From contig NMRA01000081.1 of NCBI GenBank assembly GCA_002633005.1, forward strand, positions 3,625 through 67,624: DNA of 64,000 nt, written 5' to 3'. Below the pieces are notes generated by a model. That model worked only from the letters and a program-made list of their open reading frames with translations. It was not told where the DNA came from and made no database searches. Source of the DNA: Phoronis australis (Eukaryota > Animalia > Phoronida). Position 1 is the stretch's first letter, and every line of letters begins with the position of its first letter. Made by a program: the position numbers and the translations under genes. Of this stretch, positions 1 through 64,000 are shown in pieces.

Positions 1-1386
1 AACTCCTAAGATATAGACTTATCAAACTTTGTGGTGGACAAATATGTTTATTTTTTGCGTAAGATGTCCTTATTACATATACCAAATATCCACGACAACA
101 TCCCTGATATTGCCGGCACTGCGGCACTGATTGGTCCTTTTGTTAGCGTGCAAGCGGTCAAGGCAGACAATCGTGACTTAGAGATTGGTGTCTCATTTTT
201 TATTGCCTATGACAGCCAAAGTCAGGGGCAGATCCAGGATTTTTATTTAGGGGGGGCCCAGGGCAGAGTATTAGCCAGGATTTTGCCCGTCAGACGGCGG
301 ACCTCCGAACTGCCAAATGGAATGTGGGAGACTTTTAGGGGGGGAATGGCCTCCCTCTAAATCCACCACTGAAAGTGAAAATGACAACCCTATTAATCGC
401 CAAGCGATGGTCACGTCTTTACTTTCAGTTATCAAGAAATTATCTAACCCCTTTACTTGTTTTTGGGGCCACGTGCGCTAAATATGATTTGACTTTCACA
501 CGTTGCTGCCAGCGTAAATAATGGGCGCACCCAGGGGGAATCGGGGGCTCGAACGAGCCCCCCAATTTGGCGAATTGGGCAAAAAAGTTCGCCTCAGTGA
601 AACAAAAAGTCCCTTGAGTAAACGAGACAAAAATCCACAAAGTTCACCGACAGGAATTCGGCGCGGATGCACGATTGGCAAGCATGAACCTAGTTGCCTG
701 GTTTTTAGTTCTCGTTGATTTTTTTTCAGTAACAGGTCCGCATATGGAAGAATTCGAGCCCCCCTATATTTTAGCTGGGTGCGCGCATGCAAAGTGTAGG
801 CCTGCTCCAGCGATTCAAGTGGGGGGACCTCAAAGTTTCAAATCAAAAGAGAACAGCTACAGTCCTAAATGAAAGAGTATACCAGCTTGGCTCTGTTAAG
901 TACCCGGGTACATGCCAGTGGTTTATTTGNACCCGGGTACGTGCCAGTGGTTTATTTGAAAATGAACTCATAGATTCCCGGTGGTTATAAAAGGCCCGAT
1001 GCTTTACGATATTCCCCGGGACCGATATAATCCAGAACTGATATTTCCTATGACGATGTTTCCCGAGGTCGATGTTCCCTAAACCCTATATTCTATGCCC
1101 ATAGCCAGCTGTTGCAACTAAACGGGTACTAGATGTGAAATTGTGGTCAATGATTTTTTATTCTTCTCTTCTCTCTGGCAAGTTTTCGCTCCCCGGACCA
1201 CCGTCGCCGTAAAATGTTCAGACTCCACTAGAAGCATTCTTGTTTCGGATGATGCGGGCAATTAAAAACAAAAATATTCCGGGTGGCTAAAAAGGGTATA
1301 ATGTAGGTGGTAACGATATCCAGAAAGTCCCCCCTATACTCGATGGAGTTTGTCTCGCAAAATCGTAATATTATAACGTTTCTTAC

Positions 1387-1450
1387 CATTGCAGTCGTTT
1401 AATATCTTATTAACGCAAACACTCAGGTTGACGACAATGCTCACGCACAA
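1387..1450 (-). other. Possible first exon (ATG|gtaaga) of a gene running leftward out of the window
   Basis: ATG directly followed by GTAAGA on the minus strand at 1389-1381, with a TATA-like element at ~1615 and a kappaB-like GGGAAATTCTC at ~1523-1533. No downstream exon recognised. Confidence 0.25.
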
Positions 1451-3279
1451 GCCTACTCCCTACCTTTGAAGTGTTTTGTAATAAGCGGTCACTGATTTAC
1501 TAAGCGTTCCCCCTCAACCTTTGAGAATTTCCCATTAAGCGCCCACGGTTCAGGCTAGCGCCCATCATAGCGCACAACAAACGACCGCGCGTGATTTAAA
1601 ATTGACACGCAGCCTATATAGTGTGTCACTCTCATTTTATAAAACAAATTCAGTTTTCGAAAACATCTTTTCTCAATATGTAAAAACCAAATCCCGGCTT
1701 TGTTTCATACCTGCGAAAGAAACTTTCGTGACTGACTTATTTTCCCCATACTTGGAAGGTATTGAGGAGCAAACTTGAATTACGCGAAGGAATCCCGCAC
1801 GCACTCGGGAATTATTTCGAGGCCATTCATTTCATAGAAAACGAATTGTTGAGTACAGCATAAGTACCACATTTTTGTTATGAAATTTGCACTGAATTGT
1901 TCCTGCGCATCCAAATACGTCATTCGGTTAGGGCATTGTTTCACGTTTTTTTTTTGTCAAATGTTTTACAAACGTCGAGTTAAGTTGCAAAATTTGGGTT
2001 GCGGACAAAAAGTGGAGGGAATTTGCACTCCGAGTTAGTTTGGATCTTTAACGACTTTGATGACAGCCAGTAGCAGGTCAGATCTAGCAAAATCGCGGAT
2101 ACTTTTTCAACGGGCATTTTCTCCCTTAATCTTCACATCGCAAACGTAGCTACTCGAATGTTAGTTAGGGAGCACTGATTCAACTTTCACGTCGGCAACT
2201 TGCCTTGCGCTTGAGGGCCTTTCAATAGCCGTCGTGAGGAACAGTAATACCGTACCTGCATGAACGAACTCAAATTTGCGATCTGAAATTTGTCAGTATT
2301 TAACGCTGCAGGTAAGAGCATAATCTATACATTTTCTCGGTAATCTAAAANNNNNNNNNNNNNNNNNNNNGATTTTGAAAATGCAACCTGGGATTTTGGC
2401 TAGGTCGCAAAATGCAATCTGGCGATTTGAATAGCGTCGAGCCCTGTTTGGCTTAACTTTTTGCGTTTCTTCGGGAATTAACAAACAACAATGATTATGT
2501 TTTCAGGTAGAATTCAATTTCGGAAGCCAAGTTGATAGTGCGCGCGACAGTTTGATCTATTTCAGCCAGTTTATTACCAGTCATGGCTTCACGCTGACAA
2601 AAGGTACAAGACCGAAGTTTCTGATGCCGATGTGTTCTGTCTACCACCTTAGTTCCACATAAAATTGTGCGTATTTTGTATGTCCAGCTATCATAGCTCT
2701 AGTGATCTAATGACCCAGTGATCGCAGCCATATTAGTCATCAAAATGTCTACCTCCAGAATTCAACTTAATGTAGGTTTCGAACTTACATCGAGGAACGA
2801 GTCCCAGTTTTTGAAAAGGAATGTTTTCAACAAAAGTCAAAAAATATAACACGGTTGGTACCCTCTCGTTTACTGAGATGTAAGTCGCAAGTAAAAGACT
2901 ACACTCTGAATTCAGTTCTTCATGGCAAACTACAGAAGGATATTGTTATACAAACAATACTGTGACTGCTCAGAGATCAGAAATAGACAATGTTTGAAAT
3001 GACGCACTAACGCCTAAACAAGATTTTTAATCACACCCTCCTCGTGTCCAAAAAGTAGGCCTACTTTGCATCCACCGCTGTTATGACGTTTCTCACAATA
3101 TCGTAGAGGCTGAACCTAGGAACCCTTTAAGCACTCGCTGTCCATTATGAGAAGCTCGGTGAAAACATTGTACCATGAATGAGATGATTTTAAAATTTTT
3201 GAGGACCATGATGTATTAGCACTTTGCTCACACGTGTTTTATTTATATTGCACTGTGTCCTTGTTAAATAAATTCAAAA

Positions 3280-3472
3280 ATAATAAAAATAATAATAATA
3301 GTTATTATTAATAATATTAAAAATGATAATTATTATTATTATTATTATCAAAAATGATAATGATAACAATACCGATAACGACGAGTGATAGTAGTGAACG
3401 TACTAAAAGTAGTAATAGCAGTAATAGTAGTAATGGTAGTAATAGTAATTTAATAGTAATAAAAATGGTAAT
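3280..3472. repeat. (AAT)/(AGT) low-complexity microsatellite
   Basis: Degenerate AAT/TAT/AGTAAT runs. Confidence 0.85.
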
Positions 3473-4040
3473 GGGTAGCCAGATTTATGCCGGGTCAGCC
3501 CGGAGGGCATTCCTATAGAAGAGGTGTACTAAAAGTGCCGCCCAAAAATTTTTTTCACACCAAAAAATACTCTTCAACTTGAGATGGAGCCATTTTCAAA
3601 GAAAAATAGTATTTAAAAGGGTGCCTTTTCTGAATTTCTGGAACAGAAATGTGAGAAAATGTGAATTGTTACACAAAATTAGTCTCTAAATGGGTTAATT
3701 TTGTGTCCAAGCCCACTCTCTAAATAAACGGGTAGGTATTCAAATTTCTCGGGCGGCCGTGTAAAACACTATTTGTTTTCTATTTTCTTTGTAAGATGAC
3801 GTTGGTTTCGTAAAATGTAACAATGGTACATTTCTCTCATGTGCATTCGGCGTAAAATGTAACAACTTCGTAAAATGGAACAATTTCTTTCATTGTTTTA
3901 GGAGAGGCTTAGCATCGTACAATATACGGCGTATCACAGCACGCAGCGGGAGAGCTAGTCGGCGCGTGAGTGGAATGACGCTAATGAGATATACAGAGTA
4001 ATTCGTCAACCAAATTTTCATTGGGACAGGTTTTGTACTG

Positions 4041-4240
4041 AAGACGACGTTCCATTTGTTTTTAATTGCCTCCATAGATAACTGGTCTAATTGGCGGTAG
4101 GCTCATAGTGATGGCTCGCGTCAGGCGATGTGAAAGGTCAGACGCTAGCTCATGGCACTGACGCCTGACGCGAGATCAGCCTGCCGCCAGTTCGAGCGTT
4201 TATCTATAAAGGCCGTTAAAACAAATGGAACACCGCGTTC
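4041..4240. mobile_element. ~200-bp imperfect hairpin (MITE-like)
   Basis: GTTCCATTTGTTTT pairs with AAAACAAATGGAAC, and CTCGCGTCAGGCG pairs with CGCCTGACGCGAG, as nested inverted repeats. Confidence 0.65.
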
Positions 4241-5416
4241 AACTTAAAAAGAAAACGTTGCTTGCTTTCTCTCTAATTTGTTCTCTGCGTTATCCTCTGT
4301 GTGTTGTAGGGTGAACTGTTCTAATATTTGTACTTGTGTAGTTTCGCGGATGTATGATTGTTAGAAACGAGTATTCTGCTTTGCGCCAATAAACAGCTGT
4401 CCATCATTCAGTGATTATCCCCACTCGCCTACTGCTTGCTGATCCCTGCAGGACACCTGTTAAATTTTGATTTTTAAATTAAATACTGAAACCTGAAATA
4501 TTGAATTAAATTTGAAAATTCAATGTTCAATCAAAAATTGAAAGACAAAAATTCAAGTCAATATATCATGGTTCAATTATTGAATAATGAACATTGAAAT
4601 AATATTGATATAGGGATTCAGTTGTCTCGACTCCTTACACAATAGCCTGATCGTCGACCTTGAAACTATCTAAATGGCATTGGGAGACATTTGAGTAGGG
4701 GAGCATGTCATGCCAGTTTGATAAATTCCCAAGTCAGTAATGAAACATGTTGCCACGAATTGGTATTGTATTGGTTTCAATTATTCACATTATATAACAG
4801 TAAATGGCATGTTTTTCTATTGCACTGCAATAACAAGAGAACTAAACAAGTCAAAGAAAGTCGGTTCAAGTGCTGAATGATTGGGGCTGTTAAAACCCAC
4901 TTTCGACCATCACAGAAACTAACTTTCGATTTACTAGCACTAGTAAATTTCAGTTGATATCAACTTGTTCCTGACTGGATCACTGACTCCTGGACTTGTG
5001 TACAATGACACTCCCCGACACTGAATCAACATTCAGTTAAGAGCCTGATTTCAAGCGGTACAGTCAGTTTTTCTCAAGCCTATGAAGAGCTTGTAATTTG
5101 ATTCAGGAACAAGTCGCCAACAGTATTATTAAGCCAAGTGCCCAAAGTCAAAAGATATTTTCCCACAGAAGATGGGGAATTAAACCTGCCTTTCAGAAAA
5201 CTTCAAATTTCTGACACTTACAGTAGCTCTGTGACTACATTACAATCCCCCCACAAGGCACACCCAAGATCTTACACGAGGTAAACTTAAATATTGAGGC
5301 CACTTCAATGCCTCTGTGGACAGGGACACGAATTGAACAAGACTCAGTGGGCTGTAGCCTACACATGAGAAATACTCAGAGGTATTTAACTACTAAATGG
5401 AATCCTTTACAGCTTG

Positions 5417-5593
5417 GGTTTACTACGATGTATATTTGGGCAAAGATTGTCCAACACTAGGTTCCAATACCTTCAGTCTACCAACAACCAAGTACAGCAA
5501 CACTGGTTTACTACAATGTATATTTGGAAAAAAGATTGTCCAACACTAGGTTCCAATACCTTCAGTCTACCAACAACCTAGTACAGCAACACT
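5417..5593. repeat. Tandem duplication of an ~89-bp unit
   Basis: GGTTTACTAC...AAAGATTGTCCAACACTAGGTTCCAATACCTTCAGTCTACCAACAACC occurs twice. Confidence 0.9.
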
Positions 5594-6519
5594 CGTGTTA
5601 CTGGATAAAATGTACACAGAGTTATCAAAATATTTCAGAAATGTGACATTACATAGGCCACTTTACCATAGCAACGGGTTCGTAATTTATTCTACTAATG
5701 TTACAAGAACAATATGAAGGAGGTCTATACAAAGTACATTCCAATAACACCACATCTAAATTCACTAAGTGGTTGACAGTATCCCCAACTACAGTGAAGT
5801 GTCCCCAATCACAAAAGTGTCGAGAATGAAATCTTCAGATCTTCATAATTCAACCCAAAAACCCATTTACAGTAGACCTTACCAATGAAATTAATTAACA
5901 AAAACCTCCAAGTAAGACAGATTGTCATTTTTCAAAAGTCTTATTCAAAGTTCCAGAGCTTAACTTAAGAATAGCAAGTAAATTTCAAGTGTTTTTCAAC
6001 CCATCTCGTAATAACATATTTCATCCCGGTGTTCTCATTTCCCAAATATGTGTCTTAGCAATTTGATAAGCACAAACAGTTAAAAGTCAAAAAACAAAAT
6101 GACAAATCAGTTTTCAGAAGACCTGAAAATACTGCCACTACATGACTAGATGGCAAGTAGCTCAATATGTGACAACATTCAATATGTTGTACAAAAAAAA
6201 TCACCGGAAATAATGAAAATATTGTATAAATAATAAATATAGAAAAAAGATTACAACAATTGCATTATTGTAGGATAAAAGTCATTTTTTTCACTGTCAC
6301 ATTTTTAGAACTGCATTTCCCAGGGCCAATTAACTAGAACTTCAAAAAATTGGACAATAGAAGTGATACGAAATTTGCAAAGTCAGTGTTTCAAATGTTA
6401 CATTGTGTTGTTATTATGCCATGAATAAGTTCCTCTACTCCTGCAACAGTAGTCTTGCGGCCATGAAAGGTTGTACATAAGCACTCTAGTCACCAAATTC
6501 TGATTTCCGTTCACAACAC

Positions 6520-6755
6520 ACAGCATGGAGACAAGAGTTACCTGTCACCAGCATGGAGACAAGTGTTACCCATCACCAGCATGGAGACAAGAGCTACCTG
6601 TCACCAGCATGGAGACAACGAATACCCAAAGTTACCTGTCACCAGTATGGAGACAAGAGTTACCCGTCACCAACATGGAGACAAGAGTTACCTGTCACCA
6701 CAATGGAGACAAGAGTTACCCAACACCAACATGGAGACAAGAGTTACCTGTCAAG
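6520..6755. repeat. 28-bp minisatellite (~8 copies), probably in the FAR 3' UTR
   Basis: Unit CAGCATGGAGACAAGAGTTACCTGTCAC; explains the repetitive ORFs at 6525-6907. Confidence 0.95.
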
Positions 6756-7410
6756 TACAAGTAATCTATAAAACCCAACTAACATTTCGCCGACATGTAA
6801 AACGGCACAACCAAGGACAGAAGTTGGAGACACAAAATTTAAACTCCAGTTATTCTATCCCATCAAATTCAAATCATATGTCTGCCCTTCACCAATGCAT
6901 GGTCTAAGCAAGTTTACAAGGAAAAATGATCTATTTATTCATAATTTGTTCATCTGCTCAGCTAATGCACCAATCAGCACTTAAATACATCACACACTCT
7001 GGTAATTCTTCACTTGTTAAGCACAAAATATGACAGATCTGTGACATTTTATTTTGTCAAATTTCTGAATAAAAATATGAAGAAAATTTTAATAAATTTC
7101 AGCTTGGTGTTACAAAACATTTGTTTTCCATTGTTTCCACTAGGTTGATCAATACAAAAACTACAACTTTGGCAATTATTTTTTGTGCGAAATAAGTCAA
7201 GAAGTACACCACTATCCCCAATCTACTGTTGCATGTCGACAGCTGCCAGTCTGGCTATTGTTTCAATTCCCAACATAATCATTCAAGCTCAGAAAAAATG
7301 GCCACCTTTTTCAACACTGCACCCTTGCAAGTTCGACGTGGATAAACACGAAACGATCCAAGATGTGTGACAACAATCATCCATCCCATGACACCAGACA
7401 ACAAGACAAT

Positions 7411-10400
7411 TTACTTGGTACGGCTAATTGTACTCGTGATGCGCAGATTTCTGACAAACTTGAAAACCAATGCCATCAGTAGGTGCCATAGGTTGCGGGC
7501 GATCTCGGAGCGGGCGATCAACACCCTCCACAATACCACCACCATGACTGTGTTGAAGGTGTAGCGTACATTGCGTAACCTGACAGAACACATTAACAAT
7601 GTTATTACATAACTGCAATGAAACGGCCAGTGGAGCACCATTATTACCTCTATCGACACGCTCTGCTTTTTCGTGAACGACTTTTTATGTCACAGTATTA
7701 TCTATTACTAATTAGAGTGTGTGCGCGCCTTCAGGTAATTAGACACGACTGTTTGAGCTAAAAACTGAATTACAAAGTTGGACACATCAATCGAAGAGTG
7801 CAGAATGTGGTCAAGAAAGGCATACACGAAGTCATATGAGAAAAATCAAGGACTATAGATAAAACATGGCGAAAATAGCAACCACTTTTGTGAAAATAAA
7901 GCATAAAACATAATAATATAGCCAATCTTTAAAGGTCTCTGATAGTGAAATACTGATAATCATACAAAGAAAAACATGACTGCATGTAGACTTGTGTGAA
8001 TGATAAACACAGAGGTAAAGTTTTTTTACTTCAACCCATATTCACAGATTCTGAGGCAAATACAGGCAATTGATAAAGCAAATCAACTTGCTGCTCCATA
8101 TTCCTCAAGAAGACAGTTGACTATGTGGGTAAAGGTTTGACCCAATTCAACGAAATACACAATGAACAAGTGTTATGTACCTCCACAACTGTCCATGATG
8201 TAAGAATCTGATCTGATCAGCTTGCCAATAATGTGGTATATTGATGATTTGAGGTTAAAATCAGCAACACATGATCCTTAAAGGGGAAAACAACCGTTTT
8301 CGATGTTCACTTTTATTACAAAATAAATGTGAATCCCTGGTTAGCTTCAAAAGCTTTCAGCGGTACAACGTATTTCCTCTGGCTCATAGCAACAGTAGAA
8401 TAAGTGACGGAAATGCAGAAAGCCCACACATGGTCATGTGTATATTCACTTTTATAGACCAAACACAATAATTGAACACAGACTGTGTTTGTCATTGTGT
8501 TTATTAAAATGGAAGATACTTCACACACAACAATGTCCACTCCTTTCATTAGCAGCTGTAGGTCACCTTTCTTTTGTTGCCAAGGCTCAGAAAAACAACT
8601 AATTAACGCTTATTAGATCCCTAAAAGATAATCGGATTCGTATTTATAAGGCGACATCATAAACAAATGATGTCCTCATTACAGATAACTACACACTACA
8701 CAAAATCAGCAAAATGCTACAATTTAAGGTAAGTGTGACTCACCATTTGAGGTGCCTCCTTGCAGAGTCCAGACCACTAACATCTTCATTCAGCAGGTGT
8801 AGTTTGGTGCCCATCACGTACGATTCGATGTAGGTGGGCCAGTGGAGGGGGCGAGGATCAAAGTAGAATGTCTGCAAGGTACACAGCACGTCAGAAGGGG
8901 TTCTGGTCAATATACACAGTATGCAAGACTTCCTAGTGCTAAATAAATGAATACAGGAGTTTTAGAGGATTTGGCATTTTAGAATCCTTTGGAATTTTAT
9001 GTGGGACCTTATTGGCAGAATTGCACATTTAGCCAAATACCAGAACGATATGTAATTCAATTTTAAGTCAGTAGAAGTACATACCAGTGAAAGCAGAAAT
9101 CCTGTAGAATTTCAGATTTGACTTAATGGCAATCTTGCAATAATTAAGTCATGCGACATGTCTTTTCAGTAAAATTTAGCAAAAACAAAATGAACAATCA
9201 TGGGAAAACAAGAGAATTAATAACGATAAAATTTCTTTCGAGGTACATGTGCAAGGTAAAATCTCAAAAATGCTGTTACAGTTTTCAAAATTGATAATTT
9301 CACTTTTGTTTAAAACTCTTGAGTTTGACAATAAAAGATGAAAGCCACATTTTTTGATAGCCCCTCAAGCAAAAGTGGGAAAACTTTAAAAATAATTCCC
9401 AACTCCATGTAGTGCATAAAGAATAGTGTACGACAGTTTTATCAGTCATTTCTGAGCTACTGCGTTCCTAAGTATGACCATTCCTAAAACCAAAAGTTCA
9501 CGTAACAACATTTAATTCTTCTAAGGCATATTTAATTAATGTCAGTTTACAAGTCTTTGCTTTTGTCGCCTGTAACCAATATTGTCAGTTAAAATGAAAA
9601 AAATAAATACGTCAGAGAGATCCATTGCCTTTCTATCTATACCTTTATTATCATATTTGAAACTTATTCATGAAATCAAATGCCTTATGATGTCCAATTA
9701 CTGTGAACTAAAGACACAGTGCCTGGATAGGAATTCCAAGTCACCACCTTCTTACTTAGGTCAATGAGAGAGTAGTTTAACATGGGACTAACATTGAAAA
9801 AATATTTTAAGGCCCCAATACATACACAGATGTCTTCAATGAGTGAAGTCACAACAAAAATTGCCAACTGTTACCAAACCAGTGTGTAACTTACATTAGA
9901 TTTCAAAAAAGTTAAATTTCACAGCAATTTGTAATTATAGTTTTGCTTAAGTTACAAAGAAAAGGCAGAGGGGAACTAGATGAAAAATAATTTGGAAATA
10001 AGCAAAATCTCACGAGACCTTCAATGAGATTTCGTCGACTTTCTTTAAAATTTACTGGACATGTAACACCAGTTAGTACCTTGGAATCCTCAGAGCTCAT
10101 TGTACAAGTCAGTAAATCCAAATTGGCATATGTCCACTGCCACGACCTCATCGTGAAGTACTTCAACACGTCGATCATCTTGTTAAGCTTGGAGTAGGTT
10201 CTCACCATAATGGGTCGCTTGCCTAAGCAGCGATAGATAAAATCCAACATGTGGGCTGGCACCAGGTGACTGAACATGACCCAATAGTCATGGATCACAC
10301 TGCAAACAAGCAGTCATATTAAGTCACAGAGGGAAGGTAAATATTTGGTAGATGGCCTCTGGACTGGAACAGAGACTTCCACACAGCAATGCTCCTTGGA

Positions 10401-13400
10401 CCTAATGGGTAGAGCTGAAATGCACCCAACCAAAACCCTCATAGAAGGATGCTAAATATTTGGTAGACAGCCTCTGAAATGGGAGACTTCCTCAAAATAA
10501 AGTTATTTGGATGAAATGAGCAGAGTTGAAACAATTAACAGCAGTGAAACAAAAACAGTCATGGACGGACTGCAGACTGGAAGGACTTGTCACAAGGGAC
10601 AGGGATCATTTTAGAAAGACATGGTCAACTACACCATTAAGCTTGAAATGTGCCGTGGTGACCAATTTGACAGTCATACTGGAGTACAATATTCATATTC
10701 AAAACTTCACTCAAGTGGTTACCACACATCATCTGTACACTACATCTCACATCAACACCAAAACGCATAAATTTCGTTTTACACACAAACCCTTAAATTA
10801 AATGGAAAAATACAAACTAACGCTCTAAAAATCCAAAAAATATAAACAATGCAATACAAAAGAAATAGTACATAACCCAAGTCTCGTTGAAACGTACTTC
10901 TTGCTGAATTTTTTACACAGTAACTTTTGAAAAGTCACTCTTGATAGCAATTTCTGGCTATTCATGAAAAATTAGACGTGGTCAACTATTTTAGTGACAG
11001 CCAGAAAAAAGGAGAGTACAAACCTATTTTTTGTCAAAATCTTTTTCTTAGGACGCCTAAAGCACTTCTCAAATGGTGTGCAGTAAAAGATTTTTGTGAT
11101 GACATCCTCTGCAAAACATAAAACATTTAAGAAAATGAAAACGAAACTCACTCGTGACAAAAACACAAACAAACGTAGCAAAGACACTGGTGAGACAATA
11201 CCTCGTTGCCTTAGTCGGAGGAAGATCAAAAAATTGATGATAGAGTCCTTTCTTCTGGGCTAAAAGTGAATTATTCATTAATGCATTGTTATATAACAAT
11301 TACCTAATATAGACCAAACAGAGTCTGAAGTTCACATTTGTGTACAAAAGCAATGCAAGGTGTTGAATTAAGCCTACGGCAGCACTGCAAATGGCAAGCT
11401 TCTAAAGTGGATTCTAGATGATGCAGAATAAGTGTGGAAAAGGAAAGGGGTAGTTGTCTCCCTACTAGAAATTTATTTGCCTCATTTCATAGAGAAACTA
11501 AAAAGATAGAGGCATGCATAAAAGCACAATACCCTAGGAGTCAAAGCAGTAGTAAAAGCCATCTACCTATTGGCAAGTTAATAGGAATACACTCGCCAAA
11601 TGTCGTAACGACCAAGCAATGGGTTGAGGAGATACCGCTGCAGATGAAAAAAAAATGTGGGGGCAACACAGTGACTGGATCTGACCAGAAATCAACATGA
11701 GCCGTGCTCCTGTAAGTGTAAACACATTTCCGCATTTTCATGATGGTCCTCTGAGCTGTTTGGCAGATACAAAAACAGACCACAAAGAAAAGACTGGAAA
11801 ATAATAAAAATAGCCATTAGGTAGTACAGAATGTGTACAGAATGTGTACCGACATGGAAACGCACTGTCATCTTCACAATCAAAGCTCAACTGCCAAAAT
11901 TCAATATGAAAAATACCAAAGAACACTGAAGACAGTGACACAGTGGTATTCAGATCCGCTGAAAAACTGTGTTCAGGATGTGTCACATGCACTGGAAATA
12001 GTTCACAAATATTCTTCAAAGGATTAGGGAGAAAAAACGCAACTGTCATTAAAGATGTAGTTGCATGCTCCTAACTATGTATAGCAGGAACTTAACGATA
12101 ATGCTAACTTTAACATATAATCCACACTAAACAAAGTGTAGTTGTATTCACAGACAACTTGCAAATGTGAAAAGAAAAAATTCTACAAACAGGCAACCTT
12201 TGCACTAATGACATACCTCGCAGGCGCACATAACCCACATCATGCAGAGTTATTCCCCAGCATCACATCACGATACTTACTGGACAGTTTAGTGATTTGC
12301 GACGGATCATTTTTCGCCACAAAACACTTTCTTAAAAACAAATGGCAATTTTTAACCTACTTCATATTCACGTTGTTGCATTATGTTGTTTTTCTGACTA
12401 ATTTGGCCAAGCAATCACAGATATAAGGAATTAGCCTGCAAGTTTCACTTTAAGGGGTGCCAGAGCAGTCTCACTCATCTAAAAATTGCCATCATTCCTG
12501 GTTTTCTCATCAGGAACACATCTGCCAATTTTCATAAATCGTTTGGACGTTTTGACAAATGAAGATCAAAACATGGACTCGAAAATGACATAACAGAACA
12601 CTAGGTGGCGCAAAATAGGTCAGATCCATCCGAAAATAGAAAGGCATAGTTTTCTTCTCAACAAAAATTTATCCGTTTCATTTCAAGAGAATCCAATAAT
12701 GAACTCCCGATACAGGGGCACACTGTTGTCAGATCAGTTCGAAATTCATTATCGTCCACTATCAGCTTTAAAGGTACACACCTTCCAAATTTCACAAAGC
12801 CTTTAAAACTGGTCTGGGAGATATACCAGTGGACGCCAGACAACGGACACCCACACAAGAGATGACACCAATATGCAACCACACATATGTATATCTGGGC
12901 ACATAATAAAAGTACCACTACCAATAAACAGCTTGGTTTGAAATCAATGATGTAACAGAAATATTAACTCTGATTAGAAACAACGGGGTGACTTAAGATT
13001 ATCACCCGAACAATACACCTGTGATAGGTGATCCATATTTGAGTAAAAAATAACAGCAGTTACAACTACGATTAAAAATTGAAAATTAAGTCTTTCAACA
13101 GTTGCTGATTTCAGGTGCAACTGTGATGCAGTTAATCTATTTTTGCAAGTATTACGAACACTAACTGGTAAACTAATTTAAATATTAAACCTAGCTGCCT
13201 ATTACTGCACTAGAATTATTACTATATTACAATTTGTTTCGACTTACGCATTTCTCCCCAACTGAATGGGTTAAGAGACCCTGTCGTGCAGTGGTACACT
13301 AGTGTTTCCGTTGGGTGACAGAGGGCAGTGTACCAGCCCACATTTATCATCATGTTAACAGGAAGGTCGACTGGAACTATGTCCGCCACGGCCTCTTCAT

Positions 13401-16400
13401 CACCAAATAACGACCGCAGTAAGCCTTTTCCAGCCTGAAAGTGAGACGTTTGTTAACTTAATGAGTCCCACACACAAAAACTACTAAGTCTGGGCATCCA
13501 GTACATTTCTTACACACTGATTCTCGCGAATACAAACATCAAAATGCATATATATATATATACATAAATTATATTTAATGCAATATTTGCATGTGTTGTG
13601 CCATCAATACAATCATTAACAACAGAATGTAGCTTTCAGCAGAATTACAGCAAATACTTACAGCAATATACATTCCACTCGGACCATTCAGGTTGTCTAT
13701 CCAACCCTAGAAGTAAAATACATAAAAGTTCAACGCAACTTAACAGTGTCTGCTGTTATGTAGTGAGTACTTGAAAGTGAACAGGCATGGTAAACCAATT
13801 AGCAAGAGTGGTCACAGTAATCAAAATATCACAGAATGAGAAAAATGTAATGAAACTGGGAATGTACTTTTGTACTTTGCATCTAGCCACCTTGGCTTGA
13901 ATAACTGTCATCCAAATTGTGTCTATGCCACATCTTTCACAGAGCAACGGGTGTTCAAACAGCTCAGAAAGATTTTGAATGAGACACCAGACTAAGCTAT
14001 CAAAGCAAAATCTAACCAACTCCATTAATATCACAAGGAAACACTTTCTGTCTTACAGGGAATGGTTCCTTCCACGTGGCACCGACAATAGAGGGCCTCA
14101 CAATAGCCAGAGGGAGGCCCTTGCCCTCAGTAATCAACAGGTGTTCAGCCAACTGTTTGGTGTAAGTGTAGGTGTTGGGTTTCTGGCCCAGAAGTTTGGG
14201 TGTAATCTGAGTGATCATATCATCATCCATCCACCTGACAAAAACAGTGAACATTCTCCGTTATCCAGCTTTAGAAATATTATCAAAAGACTTTTATAAA
14301 TATAGCAGAACTTAATTATATAGCAGAACTTAATTTTTTTCTCATAAAAGTAATTTGATTAGTAACTATTTTTCTTACAAAGTCATTTACTTTTTCGAGA
14401 GCATGTTTTTCCATGTAAATAAATTTGTTTTCTCATAAACAACTACTTGTACTCAGTTACAGTATACTAACAGTTTTGATAGATGGCACCAAGCAGTGAT
14501 ACGTCCTGCCACGGAGCAAAAGAAGGGTGGTTCATCAAAAAGGAAATACGTTCTGTGGAAAGACTGCCGTGTGTGAGAAAGGAAATACAGATCGGGAGAA
14601 AAGAAATGTGTTCAAGATCCAACAACGTTGGTTGTGATGATCGCTAATTATTTAATAAACGAGCAAGTTAATTATAAAAAAATGGACTGTCTGGTACACG
14701 TTGTACCAAACGTGTGCAGGCCGCTCTGGTGGGCCCAATGCGCTGATCACCTGAAAGCATCTTAAGCTTTGTGATATAATTAAAACTGAGCTGAGGAGCT
14801 GGAGATCTGACTAAAGGGTCTAGCAGTGTGCCCCAGTGGGACTCGAACCCACAACCTTGAGCAAAGGAAACGGACACGTATCCCACTAGGCCACAATGCG
14901 TTCCCTCGATGAGTAAAAGTTAGCTACTCACCATGTTTATTTTTTAATGAGGACAAATTCATGCACAATAATTGTTCATTTATTTGGCACACAAGCAATT
15001 GTCAACATTGCTGTTTCTCCATACTTTAAAGGCAAATAATGGAAAATATACCGAAAGTTGTTTATGAAGTAAGTACACAGTACGACTCAATAGAGTAAAA
15101 TGTTCTTAACCTATATTTTTGTGGAGAAACTTGACAAAATGGAATTTCACGTGTCAGCCACATTGTGAATAATCATGGTATTACTTTTAAGTCACTGTCG
15201 ACTTCATTAGAAGACTAACAACGTACTAACTACAGCGACAGAAGCAGCAAGACCAATAAACTACAAAACAGAAAATTAATGCGATACTCACTCTAAAGAA
15301 TCAATCAACTTCTGAGGATCAACTGGCACTGGATATATTGCTTCTTCAATGAACGTACGATCACAATTTGCATAAGCCGTAGAGACATGAACAAACACCT
15401 GGCGAGTTAGAAGAGCAAAATGGAGTCAATCCGTAGCTCACAATAAAGATACACTTAGTGCTTAAAAATATAACATTAGTGAGCTCCCAAAGTCTACAAA
15501 AATGCACAGAAAACTTAGCCAAGTCCCACTTGGGAATACTTTAAATGCAAATGGCTACAGAAGAAACTAAAAATATATTTACGACCATAATTGTAGCAAT
15601 AAAGACAGGTAATGGCATAAAAGCAGAAAGAACAGCCTGTTGAAAAGTATACAGAATTGGAGAAAATCTTAAAAAATTGGAGTTTTCTTACACATTTACT
15701 TCAGCACTTAGTTAATATATACTAATGAAGGAAAAAGGCGTGTACTTACACTGCAGGAAGTACAGTTTTCTAACATACTGAAGAACATTTAACTGTGAAA
15801 TTAAGTGTGATAAAGGGTACCTGCAGATGTGAGAATGTTTTCGCCAACTTCACCAACTTACGAACTCCCAGAACATTCATCTCCACAGCCATCCTAGAAA
15901 GCAAGCATTCTAACCTAGAGCTGCTTGAAATGATTACTAACATGAAGTGACTTCTACAGAGCGTACACCTAGTACATGTACTGGTGGTTTTGCTTTGGAT
16001 GACCGATATCCCACAATCCCTTGAGCGTATGACATCTCATATGTTATTCATAAAAAAGTCGTGTCTACGGCATAAATGAGCACCAAATGATTAGTAGTGC
16101 ACAATGCTAACATACAAATATTTGAATCAAGTCTTTAACGTTTTTGGAAGACTATGAAGAATGTACAATATACTTTCTCAAAACGCACGCACGCACGCAC
16201 GCACGTACACACACACACACACACACACTGACCTCAAATGCTCATCAAAGCGTAACGTGGCCGCAGAGTGAAAGATACAGTTGACAGTTGCTGCCAGCAT
16301 CTCTGCATCCTGTTGGCTGATCCCCAGTTCAGGTTCCATAATATCCCCTGCAATGGCCACCAATTTCTCAGCAAAGTTGGGTTGATCTGCCCGTAACTTG

Positions 16401-16597
16401 TCAAATAATTTACAATCTACCATGGCTGGCAGTCTATCGTGCGCACTCTGCCCTTTCTTTGGCCGCAACAGAAGGTAGATTTTGTTGATACCTGGGCAGC
16501 ACCTAAGCAGTTTTTCAATGAACACTTTGCCAATAAAACCACTCCCTCCAGTGATGAATATACTCTTTCCATCGTAATACTCCGCTATTGACATCAT
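7411..16597 (-). CDS. FAR1: Fatty acyl-CoA reductase (FAR1-like), 10 coding exons, 518 aa
   Basis: Exons 16597-16233, 15893-15821, 15398-15292, 14234-14057, 13706-13662, 13434-13248, 11108-11024, 10299-10080, 8871-8744 and 7579-7411 are all GT-AG and phase-consistent (1557 nt). The protein has the Rossmann motif [21 protein letters not shown], catalytic PNTYTYTK (YxxxK), GWIDNLNGP, the Sterile/FAR_C segment [18 protein letters not shown] and a C-terminal hydrophobic anchor. Confidence 0.95.
12125..12380. repeat. Interspersed repeat, diverged partner of ~17790-18040
   Basis: Both copies share GACAACTTG.AAATGTGAA...CACTAATGAC...CATCATGCAG...TCACGATAC.TACTGGACA...TGGCAATTTT. Confidence 0.75.
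14660..14900 (-). mobile_element. tRNA-derived SINE in a FAR intron
   Basis: Minus-strand Pol III box A TGGCCTAGTGG (14883-14893) and box B GGTTCGAGTCC (14839-14849), followed by a non-tRNA body. No convincing cloverleaf. Confidence 0.65.
16183..16228. repeat. (GCAC)n(CA)n microsatellite just after the donor of the first FAR coding exon
   Basis: Directly visible; it accounts for the VCVCVC tail of ORF 16178-16597. Confidence 0.95.
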
Positions 16598-19126
16598 GGT
16601 GAAGGTAAGGTCTGTATTCAGGTACTGGCTACGAAACGGAAATCCTTAATATCCTGGAAAAGAATCAAAATAAAAATTTAATTCTAACATGGTCATTTTG
16701 TTCCGTGTAAGCAACCAAATACACTCCAAACGATGCACTCAGAAAATGCATGCTTATATCAGAACTGAAAAGAAACTAAGTAGTATGATCATAAAAAGGT
16801 GCAGTTCAGTGAAGGGGCACTTATTGTTTTCAGAACTCTATAATTCAACGATTTGTTTGAAATGAACAAGACTGCATATAGAAGGCAGCCCCAGCATGCA
16901 GACAGCAATCAGGCATGACTTTGAACTGTCTCAGATAAAACTTACAGGTCAGTAACCAAGCGATCAGTGGAAATTAACCAATAGCAGGACAAAGTAAACG
17001 TAGTCCTCTTCCCAGGGTGACATGCTGGTAGATAACAAACCATGCAATTGTACAGATCTATATGCCCTGATATCAAAAATGACAAGTCAACCACAGTACA
17101 CACTATCAGACTAATCCATTTAAACAAGTAGAGAATGAAAAATCCCAAGGCCAGGGTGACACAATAGTTCCCCCCAGGCATCACGTCGCAGAAGGGGTGC
17201 AGACAGAATCTCAAAACTCAAAAGTTTACATGAGCAGAGGAAGGCTTTCTTCAGTGAGGGGGTGCAAGAAATGTGCGGATCAAATTGCAATCAATGCGAT
17301 AATTTCTTTTAAATTTATTAAAAATGTTAATTATCAAAACCTTAATTGTTCGGTTTCAGCTCTGCACGAGTGTTTATTCCAAACATGACTGAGGCTTACT
17401 GAAAGCTCAATGCTGAACCATTACAGTACCTGTTCACCCAACCACCTTTGATGAGAACGAAAATAATAGCAGAAAGGTGTCATAACGACAGCTTTTCTCC
17501 TTCATAAATATGCCATCTGGTAACACTGCTTCAAAAAACATCTTGCAAACCAGACAAACTACCCAGAGCATCTTTGACCTCCGCCACAAGCAGTCATATG
17601 TCTATGTACCTACTTCATGTCACAGTTGAGGATGTCATGAATATAGATCAAGGAAGCCAAAAACTTTTTTTCAAGATGGCCGCATGTTTGCGTGCTAATA
17701 AAGACACAGTCCTTAAAGATGTATTTGCATACTACTAGTAATGTAGAGCAGGAACTAAACCACAATGCAATTTTAGCATAATCTGCGCAAAACAAAGTGC
17801 AGTAGTATTCACTGACAACTTGTAAATGTGAAACAAATTCTGCAAATAAGTGACCTTTACACTAATGACGTAGCTCGTAGGCTCACATAGCCAGCATCAT
17901 GCAGTTTCATTCTCCAACACCACGTCACGATACCTACTGGACACGGTTCAGTGATTAGCGACGGATAATTTTCACCACAAAACTCGTTCTTAACAACATT
18001 TGGCAATTTTCAACCAACTTCACATTCACATCGTTCAGTACTTGACGTTGTGATTGTGTTGGTGTGTGTTTTTAAACAACCGTATTACTCATCCCCACTT
18101 ATACACATACAGGTTCCCCGTCAGTGTTGCCGCCTCTCGGCATTGCTGGTGATGTCGTGGCATGACGGTTGACCTCCCTATACATTTCTGTTGGACCTCA
18201 AGCACACTGTCTGTAATGGCGTATTTCGTTGACGGAACGAAGGACCATTCGACTACATGTGGACAGCAGGAGTGCCACTTGTTCGAATTATAAGATTCCA
18301 ATATACTCCATAGTAAACTTTCGAAAGTTTAGCAAGGGTTAGGGGTAACTTGCAGAAAATCTTCCAGCATACAGCCTCGATAAAAAATTTGTCGTCGACA
18401 TCGTCATCATTTAATATTGAGGAAAAACCCCGTAGTCTGAATATATACAAGACAGTTAGATTAGAAATCAGTATTGTGTTTATCATTGAGTAATCATTGC
18501 AGTTTGTCTCCTTTACCTCCAAATGCTGGTACTAGAGCATGCTAGGTATATGGAGCGGCAGAACATTACACGCCACACCGCACATGGCCAGTATATTTTT
18601 TATTCCCGTTCATTGGCAGTCACATAATGAAATATCAAATGAATCTTTAAACAAAGTACCAAAGGTATCTGTAAATAATCAGTATATATTGGTTTTGATG
18701 CATAGCTGAGTGTCCAGAACTGACAGATTAGCAAGGCCCATTAGTTTACTAAGACATAAGAACGAATTCGCTCTCGCCGCTTGGCAACCGCGCCCACTAC
18801 AGCAGTTGACCTTGTTGAAAGCCGGGTGGGCTGTGGGCTTTTATTCCATCCACGATTCAAGAGTCTCCAGACGCTGCATACTTTTTCAAAACTATTCTTA
18901 ACACCACGGAGTTTAAACTAGCACCTAAGCCCCACTGGCATGGCATGTACTCGGGGGAAACGCAGTAACAGTTACTTGAACCAAATCCACAGGGATTGGC
19001 GAACACCCGGCGAATACCAGACTGAAGTTGACTGGCATTTTGTTAAACTCAAAATACAATTAGCATGTTTAACGACAACATTAGAGACAAAGTGAAGATG
19101 AAGAGTAGGTTTAATGACAATCTTAC

Positions 19127-19290
19127 CGGGTGATACTTGTCCAAAAGCTGTCGTTTTAAGCGCTGTCCATAACGTTGACGTTGCTACTTCCCCGCTTGAC
19201 CCGTTTCGAAGTTAATTTTTATATATCACAAAAGATGGCGCAAACACGAGTATCACGTGAACAAATCAATATGATTGGTTCATATTGCAT
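19127..19290 (-). promoter_or_regulatory. Probable non-coding first exon and promoter of FAR
   Basis: Donor CCG|gtaaga at 19127/19126. Minus-strand TATATAAAAA at ~19216-19225, YY1-like AAGATGGCG at 19232-19240, palindromic E-box TCACGTGA at 19253-19260 and CCAAT at ~19274-19278. The first coding exon has an acceptor (16653) upstream of the ATG, implying a 5'-UTR exon. Confidence 0.55.
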
Positions 19291-20214
19291 CAAGCGATAT
19301 CGTCGTGAGACTCCGGAAAATGATTCGGTTGGTTGATTGAATGTCTCAGCGCTAGATGTCGCAGCAGTCAACCGCAATCACCCGTGCCCGATACAGTGCA
19401 CCTTCAAGCCCGGCGGCAGAATCCACGGCACTAAATCAGCTGCGTCGTGTTATTTGTGTTGTTGTGAAACACGAATTGTCCTTTCTTTTACTGTTTGAGA
19501 ATCATTACTATACCAATTTTTGGGTTTGACACAAATCGAGAGTGAACTCTTCTTTCTCAAGGCGGTATACTGACCTCAGTACTCAGTGAGCTGACTGAGG
19601 GCCGGGTTTCAAGTATTAAGTCCTTAATTACTTAATTAAGGGCTCAGTTATTAGAAAATGACTGCAGTCAAAGAGGACCTCATAATAAAGATAAAATGGT
19701 TGAAAATTATAACCTCTGTGAGTACAGAACGGAACAGGCAAATACCGTACGCAAAAAATACCAACCGGGGAACTCACTCGGACAGCCGGCCACAAGGCCA
19801 TGAGTCATTACTGTTCATGCCAATTAATTCTTCTTCTTCTTCCTATAGACCTAATTCACGCGGCGGACATTAAAATCCAAAGCGAGGCTCACTGCGATAA
19901 ACAAAGCGGAAGTTGACATTGCGTGAGTTCAGTAACTTTAATTTTACTGAAAAATTTGGCCGTTCTTTCGAGTCCAACCCGCTGGCCAATCTTAAAAATG
20001 TGTCGATAATTAACCACAGAGACGTAGAAAAGTACATTAGAGAACAAGTCAGTGCACCAAAGAGTTAATGTCTGACGAACGGGTATAAGTTTTTTTTTTG
20101 GAAAACTAGGTGTTCGAAACATTAAAAGTAAATATGACCAAGCGGCGATCGTAGTGTTACGGATTACATTACAGCGTTCTGTCGTTCATTAACTTTTCCA
20201 GACGTGAGAGGTGC

Positions 20215-22170
20215 TGAACGTGCGATAACATCTGGCTCTTTTGTTAACTGCCCAGCTCAGTCTTTTGTCCCGTATGATAACAAGCAAGCCAATTATCTCC
20301 CAGGTTTCAAAGGAAACGTATGGTGGTTGCACGCTATTCAAGTACCGAACGCGTTTGAACACAGTCAAACCCAGTGTGTTGGTGTCCGTTTGGACAGAAT
20401 AGATTGTCTTAACTTCTGTTGTAGTTGGGCTATTTTGGTAATTCAAAAACGGAACATGATCAGCATTTGACGAGCAATATTCAGAAAAGCTATTGGTTTA
20501 AGCTCAAATATGTTATAACATTACTCTCATTTTTATCAGCCCAACCCAGTCAGGCAAGATATAGATTAGAGCAATTATCGAACAAAATAGCGCAGGCCCT
20601 CCAACCATAAATGCCAGAATGGAGTTAATCAGTCGCGTAAGATATTGGCTACGGGGATAAACTTCCCAACTTTTAAGTTGTTCAGGGCTATAGAATCGAA
20701 CAAGTTGGGAGCAACGGGATGTCGCCGTCATGTAGGTATATGGTGAATGCAGGGTTACGTTTCTTCTTGTAAATTGTTGATAATGCTTTCTACATTAAAT
20801 AGGTCATCTGTTCGTTTTGTTGACGAGTTGAAGATATGTTCGACAGTGGTGGTTCATCACATTTTGCTGTGATGTGCAATTAGCCACATCAGGTTTAATT
20901 TGTTGATCAAGCATAGCTTAGGTCCTGGTGACGGAGGTACGGAACTAACAGTTGATTTGTCATTGATCTGAAAAAGTAATTGATGTTATGAAATATATTT
21001 TTATTAAAATGAATAACCAGGCTCGTAATTGAAAATAAAAATTATTTGACCATCAATTCTGCTTTCTTGGTTTTAGTAGTTCTTACGTCTATTTCATGTG
21101 TTAGGTTTCAAATATTTATCTGGACCAAGTTGAATTTTAAAATTAAAACACCAAGGCCTAATTCGTTCGTCCAAACCATGCATAACCTCGTTTTAGAGCT
21201 CAATTTCAGTTAACTGGACAGAGCAAGCATTTCTTCAGGAGCCTCGTTCATCCAAGGCCGATGAAAGGTGCCTGTGCCTTCTGAGAGGGGATTTTTTTCG
21301 CCGAGTGAGGCGAAAATCTACATCCCGATCACCATCAATAGCACCCCCACCCTGTTGCAAGTTCTCAAGTAGCATTTTGTGCTCTTTCAAATTGTCACAT
21401 GTGTGGTTAGGTGATTTGAACTTCGAAGAGAAATTTTCAATCACTGGGGTAATTTTTAGGCCTCCGGAGGGGGGGGTTTCGCGTAATTTTTCAAAATTTT
21501 TGAGAGGGAAATAGGGCCGATGTTCGGCCCCAAAATCGTCACTTTTGGAAAGAAAAATGCATCATGTTTCATCCCGTAGTCATGAAAACATAACCTGGCT
21601 GGCCGAAGATTCTCCGGCTGTTGTGCTCGGCAACCGACACTACAGCCGCTTTTCCCGTTCAGCGACTTTATCAGGCGCCGAGGGTATTCTGAACGTGTGA
21701 TAACATCTAGGTTCTTTGTTAATTGCCAATCACACTCTTTTGTCTGGTATGACAACAAGCATGCCAATTATTACAGACCACGTGTTAACACAGTCAAACG
21801 CCGGCAGAGCAAATTGGTAGCCTACATTCGGAAAGAATTATTGTCGTAACTTTGGTTGCAGTTGGGCGATTTCGGCGACTCAAAAACTAAACATGATCAC
21901 CATTTGGCGAAGATTTCAGAAATGCTATTGGAGTCAAGTATGTTATAACTTAACTTTTATTTTTAACATCGCAGCCAAGTCAGGGTATAGATACGATCTT
22001 ATTGGAGATTAGAGCAATTATCGAACAAAAGAGAGCTGGTCCTCCAACCATAAATGCCAGAATGGAGTTAATCAGTCGTGTAAGATATTGGTTACAGGGG
22101 TAAACTTCCCAACTTGTTGTTTGGCTATAGAATCGAACAAGTTGCGAGCAACAGGAAGACGCCGTAATGA
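20215..22170. repeat. Diverged ~500-bp direct repeat pair (20215-20732 and 21688-22170)
   Basis: Shared blocks include TGAACGTG.GATAACATCT and AGATTAGAGCAATTATCGAACAAAA...CCTCCAACCATAAATGCCAGAATGGAGTTAATCAGTCG. Confidence 0.85.
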
Positions 22171-23078
22171 CAAGTAACTGAAGACTACTAAGAAGTGCAA
22201 GAGCTCGAAAAAGATATAGAACTAGAAATTAAAATTTCGATTTAGCTGTTACAGTTGTGTACATTGCGAGATTGAGCAGCAGCGGTGCCGAAAGGCTTAT
22301 TAACACATCAATAGGGCCCAGCAAAACGTATGGACAAAGGCTTCTTAAATTTGTGGGCTGCGTCCCGTTGACCCGAAAAACCTGCAAAAGATCACGCAAG
22401 CCGACTTCTCGAGCCGATATCTTCATGCATCCCAAACAAAGCTAATGGATGACTAGCAATCAAGATTTAGCGGAGGTCAGGGCCGACAAATGCGCAAATA
22501 GTTAGGGGACATAATTGGATCTATTTCATAAAACCGGCCACAGGCGGGTGTTTCCGATGTCTGTGTAAAAGAATAAACAACGTTATGGATTTTTCAAATG
22601 TACTGAGGTCAAAATAAGCACCGAGTCATAAACTTCTCACCCAGTCGTACTTTTGGCGTTACATGATTTTCATAGAACGCTAATCCACTGAGATCAATCT
22701 AGTACTGCTGCCGGCGAATCTGTACAAAAATACTCTTTATCTTAAGCAATTACATACTTTAAGTAAAATCAAATAGTAAAATTTGAGAAGTGCCCTCCAT
22801 GCTTTTATCAGTGGTGCATATCTTCAATAACTTGCCACGATCATCCGGAAGATTCGGTGAAAGAACGATTCGTTGAACTTGAGAGGTCGCCAAAATCACC
22901 AATGCCTGTGTAGATAGCTACTATGTGCTTCAACGATGTTCAGACCGTGACATATCATTTATCGACACCAGTCATGTCTGAGAAGCAGTCACAAGTGTAA
23001 TCAATTCGTGTGTCGTAAACAGTTTGTTAAATGTAGTACGATACGGGTTCCAGTTGAAGATAATGTTTCTTAGGTTAA

Positions 23079-24048
23079 AGACGAAGGCAACCTTTTTCCA
23101 TGTCATTTTGAGCTAAAATAAGGTTGGTTGGTTATCCTAGACATATTTTCCACTTAAGTACAGCTTTTCGTAAATTTATTAATTACTTGTCCGCTACTGC
23201 GGAAGTGACGTTTTAGGAGGCAAGCATTTCGCGCCAATTTCTTTTCATATAGTCTGACTGTGAGAGCTGCCGAGTCAGTCATTGTTCTACCTCGGTTGTG
23301 TTATGTTCCGTCGTCGTTTGCTTTCATTTACTAGTCAGTCANGCCACTATATACAGTGACTGGAGGCACTTCATCTACTGATACCCGTGCCTCCGAACGT
23401 ACCCCATTGCGTGCAATTCCAGGAACTAGCAGTGATTCGCCCTGTGCTGTTGTCTCTAGCCCAGAGCCTGTAAGCAGCCCTGCAGCGATGTTGAGTAGTG
23501 GGAGTGAATACAGGCCGTTCGACACCCAGTGAAGAGGACAGGCCGTCATCCAATGAACAGATCGGCTAAGTTTGATAAGTTTATTGTGGACTTGTATTGG
23601 AGCTATTTGGAAGGTGCCAGGTGTGTGGCGCGGGAGTCACACGGCGGGATGTAAGCAGTTTGGGTGCTCAGATCACCCTCCAGTGGGAGTGTGTCGCGGG
23701 ACACTCGGGCAATTGGGACAGTTCTTCCACTGTACGTGAGACGATAATGAGTACACCCCAGACGTGAGTACGCAGCAACAGCGTGGCATGTTGACTGACT
23801 CGTAAGCAAAAGCAAACGACGACCGAACTTATCACAACCGAGGTAGAACAATGACGGACTCGACTGCTCTCACAGACTATATGAAAAGAAATTGGCGCGA
23901 AATTCTTGCCTCCCCAAAAGTCACTTCCGGAGTAGACGACGAGTAATTAATTATTACGAAAAGCAGTAAATAAGTGAAAAATATGTCTGGGATAATCAAC
24001 GAACCTTATTTTTGCTAAAAATGACATGAAAAAAGATTGCCTTCGCCT
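23079..24048. mobile_element. TTAA-flanked non-autonomous DNA transposon with long (~250 bp) imperfect inverted arms (Kolobok/T2-MITE-like)
   Basis: TTAA|AGACGAAGGCAACC... at 23075 and ...GATTGCCTTCGCCT|TTAA at 24049-24052. The segment 23080-23330 is the reverse complement of ~23800-24048. An N join lies at 23342. Confidence 0.65.
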
Positions 24049-24485
24049 TTAACCTCCAGTTGCGGATCTAGGATATCATGAAGGGGGCCAACATTTTGTC
24101 TGGGGCAATTGCGCAAAGTACGATTAGACGCGCGCACGCAGCCTGAAAGACAGGGAGGCTCGAGCGTCTGCCCTTCTACTGAAAAAACACGAAGGACTAA
24201 AAAAAACGAAAACGGTTGTACAGGAAGTAGGGGCCGGACGCTTACCATGAAGTGCGAGCCCCCCCTACCTCTCAGCCGCATATTAATTCTCGGGGTTACA
24301 TGTACTTGTTGAACTCATTATTTCCTTACGCTCTTGCTGTTTATTTTTTCCGCAGCCAAGGGGGCAGGCCCCCTGCCCCCCCCCCCCTAAATCCGCCTAT
24401 GACCTCTCTACGGTCTCCGTCAACACTGCGGTACTCTGCACGTCATCTGGCGGTAACCATCGGCTTTCACGTCAGCATCTTTCAG

Positions 24486-25132
24486 CTAAATCTCGTGTTT
24501 TTCGACTAACGACATTTCCGAAGATGTTACAGACGATGAAGCGTCTGAATCGGCCTCGTCTGACTGAGTGCTTATTGTATCATTTGACTTTCTTTTCTTC
24601 TTTTCTAGTGGTTTTTCACTGAAATTCAAATTCATGACCTGTAAAACATCGGCTCTGAAGGATAGCTAGGTTTTAGCAGCAGTTGGTATGTGGCAGAATT
24701 TAAAATTTGATGCTTTGTAATACTCGACGGTTTACTTATCGTGTCCATTTCTGTCACTGGGCTCACAATTTTATACAAAATTCTAAATCAGTGTTGTGAT
24801 AACGTGTCATTGCTGCTCCTGTTACGCTACATGTAACATCAATTATAGAGTTTGTTGCTTTGACAAATTAGAAATGAACTCCCCAAGCAGCCTGACGACA
24901 GGCGTGTTAGAAAGTAATCATGCCTACCTGGTATGTTTTGTGTTCATGGGAAATATCCTGTTGATGAGACAGCACCCAGCCACGAAGCATGACACGAGAG
25001 TTACACTCGTCACCACAGCAGCTACGATCACATGTTCATAACTTGGAGGAGGCTCTTCCGCTGGGGGTGTCGGTGCTGGTGGTGGTGGCACCGTTATTGG
25101 AAGCCGAGTGGTGCTGATCCGAGGAGGTATCT
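24486..25132 (-). CDS. Pro-rich stalk + transmembrane exon (25132-24928) and cytoplasmic-tail exon (24618-24486)
   Basis: [15 protein letters not shown], then hydrophobic [24 protein letters not shown] phase-2 junction leads to [43 protein letters not shown]. Confidence 0.75.
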
Positions 25133-28100
25133 CTGTGACGAAAACGAGGGCAAAGTTCAATAACTATCTCCCGGCGAGACATATTATCACAGCCAAAATC
25201 ACTTGCTCTTATTGAGAATACATCGTGTGATATATCGCGGAATCTCGCAAGATCTTTCGCTGGAGCTGTTGGTGGAGGTGGCACCATTAAAAGCAGAGTA
25301 GTAGTGACCCGATGAAGTATCTCTGTGACAAAAAACGGGTAAGTTCAATAACTGTCGCGCGGTAATACACTTCTAGCCAAAGTGACCTTTTCTGATTGGA
25401 AATACACAGCGATATTGAAGAATCTCGGAAGATCTTGCTTCTAGCGAGGACTGAACTATAGAGTCACTGAACCAACCAGCCATTTATCTCATTGCACTGA
25501 ACGCTTCCCAGGCCTACTGTCACGACGGTGAAATTTTCTCATACAAATAAGGGTTGAAGTGACACAAGGGGAATTGTTGGGGAACATGGACCCATCCTTA
25601 GCAGTAACAATACAATTCTTTCAATATCGGGGGCTTCCGTAGATAAGCCCACCCGATGAAACGCCCATGGGCATTTATTCGGGAAAATTATGCGTTTATT
25701 GTGTTACAACTTGTGGTGTCAAGTGTCCAGACAGTGGGACGTTTATTTGGAAATTTTCCTCTTAAAAGCCCTCTCAGCGTCAACTTTTTGTCACAAAATC
25801 AGTTTTGTGGAGTATTTATCATTTATAAAAACGAACAAGACGTTGGCGAACTATGCGTTTATTAACAAAAAAAAGTTAAAAACGTAGTTTTATATAAGAG
25901 TGTCATGTCAGTCAAAAAACTATGGCTTTCCGTTTAGGCGCCTCCTTTTCCGAATAAACTCCTGGGCATCATTCGGTGTTACTAAAACGCCTGAACATTT
26001 TCATTTTCCCCACGCGCAAGGGCTTATCTACAAAAAAAATCCCGGTAGCCCTGCATTTGTAAAATTCGAAACGTATGAAGAAAAATTCTGCGGTCTCTAC
26101 AGAGGACTCCCTAAAGCGCAAATAACCTTTGCAATAAGCAGGGCAAGCATGATGTTAGTCTGCTCGCGTTCAAACGTTTCAGTTTTTATCTAAGCTATGA
26201 ACACCATAAAGAAGGTGCATACCGTGTAATTTTGGCGGAAGCACACTTTCGGTTCTCCCTGCTGTAGAATATATTTAATTGCGGATTTTTAACGAAGGTT
26301 CATTTCTTCGACCCAAATTGTTCTTGATTGAACAACTCCATATCTGCGGACTGATTTTTCATAACCTACATCACGTGCGTAGCAGGCGGGGTCAGGGCGG
26401 GCGAGCGCCCCCTCTCCGCTAAGACTGCCACGAATGTTAATGAAGCCTGATTTTGGAAGCAAACTCATTAAAATTAACTTGTTAAATGTAGTTATCGATT
26501 GGTCATTTCTATTTTATATCCACTTCAACTCTTACATATCATGTACCTTTGTTCAGCCACCTCGTATTCAAGAATATCGTGGATGGCTGTGTAACCACTT
26601 GCTGATCCCAACATAAAGCTGCAAGTTTGACTCTGAACTAAAAATCTTGAGTTTTTACGTGAAACCTCGAGTTTTTAGTCAGTAACTCAAAGCTGGGGAT
26701 AATCAAGAGCAAATTTGGACTATGCATTCATTTACACAGGGCATAACATATTGGAGCTGAGAATGATAGATAATTATCTTGAATTTTCATTCTAAACTAC
26801 TTTCGTTCTAGACCTTATATTGAAAATATTGGCTACCGGGGAAAGGGCAAAAATGGCGTCAAGCCGTTAGAGAAAGGGATCTGTGGCTACCAGAGGAGAC
26901 GAAACTGAAGAAGAAGATCAAAACTAGACCTTCCTATGTTAATCTATCAGATGTGTACTCAGTGATGGAGGCTTGAAAGTACAAAACACGTTTAAATCAC
27001 AACATATGGCACACATATTAAAATGCACAGTTTAAAAGATATGTCATATACTTACTACGTTCGCAGCGACGTCCGCTGAAACCCTTCGCACAAATGCATT
27101 CGTAGTCAGCTTCCCGCCTGACGCAAGTTGCACCATTCATACACGGGACAGCAGCGCATGCGTCAACTGTGGATAGCACGAAAAAAAGCAAAAACACTGA
27201 AAGCTGGCGTGCGTTCAGTAGACGCTAGGACCTACGCTAGGACCTAGCTAAAACCTAGTCAAAGTCACGTGTTCTCATTTAAAGTGCACGGCAATATCTC
27301 ACGTAATCTCGCGAAGTCTTGCTTTTTAGCGAGGTCCTAGCGTTACTGAACGGGAGGCAGCATGTGTTATTGTAGACTAATGCAACGTTCACATACCGCC
27401 CGACCACATGAACGCACTCAGTCACAAAAATGGGGGGTTCGATTTTTTTCTAAAATTCACGGGGAACGTTTAGAGCTGTGAAATGTGCATTCGCCGAATT
27501 TTGGTAGAACGCAGCAGAAATGGCGATTATCGTACTACCGATCTTTTGACAACATGAATTAAATTTTACTTCTCCGTGCGGCGCCAAGCACAACTTTTAA
27601 GAACAAGACTATGATGGCGGTTACCTTATGTTCTCATCAATTAATTTAGCGTGACTGAAGTACCATGTGCCATTACATTCTCAGTACCGTTTGTTTCCGA
27701 ATAACTGACTAGTTCATGGTTAGGTAGGTTGTTACCGGAAAACATATCCGCGTTCCTCTCCTTCAAAATTAACAGACATGTAAAATAGGTATACACGTTC
27801 AAAGATAACTTGGATAATTTCTGGCATGCCATTTCGCAAACCTTGTAAAGGACGTTGAGACCGTTTGGTTCCACGTTTAGTACTTATGAGTGGACTCGTT
27901 TCAATTTTGCTTTCTCGAACAACTCGACAGAAGGAAATTTTCAGCAAAGTTGATCATTCGTAGACACACCTGTGCACTGTGTAACCCCATCGCCATAGTA
28001 ACCAGGCCGGTTGCACTCACAGCGGTAAGAACCATCAAGATTGTGACACGTAGCATTTTCGTGACACGGCCTGGGTATTAAGCTGCACTCATCAACGTCT

Positions 28101-31100
28101 TCTTCGCAAAAATCTCCTTGGTATCCACGTGAGCATGTGCACGTGCCCTTATCTTCGTCACAAGTGCCGTCATGAAGACACCCAAGGAACAGGCAGTCTA
28201 AAAGCAATTGACTCGGCTGAAAATAACCAAATCTAAATTTGTCTGCCCCAAACAACAATTACCTTAAAAAGCCACAGAATAGTTGACTTTGAAACATTGT
28301 GCGTTCTTTACATCGCCTTAAGCTAACATTTAAGCAAACGCACTGTGGCAGATCTACCGAATCGGGTCCCCAGTAGCGAAAGGATCTCCTGAGCCGATTT
28401 TCCCATAGGTAGTAGCCTTCTCTTTGTAGCGGGGCCATATCTTTCAGCAACAGATCCTGCCAACATGGTGATGCAGTGCATTACAAAGAGCTTTGAAAAC
28501 TGTCTAAGGACATTATACCATCGGTTACAAACGTTAACGACGTCGATCAGCAGGGGGTAACGAAGCGATATGCGACCGTTCCGCTGGCTGCGAGGGAACC
28601 CTGTAACTGATCCGGCGTCAGGCTCCGAAAATGTAGATCCGACACAGTGCATACATCTAAAAAATAACGGGTCTTACTGTCTCTGGTCGCTGCTGACGGG
28701 GTGGTTGTTTTCACGGAGGAACATGTAAAGTGAAAATGAAGACGCGTCAATGGCAAGGTATTCCATGGAGAGACCGTGCGTACGTTCAACTGCAAGTCAC
28801 TCGCGAGTAACTTGCGGAGAAAAGCCTTCTCTTATTGAACGTAGACTAAACACACTAATTCTTGAGGAAACGAGTTCATTATAGTCAATCACAAATTAAA
28901 TCCGCCATCAGTTCACTTACATTTTTACAAGAAATATGCAAACATGTCGAGACCATAGACATCGATAGACAGCATCGTGATGCCTGTGGTGGGGACTGTT
29001 CGGATATCACATTCTTGAAGACACACATAGCCCCACCCCCACACATAGTTACAGGATGAAAGAAAGGCTGGAGTTACGGCCCTACGACCTAAAACGCGAA
29101 GAGGAACTTACGAGTAGGATGCGCTGCCGTCGGTCGAGCTTGTTCAGAAAGCAACTCTGAAAAGAAGACAAAATTTCTTTTTCAAAACATTACCGGAGTC
29201 ACTTTCGTAGTAGACTAGGTTTGCGTGCTATGGTCAGTGTTCGAATTTCAGCCAATAAATGTGCTGTCCCGCCGGGCCAGTTGGACTCCGAAAATTTACT
29301 GCCCTGGCTGCCAAGTTGCTGGCTGTGCTGTTACATGTAGCATCCTATGTACGTTTTTCTCAATCTTTTCCTGTACACTAAATGCGCATGTGCGTGAGAA
29401 CCCCAATTGTCACCCTATTAACTCTAGGTGAGGAGTTGTTGGTAACTGAGATGTATTCATAAACACCACGTATATGAGTGGAGCACCATAGGGGGCTGGG
29501 GGGCTATAGCCCCCACTTTTTTCAGTGCTGCGCCGCCCATGGTCCATAGGCGGCGCACCACAATAAGACGGCCGGGGGCTTTAGCCCCCTACTTTTTTCG
29601 GCCACCCATGCATAAGCTGTGGTTACGAAATAAAAGCCCGGAACTGGATTCAACCAACATATTGTTGTAAAACACGTTTCATCAGTACATAGGACTCTAG
29701 GCTAGAGTTCTATGAGTAAACAAAATGAATGGAGCGATCGAGGATTTATTCTCCACGGTGGCGTTCAAGAGGTGAGGCAAACAAAATTAGTCAATAGATA
29801 TGTTTTGAACGTGAGACCATATCTGCATAGGACCTATATGCGAAACTTTACTGGTCAGCCAAGCCAGTGACTTTTAAAAGTTACTGGTTTGGCCGCAAAT
29901 TCACTGGTCCCGTGCCACCGGCCCAGTGTGCATTTCGAAAGCAAAAAGCTTATAGCCAGTAAGTAAACGCGCCTCTTCCTGGCAAATGAGGTCCACCTAC
30001 CGGTAATTGTTCCGGCAGAATAAGTTTATTTAATTTAAGCCCCCAACAATCGACCTATCGTTCATTAGACCACTTGCACTATTTCTGACTCTGCAAAGAC
30101 CTGACGGTTCGTTATTCGTTGAGACTACATACTCGACGCATAATATGACAAGCTCTGAGAAGCCATCTTGCAGAGCCTATAATCTTAGGCAATAACAAAA
30201 CCGTGGAATCATTTTCATGAAATGTTGACTGGAGAATAACTTGCGACCAATGTCATAAGGGCAAGTGCTCTAAATCAAAAGCTGATTTCCTTCAAGGAAT
30301 GAAAGCGGGTAATGCCGTTTGCATTTTCGAGGACCCGCAAAGGGCGCGAACCGGCGACAACAGAGCGTGGAAAGAAATATCGATACCTGCCGGCACAAAT
30401 ATCTCTCGTGTAGTGTTAACGCCACACTACCGGCGGATGAATTGGTGGTGAGCGGAAAGGAGCACCCATTGGGGATGACCGTCGAAATAACTGATTAGTT
30501 GCTGACGACCTGGAGGGGGACACAACGCGTCAGTGAACACAGTTTACGTACCTGCACACACAGGTATGTCACAATAATCGTAAACAACATTTGCGTCGAC
30601 TGTGTAGCACCACGGCCATGGTTTTCCATAAACACCGTCTGTATTTCGACAAAAATTTTCCTCGAAGTGGTCCGGGTAGACAGGGTGGCTGTGAGGAGAT
30701 TGGCTTTTCCACGGCTGACATTGAATGCCATCTGTAGTGAAGCTGACGGCTCCTTTATAGGCAGTGCCTCTGTCATCTAGTTTACAGTCTGTAATAGAAC
30801 TGAGCGTCAATTCGATCAGCATTAACTTTGCACAAAACGTTTTGTATCTGAATAGATTCATAAGACAGTTCACCTTCTAAACTTCATCTTTGAGCCTTTA
30901 GTGGCTTTTTCCCAATATCAACGGAAATTCGTAAGACAAAAATGTTAGGAACGGAAAATAATTTGGCAATAATAGTTTGGCAATCTGCTTTTCGCTTTAA
31001 CTCATTAAAAAGGTTCATTGGTGATTTTAGCCGATTTAGCCGATCCGACTTGAGAATGAATTTTCAAAGGCGTTGCAAGAACCTATTTCAAAACAAATAG

Positions 31101-34100
31101 TTGTATGCTCTAGAAACTAAAATACATGTTGTTAGCCCGGTGCATAGTTGTGGTGTAGTAAACTTAGCAGTTTGTTGACTTTGTAATAGTACTCACCAAT
31201 ACACAGTGGAACTTCGCAATAATCCCATCGCCTCCCCGTCTCAGTAGACAAACACCAGGGCATCTTTTTTCCGGCTACACCCTTATAATGACCCACCCAA
31301 TTTCGGCAATAGTTCTCCCTGAAGTAAGACGGGTAGGTGATGTGTGTGTGTGGTGTCTGTTTGTCCCACCGCTGGCAAACAGCGCCATGCCTCGTTACAT
31401 GGACCGACCCAAAGTACAACCCACCTCGTTTGTCATCGGAGCACTCTGTAAGTATCGTTTTTGTACAAATTGATTTTAAAGATATGCTTTTCCTTACATT
31501 CACCAATTTACAACACAAGGTGAGCCGAGAGATTTCGCTAAAATACAAACATTTCGTAACTTGCAGCTCTGTTTGTGTTTTCCTTGTTTTGTTATTTTTA
31601 ATTTTTGAATAGTGGGAGGGTTCCCGCCTGACCTCATTTTACATAGCGGCTTTGATTGAGTACCCATAATCCATCAGTCAGCTGAGCCATTTATTCCGTA
31701 GGCCATTTTAAGTGGTAGTGCACCACCATCAATAAAAATTAAACTAAAATTCATAGTAAATTCAGCTAAAGTTAAGTTTGAAAATATTAGGAGTTGTGTT
31801 GAATGAACATTTATTGGTCTTAAAAAGGCCTGGAACTCAAAAATTCATGAAAATACCTTTTAAATAGATCGTGACTAATTTACTTCTTGCGAGAGTCGTT
31901 CACTTCGAATTTTTAAAATCAATACATTCTGAGAGAATTTAAGGCAAACTTACTTAAAGTCACGACTGTACTTTTTGTTTGTGAGCGTAGTACATACTCG
32001 CTCGTAGACTCTAAACATTCTCCTATCTTCAGGCGTGCAGCCTTTACGTAGCAAAGCACCGAGAGACATAGCAGACAAACAAGTTGAAGGAGAACGCAAC
32101 CTTTTTTCATGTCATTTTTAGCAAAAATAAGGTTCGTTGATCATCCCAGACATATTTTTCACTTATTTACAGCTTTTCGTAATTTAATTAATCACTCGTC
32201 GTCTACTCCGGAAGTGGCGTTTTGGGAGGCAAGAATTTCGCGCCAATTTCTTTTCATATAGTCTGACTGTGAGAGCAGTCGAGTCAGTCATTGCTCTACC
32301 TCGGTTGTGATAAGTTCGGTCGTCGTTTGCTTTTGCTTACGACTCAATCAACATGCCACGCTGTTGCTGCGTACTCATTATCGTCTCACGTACAGAGGAA
32401 GAACTATCCCACTAGCCCCGTCCCGCGACACACTCCCACTGGAGGGTGATCTGAGCACCCAAACTGCTTACATCCCGCCGTGTGACTCCCTCGCCACACA
32501 CCTGGCACCTTCTAAATAGCTCCAATACAAGTCCACAATAAACTGGATTGCTTGGAAGCGATAGGGTGGCGCGGGAGACTGAGGGACAGTAAAACCACTG
32601 GCGAGGCATTTGGGCTCTACAAGCAGGTGACTGACGAGTCATTGAGTGCAGTTTTCCAAACTATGTTGCACTTCTTTGGAAACACACTGGCAATCAGCTA
32701 GAACTGCAGGGATCAACTCTAGACATCGTAGAAGGCTTCAGCATGTGCAAACTCTGTTTACGAGTTTCAGAAGGAATGACGCAGAATATGACATTGTGTA
32801 CGACAAAATTGTAACAATGACAGCCAGAGCAAACGTTCCTCTTGAGCCAACCAGAAGATGCGGAAAGCTGTATGTTGGCACTTGTTGACCTAAATTGTTG
32901 TAAATGTGATCCTGATGATGTCTAATGAAAGAAGAAACGTTGAATTGAACATGAACTATTTTATTTGTGCGGCGATCGTCCGGTTTTTGATCTTATTGTG
33001 GCCAAAAACTGATTTAATTATGAACTAGCAAACACAAAGAAACAACGTCACGGTAATAGAAGAGTACTTCTATTGAGTCATAGTTATTCCACTCGAGGAT
33101 TGTCTACTACAACAGGTTGGCATGCGGTTTACGGTTCTGACAAATAAAGCAGTACAGGGATTCCTTCTAATCCAGTACAGTCTTGGAGAAGAAAGCAAAA
33201 CAGCTGGCGAACTGTTACAATGATGACCTTCCGTCTAGTGCCACTTTGCACCAGTAGGATAAGCAACTATGGACAAACACAGACGACAAGCCCGACAACC
33301 TTACTGCTGCACTATAGGATAGAAAGTCATGTCCATTCCTATTTCCAAGCATCACCAAGGTGTTGCTATAGCTACCATCCGTCTCCCACAGACATCTTGT
33401 ACGAGTTTTACCGAAAAAAATTCAAAGTCAATATAATGTAGGCTAAGTTACTGAGTGTTTTATTATTGACATTTTTGAGCAAACAAATGCAGAAAGCAAC
33501 TAGAAACTATTTAAAGATGCTTTAACCGAAAGTTTGTGGCTGCCAACATTGTCCAGGTTCTCTGTCCTATTATCGGGGCTCATGTTTTAAAGGTTGGGAT
33601 TCGCGTTCTGAAGTAGGGGTTCGTGTTTTGAGGTCGGGGTTCGTGTCTTTCGGACTGGTTAGCTGTTCTGAAGTTGTAGGATATCTATTTTACATCGGGA
33701 TTCCAATTTCGATGGAGTACCCTGCTACTTATGTACCAAAAACACAACGGCCAAAAATACCTTTCATTGTTGCCATGACCCAGTTTCGCCAGTCACCGCC
33801 GCACACTTGGTTCCTGTTGCCGTAACAGGGATCCTTGCACTCGGAATCTCTCGCTTTACCATACTTGCCGTAACTGTGGCCGCAGAAGCACTGCACTGAG
33901 TGTTGCACGCCAGCGTAGAGGTAGCCGGCTTTCCAACATGCCTCCCGACACTTTCCATGAGTGTTCTTGCTGCTGCTGTATGCCTTGTAGCTCAGATCTC
34001 TGTCGCTGTCGTCCTTGTAACACCCGGGGACACCTGTTTTGAAGTACGGCCACTCGTTCACGAACTTCCGTAATTGTAAGAAGCGCCAAACGGTTCTTAA

Positions 34101-37100
34101 ACGAGTACCATTCTGTACATTGTAATGTGCTTAATTAACGAATAGTTTTACTTTATCAACGTGCACTGTTGCCCAATCATAGCGTACTTTTAATCAGGTC
34201 ATATACCCCAATCCCCGGGGTTCACTCATCATACTGACAAGGTGTACACATTGGTGAGAGACTCAGGCTCGCTAATTCTCACCCCTCCCTTTGCGAGGTA
34301 CTACGGTAGATTTTTCTGCCTCACCCCCTTTTGCTGGGCTGATCAAGCCAATGCAGTGGGCCTTTGCTGAAAAAGTGCCCCCTATCCACAGATTTTGGCA
34401 CACGCCTGCGGGCATCTTGTTAATATGAGGGACCCTCCCAGGAGCCCGTCACAACCGTGCTCTCAAATCTCAAAAAGGGCGGAAGACTTTCTACATGGGT
34501 GCAAGGCAAATTTTGACGAATGTTACAGATTCTTATCAAATGACCACGTAAATGATGGCGCCGTTACGTTCTGAATGTGAACTTGCCTTTGCCAGGACGA
34601 ATAACAAATTCAGCGCGTTGATCAATTCGCGTTGATTAAGCAAAACTACGCGTTGATGATGCAAAAGAGCGCGTTGAATAAAAGTAGAACTATGATCAGG
34701 ATTCGACAAAGTATATAGGTATGTATAGTTTCACACTGCCTTCTCAAGCAATAAAGTCTGACTAATGGAAACGGCACACTGACCACGTTGTCGGTTGCAC
34801 TGCACTACCACAATGCGCTTGCGTTTACAATCTCCATCGAGAAATCTTACTCGGCAGTCATTCAATGACCTCTCGCCGCCTTTACACGTCACCTTTACTT
34901 GAAACTTCTTTAAGTTTGCCGGAATTGAGGTAAGGATTTCAGCCCCATTGCTGAAAAGTTGAATACACCAGTAATCCAATTACCAAATTATTGAGAATTT
35001 AAAAATGCAAAGAGAAAAGCTCTTAAATTGCCCGAAGCTGGGCTTTGGTCAGTTGATTCTGTGAGCAACCCGTTACATGAATAGGCGCCGACGGACTTAG
35101 AATGTCATGTGGGGATCTTCTTACAATTTCTGACGGATTAGGGCCGAAGTCCTAAAGACAGCATTATCGTGCCTTTCTAATTTGGCAATACCCGGAGGAA
35201 TGCTCGGTCCCTCCCCCGCACACCTAAATCTGCAAATGATGCCTAAGGCGAAGATCGATTTCAGTGAAGCATGCTTAAATGAAATATGTTTGTTCCCATC
35301 CGCTGACTCAGATTCGTAGTATATCCGGCGCGACCGTGCTGTTCTGACAATGATAAAGTTTTAGTGTACTCTCGTTTTTTGTCAGCTGTCATCCTGGGAT
35401 CACTAGTCAGACATTTTAATTCAGGCAAAGGATAAGAAAGCAACAACATTGCTTTGATAGTACAATTGCACCTCTGGTTATGGGAGCGTTTTAAAGAATA
35501 CAATGAGATAATGGTCCTACGTGTATCCCATTTGTCGACAGATTACATGCGCCTCCTTCACGCCCATTTCAGGACTGTGGCATAACGTTCCCCAGGAGCT
35601 TTGGTGGCGAACGTATATCTCTATTAATCCTGCTCCGTACTTTTCAGTCGATCTCCAGAACCGAACAGGATGCTCATCTGAAAGAGGCGTATCAAATAGT
35701 GTTGCCCACACAACTGGTGGTGGGGGTGGTGGTGAGGGGGGGTGGTGGTGGTGGTGGCGGTGGGGGTAGTGGTGGTGGTGATGGTCGAGATGGTGGCAAT
35801 GACGGTGGTTGTAGGTTTGGTGGTGATGGTGGGTGTTTGTGAGGTCATGACAGTGGTGGTATTGGTCGTAACCATGATGATGGTTGTGAAGATGACAGTA
35901 GTAGTGGTGGTGGTTGTGACGATAGTGGTGACGGTTGCGATGATGGTGACGGTGGTGGGGGTTTTGTGGTGATGGTGCTTTTAGTATTTTGAAGTCTAAT
36001 GATCGGTTACCTTGGAAAACTTTAATATTTTTGAGTTTTCTTCGTTTTATTTGATTTTATGAAAAAGGTGATTCTTCAGCTTCTGTTGGCAAAACGTACA
36101 TTGTATGACCAATGTTTACTGCCGCAAAATTGGTTTTGCCTTGGTTCCTGCAAAGAACTCCAGACAGGTCAATCACTAGAACTCTTGGACCGGAATGCCA
36201 ACTAGAACAACAATCGCGTGCCAACTGAGGGTGTTTCATTTGCGTTCTATTTTAAGGTATTTGCGATCGTTGAAGTTAAGAAAAATGACGTCACTTTTTG
36301 TTCTCAAGATGACAAGTAGTAAAGTTGTTAGAAAAGGAATAGGAAGTCAAACAGTTTTGTTAAGTTAATTTAGCACGTATAATACTGTTTGAAATAAATC
36401 GTGACATATTTTACTCAGAAAAAATGAAAGAGGCAGCTTCTAGTGCATTTTTTCGAAAAAGTATTTTTTGATAATTAAAGGCTGTTTTCATTATGAATCA
36501 AATTACTACAAAAAGAATTACAGAAACGGGTGCGAAATTCTCTGACTGAAAGTAGAGGGAACCATGCAAAACACAAAACTGATCTTTAGGCCTTGCCAAT
36601 TGTTTGGTTCTGGCATCGGTTTTGTTATATGAACATCCTGAACTCGGTATACTGAAGTAACTNACAGGAACAATACCTAATATACACAGGCAATATGAAT
36701 GATTGCGTCTGCAGTAACAATGACAAGTAGTAAAGTTGTTAGAAAAGGAATAGGAAGTCAAACAGTTTTGTTAAGTTAATTTAGCACGTATAATACTGTT
36801 TGAAATAAATCGTGACATATTTTACTCGGAAAAAATGAAAGAGGCAGCTTCTAGTGCATTTTTTCGAAAAAGTATTTTTTGATAATTAAAGGCTGTTTTC
36901 ATTATGAATCAAATTACTACAAAAAGAATTACAGAAACGGGTGCGAAATTCTCTGACTGAAAGTAGAGGGAACCATGCAAAACACAAAACTGATCTTTAG
37001 GCCTTGCCAATTGTTTGGTTCTGGCATCGGTTTTGTTATATGAACATCCTGAACTCGGTATACTGAAGTAACTGAACGTTCTAATGTATTTCACAACTTA

Positions 37101-40100
37101 CGCGTTTTGTGCTGAGGGTCACAAACCACTGCTGCTGTGTGTTTTAATATGTCACAACTTTGCGGCACCCTTTCGTAATGGCAGCGGTCAATGTGTTGGG
37201 CTCCAATATTGCAGTCCATGTTAGAGATTAGAAATTTACCGTTGCCGTAGCCATATCGCGACCCTTTAACGGCTTCAATTGCTTTTTCACTGAAACATGA
37301 TCACCAATATGAGTCTACTGGGTATGTTATAACCACGTCTTCTTAGACTCGGACAAGGACGTTTTCGCTCAGGTCACACGACGGGTCAAATAAATAGGAC
37401 CAGTATTATTTGTAGCTATGGTGATCGCGGCATACAGTAAGCTTTGATTGCGCATGCTCCAACTGATCCAACGACTGGGTGGACAATCGCAGGCCCGTAG
37501 CCAGGGGGGTTCGAGGGGTTCGAACGAACCCCCCCCCCCGCGGAAGAGGTCCAGCCCCAGCCTATCCGTTAAAGATATGATACAGATGAACAACAACAAA
37601 ATTGACTCATCTACTGGTGCTACTAACTACAATTGTTAACTAAGTAAGTAATAGTTTTAAATTTGCTTCTGATTCAAAGCGCTTCACGTTATCATCAAGC
37701 CGTGCGGTACCCGGCCCACGTCGCCCGAGTGGTATTTGCGTAGATGACAGGATCGTGTAGACGATTAGAGGAGGCTTTATGTTACTCATCGGCATTGAAC
37801 ACGCGTGTTGGTTACACCGTAGGGTAACACGGGAGTCTAGAAGTAAATCTTTATACCTAGATAGGCTATATAGAAGCGAGATAGCTCCCAAAAAGTCACA
37901 TTGCGGTGTACGTGAATGCCATAAAATCGACCATGAAGCAAAACGGCAGAAAACAGGTTTGTTATCTGATATTGCTTGCTAGCATAGTACGGTGAAGGGC
38001 AGGCGTTTCCAAGACCCTCCCGACCTTCCCTACGCTCGGCGCTACGCGCGCGCCTCGGATTCGGGCGAATCCGGGCCCCCCCCCCACCCCTTACTGAAAA
38101 CGTAGATCTGACTCTGCCAAGGTTAGATGCCACAATTCCGAAGGTTCGCTACTCCGAAGGTCCACTACTCTGAAGGTTTGCCACCTTTGAAAGTTCACTT
38201 TTTTCGAATGTCCACAATTCCAGAACCAGAACTCCGACAGTTATTTTGTTTAGTCGGGTTTCTCTCAAACAGTAGTCCAGGCCTCAAACCACTGAGCCAA
38301 ACAGTTCATTACTCTGACTGTCTGCTTATGAGTCGTAACAAACGTGAATAAATTATTGTATTTGAGTCCATTTAGTAACCATTTAAAAGGGTGTGCAAAA
38401 GGTTGACTAGTTCTTAATACATCATTTTGTTTAGATCGGTTCCAATCACTGCCAATCGTGATACTTGAATCATTAACGACTCATTCTCAATTAGGGGCAA
38501 CATCTGGGGCACGTATACCGGCTGCGGCGACCAAAGGTTTTAAATTTAAGAAGACAACCGGGGTTCACTGACTATGTGAAGACTGGCAGGGACTGGGTAG
38601 CCAGCTAACTACATTTGATTTCGACCCGCCTGTGCGTGGTTCCGGTGGGTGAGGTTCAGGCGGAGCGGCGCTAAACTTTTCAGTCGCGCTGTGAAATGAT
38701 GCGACCTTGACATGGATTTGATGAATGTATCGCGATTGATAATTCATCAATATTCCCACTCCAAATTGTTTAAAATGCAACAACGTTAACACGGAAAAAT
38801 ATAACTATAGATAAAAAGTTTCGTTTAAGTTAGTCTCCAACTAATATTTCTGACCGAGAAGGTGTAATCACTCATTTAAGCACGCCTGATTTGAAAATTT
38901 GGCAAGAAGTAACGATGAGAACGTTTTGGACGGCATTACATCCGAAATGAGTCCCGTTTTTTGCGAGCAACCGTCACGGCCTCGCTGGTTCCCTGCGTGA
39001 CGCTGGGTGGTAGCAAGCAAGCCTGGGATGATCACTTAATTTTCCTCGGGGAATTTTTTTACACCGGCGTTTCTGATTGGCTGGTCGATTTCTCAACAAG
39101 CAGCACTTTACCTAAACAAATTGGCATGATGATGGAGGAAGTGTAAATGTGGTCTGTTGTACAGACAAATCGGGTGCTTAAAATTCAGATTCAAGAAATG
39201 TGAATCCAATAAAATTGTGGTTGCACCTTTCGGATTGCATCTTCCTAATGTCGCTATAGCTTTTGTTTACGTTAGGCCTACTCTCCTGTATTTATACAGT
39301 ATGAATAACACACTAGTTTAATCTACCAGATGACGGCGTGTTTATTGTACATGCATATATGTGCTTCTGAGCACGCGGCTATTAAACATTAGGCCTACTG
39401 TAGAAACAAAATAGTTGCTGCTACGCCACTTGCACGGACAAGGCTAATGAAATCGTCCATAGGTCGCCATTTTCTCACTTTGTTGTAAAGCTAACCAATG
39501 ATTGTCGAGGTTACATCAACCAGTGATAAAGCGCGTGCTACTGCCTGCTACTTGCGTGCTGGCTACCACCTAGCGGCAGGTGGGGAACCGGCGAACCGTC
39601 ACAGCATCCTCATCTCTGGTATTACTAATTCCGTCTCATCTCAAAAACATAGAATTGAGAGTCATCGTTGTGTATACAAATTTCCCTTGCCCCTGATTAA
39701 GCTGCGTCAACTGAAGGCCCTAATGAAAACTCCACAGTGTTGACGTTTGCAAATTAGTATCAAAGATCCACCGTTCAAGAAATTCGAACCACCCCTGCGC
39801 AATGCTGGCTACGGGCCTGGACAGTGCCCGCACCGTGTCTACTTAGCTGCAGAAACGGGAATGCTCTCATACTGCCTTCATACGCCGGAACCTTTTCGGC
39901 GAATTATGTCTCATATTTATTAAAACCCCTTGTTCATCAGACGCGCCCATCAGGAGGTCGTCGATGTCATATTCCCTGGCGCGAACTGTGCAATATGGCC
40001 AGTTGTCGATTTGGGCAACTGAAATAAGGACCGCTCGAAAAAAAGTTTGACTACAGGAGTATTAGTTTCTACTTGGAAGAAATTAAAGACATCGCCGGCC

Positions 40101-41397
40101 TCTTAAGGTGTCCTTCTATGAGCAAAAGGTACTGATAGCAACTGAGTGTACGTGAGGCGTAATTCCCTGAAAAACTTCCAGCGTGTGAAGGCTCTGTGGG
40201 GAGCACCGTGGTCTCTACTGCTCAGTAGAGATGGTGGCACTGCCTAATAAGTGGGTAGAGTTCAATAACGCTAGGATCTAGTTAAGCAAGATATCGTCGT
40301 GTATTTTAAATTTTCTAGCCGCGAGACAGCTACTGAACTTAACTCTGCGCAGGCCTGACTGTAAGTACTCTTCCATACGCTGGGACTGGCAATGACCCCT
40401 CGTTTATTGTAACCCCCCCCGTCGAAACTTAACCCAATTTTGCGTTTGGTCTCCGCAAAATGCCCCTCGTTTTGTCACTCATTCCAGCACCAGCCGGATC
40501 CCAAACAAGTCTGGTTTTGCACCCCACGGGCCCCTTGTTGAATACTTCTAGCTGCGCCAGCAGTAAACACTCTTGTGTCTCACTGACCTGCTACATCGGT
40601 GATGTGTTAATCCTACTACCTGTTTCTGGTATCGCAATACTCACATCGAATCGCACGTTATTATACACTTGGATTGGCTGGCGTCTGGGTCGCTCAGAAC
40701 AGAAAAGCTAGAGTACTTACATGTAGCTTACTTGGACGGTATAATTGTTTCGCGGATTCTTTCCAGTTCGAGTGATTGCTATTTTTTTCTGAATTCATTT
40801 TGTATTAGTCGATTAAAAAGTTCAAAATACCTTAACACCACCAATGACCATAAACGCTTCCGAGAATGTTATGTTTCCCTGTAATGTTGGTTACATTGTA
40901 TGTCGAAGCTGTATAGCTTACGTACAATCCTAGCTGCTGGCATACTATGTGAGCCGCATCCATGTGCCACCCGCGGTCACAAACTGTTCCCCAGTCATAG
41001 CCATCATGAGTCGCCTGAAACTCGACGCGCCCTCGGTACGGAACACTGGCACCAGCAAGACGTACTTTACCTAGCTTAAAAAGGTGACCAAGATGTAAGA
41101 AAGTAAGACGTATGTATCCAAACACCCGTCCTTTTTACCCACCCACTACCTCCCCATACTTTGACACCTTTTTGTACCTATGCCTTGCGCATTTCATTGT
41201 CCATTTACCTGCGAATATTACCTTGACGTATTGAACTTCATTTCCATCCCCGTTCTTTGCATTTGTGTTCTGCCGAGTATATAGGAGTTTATTTCCCAAC
41301 CTTGGTCTCCTTTTCATGTCTAGCACGCTTGTTACTGCCCACGTATTTTTACCGTAGGTACAGTATGTCGATCGCCAGGTTATTTTCTTCAGGTAAC
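24486..41397 (-). CDS. Mosaic single-pass receptor: basic N-domain, 2x SRCR, WSC, 2x kringle, 3x EGF, Pro-rich stalk, TM, acidic tail (~800 aa; signal-peptide exon not securely located)
   Basis: Phase-consistent exons: 41397-41143; 41070-40926 + 37289-37102 (SRCR1); 35677-35521 + 34950-34784 (SRCR2); 34033-33761 (WSC); 31445-31197 and 30788-30552 (kringles); 29156-29112 (linker); 28197-27970 and 27166-27056 (EGFs); 25132-24928 (stalk+TM); 24618-24486 (tail, stop). Confidence 0.8.
27056..28197 (-). CDS. EGF-like domain exons (28197-27970: EGF + Ca-binding EGF; 27166-27056: EGF)
   Basis: CLHDGTC...[12 protein letters not shown]; DVDEC...[18 protein letters not shown]; [14 protein letters not shown]...[14 protein letters not shown]; all phase 1-1. 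Confidence 0.9.
27206..27358. mobile_element. ~155-bp palindromic MITE, copy 1
   Basis: Near-identical to 44246-44398; inverted ends CGTTCAGTA...TACTGAACG and CTAGGACCT...AGGTCCTAG. Confidence 0.75.
30552..30788 (-). CDS. Kringle domain exon 2
   Basis: [25 protein letters not shown]...ENFCRN...PWCYT....YDYCDIPVC; phase 1-1. Confidence 0.92.
31197..31445 (-). CDS. Kringle domain exon 1
   Basis: [25 protein letters not shown]...ENYCRN...PWC....[10 protein letters not shown]; phase 1-1. Confidence 0.92.
32084..32545 (+). mobile_element. Second copy (one end, ~460 bp) of the same TTAA element, in a receptor intron
   Basis: High similarity to the reverse complement of 23580-24050; both copies share the spurious ORF text [22 protein letters not shown]. 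Confidence 0.8.
33761..34033 (-). CDS. WSC domain exon
   Basis: [11 protein letters not shown]...[31 protein letters not shown]....C...C.GN...CGG.WRN is a canonical WSC pattern; phase 1-1. Confidence 0.9.
34784..35677 (-). CDS. SRCR domain 2 (exons 35677-35521 and 34950-34784), divergent
   Basis: GAGLIEIY...WGTLC...[11 protein letters not shown] followed by [13 protein letters not shown]...C....VVVQC; phase-2 junction consistent. Confidence 0.85.
35714..35977. repeat. Degenerate (GGT/GAT)n trinucleotide repeat upstream of the SRCR2 exon
   Basis: GTG/ATG-rich run giving poly-Val, poly-Thr and poly-His frames. Confidence 0.9.
37102..37289 (-). CDS. SRCR domain 1, second-half exon (not in the ORF track)
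   Basis: tttcag|T GAA... translates as [58 protein letters not shown], ending in |gtaagt. Matches the SRCR C-terminal pattern (YGxG..C...C...C...A.V.C). Confidence 0.85.
37490..39819. mobile_element. ~2.3-kb non-autonomous TIR element (hAT-like) inside the SRCR1 intron
   Basis: Perfect 15-bp TIRs: CAGGCCCGTAGCCAG (37490-37504) and CTGGCTACGGGCCTG (39805-39819). Flanks gacaatcg/gacagtgc match only partly. No transposase ORF. Confidence 0.6.
40926..41070 (-). CDS. SRCR domain 1, first-half exon
   Basis: [16 protein letters not shown]...[22 protein letters not shown] is a canonical SRCR signature; tag acceptor and phase-2 gt donor. Confidence 0.9.
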
Positions 41398-44245
41398 CTG
41401 CGAGACTTCATTGGTTTCTGATTTACATGACAACATTTCTACAAAGTGGACTTATTCATTGAATATTATAAACTAAGCCTGCATGAAACTGATGAACAAT
41501 TAACTTAGACATGGGAAGAATTTTCAGGAAAACTCAATCAACCGACCCCAAATAGCAAAATGCACTGGATGATTTCTACCAAGCTGAAATATCCTTCTAA
41601 GAAGTTATAGTGCTCTGGTCAAGTGGTGATGCTCGTCATATCTCTACGGATAGAGCAGCCTGTGTGGGAGTTCCTTACGTTGCCACTAGTCTGGGTAGTA
41701 ACACCTTTTCGGCACTCTAAAGGTCAAAATCATACCCTAAACGCGTAACAGGCGTAACGCGTTCAGGTGTGAGTGACCCATTCTCGTGAAATTTAATCAT
41801 TTGAAACGTGAGTACCCAAATTTCTGGTGGCTGCCTCCCCGGGGTTTGAAGCTCCAAACAGCTAAGTCAGCACGCCTGTGACTGGGGGCGTGCAAAATTG
41901 ACCACTACCAGTAGTGACGAAAGTAGCAGAGAACGGGGAATCTGAAATTTGGGACCGTGGGGGCAAGTGTTTGCCTCCCCCCCCACCATTTTGTTTCCTA
42001 CAGGCCTGTACTGAATCTATGATACCATGTCAGAGTTATACACAAAATGTTTCAAACATTTTTTGAAAACTTCTTAGAAAGTCTGCTTAACAGGCTACTA
42101 GAGCGATCGTGTACGCAATAGGCAAGTTAGTCGGCAACAGGGAAAGACCACCCACAAGAATCTCAGCATCCCTTCTGTGACACAGTGAGTACGTGTTTTT
42201 AGTTGAATACTTCTTTTATTACTGAAATGAGATGTCAGTGGTACATTAGCTGGGGACAGAATGAAGATTGATTGAAAGAACCAAAACTACAGTGGGGTTT
42301 CGTGTGCTTTTAACTGAGGAGTACTTCGTGAGACCTATGACCATAGGTAAGAATTTAGTTTACATGCAGCCGCCAGGACGATCAATGCTGAGGGATGCCG
42401 GTTCATACGGAAGTGGGGTTTTTACGTATTTTATGGCACGATCACTTACGGTCCTCGATCATAAATAATGATTTTTAAATAAACCACTTACCGTTATGAA
42501 ATTTGTCTGACATGGTTCCTTAGTCAAAAATCCCTTAGCTTGGAAAGGTCTGACAATTCAAATGTCATTGCTAGAGACCAAGAGCTACAAGTTGTCTTTT
42601 GTCTCGTTTTATTCGCTAAACATGGTCTCGAGAAATCAGTAAGGAACTGGCAGACCTTCGCGAGACCAAAAATTACCCTTTCTCCTAGTAAGGAATTTGT
42701 GGCCAATTTCATAGCGGTGAGTGGTTTAAATCAAAAGTTCAATTCCTGCACGAAACGTAGGTTTATAGCCGCCTTGAGGCACGAGTACAATAACACACCT
42801 CTTTAATTAACAAACGCCAGGCAAAATTGGAAGAATTCACTTAAAATTCTAAAAATGCATTTGTATTTGCAGTGGCAGATTTGCTGGTGGTTCGGAAGCT
42901 TTAATCTCCTCCAAATAAATGAGGTTTAGGGCAAAAATATCCATCTGGCGTTATATTACGACAACCCTCCCGTCTATCAAATCGTAGACCACCATTGATT
43001 TGTACAACTTTGTTACCAAGGCTAACGTTAACACAGGTTTTGAAATAGTAACCCGAGACAAAATTCATTCAAAAGCATTGGACCTATCAGGAAGCATGCA
43101 ACCTTCCCCAAATACAGCAAAAAGGGACAGGTATTAAGCTGAACTTATGACTTACTTACATTAGGAACCCCTCTGGCAAATACTGACAGAAGCACTACGT
43201 GCATGCAAGAGCTTTGAAAGTGTCGATTTTGCGGCATTTTGATATCAAATGTACACAAAAGTTAAGGATTCGAGCATGTTATGATACGGCAATATACTGC
43301 AACACGTGCAGTTGTTAGCATACTAATGTCAGACTCGTGGAACGTACATATACACTGCTCAGTAGTCTGTGCGTCAGCGTAATTTCCACAGGCGCCTGAG
43401 TTTATATGTTCGTCGATCGCAAATGACGTCACTCACTACTAAGAAAACACTCAAAACGGCGGTGGCATATCCTCTGTACTTTCTCTAAAGCGGCAATGTC
43501 TTTATGGGTATAAGAGTCCCAAACAGTCGACGCCTATTCCAAGGTTGATCGAACTATTGTTTTGTACGCAAACTCCTTACATCGTTGGCCGAAGAAACCC
43601 CAGAGTTTTATTTGCTTTTTTTCTTAAAATTAACTTAATTTTATCTCAAATTCCAAAGGCGGTGTAAAAGCGAGAACTCCATCCAGTTAATTGTCTTGAG
43701 TCTCAACTTGCATAACGTGCAGCCAAGTTTTGTTCGTCAAATAAAAAGTTGAAAGATCCCCTATTGCGGATATCACTGATTCGGGATCGCCGGGGAAACC
43801 ACAAAAAATGACAGGACAAATTTTCTCAGGTGGACGTGGGGTCATTTTTCATCGGGTTGAAAATTCTTCACATTAATTTTAGTCTCCGAGAAAAAACTAC
43901 TCGGGGTCATTTTTAATACTGAAATAATTGACCCGGTCGTTGTTGAATGCTACACTGGCCTTGCGGGCACGCTTTTCGAAATTTCTATGCAAAATTTACT
44001 AAAAATTAAGACAGTCATGGCATTGTGATTTTTGAGGACCTTTGAGCTTGGGGAGAAGAGATGCTCATTCTCGTCAGTCACTGTGTGTTTTGGCTCGCCA
44101 CTGTGACGGCGCCGTTGGCAGGCTCCGAAGTGTCGAGATCATAGACATTAATACTGTGATGTCAATACGGTCGAGACAGCGAACAGTTGCCGCTAGGTGG
44201 CGAGTGAACCGGAAGTTAGTTGAGACCTGTGGTCGATGTTAACCA

Positions 44246-44398
44246 GGCGTGCGTTCAGTAGACGCTAGGACCTACGCTAGGACCTAGCTAAAACCTAGAC
44301 AAAGTCACGTGCTCTTATTTAAAATGCACAGCAATATCTCATGTAATCTCGCGAAGTCTTGCTTTTTAGCGAGGTCCTAGCGTTACTGAACGGGAGGC
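44246..44398. mobile_element. ~155-bp palindromic MITE, copy 2 (degenerate relatives at ~44500-44597 and ~25370-25457)
   Basis: Near-identical to 27206-27358; a diverged copy with TCTAGTCAAAATCACGTG...TCTCGCGAGAGCTTG follows immediately. Confidence 0.75.
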
Positions 44399-44419
44399 TG
44401 GTTCCCGGGCCTCACAAGC

Positions 44420-44640
44420 TGACGTCACTGGTTGCTTACCAACCTCGAGGGTCTGTGCAGGAGACTACCACTGTGATAGAGTGTATGGTCGATATCACGA
44501 GACGAGAAAATCTAGTCAAAATCACGTGGTCTCATAGAAATACAAGGAGATTTCTCGCGAGAGCTTGTTTTTCTAGCGAGACGTTTCTTAACTGAACTCG
44601 ACCCGGGAAATTCCGTTTTGTCACTTCTTGGAAATTCACA
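44420..44640 (+). promoter_or_regulatory. Immune-type motif cluster upstream of the TPR-TIR gene: CRE, kappaB, GAS
   Basis: TGACGTCA at 44420-44427, GGGAAATTCC at 44605-44614 and TTCTTGGAA at 44625-44633, all within 270 bp of the ATG at 44687. Confidence 0.6.
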
Positions 44641-44686
44641 CTCTGAATTGTTGAACTGTTTGGTAGTAACCGTACACTGAGTCAGT

Positions 44687-47140
44687 ATGGAGCCAAGCCA
44701 ACGAATTTGTGATCTGAAACGTCGCTTGGAGAAGTTTCCGAGCTCATTCCAATTAACACTAAAAGGTAATGAAAAATTACAGCGGGTGAAAAAGGTGGCA
44801 CACACCTTAGCGAGCGAGAAGAATAACCCTCAGCCGTACAATGAACTGCGCACCGATAACCTCCTCTCGTACCTGTTGTATGAGCAAGGACGTAGTCTCG
44901 AGGCTTTAGAATTAATTAAGTGTGTTAAGGCAAAAGATCCAACAAATATTATCGTTCGCGCCAACTTGATTAACATTCTCATTTATGACCACGAAATAGA
45001 TGAAGCTGAGAGAGAACTCAAGGAACTTGAATCGTTGCAAGAAGCTGACGTAACAGCTGCGAAAAGTGAGCTGGCCTACAGTTTTTCTAGGTTCGGGCCA
45101 TTATTTCACAAAGAAGCTTTAAAGTATTTTGAGCAGGTGACCAAAATCCGGCCCACTGAGTGGTTGTGGCAATTTGGCTACGGTCTTGTATTGCAGAGAT
45201 GTCTAACTACAAAGTCTTACTTTGAAACGCTCGACTTTGATGGAAACGAGACCTTTTTCAAAGCTTTGGACGCATTCTCTGCTGTTCTAAAGCATCGTGA
45301 AGCACCTGTTGTTATAAAAGCCAAAACTTTGACCAAGCTTCAATCCTGTATTGCACTTTACTGTGCATTACCAGAGAAGTCTCGCAATAAAAATCCCCAA
45401 GATGCTCTTGAGCCCTTTTACAAAGCTATTAAGGAACAAGATGGAGCCAAACATATTCGTGACGTCACTACATCTAGTTCGTGGCATGAAGTGATGAAGT
45501 TTTGTATCGAAGAATCGTTGAGAATTGCACCAAACGACCGCACGGTTTTACAGGACTGTGGAAAGTATTATAAGCAAGCAGGCTTGCTTCACAAAGCTTT
45601 CAGCTGCCTAGGAAAAGCAGAGAAAGTCCAACCCAATACTGTCATCTATGCGCAGCTAGCTGATCTTGAAGTTAGGATGTGGGAGAAAGAATATGAAGAA
45701 CAGCTTTGTGCTGGAGGTGCTGTCAGTTTGAGGCAAGGCGTTGGCGACAAACCACTTGAGTATAGAACGGTTTCAAACACAAGGGACATTGAAGATTTGT
45801 TTAGTAGTTTCAGTCTTCTTAGTACTGAAGTGCAGGATTCTTCGATAGTACCTGTGAGCCAGATATGGCTTGCTCCTGTGAAATGTGAAGCCGAACGTGT
45901 GAAGTTAGATAGATTGGAAAAAGCTCTGAAATTGTATTCCAAAGCGTGCGATGTTAGCAAAGGGGATGTAGCCGCAGTGCATTTGCAAAAGGGCAGAGTT
46001 CACTGGAAACTTAATCAAATCCAAAGTGCCATTTCATGCTTCAAAAAAGTGATCAACTTGAGCTCCTCTTCTAAGTTAGAACGAATTCATGCCCATGAGC
46101 TTATTGGCCAGTGTTATCTTTATCGGGGAAATGAGTCTGGGGACAAGACAGAATTAGTAAAGGCAAACACTTTTTTTTTCCTAGCTGTTGAATATTCATC
46201 TTTGCTCACTCAGCAAGTGCCTTTTGATGTAAGATGTCAGTATCATTTTACTCTTGAAGACATTTTGAAAAACCAGATGAATAAAAACCCATGTGACAAA
46301 AGGTTACTCCAACAGTGTGGTTTATTTTATAGCTTAGTCAAGGAACATCGAAAAGCGTTGCCCTTTCTTGAAGAAATATTAAAAAGTGACTCAACTGATT
46401 GGTTGGATTACCTGGCAATGTTCCGTGCTCTTTTTGACAGTGGACAATACCATGAAGCTGTATGTTTTCTTACTATACTCATTACTAATGGTCATAAGCA
46501 GAATGAAAAAGAAATCACTAAACTCATAATTGAAGCCGCTATAAAAGCGGGAGAAAACGACTTAATTGAGAGGCGGCTTACGGAAAGTAAAGAACAGTTT
46601 AAAATTGCCTATACTTATGCTGTTCGAGACCTTGGCAGTCAAGAATGTGGTCGTTATGATATTTACATATGTGGTGAACTGCTGTCGGACAACATTCATT
46701 TCAGGTATTTTGAGAAAGTACTTCACGAATATTTCGGCTTGCATTGCTATATAGCTGATCCGGGCGCTGTAACTCCGGGCTCATACCCAAACCATGAACA
46801 TACAAAAGCAGCCGACAGCAGTGATAATTTTCTATTTGTAATTCTCAATAAAAACGGCGACATGTCGCTCTGGTCTCGAGATTTTAGGTATGATTTGGAA
46901 CAACTTCGCTGTTCAGTACTTTTCGTTAAACGCGAGTTTTGCAGTTTTACTATTGTAACAGATACCGAGTGGGAACCTGTTGGTTCCTTAAGAGGTTTGT
47001 CGGGATCTCCTTCCATCCCACATTACGATGTGTGGCAAAACACAAAGAACGACGGGCCTGAATTTTTTAAACTTCTTCTTCAACTTTTTCGAGCCATACT
47101 TACCCCGACTCTAAGTAATAGAAAGGGGAAAACGACTTAG
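44687..47140 (+). CDS. Intronless IFIT/TTC22-like TPR-repeat protein with C-terminal TIR-like domain, 817 aa
   Basis: Uninterrupted 2.45-kb ORF with many TPR helix pairs (NLLSYLLYEQGRSLEALE; CGKYYKQAGLLHKAFSCLGKA; KGRVHWKLNQIQSAISCFKKV; CGLFYSLVKEHRKALPFLEEIL). The C-terminal ~150 aa (YDIYIC...LHEYFGLHCYIAD...PG...AADSSDNFLFVI) follow the TIR betaA/alphaA/betaB/BB-loop/betaC pattern. Confidence 0.85.
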   Translation: MEPSQRICDLKRRLEKFPSSFQLTLKGNEKLQRVKKVAHTLASEKNNPQPYNELRTDNLLSYLLYEQGRSLEALELIKCVKAKDPTNIIVRANLINILIYDHEIDEAERELKELESLQEADVTAAKSELAYSFSRFGPLFHKEALKYFEQVTKIRPTEWLWQFGYGLVLQRCLTTKSYFETLDFDGNETFFKALDAFSAVLKHREAPVVIKAKTLTKLQSCIALYCALPEKSRNKNPQDALEPFYKAIKEQDGAKHIRDVTTSSSWHEVMKFCIEESLRIAPNDRTVLQDCGKYYKQAGLLHKAFSCLGKAEKVQPNTVIYAQLADLEVRMWEKEYEEQLCAGGAVSLRQGVGDKPLEYRTVSNTRDIEDLFSSFSLLSTEVQDSSIVPVSQIWLAPVKCEAERVKLDRLEKALKLYSKACDVSKGDVAAVHLQKGRVHWKLNQIQSAISCFKKVINLSSSSKLERIHAHELIGQCYLYRGNESGDKTELVKANTFFFLAVEYSSLLTQQVPFDVRCQYHFTLEDILKNQMNKNPCDKRLLQQCGLFYSLVKEHRKALPFLEEILKSDSTDWLDYLAMFRALFDSGQYHEAVCFLTILITNGHKQNEKEITKLIIEAAIKAGENDLIERRLTESKEQFKIAYTYAVRDLGSQECGRYDIYICGELLSDNIHFRYFEKVLHEYFGLHCYIADPGAVTPGSYPNHEHTKAADSSDNFLFVILNKNGDMSLWSRDFRYDLEQLRCSVLFVKREFCSFTIVTDTEWEPVGSLRGLSGSPSIPHYDVWQNTKNDGPEFFKLLLQLFRAILTPTLSNRKGKTT

Positions 47141-47514
47141 CTATTGCTTACGGTTTGATCGAGCTGTTATGCATTGCTTAGCCCACCAAACACTGAAGAC
47201 GGCACAGTTTTTATCGGTTTGTGATATTGCTTATCATATTTCTAACTTTGACCCGATTTATTGTCAAGTAGTGATTGTGTGTTTTTTAGAATTTATGCAT
47301 TATAGAGCATTCAAAATACGGCCAAATGGTTTTATATTGGTATACCATTGGTATACCATTCCTTACCGTTGTATGTTATAAGCTACATTTTATATTTATA
47401 ATTTTGTAAAATCAAATAATTTACCTTAAGACTTACAGGCAGTATAAATACCCACTTTTATATGAAATTCATTTTACAGTAATGTGGTGGCCTTGTGAAG
47501 ATGTTTTAATGTGT

Positions 47515-47537
47515 AATAAAATTTGAATTAAAATAAA
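47515..47537 (+). terminator. Polyadenylation signals of the TPR-TIR gene
   Basis: AATAAA at 47515-47520 and 47532-47537, about 380 nt after the stop codon. Confidence 0.5.
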
Positions 47538-48765
47538 CCAGATCGTATCATTTTGAGTAAGAACAGACAATTACACAATACATCGATATTTAATTTAAAC
47601 AAAAGTACGAACAAATATAAACTGAACTTAAAGTTTCAATAGTTCTACTTCTCTCGTACTGCTGAGGAGTCGATGTGGGTGAGCACTTGACGTCTTATTG
47701 TTTGCTGGAATGCACGTTTGCCCGAAAGACTTTATATTTATTTTCACGTTCACCTGAACAGTGCTTTAAACGTTAATTTATAGGAATAGTACATGGCATT
47801 ACCTTCCGCCAATGAAATGTTTTAGTTATGATCAGATATTTGCAGGATTTATCAGACAAGCCAAAGAGCAACTGTCGCGCGGGTAGGGCGCATATTTTAA
47901 GGATACTGCAGCCGTGTGAACAGTTTCGAGAATTTCACGATAGTCAGCCCGATGCACCTTTTCTTTTTACCTTTCTTTATCAATCCAAAAGTAAACATGT
48001 CGTGTGGAGTGTTTTAACTGTTCAATAATTAACAAAATTGAATGTCGTTATCAGCAATTTCGTCATTTCGTAATTGTCTTTACAATTATGACTCGAATAT
48101 TTGTTGTATTACTCATAGCTATTCGTCATTCTTTTTGTCAAAAATAAGGTTTAAGTCCTCAGTCTACAATATTTTTTTCGTTCTTAGTAATGGAGAGCAA
48201 AATTACTACTCCTGAGAAAGAGCAATTGAAAATTCTGGTTAATTGCCCGTTTGCAAGAGTGTATTGGCGATCATGCTATAAAAGTTTAAGAACTGAACTC
48301 CCTAGAAGTGAGTTATCCCCCCAGAACAACTAAATCTGAGGTCACGGCGAATGGCGGGTAAGCAAACGAGTGCAAAATCTGTTCAAGTCATTTTTAAGGA
48401 AATGAATGTAAGCCTAGAGCTGGATACAGAACTGATCGCGTGTTATCGCGTTGTACAGTAGTACCTATAACAAAATTCAAGGTGGTATTATTTGCGGACA
48501 GCCTATAGATTTACCTGCAGTTTTTCTTTGGCTACCCGAGATCTTCTTTACAATCCACAGAATGTCCTTAGCATTGCGAGTTTTTTGATTTTTAATCACA
48601 GTGCCACCAGAAGTTATCGCTTTGTAATTTGTATTTGACCTATATGTTACAATATTTTTATAATTATAAGGTTCATTTATTTTAAAAATGTGATAGGTCA
48701 TCCACAAGGTTTGAGCGTACAAAACAATTTCAATAAATAATATGGTCTGCAATATATTCCACCAT

Positions 48766-51700
48766 CTATTTCTTCCGTGCCTTAAACCTGTGCCAAGCCC
48801 TTTGTATGACCTCAGCAGCGCGGATCGCCTGCCTTATCTTCAAAACGCGATCCTTCTGCTGTAGTGCTGTACTCATGTAGGTCTCCTCTCTCTGGCTTTC
48901 TTTCATGGCTGTGATCTTTTCAGGCTTGACCTCTTCATCATTTGGCTCACTTGAACTGCCTCGAATTTGAGGTTTAAAGAAGAACGCCTTCTTGGGCACA
49001 ATGAATTCGCGAGGAGGGGACTCTGTTTCCTCACTAATGGGTTTTTCCTTCTGCAGCTTAAAGAACGACTTTTTGGGTACAATGAATTCACGTGGTGACG
49101 TCTTCTCTTTGCTTTCGGCCCCCTTAGAATGGCTGCTGTCTGGATTTGCCAGTCTTTCTGACTGCTTACTGTCGTTTCCTGATAACAAATGGTTGCCAGC
49201 TTTCACTCTAGTTGACTTCCGAGTATCTTCATGGGAACTGCTTATGTCTGCAACGAAATAATTAGTCAGAAACTTTATTTCAAGATACAACAAAAACATA
49301 AAATATTCTTTCCCTCTAGCTGTAAAAGTACCTGCTCTGACAGGTGGAAGAAAAACGATCTGATGGACTTGAGAGAAGTTTACCAGCATGAGGTCCATTA
49401 GCAATGGCGTCCTCTATTATTATTATTAAGAACTAAAGGTAATGACACACCAGTAAAGCATAGTACCAAGAGTTTAATAGTTTATCACATTTATTGGAAA
49501 CAACAGACAGATATGACGTATGCAGTGCACAAGTCAAAGTAGAATAGTGTGCCATGTTTGTTAGAAATGAAAAGTTTTGCTTTTGATTGTTCAGCTTTGC
49601 TCTTTGGCCAAATGCACGAAACAGTCCCAAACAAGGATTCAATTCTAAACCACCTATGCATTGGTGATTTAGTTTACTCACAAATATCATGTTTTTACCG
49701 TAATCGTTCTGGTTAACGCCCTGGGCGGTTAAATTGGCGAATCCAAAAAATCGGGGGAGGGCGGTTAACTGAGAGGTGGGCATTTAACTGGAAATCTTCA
49801 AAAATCGCAGGGGGGCACTTAACTGAGCAGTGGGCGGTTAAATCGAAAATCCACTTAAAGTGGGGATGGGCGGTTAACTGAGCATGGGCGTTAACCCGAA
49901 CGATTACGGTATATCCCTTTATCTTAATCAATATGAGCTGTGTTACCTATGGCGTTTGCAAATAATATAATATCTGGAAAGTCATCGTCGATTTCAATTA
50001 CAATAAGGGAGTTGCATAAAAAGGTCCTTATTCCTTTTCAAAAACATCAACATAGAGTTAGTCTTGTGTGGGTAAAAAAGCTAAAAATTGCTCTGGTGAT
50101 GAAGATAAACAGAATTAGAAAGGGCAACCAGTGTTTGCACACGTCAATTCATGAGGTGAAAAGTTAAGGAATATAGTTGAGTCCTCGTTTGGGGCTGTTT
50201 GGTGAAACCGGGTACTTAAAGTATAAGAAACAAATCCAAAGTCAAAGAGGAAATGGATGGTACAATTCTTCACATGAAATGGTTAGATGGATAGTACCTA
50301 TTCTGAACTTTTTGGCATCATAACTGCTCCGACTCTTGCTGAGTTGCTTGACAAGCTTGGCTGCATCATTGTTCTCATCCTGAAGCGATAAAATGGTATG
50401 AAGGAAGCAGTTATCTTAAAACTTGCACCACAAAATATGCTTCTCAGTCATTTTTAACATTGTTTTCCAAATCACACTGGCTTATCAGTTGGAACATGAA
50501 CTATGTACAATAGGTGGCACTGTAATGTAAAACTCCCTCAATCACTTAAGCTTTCACAATTTAGCACAGAAGATATTGCACTGTCTTCTTCCACAAAGTT
50601 ACCTTTTTTATTTTTTCAAGGGCTTTTAACATCTTCATGAATGTCCACAATGTCTCAAAATACTGCTTGATGGTAGTTATGGTGCAAAACTTGGAGATGA
50701 TAAAGTATTCGTTTGGTGCAACATAGGTTTGAAAAAATCTAGTATAATAATTGTAACTGGACTTGTCCGACATACAGGGTCCTGGATTGGGACAGACTTT
50801 ACCCTAGCATAAAGAAAATTCGTTGGCCAAGAGTCAGATTCAGCAAACAGAGACAATTACCCGAGATCTGCTGTCTTTTTGTGGCCTGGCATACTGGTCA
50901 TAAAACTCCGACAGCACACCAACCTTCGTTTCACCCAACATGTTAGACAGGGTAGAATCAAAGGAGTTTGCTGACAAGCCCATCTTGCGTGCATCAAAAT
51001 TTCCGTTGGCACTTTTACTCACATACTCGCTTGGCCTTATCTTATCTCCAGAGGCATGATCTCTTTCAAACTCTGCATTGTCCGTCAGTTGCTTAGAATT
51101 CCCTTTGAAAGAAGTCTCTTTAGTTTTTCTGGGATGTTTCCTTTCATACACGAACTGTTGAAGTAGGTCGTCATCATCTAAAAGACGGCCGAAAACAGCG
51201 TCTTCCTTCTGTCTTGGGCTTCTTTTTTTAACATTATTTTTGTACTGACCTAAAAGATCTGCATCATCATTCTTCTGTATTTTATCCTTGGCAGATACTT
51301 TTCCAAATGAATTAGTCGAGACAGAATTGTCATTCCAAGACTTGTCTCCCCTGTTCCAGGTAGTTCCAATAGTTTCATGCTGACTTGTGTGCCCTTTAGA
51401 AGGCCTAGGACCTTTAACAAAAATGGAAGACTTCTTCACAGTTCTATCCATTCCATGCTGTTCCTTAGTTGAATTGAACTCTCTTGACATTTTGTCCCCA
51501 TGCAAGGCTTTAAAGAGAGGGGATGTGTATGGCACGCTGGGGGTCTCCAAGCCAGATAACCCATCTTGATTATGGTTTTTACTGGAATCAAAGCGATCAC
51601 TGGGTGACTTTTCAAATAGGTCCTTAGAAGAAATGGATGTGGAGGCAGGAAAACTGGGCTGGATTAACTCTGCCACTGAAGAGTGATTGACAGCATTTTC

Positions 51701-54700
51701 ATGGTTCATCGCAGCGGATGTGGGCGAGTAAACTGGTCCATTTTCAATATCTTCCACTTTCATCTCTGTTGAATGCATTGCAAAACTCTCGCTCACGGGC
51801 AGGTGACCATTGGAAATCCATTTATCATCCGTTGTTGCCGGGCGACTGTTGTTAAGGTTACCAAACAGACTGGTGGCAGGACTGCCACCAGACTGTGACA
51901 TGCGCAGTTTCTCCTTGAACTCCATCAGTTTCTGCCGCGTCGACATCTCCTTCACTTCCAACTGTTTGCTCACCGCCATTATTCGCTGGCGCTCTATCTT
52001 TTTCTGGTACTGAAACAATGACACATACCATTACATGAGATCTTACTTACGACGAGTAGCCTCATTTCAAAATATGGAACATGTTGCACCATAGATATTG
52101 ACATAATTTTGAAAGTGTAGATGGCAGCAGTTGAATCACTGCCCATCCCATAACATTAACTCTGATAGCGTGCTGTATCAAGGAGGTCAGAAGGCTGAGT
52201 GTAGCCAGTATTCACCATCACTGTAACTGGTATTACAGGTAATGGTGGGTAATTATACCCAACATGACAGGGAGATGGAACTTTTCTTTTTGCGAGTCCT
52301 GTATATTAATAACATTTAATTCATTATCAACTTCAAAACAATGGCACAAAAGCTGTCATGACAACTGCCACCACCCTCATGACAAAAGACATTATACTTG
52401 GCCACCAACACTAAAACTACCACTAGACCACTACAAATTATCACATGCCACCCAATTTTAACTATGTACCGCCCCCACTATAACTGTTGCATCCACCACC
52501 GCCCTCATTCCTACACATCCTACACCTGTAGCTCTTCTTTCATTTAACTAGCACCCCCACTATAACTAATGCAACCGCTACCATCCTCATTCCTAGACAC
52601 CCGTTACCTGCAGCTACCCTTTCACCTAACTACATACCACCCCCACTATAACTAATGCAACCACTACCATCCTCATTCCTAGACACCCGTTACCTGCAGC
52701 TACCCTTTCACCTAACTACATACCACACCCACTATAACTAATGCATCCACTACCATCCTCATTCCTAGACACCCGTTACCTGCAGCTACCCTTTCACCTA
52801 ACTACATACCACACCCACTATAACTAATGCATCCACTACCATCCTCATTCCTAGACACCCGTTACCTGCAGCTACCCTTTCACCTAACTACATACCACAC
52901 CCACTATAACTAATGCAACCACCACCCCCCTCATTCCTATCCCCCTGTTACCTGTAGTTGTTCTTTCTCCTGACTCTGCAATATCTGCTTCACCTGCCTC
53001 ACATTCAATTTTCCACCACTGTTTGTGAACTCGGAGAACTTCTCGTGCAGATCTCTCCGAGGTGACCCTGCCAACGGGACTTCCTGCTGCTGGTACTCTT
53101 TCTGTATTGCCTCTTTCTGATCACCAATGACCTTTAACCTCTTGTGCAGCTTATGCTGTGAATATATAGAAAAGATTGCATTATAGATACACCTAACAGT
53201 ATGGAGTGGTACCGAAAGTGTACACAATAAAGAATATTTTAAAAAAACCTTCCAAAAAATTTCAAATGACAAATATAAAAAATTTATTTCTACATGATTC
53301 ATTTGTTTCTAAAATATGTTTGACGAATCTAATTAAATTTTGTCAAAATTGGCCTTTTTGGAGGGTACCACTTTTGTTGAAAGTTAAGTTGTCTCACGTC
53401 AGCAGTGAATGTATGACAAAGAGCGTGTTCACTGTACAGGCAAGGCAGTTCTATAATTCTTACACATTTCATAAATGTAACGCATGTTTACAATGCAACA
53501 AGATTAAATGCTGTGTTGGCAACAAAATGGATTTGGATAAAAGCGACAAAATTTGCTGATAATATGACCAGAGAGTGCAAAATGCAGAATATTGCACGAC
53601 ATTGGAGAGTGTTATTTATAAAGTTCTGTAATTTCTCTAGAATAATTTTGCAGAATTCCCCGACATTTCCCCTGTCTATGACATCCATCAATTGGGCAAT
53701 ACTGTTATTAAATTTCTAAATTCCAAGATTTTCTAAAGTAAAAGACTAATTTGCTTCCAATGATCAACAGCTGAAATTTCTACCACAAAATTCCATACAT
53801 ATGTCCTTGACCTCTAATGATGAAATAATAATGCATTTCTGTGAATTTAAAAATGCCTTATCAATAACCCTTCCTTCAGATATAAAGACAGTGCTGTTAA
53901 TTAAGTTTTCATGTGACATCTATCAACTACCCACGTCTACAATGATAAGTACTGTAAAAGTTAACAAAAACTTCCAAGAATATAGTTACGCACCCATTAG
54001 TTAAGTCAGGTCAGGGCATTATAGGTAAACTGAAATTTTTTGAAGAAAAATCTAAAACACAACAATCCCAATAGTTAATGCCCTGGCTTTATCAAATACA
54101 AGGCCACTGCTTTATCAAATGCAAGGCCACAACTTTATCCGATGCAAGGCCACTGTTTTTATCAAATGCAAGTTCACTGCTCACTGCTTTATCAAATGCA
54201 AGGCCACTGTTTTTATCAAATGCAAGTTCACTGCTCACTGCTTTATCAAATGCAAGGCCACTGCTTTATCAAATGCAAGTTCACTGCTCACTGCTTTATC
54301 AAATNTCAGGTCAGGGCATTATAGGTAAACTGAAATTTTTTGAAGAAAAATCTAAAACACAACAATCCCAATAGTTAATGCCCTGGCTTTATCAAATACA
54401 AGGCCACAACTTTATCCGATGCAAGGGCACTGTTTTTATCAAATGCAAGGTCACTGCTCACTGCTTTATCAAATGCAAGGCCACTGCTTTATCAAATGCA
54501 AGTTCACTGCTCACTGCTTTATCAAATGCAAGGCCACTGCTGTATCAAATGCAAGGTCACTGCTCACTGCTTTATCAAATGCAAGGCCACTGCTTTATCA
54601 AATACAAGGCCACTGCTGTATCTAATGCAAGGCCGCTGCTTTATTTGCCAACCCACACAAACAGACCTCTCTCTTTTTTAGCTGTCGCTCCACCAACTTC

Positions 54701-57700
54701 TCCTGCTGAATGAGATCTGGGTCAGCCTCGTTACGCTTCAATGACAACACATAAGCATGCTGGTCTGCTAACTGTGCACGACACCGGTCAACGCTTGCCC
54801 TGAATAATAGAAGTGCTAAGTTTTGACATGTCACATTCAGCGACCTTCGGGAAAACGTGATCAAAGGCATGTTCACCATCCACAGGAGCATGACTAATAG
54901 ATGATGTAACAGTTATGTAACGCTGTCCCTCAGGACTGAGGACTGACCACCACATTACATAATGTGGCTAAAAACATTTTGGATCACTACGGCTGTCAAA
55001 ATGATAAATTTTCATGAAAAGCACAATCGTATGTTACGTACCATTCCCCTTTACTCAGCCAAGAAATATTCAACATCACGATCTGATCTAGTATCACATT
55101 CAATCAAACTTGACAAACATGCCTATTGTGTTGGTACACAATGCTAGTATTTCATATAAAACATATCTTCACAACATTTGTCGAAAGTCATTTGGAAATA
55201 GTATTTTTAAATATTGGTTAGCCTCAAGTGTGCTCTTTACAACATAATTGGTGGATTACGTGTCCTTATCAGATGAACAAAGACAATGAGAGACCTGGAC
55301 CATGTAAACACCGGTTTTCCAACTATGTCCCCTTGTTATCGCTGTCAAACTGATAACAACACAGCTGTATCCTGACTAGCCGATCAGCGAAATCAAGATA
55401 CTCATCCCACAGTGCAGATGCATAACAATCAGGCTCTAAGAAGAAATTTGCATTGAACAAAATGTATAAAAAAGCACAGTAATTATGACCGCCGTGGGTT
55501 CAGTTGTACAGGGAATGCCAAGAGTTGGGCTGTCCCAGGACTGAGATATAGACAGGATAAAACCCAACACAAAATGAACAACAGGATGCCCTATTGACTC
55601 ACTGTAGTTCTTTTTCTATCAGCTCCAACTGCTGCTCCTTGACAGACGTCTGGAACTCCACCAAATGTTGTTGTTCTTCAAGCTGGTTGGCGTACATCTT
55701 TTCCACTTTGTCATTGAGCTTCTTCACGTCTCGCTCTTTCTTCTTTTCAAACGGCGTCTTGAAGGCCTCCCTCGCCTTGTGGCTCCCAAACCTGAACTCT
55801 GAACGTGAGACAACAAATAACTATAATAAGTCAAAAAGCGACCTGTTTCATGAACAGTGACTTTTAAGTCACTTTTAAGTTTAAAACTTAAATAAGAAAT
55901 TTAGTATTATGCTCCACGTACCTATTTTTGAAAAATAAATAAATCCCACTTGAGCAAAAATGCAGAGCCTCTGAGAATATGCAATCATACTGGTAGTTAC
56001 TAGCTGGGATAACTTGTTTAAATTATTCCTAGACTGTGATGGTCTCGTAATTACTTCAGGGATCAACCTTTAGTCCACAATTGTCACAACTGAGAAGGTG
56101 AAGTGAGAGCCTACGAAACTTTAGGTCACTTTTCATGAAGCAGACTGTGATCCCAAACCAGAACTCTGAATGCAAAACAACAGGCAAAGCTGAACAAATC
56201 AAACTGGTGAATAAGTGATATTTATCGCAGGTTACAAGGAAAATTATGTTAATCAGTTCAAAAATGTGGGAATCAACTGACACCTGATGCAAGATCTGAC
56301 AGCTGCCAATTGGAGAGATATGGATAATATTTAAGTTATTAAGTGTAAAGAGAGCACCGATTTCAGTCAAACAGATGGTGCATGTTATAACAGAAGCTCC
56401 CTCTATAGGACATAATGAAAATACCTTAATTTATTCATAATGACTCAAGACGACAAATGGTGAGCCAAGCTTAAGCTCAACATTTTCAACTAGGCTCATC
56501 TTGCTTAGACTACCATCATTTACGATTGGTGATTGATAGACCGTCAAAATTTCAGACGTCTAGCTACCAACTTAACACAATTTTTGTATCAGACAATTAA
56601 GTTAAAGAAAGAAAATCAAACAACATTGTGTTATGACTAACGTGGCCAACATACATGTGAGGAGAACTGGAATTGCCAAAGATCAAGCTAGAAAGCTCAA
56701 ACCAACATGCGACTTCAGAGAACATAATTACATTCAAAACATTCCTGTAAGACCTCATGCTAGAAAAACATACCAGTGCACACCCAGAACAGTGTAACTT
56801 ACTCTCAATGCAACATCAACCAAGAACTTCACAGCACAATCTCAGGAAAAGATATGTACAGGTTGTAATTGTGCTTAGCATGCAAATGTTGCCGACGTGC
56901 CATGAACCACTCACAAAAACTGGCTTCAACCAGAATGAGCAACAAGAGAGGAGGGGAGTCGTGGCTGTGTACTTACAAGCCCAACTGCCATGCAAAGTCT
57001 TCAAGAATCTTATGTGCTTCAACAACAAACTCACCATAAAGATCCACATGTCACAACACACTCTGGCTGACCCACACACAAGAGCAAGACTTAAAATGTT
57101 GTATTTGTCAAACATTCTTGTCCAAACAAATCGCACACAATGACGCTATTGTCCACAGCTATAACACAAAGGCATAACTAGCCCCCAATAATTCATGTAT
57201 ACAGGTAGGTTATAACTTCATTTGATTGATATGGCCTAATAACTGCACAACTGTTTGCTTTAATCTTGTTTCATAAACTTTGAACAAGAATTAGCAGCCT
57301 TACTGGTGTACCTGAAAACAACATTGCAAATTAAACTTTACTAAAGTTTAATTTGCAATGAGAAATTAACAACTTCACCTCAAAGGTAAAATAATAGCAC
57401 ACAGGCTTTTCTACATTTTAAGCGTAATAGGTGAAATATTCTCAAAATATAATTCATTACAATTAAAATACATAACCCATTTTCATGATTTTCTAAATTT
57501 GTCACTAAGGGCAGTTCATGTTTATTGCATTCACTACTACACAATCTATCTTGATGGGAAAGCTCAGTTACACGTTATGTCACATTACCTGGAGTTGAGG
57601 TGTACACTACTCGCTTTTTGGGAGTGGGTTGGGTGGAGGGAGGCTTGTCTACAAATTAAAAGGACATGCAAAATACATGGGTTATAATCCTGTGAGAAAG

Positions 57701-60700
57701 GTCACATTTCAGCAACTGGCTTTGAGATTAGCATGAGAATTAGTAACACTAAAATCTCACCATTAACACAATATTGCAGAAAGACGACATTTTCTTTTTT
57801 TCTTTTGTTCTAAATGATACAAAATACCCAAATAATTCTTTGTTGTGTTCAAGGTGTGTACTTTTACTATCAAGAGGCAATGTTTTGAAAAATTGTTGGC
57901 ATTCACAATCATGTTAGAAGCTCTTGAAAATGCGAAAAAGTGCAATTTTGGTAATTTTTTTGTCGGAAATGATGAGATTCTATCGTAATGTTAATGCAGT
58001 ATGCTAAGAGAAATTCATGATGAAAACTTACAACTTCAAAGTCGGGATTATTTTTCTAGAACACTGGGATGAGATCCCTGCAAGTGACTGTAACCATTAG
58101 TGTTCTAGAAAAATAAACAGCTATTGACAATAGATGTTCATTAAAATGTCATCCAAGTAAATTAGATTAAGGATTTACAGTTGAGAAAATAAAAAATGTC
58201 TAGCTTTTAAATTTAAGTTAATAATAAGAAAGAGATTAAATGGTGTTACTTTGTTTAAATTTCTATTAATAGCGAGATTGGGCATTATGTGGATTACCTG
58301 AATTCCAGTCAGCATTAAGAGATCCCCCAGTCCAACCATAGGAGTCACTAGTGTTTAAGTTAGTTGAAGCCGGTGTCGCCATCTGTATGTCAACTTCTTG
58401 ACCAACTGACTGGATAGACTCCATAGTAACGGGCCTGAACAAAATTAATATTACATGAATAGACACAATTCATAGGAATGAGATTGAGATTCAGCAGACA
58501 AACAAAATAATATACCTAAACGTCAAGAACTGCAATGGAAACTTCAAAGATATACACTAGTGGGATGCAGCGTTCAGCCAAGTATACAAGTTAATATGCA
58601 GTATTCAAAAACATACATCAATCAATCCAATGGAAGTTTTTAGTCACTTAACAGAAACTTCAATCAATACCTCATGTAAACCATCAGTTTACATCGGGCA
58701 ATCAGGAAGTTTGCCCATGCATTTTTCATGAAATTTCCTAGTGAGGCTACACGCTAGACCACCAAGCCGATGGTTAACATTATGGTACACGTTTTGACAA
58801 TTAAGGCAAACAACACAAAAGATTTTTGGTAGGATAAGTCAATGAATTGGAACTGAACACCAAGTGGACTCATAAGTAACTTAAACATTTTTTTCTATGT
58901 AATGGTGTAGGGCACATTACACTACATATTATTTTAAGAGGGACGCAAGAGTATTTGTGGTCTGCGTGTATTGCTAAGAAGATACAGGGCTTCTTATGAT
59001 GAATGCAAATATGGGATGATTAGGAAGGGATTACCTCCCCTGTCATTGATGGGGAGAAATTAGTTTCAAAACCCAAAGGTTGTTCTTGCCTTGTGCTTAG
59101 AGTAATAAGTATGACTGGGCAAGATTTAAAATTAAGGAACTTCAAAAATGTCAAATGAAAAATGTGTTTCAAAAAGCACCAAGTGCAGAAGCCTGGTAGA
59201 CGTGAAAATGAGGTTTTCAGCCCATATTTAAAGAAATGGTTTACGTTTGTGAAGAAAAACATCACAGAATTGTATTTTTAATCACGCTCATAGAAGCTGG
59301 ATCGACTAGCAGAAATTTCACAACTGCAATAGGCCATCAGGCTTTACGGACCCCAAGAGGACTCCATTGTTATCCAGGCTTTCAGTGACCAATCATAAGG
59401 ATACCCTTGAATCCCAGACATCCATTGACTCCCAGAGGATCCCATCCACCCCCAGGCTTTCATATTACACCCAAGAGGTTCCCATTTACCTTCAAACAAC
59501 CGCAAAGTGACACTTCAGCAAAAGAATAATTATACTAAGATTAGGGCAAAAAAGCAAAGTTGGTTCTGGCTCATCGTGAGAAATGCACTCATAGACTAGA
59601 AACAAAGTCTGCCCATGTCAATTTCATCCTTTCAAGCTTTTGTGTGTTATTAAAAAGTAACACAAAATCACATAAACAAGGATGAGCTTTGAAATGACAT
59701 GATTTTGCCAAGCGATGAGTAAAAAAATAAAGCCCGCATAATTTTTGCTCATCTGTTGTAGATTTCGTTTCTTGAAAAAGTGAGCAACTACTAAGATACT
59801 GGGCCATCGACTCGATTCTCAAAAAAACAAACATCCAGAACCAATAATGTTTTTAGCCAATAAGAATTTGTAATATCATAAAACACCGATCTCTTGGTAG
59901 GTCAGATTGTAAATATTTATCATTTCAACGTGATAACTTTGTCATTCTGTGTTGTGTAATGGTTTAAGCCCCAATGAGGAAAAATTTCAGACTTGAACAT
60001 TACTGTAATGGTCGGGTGAGTGATGTAGTTAACAGATATTGTGACAACTACAGAAATTCACCAAATAATTATCATGTGAAGAAACAAAATTTGTTCACAA
60101 GGAGCAGGAAATATTAGCTCTGAGATCATGAGTAGGTCCGAAAATCCCACCTTTGTTTTGACGCATCAGATTCATCAATGAATCCACTGGTAGCCGAGCT
60201 GATCATGGACAGATTACCAGAAGAAATCGGTCTGGCTCCGGAATTATCTTTAGTGGACGCAATCAAGTCCTTGAGCAAGTTCATGCACTCACGGAACTGG
60301 TACAGGTCAGTGATACCTGCAAGAAATAAATGAAACTTTGTGAATCCAAATTTGATTGAAGAGTTCCTGAACAACACAAACGCTATAGTTTATCAAAGGG
60401 ACAGTGCACACAACAATATAAATTTATTGCCAAGAAGTGTTCAAGTTTTATATTTTAGTAATTTTTAAGGCATTTTATCCTTTTTTATAACATTCACATT
60501 ACTTTTAAAAAACATGAATCAACTCAAGACATGACAATGATCAATGTTGGTCTCGAGAGAAACACAAGACAAAAAAGTTGAAATACCCAAACATATTTTC
60601 ACTTAATATTAAGAATAATTCAATTGTTACCCTCGGGACTTGCAAACAATGAAAATACGTGGCACGCTTAAAATGTAGTTTCAATTACCTAAAAAAATAT

Positions 60701-62945
60701 TAAAATGTATCCATGGTTCAAATTAATTTTTTGAATTTGTTTAACACCTGTCCAATGGTTTCAAGGAAAGTAGCTCAGTGCTCTGTCAGCAATTTAAATA
60801 TTTTAGATAGTGCACTGAATTCATGATTTTCTGTTAGTGTGTACAGGTTTTAGCCATCAACAATAGATGGCACCATGTATGCATAAGGGTCAAGACCATA
60901 TAAAATGTGAAATGACTGTCAACTGAAGCAACAATGATACTCAACAAAATGTGTACAGTCTTGGTCAACAGTGCACTCATTAATACTTCATGCACCGCCA
61001 TCCAATAATTCATGGTCATCCAATACATAGCCCTATACAGACAAGAAACAAACTACAAAGAATTTGGCAGCGTCAGTGGCATTGACATTTTCCAAGACCT
61101 CAGTAGAGCAGTTTAAATCAATTATCCCAAAATAGCACACAATACCACTTCACACTCTAAGACCCTTACTAAATACTAAACAAGTTTTCAAATTTCCAAC
61201 AAATTACATATTAATTACCGCACCTCCAAGGATAGGATCTGTTATCACCCCGGCGACAAACTTCTTAACAACGCTAGCACACTTCAGTTTGTCTTCGTCC
61301 GTCAAAACTGTGTTCACCTCAACGCCATCTGGCAACTATAAACACAAATTATATGTCACATGAATAACAAATTGTCAATTTGTTAGAAAAATTGGACATT
61401 TTTAAGCTAAAATGTGCATTTAACATTTATTGCAATAATATATTAATAACACAGTATCAACCATATATTACATCACACAATTTATATGATTTCATAGAAA
61501 TGGTTAATAATAAAAACTCATTTAAAAATCATTTGTGATAAATAATAATCAGCCACAATTGCCCGTATACCTTTGCTGCAACCTTTCCACCAAACTTGAG
61601 AAGTGCTAACTCTGCCTCCAGTTCGGAAATCCGTGCCTTGAGCCTCTTTATCATTGACTTGTCATCAACTTCCTCATTACGTCTGTAACATAGCGGGGGG
61701 AGACAACTCAATTACATGAACAATATTCTAGTTATGTTTGAGAATGTCAAATTAATATTAAGGTGATGCAAGACCTTGTTGACATGTCTGAGTGTGTCTG
61801 AGGCAAATATTCTGAAAATATGTATTTTCTGAAAGTACAAAAACTGTAGAATGTTTTTACTTCGTACTAATCTGCCATGAATCAGGTCATGTTACCATAG
61901 GTAAAACTTAGTGGCACGCAATTACAAATGTCAACTTAGAACTAGGAAAGACAACTTTTCAAGACCTCTAAGCCTTGTTACAGTAACAACCAGTGACTTG
62001 GCAAAAGAATTTTCCAAGACAATGAATTACAGCTGTAATAGGTTGTGAATATCAATGGAGGACTAATGCCAATCATTATGTGTATCCAGGCAAATACTTG
62101 AACGTCCTCCTTCAAATCGTTTAAAAAATATACACTATGTGAAATCATGAACTATTTGTAGTAAGTGACCACAAGACTTATGAAAATTCATGAGTGCTGG
62201 GCAAAGAAGGTGTTTCATAATTATCAAACAAATTCAGATGTTTATTTAAATGGTGCACTATATCCAACTGTTGGCGACTGCTCTTACCGGGCATTGTTAG
62301 AAATACAGGCCACCCTCTGCGCAAATCGGCACGTAGATAACGACTCTCCCAAGTTGACAACCTCCAGGGAAATCGTGGCTATCATGGCCGTCAGACAGTT
62401 TCCTCCTGCAATTGAAGCCAACGGACTGATGATATTTGTATCAAGTGCAAATATAATATAATATATAATTTGAAAAGTCAGTTAATATAGCTTGTACGAA
62501 AATTTGGTCGGACTCAACCACATACGGAAAGTATTTGATTTGAAGTTTAGAACATTAGTCAGAATTACCTTTAGTTATCAAGTTCAACTGACCATTGAAA
62601 GAGTAACCATATTTTGGGTTGTCACGTTCTAACTCAGAAAAATGAGATAGAGAGCAACCCAATCAAGTGTTGTTCTCTACTTCACAAAAATTTGAAACGT
62701 GAATTCAGTATTAAGAAAACAGCACAAAATTCCAAACTTAAAGTCCGTGCAAACATCCCCCAACAAAAGATCATTGAAAATCTAGCAACAAATACAAAAA
62801 AGAATCATCACAGTAACTGTGATTTGGCGTACCTAAGCTATCTCTGAGTACCATAGTCAGAACAGAGTTCCTGTAGGGTATGTGTTTACTGGTGCGTCCG
62901 TACCCATCAGAGGTCGCAGGTCGGCGAACAGAGCTAGCAGTCAGG
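48766..62945 (-). CDS. Kinesin-9 family (KIF6-like) motor, 3' portion; long tail ending in an IQ motif; 5' exons outside the window
   Basis: Exons ~62945-62833 (HIPYRNSVLTMVLRDSLG), 62405-62288 (GNCLTAMIATISLEVVNLGESLSTCRFAQRV), 61682-61571 (NEEVDDKSMIKRLKARISELEAEL), 61335-61224, 60316-60151, 58434-58298, 57648-57589, 55798-55603, 54799-54667, 53155-52952, 52009-50861, 50379-50298 and 49247-48766 are phase-consistent. ESxSTCRFAQRV followed by NEE is characteristic of KIF6/KIF9. Confidence 0.88.
49698..49909. mobile_element. Tc1/mariner(pogo)-type MITE
   Basis: TA-flanked TIRs CCGTAATCGTTCtGGTTAACGCCC / GGGCGTTAACCcGAACGATTACGG, with internal GGGCGGTTAA subrepeats. Confidence 0.8.
52470..52960. 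repeat. 86-bp minisatellite (~5.5 copies) at a kinesin exon/intron junction
   Basis: TATAACTAATGC recurs at 52561, 52647, 52733, 52819 and 52905. Confidence 0.95.
54085..54650. repeat. ~23-30-bp minisatellite (GCAAGGCCACTGCTTTATCAAAT variants)
   Basis: Directly visible; produces the repetitive ORFs at 54078-54713. Confidence 0.95.
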
Positions 62946-64000
62946 CTGAAGTTGGAGAAACAGGGCTCAGTGCAAGAAATAGCACTCATTGTATTAAAAG
63001 TTACAAATAAAACAACCAGGCATCATTAAATAAAAACATTCCTCAGACAAATACATAACTGCTATTTCAGTATTGGTTACCCAATTTATTATTTAATCAG
63101 TCAATGATGATTTTCATATCACAATACACTGATCGATCTTACTCTTGTTTTGAGGTATGAAAAGTTATATATCCTGATAGCATGCAATCTCTATTTCTAA
63201 AAATTATCCTTTTTCGGATGACACTGCCATGACAAAATGGAAACTTAAGTTTCAGATTAATGCTGCACTAAAAGCGACTCAGGTGTTATATCATTATTCA
63301 GTACATGTTATAGACACTGACTTTGGCACATTAGCAGTTCATGTAGTTTAATGAATTTCTTTAGAAACATTCTCCATTATTTTTATAGGTAATAAATAGA
63401 TAGAAATTTAACAACAAGTTGAAGTCGTTCATATAATAACTTTATAGTTCAATTCCAAAAACAGTTTCTACAGTGCCAACAAAACTTTCCCAACAAAAAT
63501 GCTCATCTCTATAGCAGGAAAAATCTTTAACATTTTCAAAAGTACACACCATGACAACCGTACCATAAACATACAGACCACAATACAGGAAAAACTAGAC
63601 AGCATTAAAACTGACCATAACATTTGCTGAGCCAAGTCCCGAACAAATAGATAGGATCAAGGTATATCCAAGAACAACAGACAAATTTATGCAAACGAGT
63701 ACATGGCATGCATGAATAGTTTGACAGCAGAGCCTCCTGTAGGCAGAATTCACTGATTACACGACAGTGTTGTTGGTTGGTAGCTTCCATACACAGTGTT
63801 CCAAATTCTGCGAACTTTTGCCGATCTTCCAATATATTGTTGGTATGTCTCTTGGTGACCAGCTGTGTATATTTGTTCTCTGGGAGATCGATGAATATAC
63901 CAAAACTTTAAAAGCGTATGTATGAAATATGCCCCCCGTCAAGACTGTCGCATATATAACGAACTTTGCATACACGTGCACACGACCAAAAGAGAAGAAC

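Follow-up and report, generated by a model that had tools for sequence, protein, structure and literature searches.

A transcribed Phoronis australis gene predicted to join an IFIT-type TPR solenoid to a TIR domain

The locus, its transcript and its upstream motifs

A single uninterrupted open reading frame occupies positions 44687..47140 (+) of the window, the 64-kb stretch of Phoronis australis DNA analysed here. Its stop-free translation (817 aa) comprises a predicted IFIT-fold solenoid, linker helices and a predicted TIR domain. An in-frame stop lies just 5′ of the start, the stop-to-stop frame running from 44681, and in alignment the proteins of its relatives start at the same place. Same-species raw RNA reads placed on 44530-47630 numbered 114, 73 and 157 in three runs, all of which (3/3) show expression. 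Depth across the frame (0-12x) is confined in every bin to the sense strand, and none of the three runs contains a splice joint across 44530-47630. The single-exon, 817-aa frame proposed in the initial annotation is thus intact, transcribed on its own strand and free of joints in the RNA reads. An upstream non-coding exon may still exist. On the 3′ side RNA depth is zero by about 47440, and a candidate polyadenylation signal (AATAAA, a motif match) lies at 47515..47520 (+). The window holds no second copy of the gene; another, diverged paralog appears among the DNA reads as well as the RNA reads, and copy number was judged from reads.

Three candidate regulatory motifs precede the start codon: an NF-κB consensus site at 44605..44614 (+), 82 bp before the ATG and one of two in the 64 kb; a STAT-type GAS palindrome at 44625..44633 (unstranded motif match); and an AP-1 consensus at 44678..44684 (unstranded), 3 bp before the ATG. 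All three occur together in 0/6,353 other 150-bp windows and 0/20,000 shuffles, figures that apply to motifs chosen after inspection out of five classes tried. The available text of PMC3688568 gives proximal-promoter ISRE motifs as an IFIT-family trait; no ISRE-like motif (GAAA-N1-2-GAAA) lies within 1 kb upstream.

The predicted IFIT-fold region and TIR domain

The region aa 1-585 (44687..46441, +) is predicted, with strong support, to adopt a whole IFIT fold, covering the full length of IFIT1 and IFIT5. It was modelled with AlphaFold2 at pLDDT 85.5, and the top 10 Foldseek rows obtained with this model are all IFIT5 or IFIT1 (TM by target 0.63-0.76). In fold comparison IFIT1 aligned over 440/454 residues (Z 25.8, rmsd 3.9) and IFIT5 over 457/482; the 11 IFIT1/5 rows span Z 23.6-25.8, and the best TPR chain outside the IFITs reaches Z 19.7 with 282 residues aligned. 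The model lies closer to RNA-bound IFIT5 (rmsd 3.9-4.0) than to three entries titled without RNA (5.5-5.6). A housekeeping TPR identity was rejected, since OGT, Tom70, APC/C, LGN and SKI3 gave fewer aligned residues and lower scores. The comparison of aa 1-650 with IFIT5 and IFIT1 that the initial annotation had called for therefore yields, by Foldseek and AlphaFold2, an IFIT-type solenoid.

The best natural proteins matched by the family profile are IFIT1 (E 2.3e-33) and IFIT5 (2.5e-31), with OGT at 2.2e-19. Positions 1-167 and 249-546 of the 92-sequence profile align in order to IFIT1 2-175 and 234-467. The motif order first noticed by eye is thereby recovered as a colinear profile alignment along human IFIT1 and IFIT5. 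A lamprey family member as sole query finds IFIT5 as its best match (E 2.2e-5). The window protein as sole query reaches only IFIT3, at E 0.035, and its Pfam matches are to generic TPRs alone; since it also gives no TIR by itself, the IFIT and TIR assignments rest on the family and the models rather than on this single sequence.

The predicted model is an all-helical TPR clamp with its subdomains in IFIT order, and homology extends colinearly through the N-terminal subdomain by family profile, not by the window protein alone. Human IFIT1 and IFIT5 (6c6k, 5udi, 5w5h, 4hor, 4hot, 3zgq) share with it the entire fold, in matching order, across about 440-457 residues, the N-terminal motif, the positions of K150, R186, K257, R260 and Q288, and a one-exon coding sequence. 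Unlike them, this protein (about 15-17% identical) comes from an invertebrate host, has no upstream ISRE-like motif, differs at 8/14 RNA contacts and carries a pivot insertion of 45-60 aa, three further helices and a C-terminal TIR. In the window protein the insertion (aa 349-393, 45731..45865, +) is modelled at pLDDT under 50, appears as a gap against IFIT1 at the short pivot turn of IFITs and is highly variable in length among relatives. The three helices, seen in the secondary structure of the model at aa 586-650 (46442..46636, +), lie between the IFIT fold and the TIR; IFIT alignments stop at model residues 568-586, and these helices are absent from IFIT1 and IFIT5. IFITs are TPR-only, whereas this protein has the extra helices and the TIR. 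As that family is defined, the gene product falls outside it.

The C-terminal region, aa 655-812 (46649..47122, +), is predicted with strong support to be a TIR domain. In the model the fold opens with a strand at 657-663, beginning at Y657, and the top 12 of 48,161 chains in the fold search are TIRs (best IL-1RAcPb, Z 12.5, rmsd 3.1, 139 residues aligned); the earlier placing of a TIR-like fold from aa ~656 agrees closely. The five-stranded, flavodoxin-like architecture of the TIR superfamily is present in the predicted model, and the family TIR profile matches known TIRs in sequence. Foldseek placed a flavodoxin-fold protein, ArsH, above the TIRs (rmsd about 6.5); a non-TIR flavodoxin identity was rejected on the fold search and on the TIR-profile matches. 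Sequence divergence is considerable. Pfam TIR is not found in the window protein, TIR_2 is found in 4/21 family members at E up to 0.1 and in just 1/52 relatives at 1e-5, and relatives' TIRs are 9-21% identical to that of the window. Against the family TIR profile the window TIR scores 15.6 bits, under the default filter; the best of 2,000 shuffles reached 9.8.

A profile built from the family's TIRs alone finds oyster TIR-STING (E 2.3e-8) and MyD88 (3.8e-6), as well as TLR, IL-1RAcP, TIRAP and TRAM, whereas NAD-cleaving TIRs appear at E 0.18 or worse. On this sequence evidence we favour a resemblance to adaptor-type TIRs such as TIR-STING and MyD88. The BB-loop keeps P697-G698, reading D-P-G-A-V-T-P-G against (R)DxxPG with a one-residue insertion. 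NAD cleavage is unlikely because the catalytic glutamate is missing: in a register set by sequence alignment, not by coordinates, the window has Asp736, and Glu occurs in 0/62 relatives (Asp in 1) and in 0/20 relatives re-aligned (mostly Y, F or L). Of the two TIR outputs initially offered, the MyD88 type is thus the one favoured, by the TIR profile, and NAD+ cleavage is disfavoured. Prediction of a two-copy TIR complex, run without an alignment and with the fold uncertain, scored 0.01 and was counted neither for nor against TIR-TIR assembly.

Relatives, RNA-contact positions and known systems

Relatives number about 118, most of them unnamed, and come from molluscs, hemichordates, amphioxus and lamprey. 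The gene is therefore not unique, as the initial annotation had cautioned in pointing to TPR-TIR fusions elsewhere. A TIR is present in 72/121 N-terminal matches of the family profile, 62 of which built the profile and 10 of which did not; most matches without a TIR end before the TIR region. The N-terminal list includes the generic TPR proteins P0088, P0143 and P0151, and P0088 also stands in family alignments A1 and A2 and in the tree. A word-indexed homologue search gave no match for the single protein, generic TPR proteins only for the alignment, and nine lamprey proteins plus one unnamed protein for a lamprey/amphioxus alignment; that it returned no IFIT or TTC22 reflects the limits of this search and is no sign of their absence. 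Our literature search found no published description of an IFIT-TIR family.

Two arginines coincide with IFIT5 K150 and R186, residues that the available text of PMC13197388 and PMC9677429 describes as critical to RNA binding by IFIT5. R135 (45089..45091, +) aligns to IFIT5 K150 (IFIT1 K151), a triphosphate contact, and R171 (45197..45199, +) to IFIT5 R186 (IFIT1 R187). Lys or Arg occupies these positions in 83/91 and 84/91 relatives, and among conserved polar positions in aa 1-619 R171 ranks third and R135 fourth. The positions of IFIT5 K257, R260 and R294 are Lys or Arg in 68, 79 and 64 of 91. This copy retains 6/14 IFIT5 contacts (T37, K150, R186, K257, R260, Q288); the other eight read E33>K36, Q41>E44, Y156>H141, Y250>T286, R253>Q289, Y254>D290, H287>A322 and R294>V329, the E33/T37/Q41 mapping, made via IFIT1, being less sure. 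Strongly harmful effects of Q41E, R253M, Y250F and Y254F in IFIT5 are reported in the portion of PMC9677429 available. Over aa 1-345 there are 50 K+R and 49 D+E, hence no net basic charge.

Other systems share parts of this design. The Atlas rows are those of the family member P0005, a relative of the window protein, and the first structural neighbour listed there is vertebrate TTC22 (456 residues aligned, TM 0.62 in that row), which differs in being about 565 aa long, with no TIR among its cluster's listed families. We know of no immune role for TTC22. Oyster TIR-STING (6wt6/6wt7), which with MyD88, TIRAP and TRAM gives the best sequence matches to the family's TIR profile, is likewise a sensor-TIR fusion in an invertebrate, but has Glu at the position where this family has none; here an IFIT-type solenoid would be the sensor, with the TIR following at the C-terminus. 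In oyster, proteins with TIR and TPR form a class of their own in the counts of PMC4346834, and TIR-TPR is named among the abbreviations of an Aplysia paper (PMC9334734). In the available text of those surveys the TIR-TPR class, which has the same domain pair, is unlinked to IFIT or RNA binding; compared by description only, it and the ecTIR-DC classes of invertebrate immune surveys may overlap the IFIT-TIR family. Bacterial TIR-TPR proteins in the Atlas (TIR_2/ThsB_TIR plus TPR) contain both kinds of domain with feature scores of 0.86-0.88, which below 0.9 count as leads, but with a TM of just 0.3-0.4 nothing suggests that they share the IFIT fold.

Proposed function and origin

With a predicted IFIT-like fold and a predicted TIR in one chain, the protein is likely to act as a single-chain sensor for the ends of foreign RNA. 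The anatomy of such a sensor, suggested in the initial annotation, stands by profile and fold tests; its function we propose with more reserve. Our best reading, held tentatively and at somewhat less than an even chance, is an inducible cytosolic sensor of RNA 5′ ends, in which a predicted IFIT clamp is coupled to an adaptor-type TIR that signals by TIR-TIR contact and not by cutting NAD. The frame is intact and transcribed, and both folds are predicted. Conservation suggests that a basic channel (R135, R171, K293, K296, Q323) would grip an RNA end that bears phosphate, though not necessarily with the specificity of IFIT5. We speculate that closure or clustering of the clamp on RNA would free the TIR for a MyD88-like assembly with NF-κB/IRF output. 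Judging from the motifs only, NF-κB and STAT may in turn drive expression of the gene and so close a feed-forward loop.

The strongest competitor, which we consider unlikely, is an IFIT-like effector and not a receptor. It would sequester foreign RNA ends or block their translation, the role of the TIR being limited to oligomerization or to damping TLR/MyD88 signalling as a decoy. The whole IFIT fold and the core arginines suit it, the inducible-type promoter motifs fit a downstream effector equally well, the TIR evolves fast, and IFITs and TTC22 function without one. However, the TIR is retained in most N-terminal matches, the rest mostly ending before it, and Pro-Gly is the commonest state of the BB-loop among relatives (P 10/20, G 12/20).

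Slightly less probable again is a TTC22-like scaffold with a TIR output, whose channel would take a ligand different from viral RNA, be it a nucleotide messenger, a phosphorylated peptide or the end of a host RNA. The eight changed contacts point this way, as does the family itself: the Q41 position is acidic in 51/91 relatives, and the R253 position is Lys or Arg in just 4/91. TTC22, the nearest Atlas structure to P0005, has RPL4 as partner and a knockout without phenotype in the available text of PMC13693868. Against this, the family's best-kept polar residues lie at the triphosphate positions, and the model is closest to the RNA-bound shape of IFIT5.

An enzyme that cleaves NAD when triggered by RNA, on the pattern of SARM1, plant NLRs and Thoeris, is highly improbable: SARM1 TIRs rank second, fourth (TIR-1) and sixth in the fold search, within about 1.5 Z of the top, and D736 is acidic, but relatives lack the glutamate, box 1 (YDIYICG) lacks the customary Ser-Tyr, and no SARM1 row occurs among 45 TIR-profile matches at E up to 1. 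Just as improbable is a decaying or specialized paralog whose RNA pocket no longer works; this copy lacks the family-typical His at 322 (79/91) and Lys/Arg at 290 (57/91) and 329 (64/91), sits on a long branch in a tree of family members only, has a diverged paralog and shows residue changes in 17/27 variant codons (a partial list), but the frame is full length and expressed in every run, the core arginines are intact and the indels seen in reads cause no frameshift (one is a 3-base insertion).

IFIT genes are held to have arisen with jawed vertebrates and interferon, and lancelet, acorn-worm and lamprey matches are held not to be IFIT counterparts, in the available text of PMC3688568. Full-length predicted IFIT-fold proteins occur in exactly those groups, and in molluscs, with a signalling domain that IFITs lack. 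These occurrences suggest an origin of the IFIT lineage before that of interferon. It is possible, and we put it forward with slightly less confidence than the sensor function itself, that IFIT-TIR proteins, conserved across molluscs through to lampreys, constitute a so far undescribed class of pattern-recognition receptors in animals, sensing foreign RNA 5′ ends and signalling via their own TIR. The IFITs of jawed vertebrates, with TTC22, would then derive from such receptors by truncation, with loss of the TIR and a change of role to effectors driven by interferon. If RNA-end binding and signalling hold true, IFITs started as receptors, and invertebrates possess, in addition to RIG-I-like receptors and TLRs, a third type of cytosolic RNA sensor.

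The IFIT-like N-terminal part and its relatives

The longest frame in the window, an 817-aa ORF translated without a stop (44687-47140, + strand), matches, when searched alone, only generic TPR models in Pfam and reaches only E 0.035 in the PDB, to IFIT3; evidence for an IFIT relation from the single sequence is weak. Relatives were drawn from 1.84 billion cluster representatives (best 150 of 185 matches at E <= 0.001), and the closest among the matches listed are 24-35% identical to the Phoronis protein. Counting the latter, a local search over 151 proteins gave 121 with a match to aa 5-235 (E <1e-5), 3 of them generic TPR proteins. Taxonomy was checked for 29 relatives (13 molluscan, 2 hemichordate, 2 amphioxus, 3 lamprey, 9 without a name). 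Database labels are mostly uncharacterised, with automatic IFIT-like names on two (Pomacea, Octopus). One relative has a feature score of 0.96 to a cluster in the Atlas protein-structure resource whose members are mostly echinoderm, with TIR_2 in 91% of them. In an unrooted FastTree tree of IFIT-TIR family members only (112 of 119 sequences), the Phoronis protein forms a long branch outside the clades with named molluscs and named deuterostomes; support for this placement is weak (0.85, 0.34). The predicted Batillaria protein P0002 (1,941 aa) holds two IFIT-TIR units with TIRs at 615-753 and 1772-1933, a tandem pair that annotation may have joined. Lampreys have several family members (P0074/P0189, P0187, P0199, P0201) with adjacent locus numbers.

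The initial annotation had seen the IFIT motif order in the N-terminus, and the family profile bears this out: the alignment to IFIT1 is colinear from the N-terminal motif through IFIT1 residue 467. The best natural proteins in the PDB for the 92-member profile are IFIT1 (2.3e-33) and IFIT5 (2.5e-31); designed consensus TPRs score above them and OGT (2.2e-19) below. The same ranking came from a 28-member alignment, an 8-member lamprey/amphioxus alignment and one lamprey protein by itself. The proposed structural comparison with IFIT5 and IFIT1 agrees: with the AlphaFold2 model (pLDDT 85.5, pTM 0.82), Foldseek rows 1-10 are all IFIT5/IFIT1, and VIA-align superposes 440/454 residues on IFIT1 (Z 25.8, rmsd 3.9) and 457/482 on IFIT5, the top non-IFIT chain reaching Z 19.7 over 282 residues; the model may draw on solved IFITs in its training data, from which the profile result is free. 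The model is closer to RNA-bound IFIT5 than to entries titled without RNA. The N-terminal part is thus predicted, from model and profile, to adopt an IFIT fold.

The predicted C-terminal TIR domain

A TIR-like fold had been proposed for the C-terminus, and both structure and profile searches point the same way. Folded alone, aa 630-817 gave a pLDDT of 82.7, and ranks 1-12 of a fold search over 48,161 chains are all TIR domains (IL-1RAcPb, Z 12.5; SARM1, 11.1; IL-18Rbeta, 11.0), with TIR-1, TIRAP, TRIF, TIR-STING, TRAM and MyD88 also among the matches. Foldseek placed the flavoprotein ArsH first (rmsd about 6.5) and TIRs from rank 8. A profile of 21 C-terminal regions matches oyster TIR-STING (2.3e-8) and MyD88 (3.8e-6), and also TLR15, IL-1RAcPb, TIRAP, TLR1/2/6 and TRAM. 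Of the 121 N-terminal matches, 72 are marked by the family TIR profile (62 by construction, 10 independently), and most TIR-less ones end ahead of the TIR region. The profile scores the Phoronis TIR at 15.6 bits, under the default filter, the best of 2,000 shuffles reaching 9.8. A TIR is accordingly the predicted fold of the C-terminal part. In PDB searches with the lamprey/amphioxus profile, the top match was IFIT5 and the TIR match was the TRAM TIR.

Candidate RNA channel and proposed mechanism

Residues were mapped by reading off sequence alignments to IFIT1/IFIT5. R135 aligns with IFIT5 K150 and R171 with IFIT5 R186, both reported, in the accessible text, as critical for RNA binding (PMC13197388; PMC9677429, Table 5). 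These positions are K/R in 83/91 and 84/91 relatives and among the family's four best-kept polar positions. K/R occupies the positions of K257, R260 and R294 in 68/91, 79/91 and 64/91, and His that of H287 in 79/91; the R253 position is basic in just 4/91, the residue following it in 57/91. On these counts a phosphate-binding channel in the family is likely.

As a whole mechanism we tentatively favour a clamp that would hold the 5' end of foreign RNA; the TIR would then be released or clustered and nucleate a MyD88-like assembly, and NF-kappaB/STAT might act back on the IFIT-TIR gene. An IFIT-like sequestering effector would use the same predicted clamp with the TIR as scaffold or decoy; we hold it unlikely. 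A ligand other than RNA, as might apply to the vertebrate IFIT-related protein TTC22, is a little more doubtful still. Here R135 and R171 stand beside a window copy with 6 of 14 IFIT5 contact positions kept and 8 changed: H322 and basic residues at 290 and 329, which most relatives have, are missing, and the Q41 position carries Glu, which PMC9677429 lists among the harmful substitutions in IFIT5. That position is acidic in 51/91 relatives.

The output had been left between MyD88-type signalling and NAD+ cleavage. The first gains from the adaptor-type sequence matches; the second loses its catalytic Glu, a helix C position with Glu in 0/62 and 0/20 relatives (two alignments), Asp736 in the window copy and Gln in the same register of MyD88. 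The Phoronis protein retains the BB-loop Pro-Gly (P697-G698). SARM1, second in the fold search, is absent from the 45 rows of the C-terminal profile search, and Roq1 and AbTIR reach only E 0.18-0.9. A 2020 survey, in its accessible portion, credits SARM1 alone among animal TIRs with NADase activity (PMC7075850). We consider an NADase highly improbable and an adaptor-type TIR the better reading of the sequence.

Gene, promoter and surrounding DNA

That the locus is a decaying copy deserves very little credence despite its changed channel residues: the stop-free ORF, one-strand, joint-free RNA reads and a spanning contig together indicate an intact gene of low expression with an unspliced coding part. 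Three RNA runs, labelled with the species name that the DNA records carry, place 114, 73 and 157 reads on 44530-47630 (47, 15 and 72 at least 99% alike), two separate mappings agreeing. Depth across the ORF is 0-12x, all in one mate orientation, as expected for + strand RNA from a usual stranded library. None of the runs lists a splice joint over 44530-47630, so that the single exon first described stands for the coding part; there may be an upstream non-coding exon. The DNA contig covering this interval unbroken may itself be the source of the window. Over 44863-47054, RNA reads of other samples show 5-13% different patches beside 99% stretches, the residue being altered in 17/27 of the variant codons listed; the patches are either divergent alleles or a close paralog. 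A strongly diverged second paralog appears in one DNA record matching the window in two short pieces, 45161-45204 and 47056-47098, with a spacing of 1,812 letters against 1,851 in the window; two RNA runs contain reads that share its loose ends and show it to be transcribed.

Three motifs lie within 82 bp of the ATG: a kappaB consensus at 44605, a GAS palindrome at 44625 and an AP-1 site at 44678. A CRE palindrome (44420-44427) stands 267 bp upstream; the factor names are consensus labels. The window totals 2 kappaB (3.3 expected by chance), 29 GAS and 9 AP-1 motifs. Selected post hoc, after inspection, the first three occur together in 0/6,353 other 150-bp windows and 0/20,000 shuffles. Sense reads are steady from bin 44634-44737 onward; no start was called by the tool, and one directly downstream of the kappaB and GAS sites fits. 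The motifs suggest an immune-inducible gene. High-copy repeat pieces (44241-44582; second copy 27201-27358) adjoin the kappaB, GAS and AP-1 motifs upstream, with a summed contig depth of about 100,000 in one bin.

The predicted clamp would work as in IFITs. However, the Phoronis protein has a further domain and its gene has no ISRE-like motif within 1 kb upstream of the ATG, and therefore lies outside the IFIT family as defined. A 2013 survey, as far as its accessible text goes, confined IFITs to jawed vertebrates and dismissed lancelet, acorn-worm and lamprey candidates, which may or may not be IFIT-TIR members (PMC3688568). Invertebrate TPR+TIR fusions, anticipated in the initial annotation, are counted as a class in oyster, with no IFIT link in the part available (PMC4346834). 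We found no description of IFIT-TIR fusions in the open literature, including the accessible parts of PMC6321704, PMC9334734 and PMC6723221; subscription papers (e.g. the ecTIR-DC class definition) and supplements could mention them. In evolution, the IFITs may have lost a TIR. The Phoronis locus contributes a copy with a TIR that is intact, expressed and placed on its own branch, together with channel and TIR residue counts and promoter motifs.

Downstream lie convergent kinesin exons (48766-63022, - strand) with an IQ-like motif at the end, presumably KIF6/KIF9-like by their motifs; - strand RNA depth increases at 48576-49000. Upstream, Pfam marks a multi-exon gene by its Kringle and SRCR exons (31132-31638 and 35517-36056, - strand) and an NAD_binding_4 (reductase) exon (16178-16645, - strand, E 2e-34).
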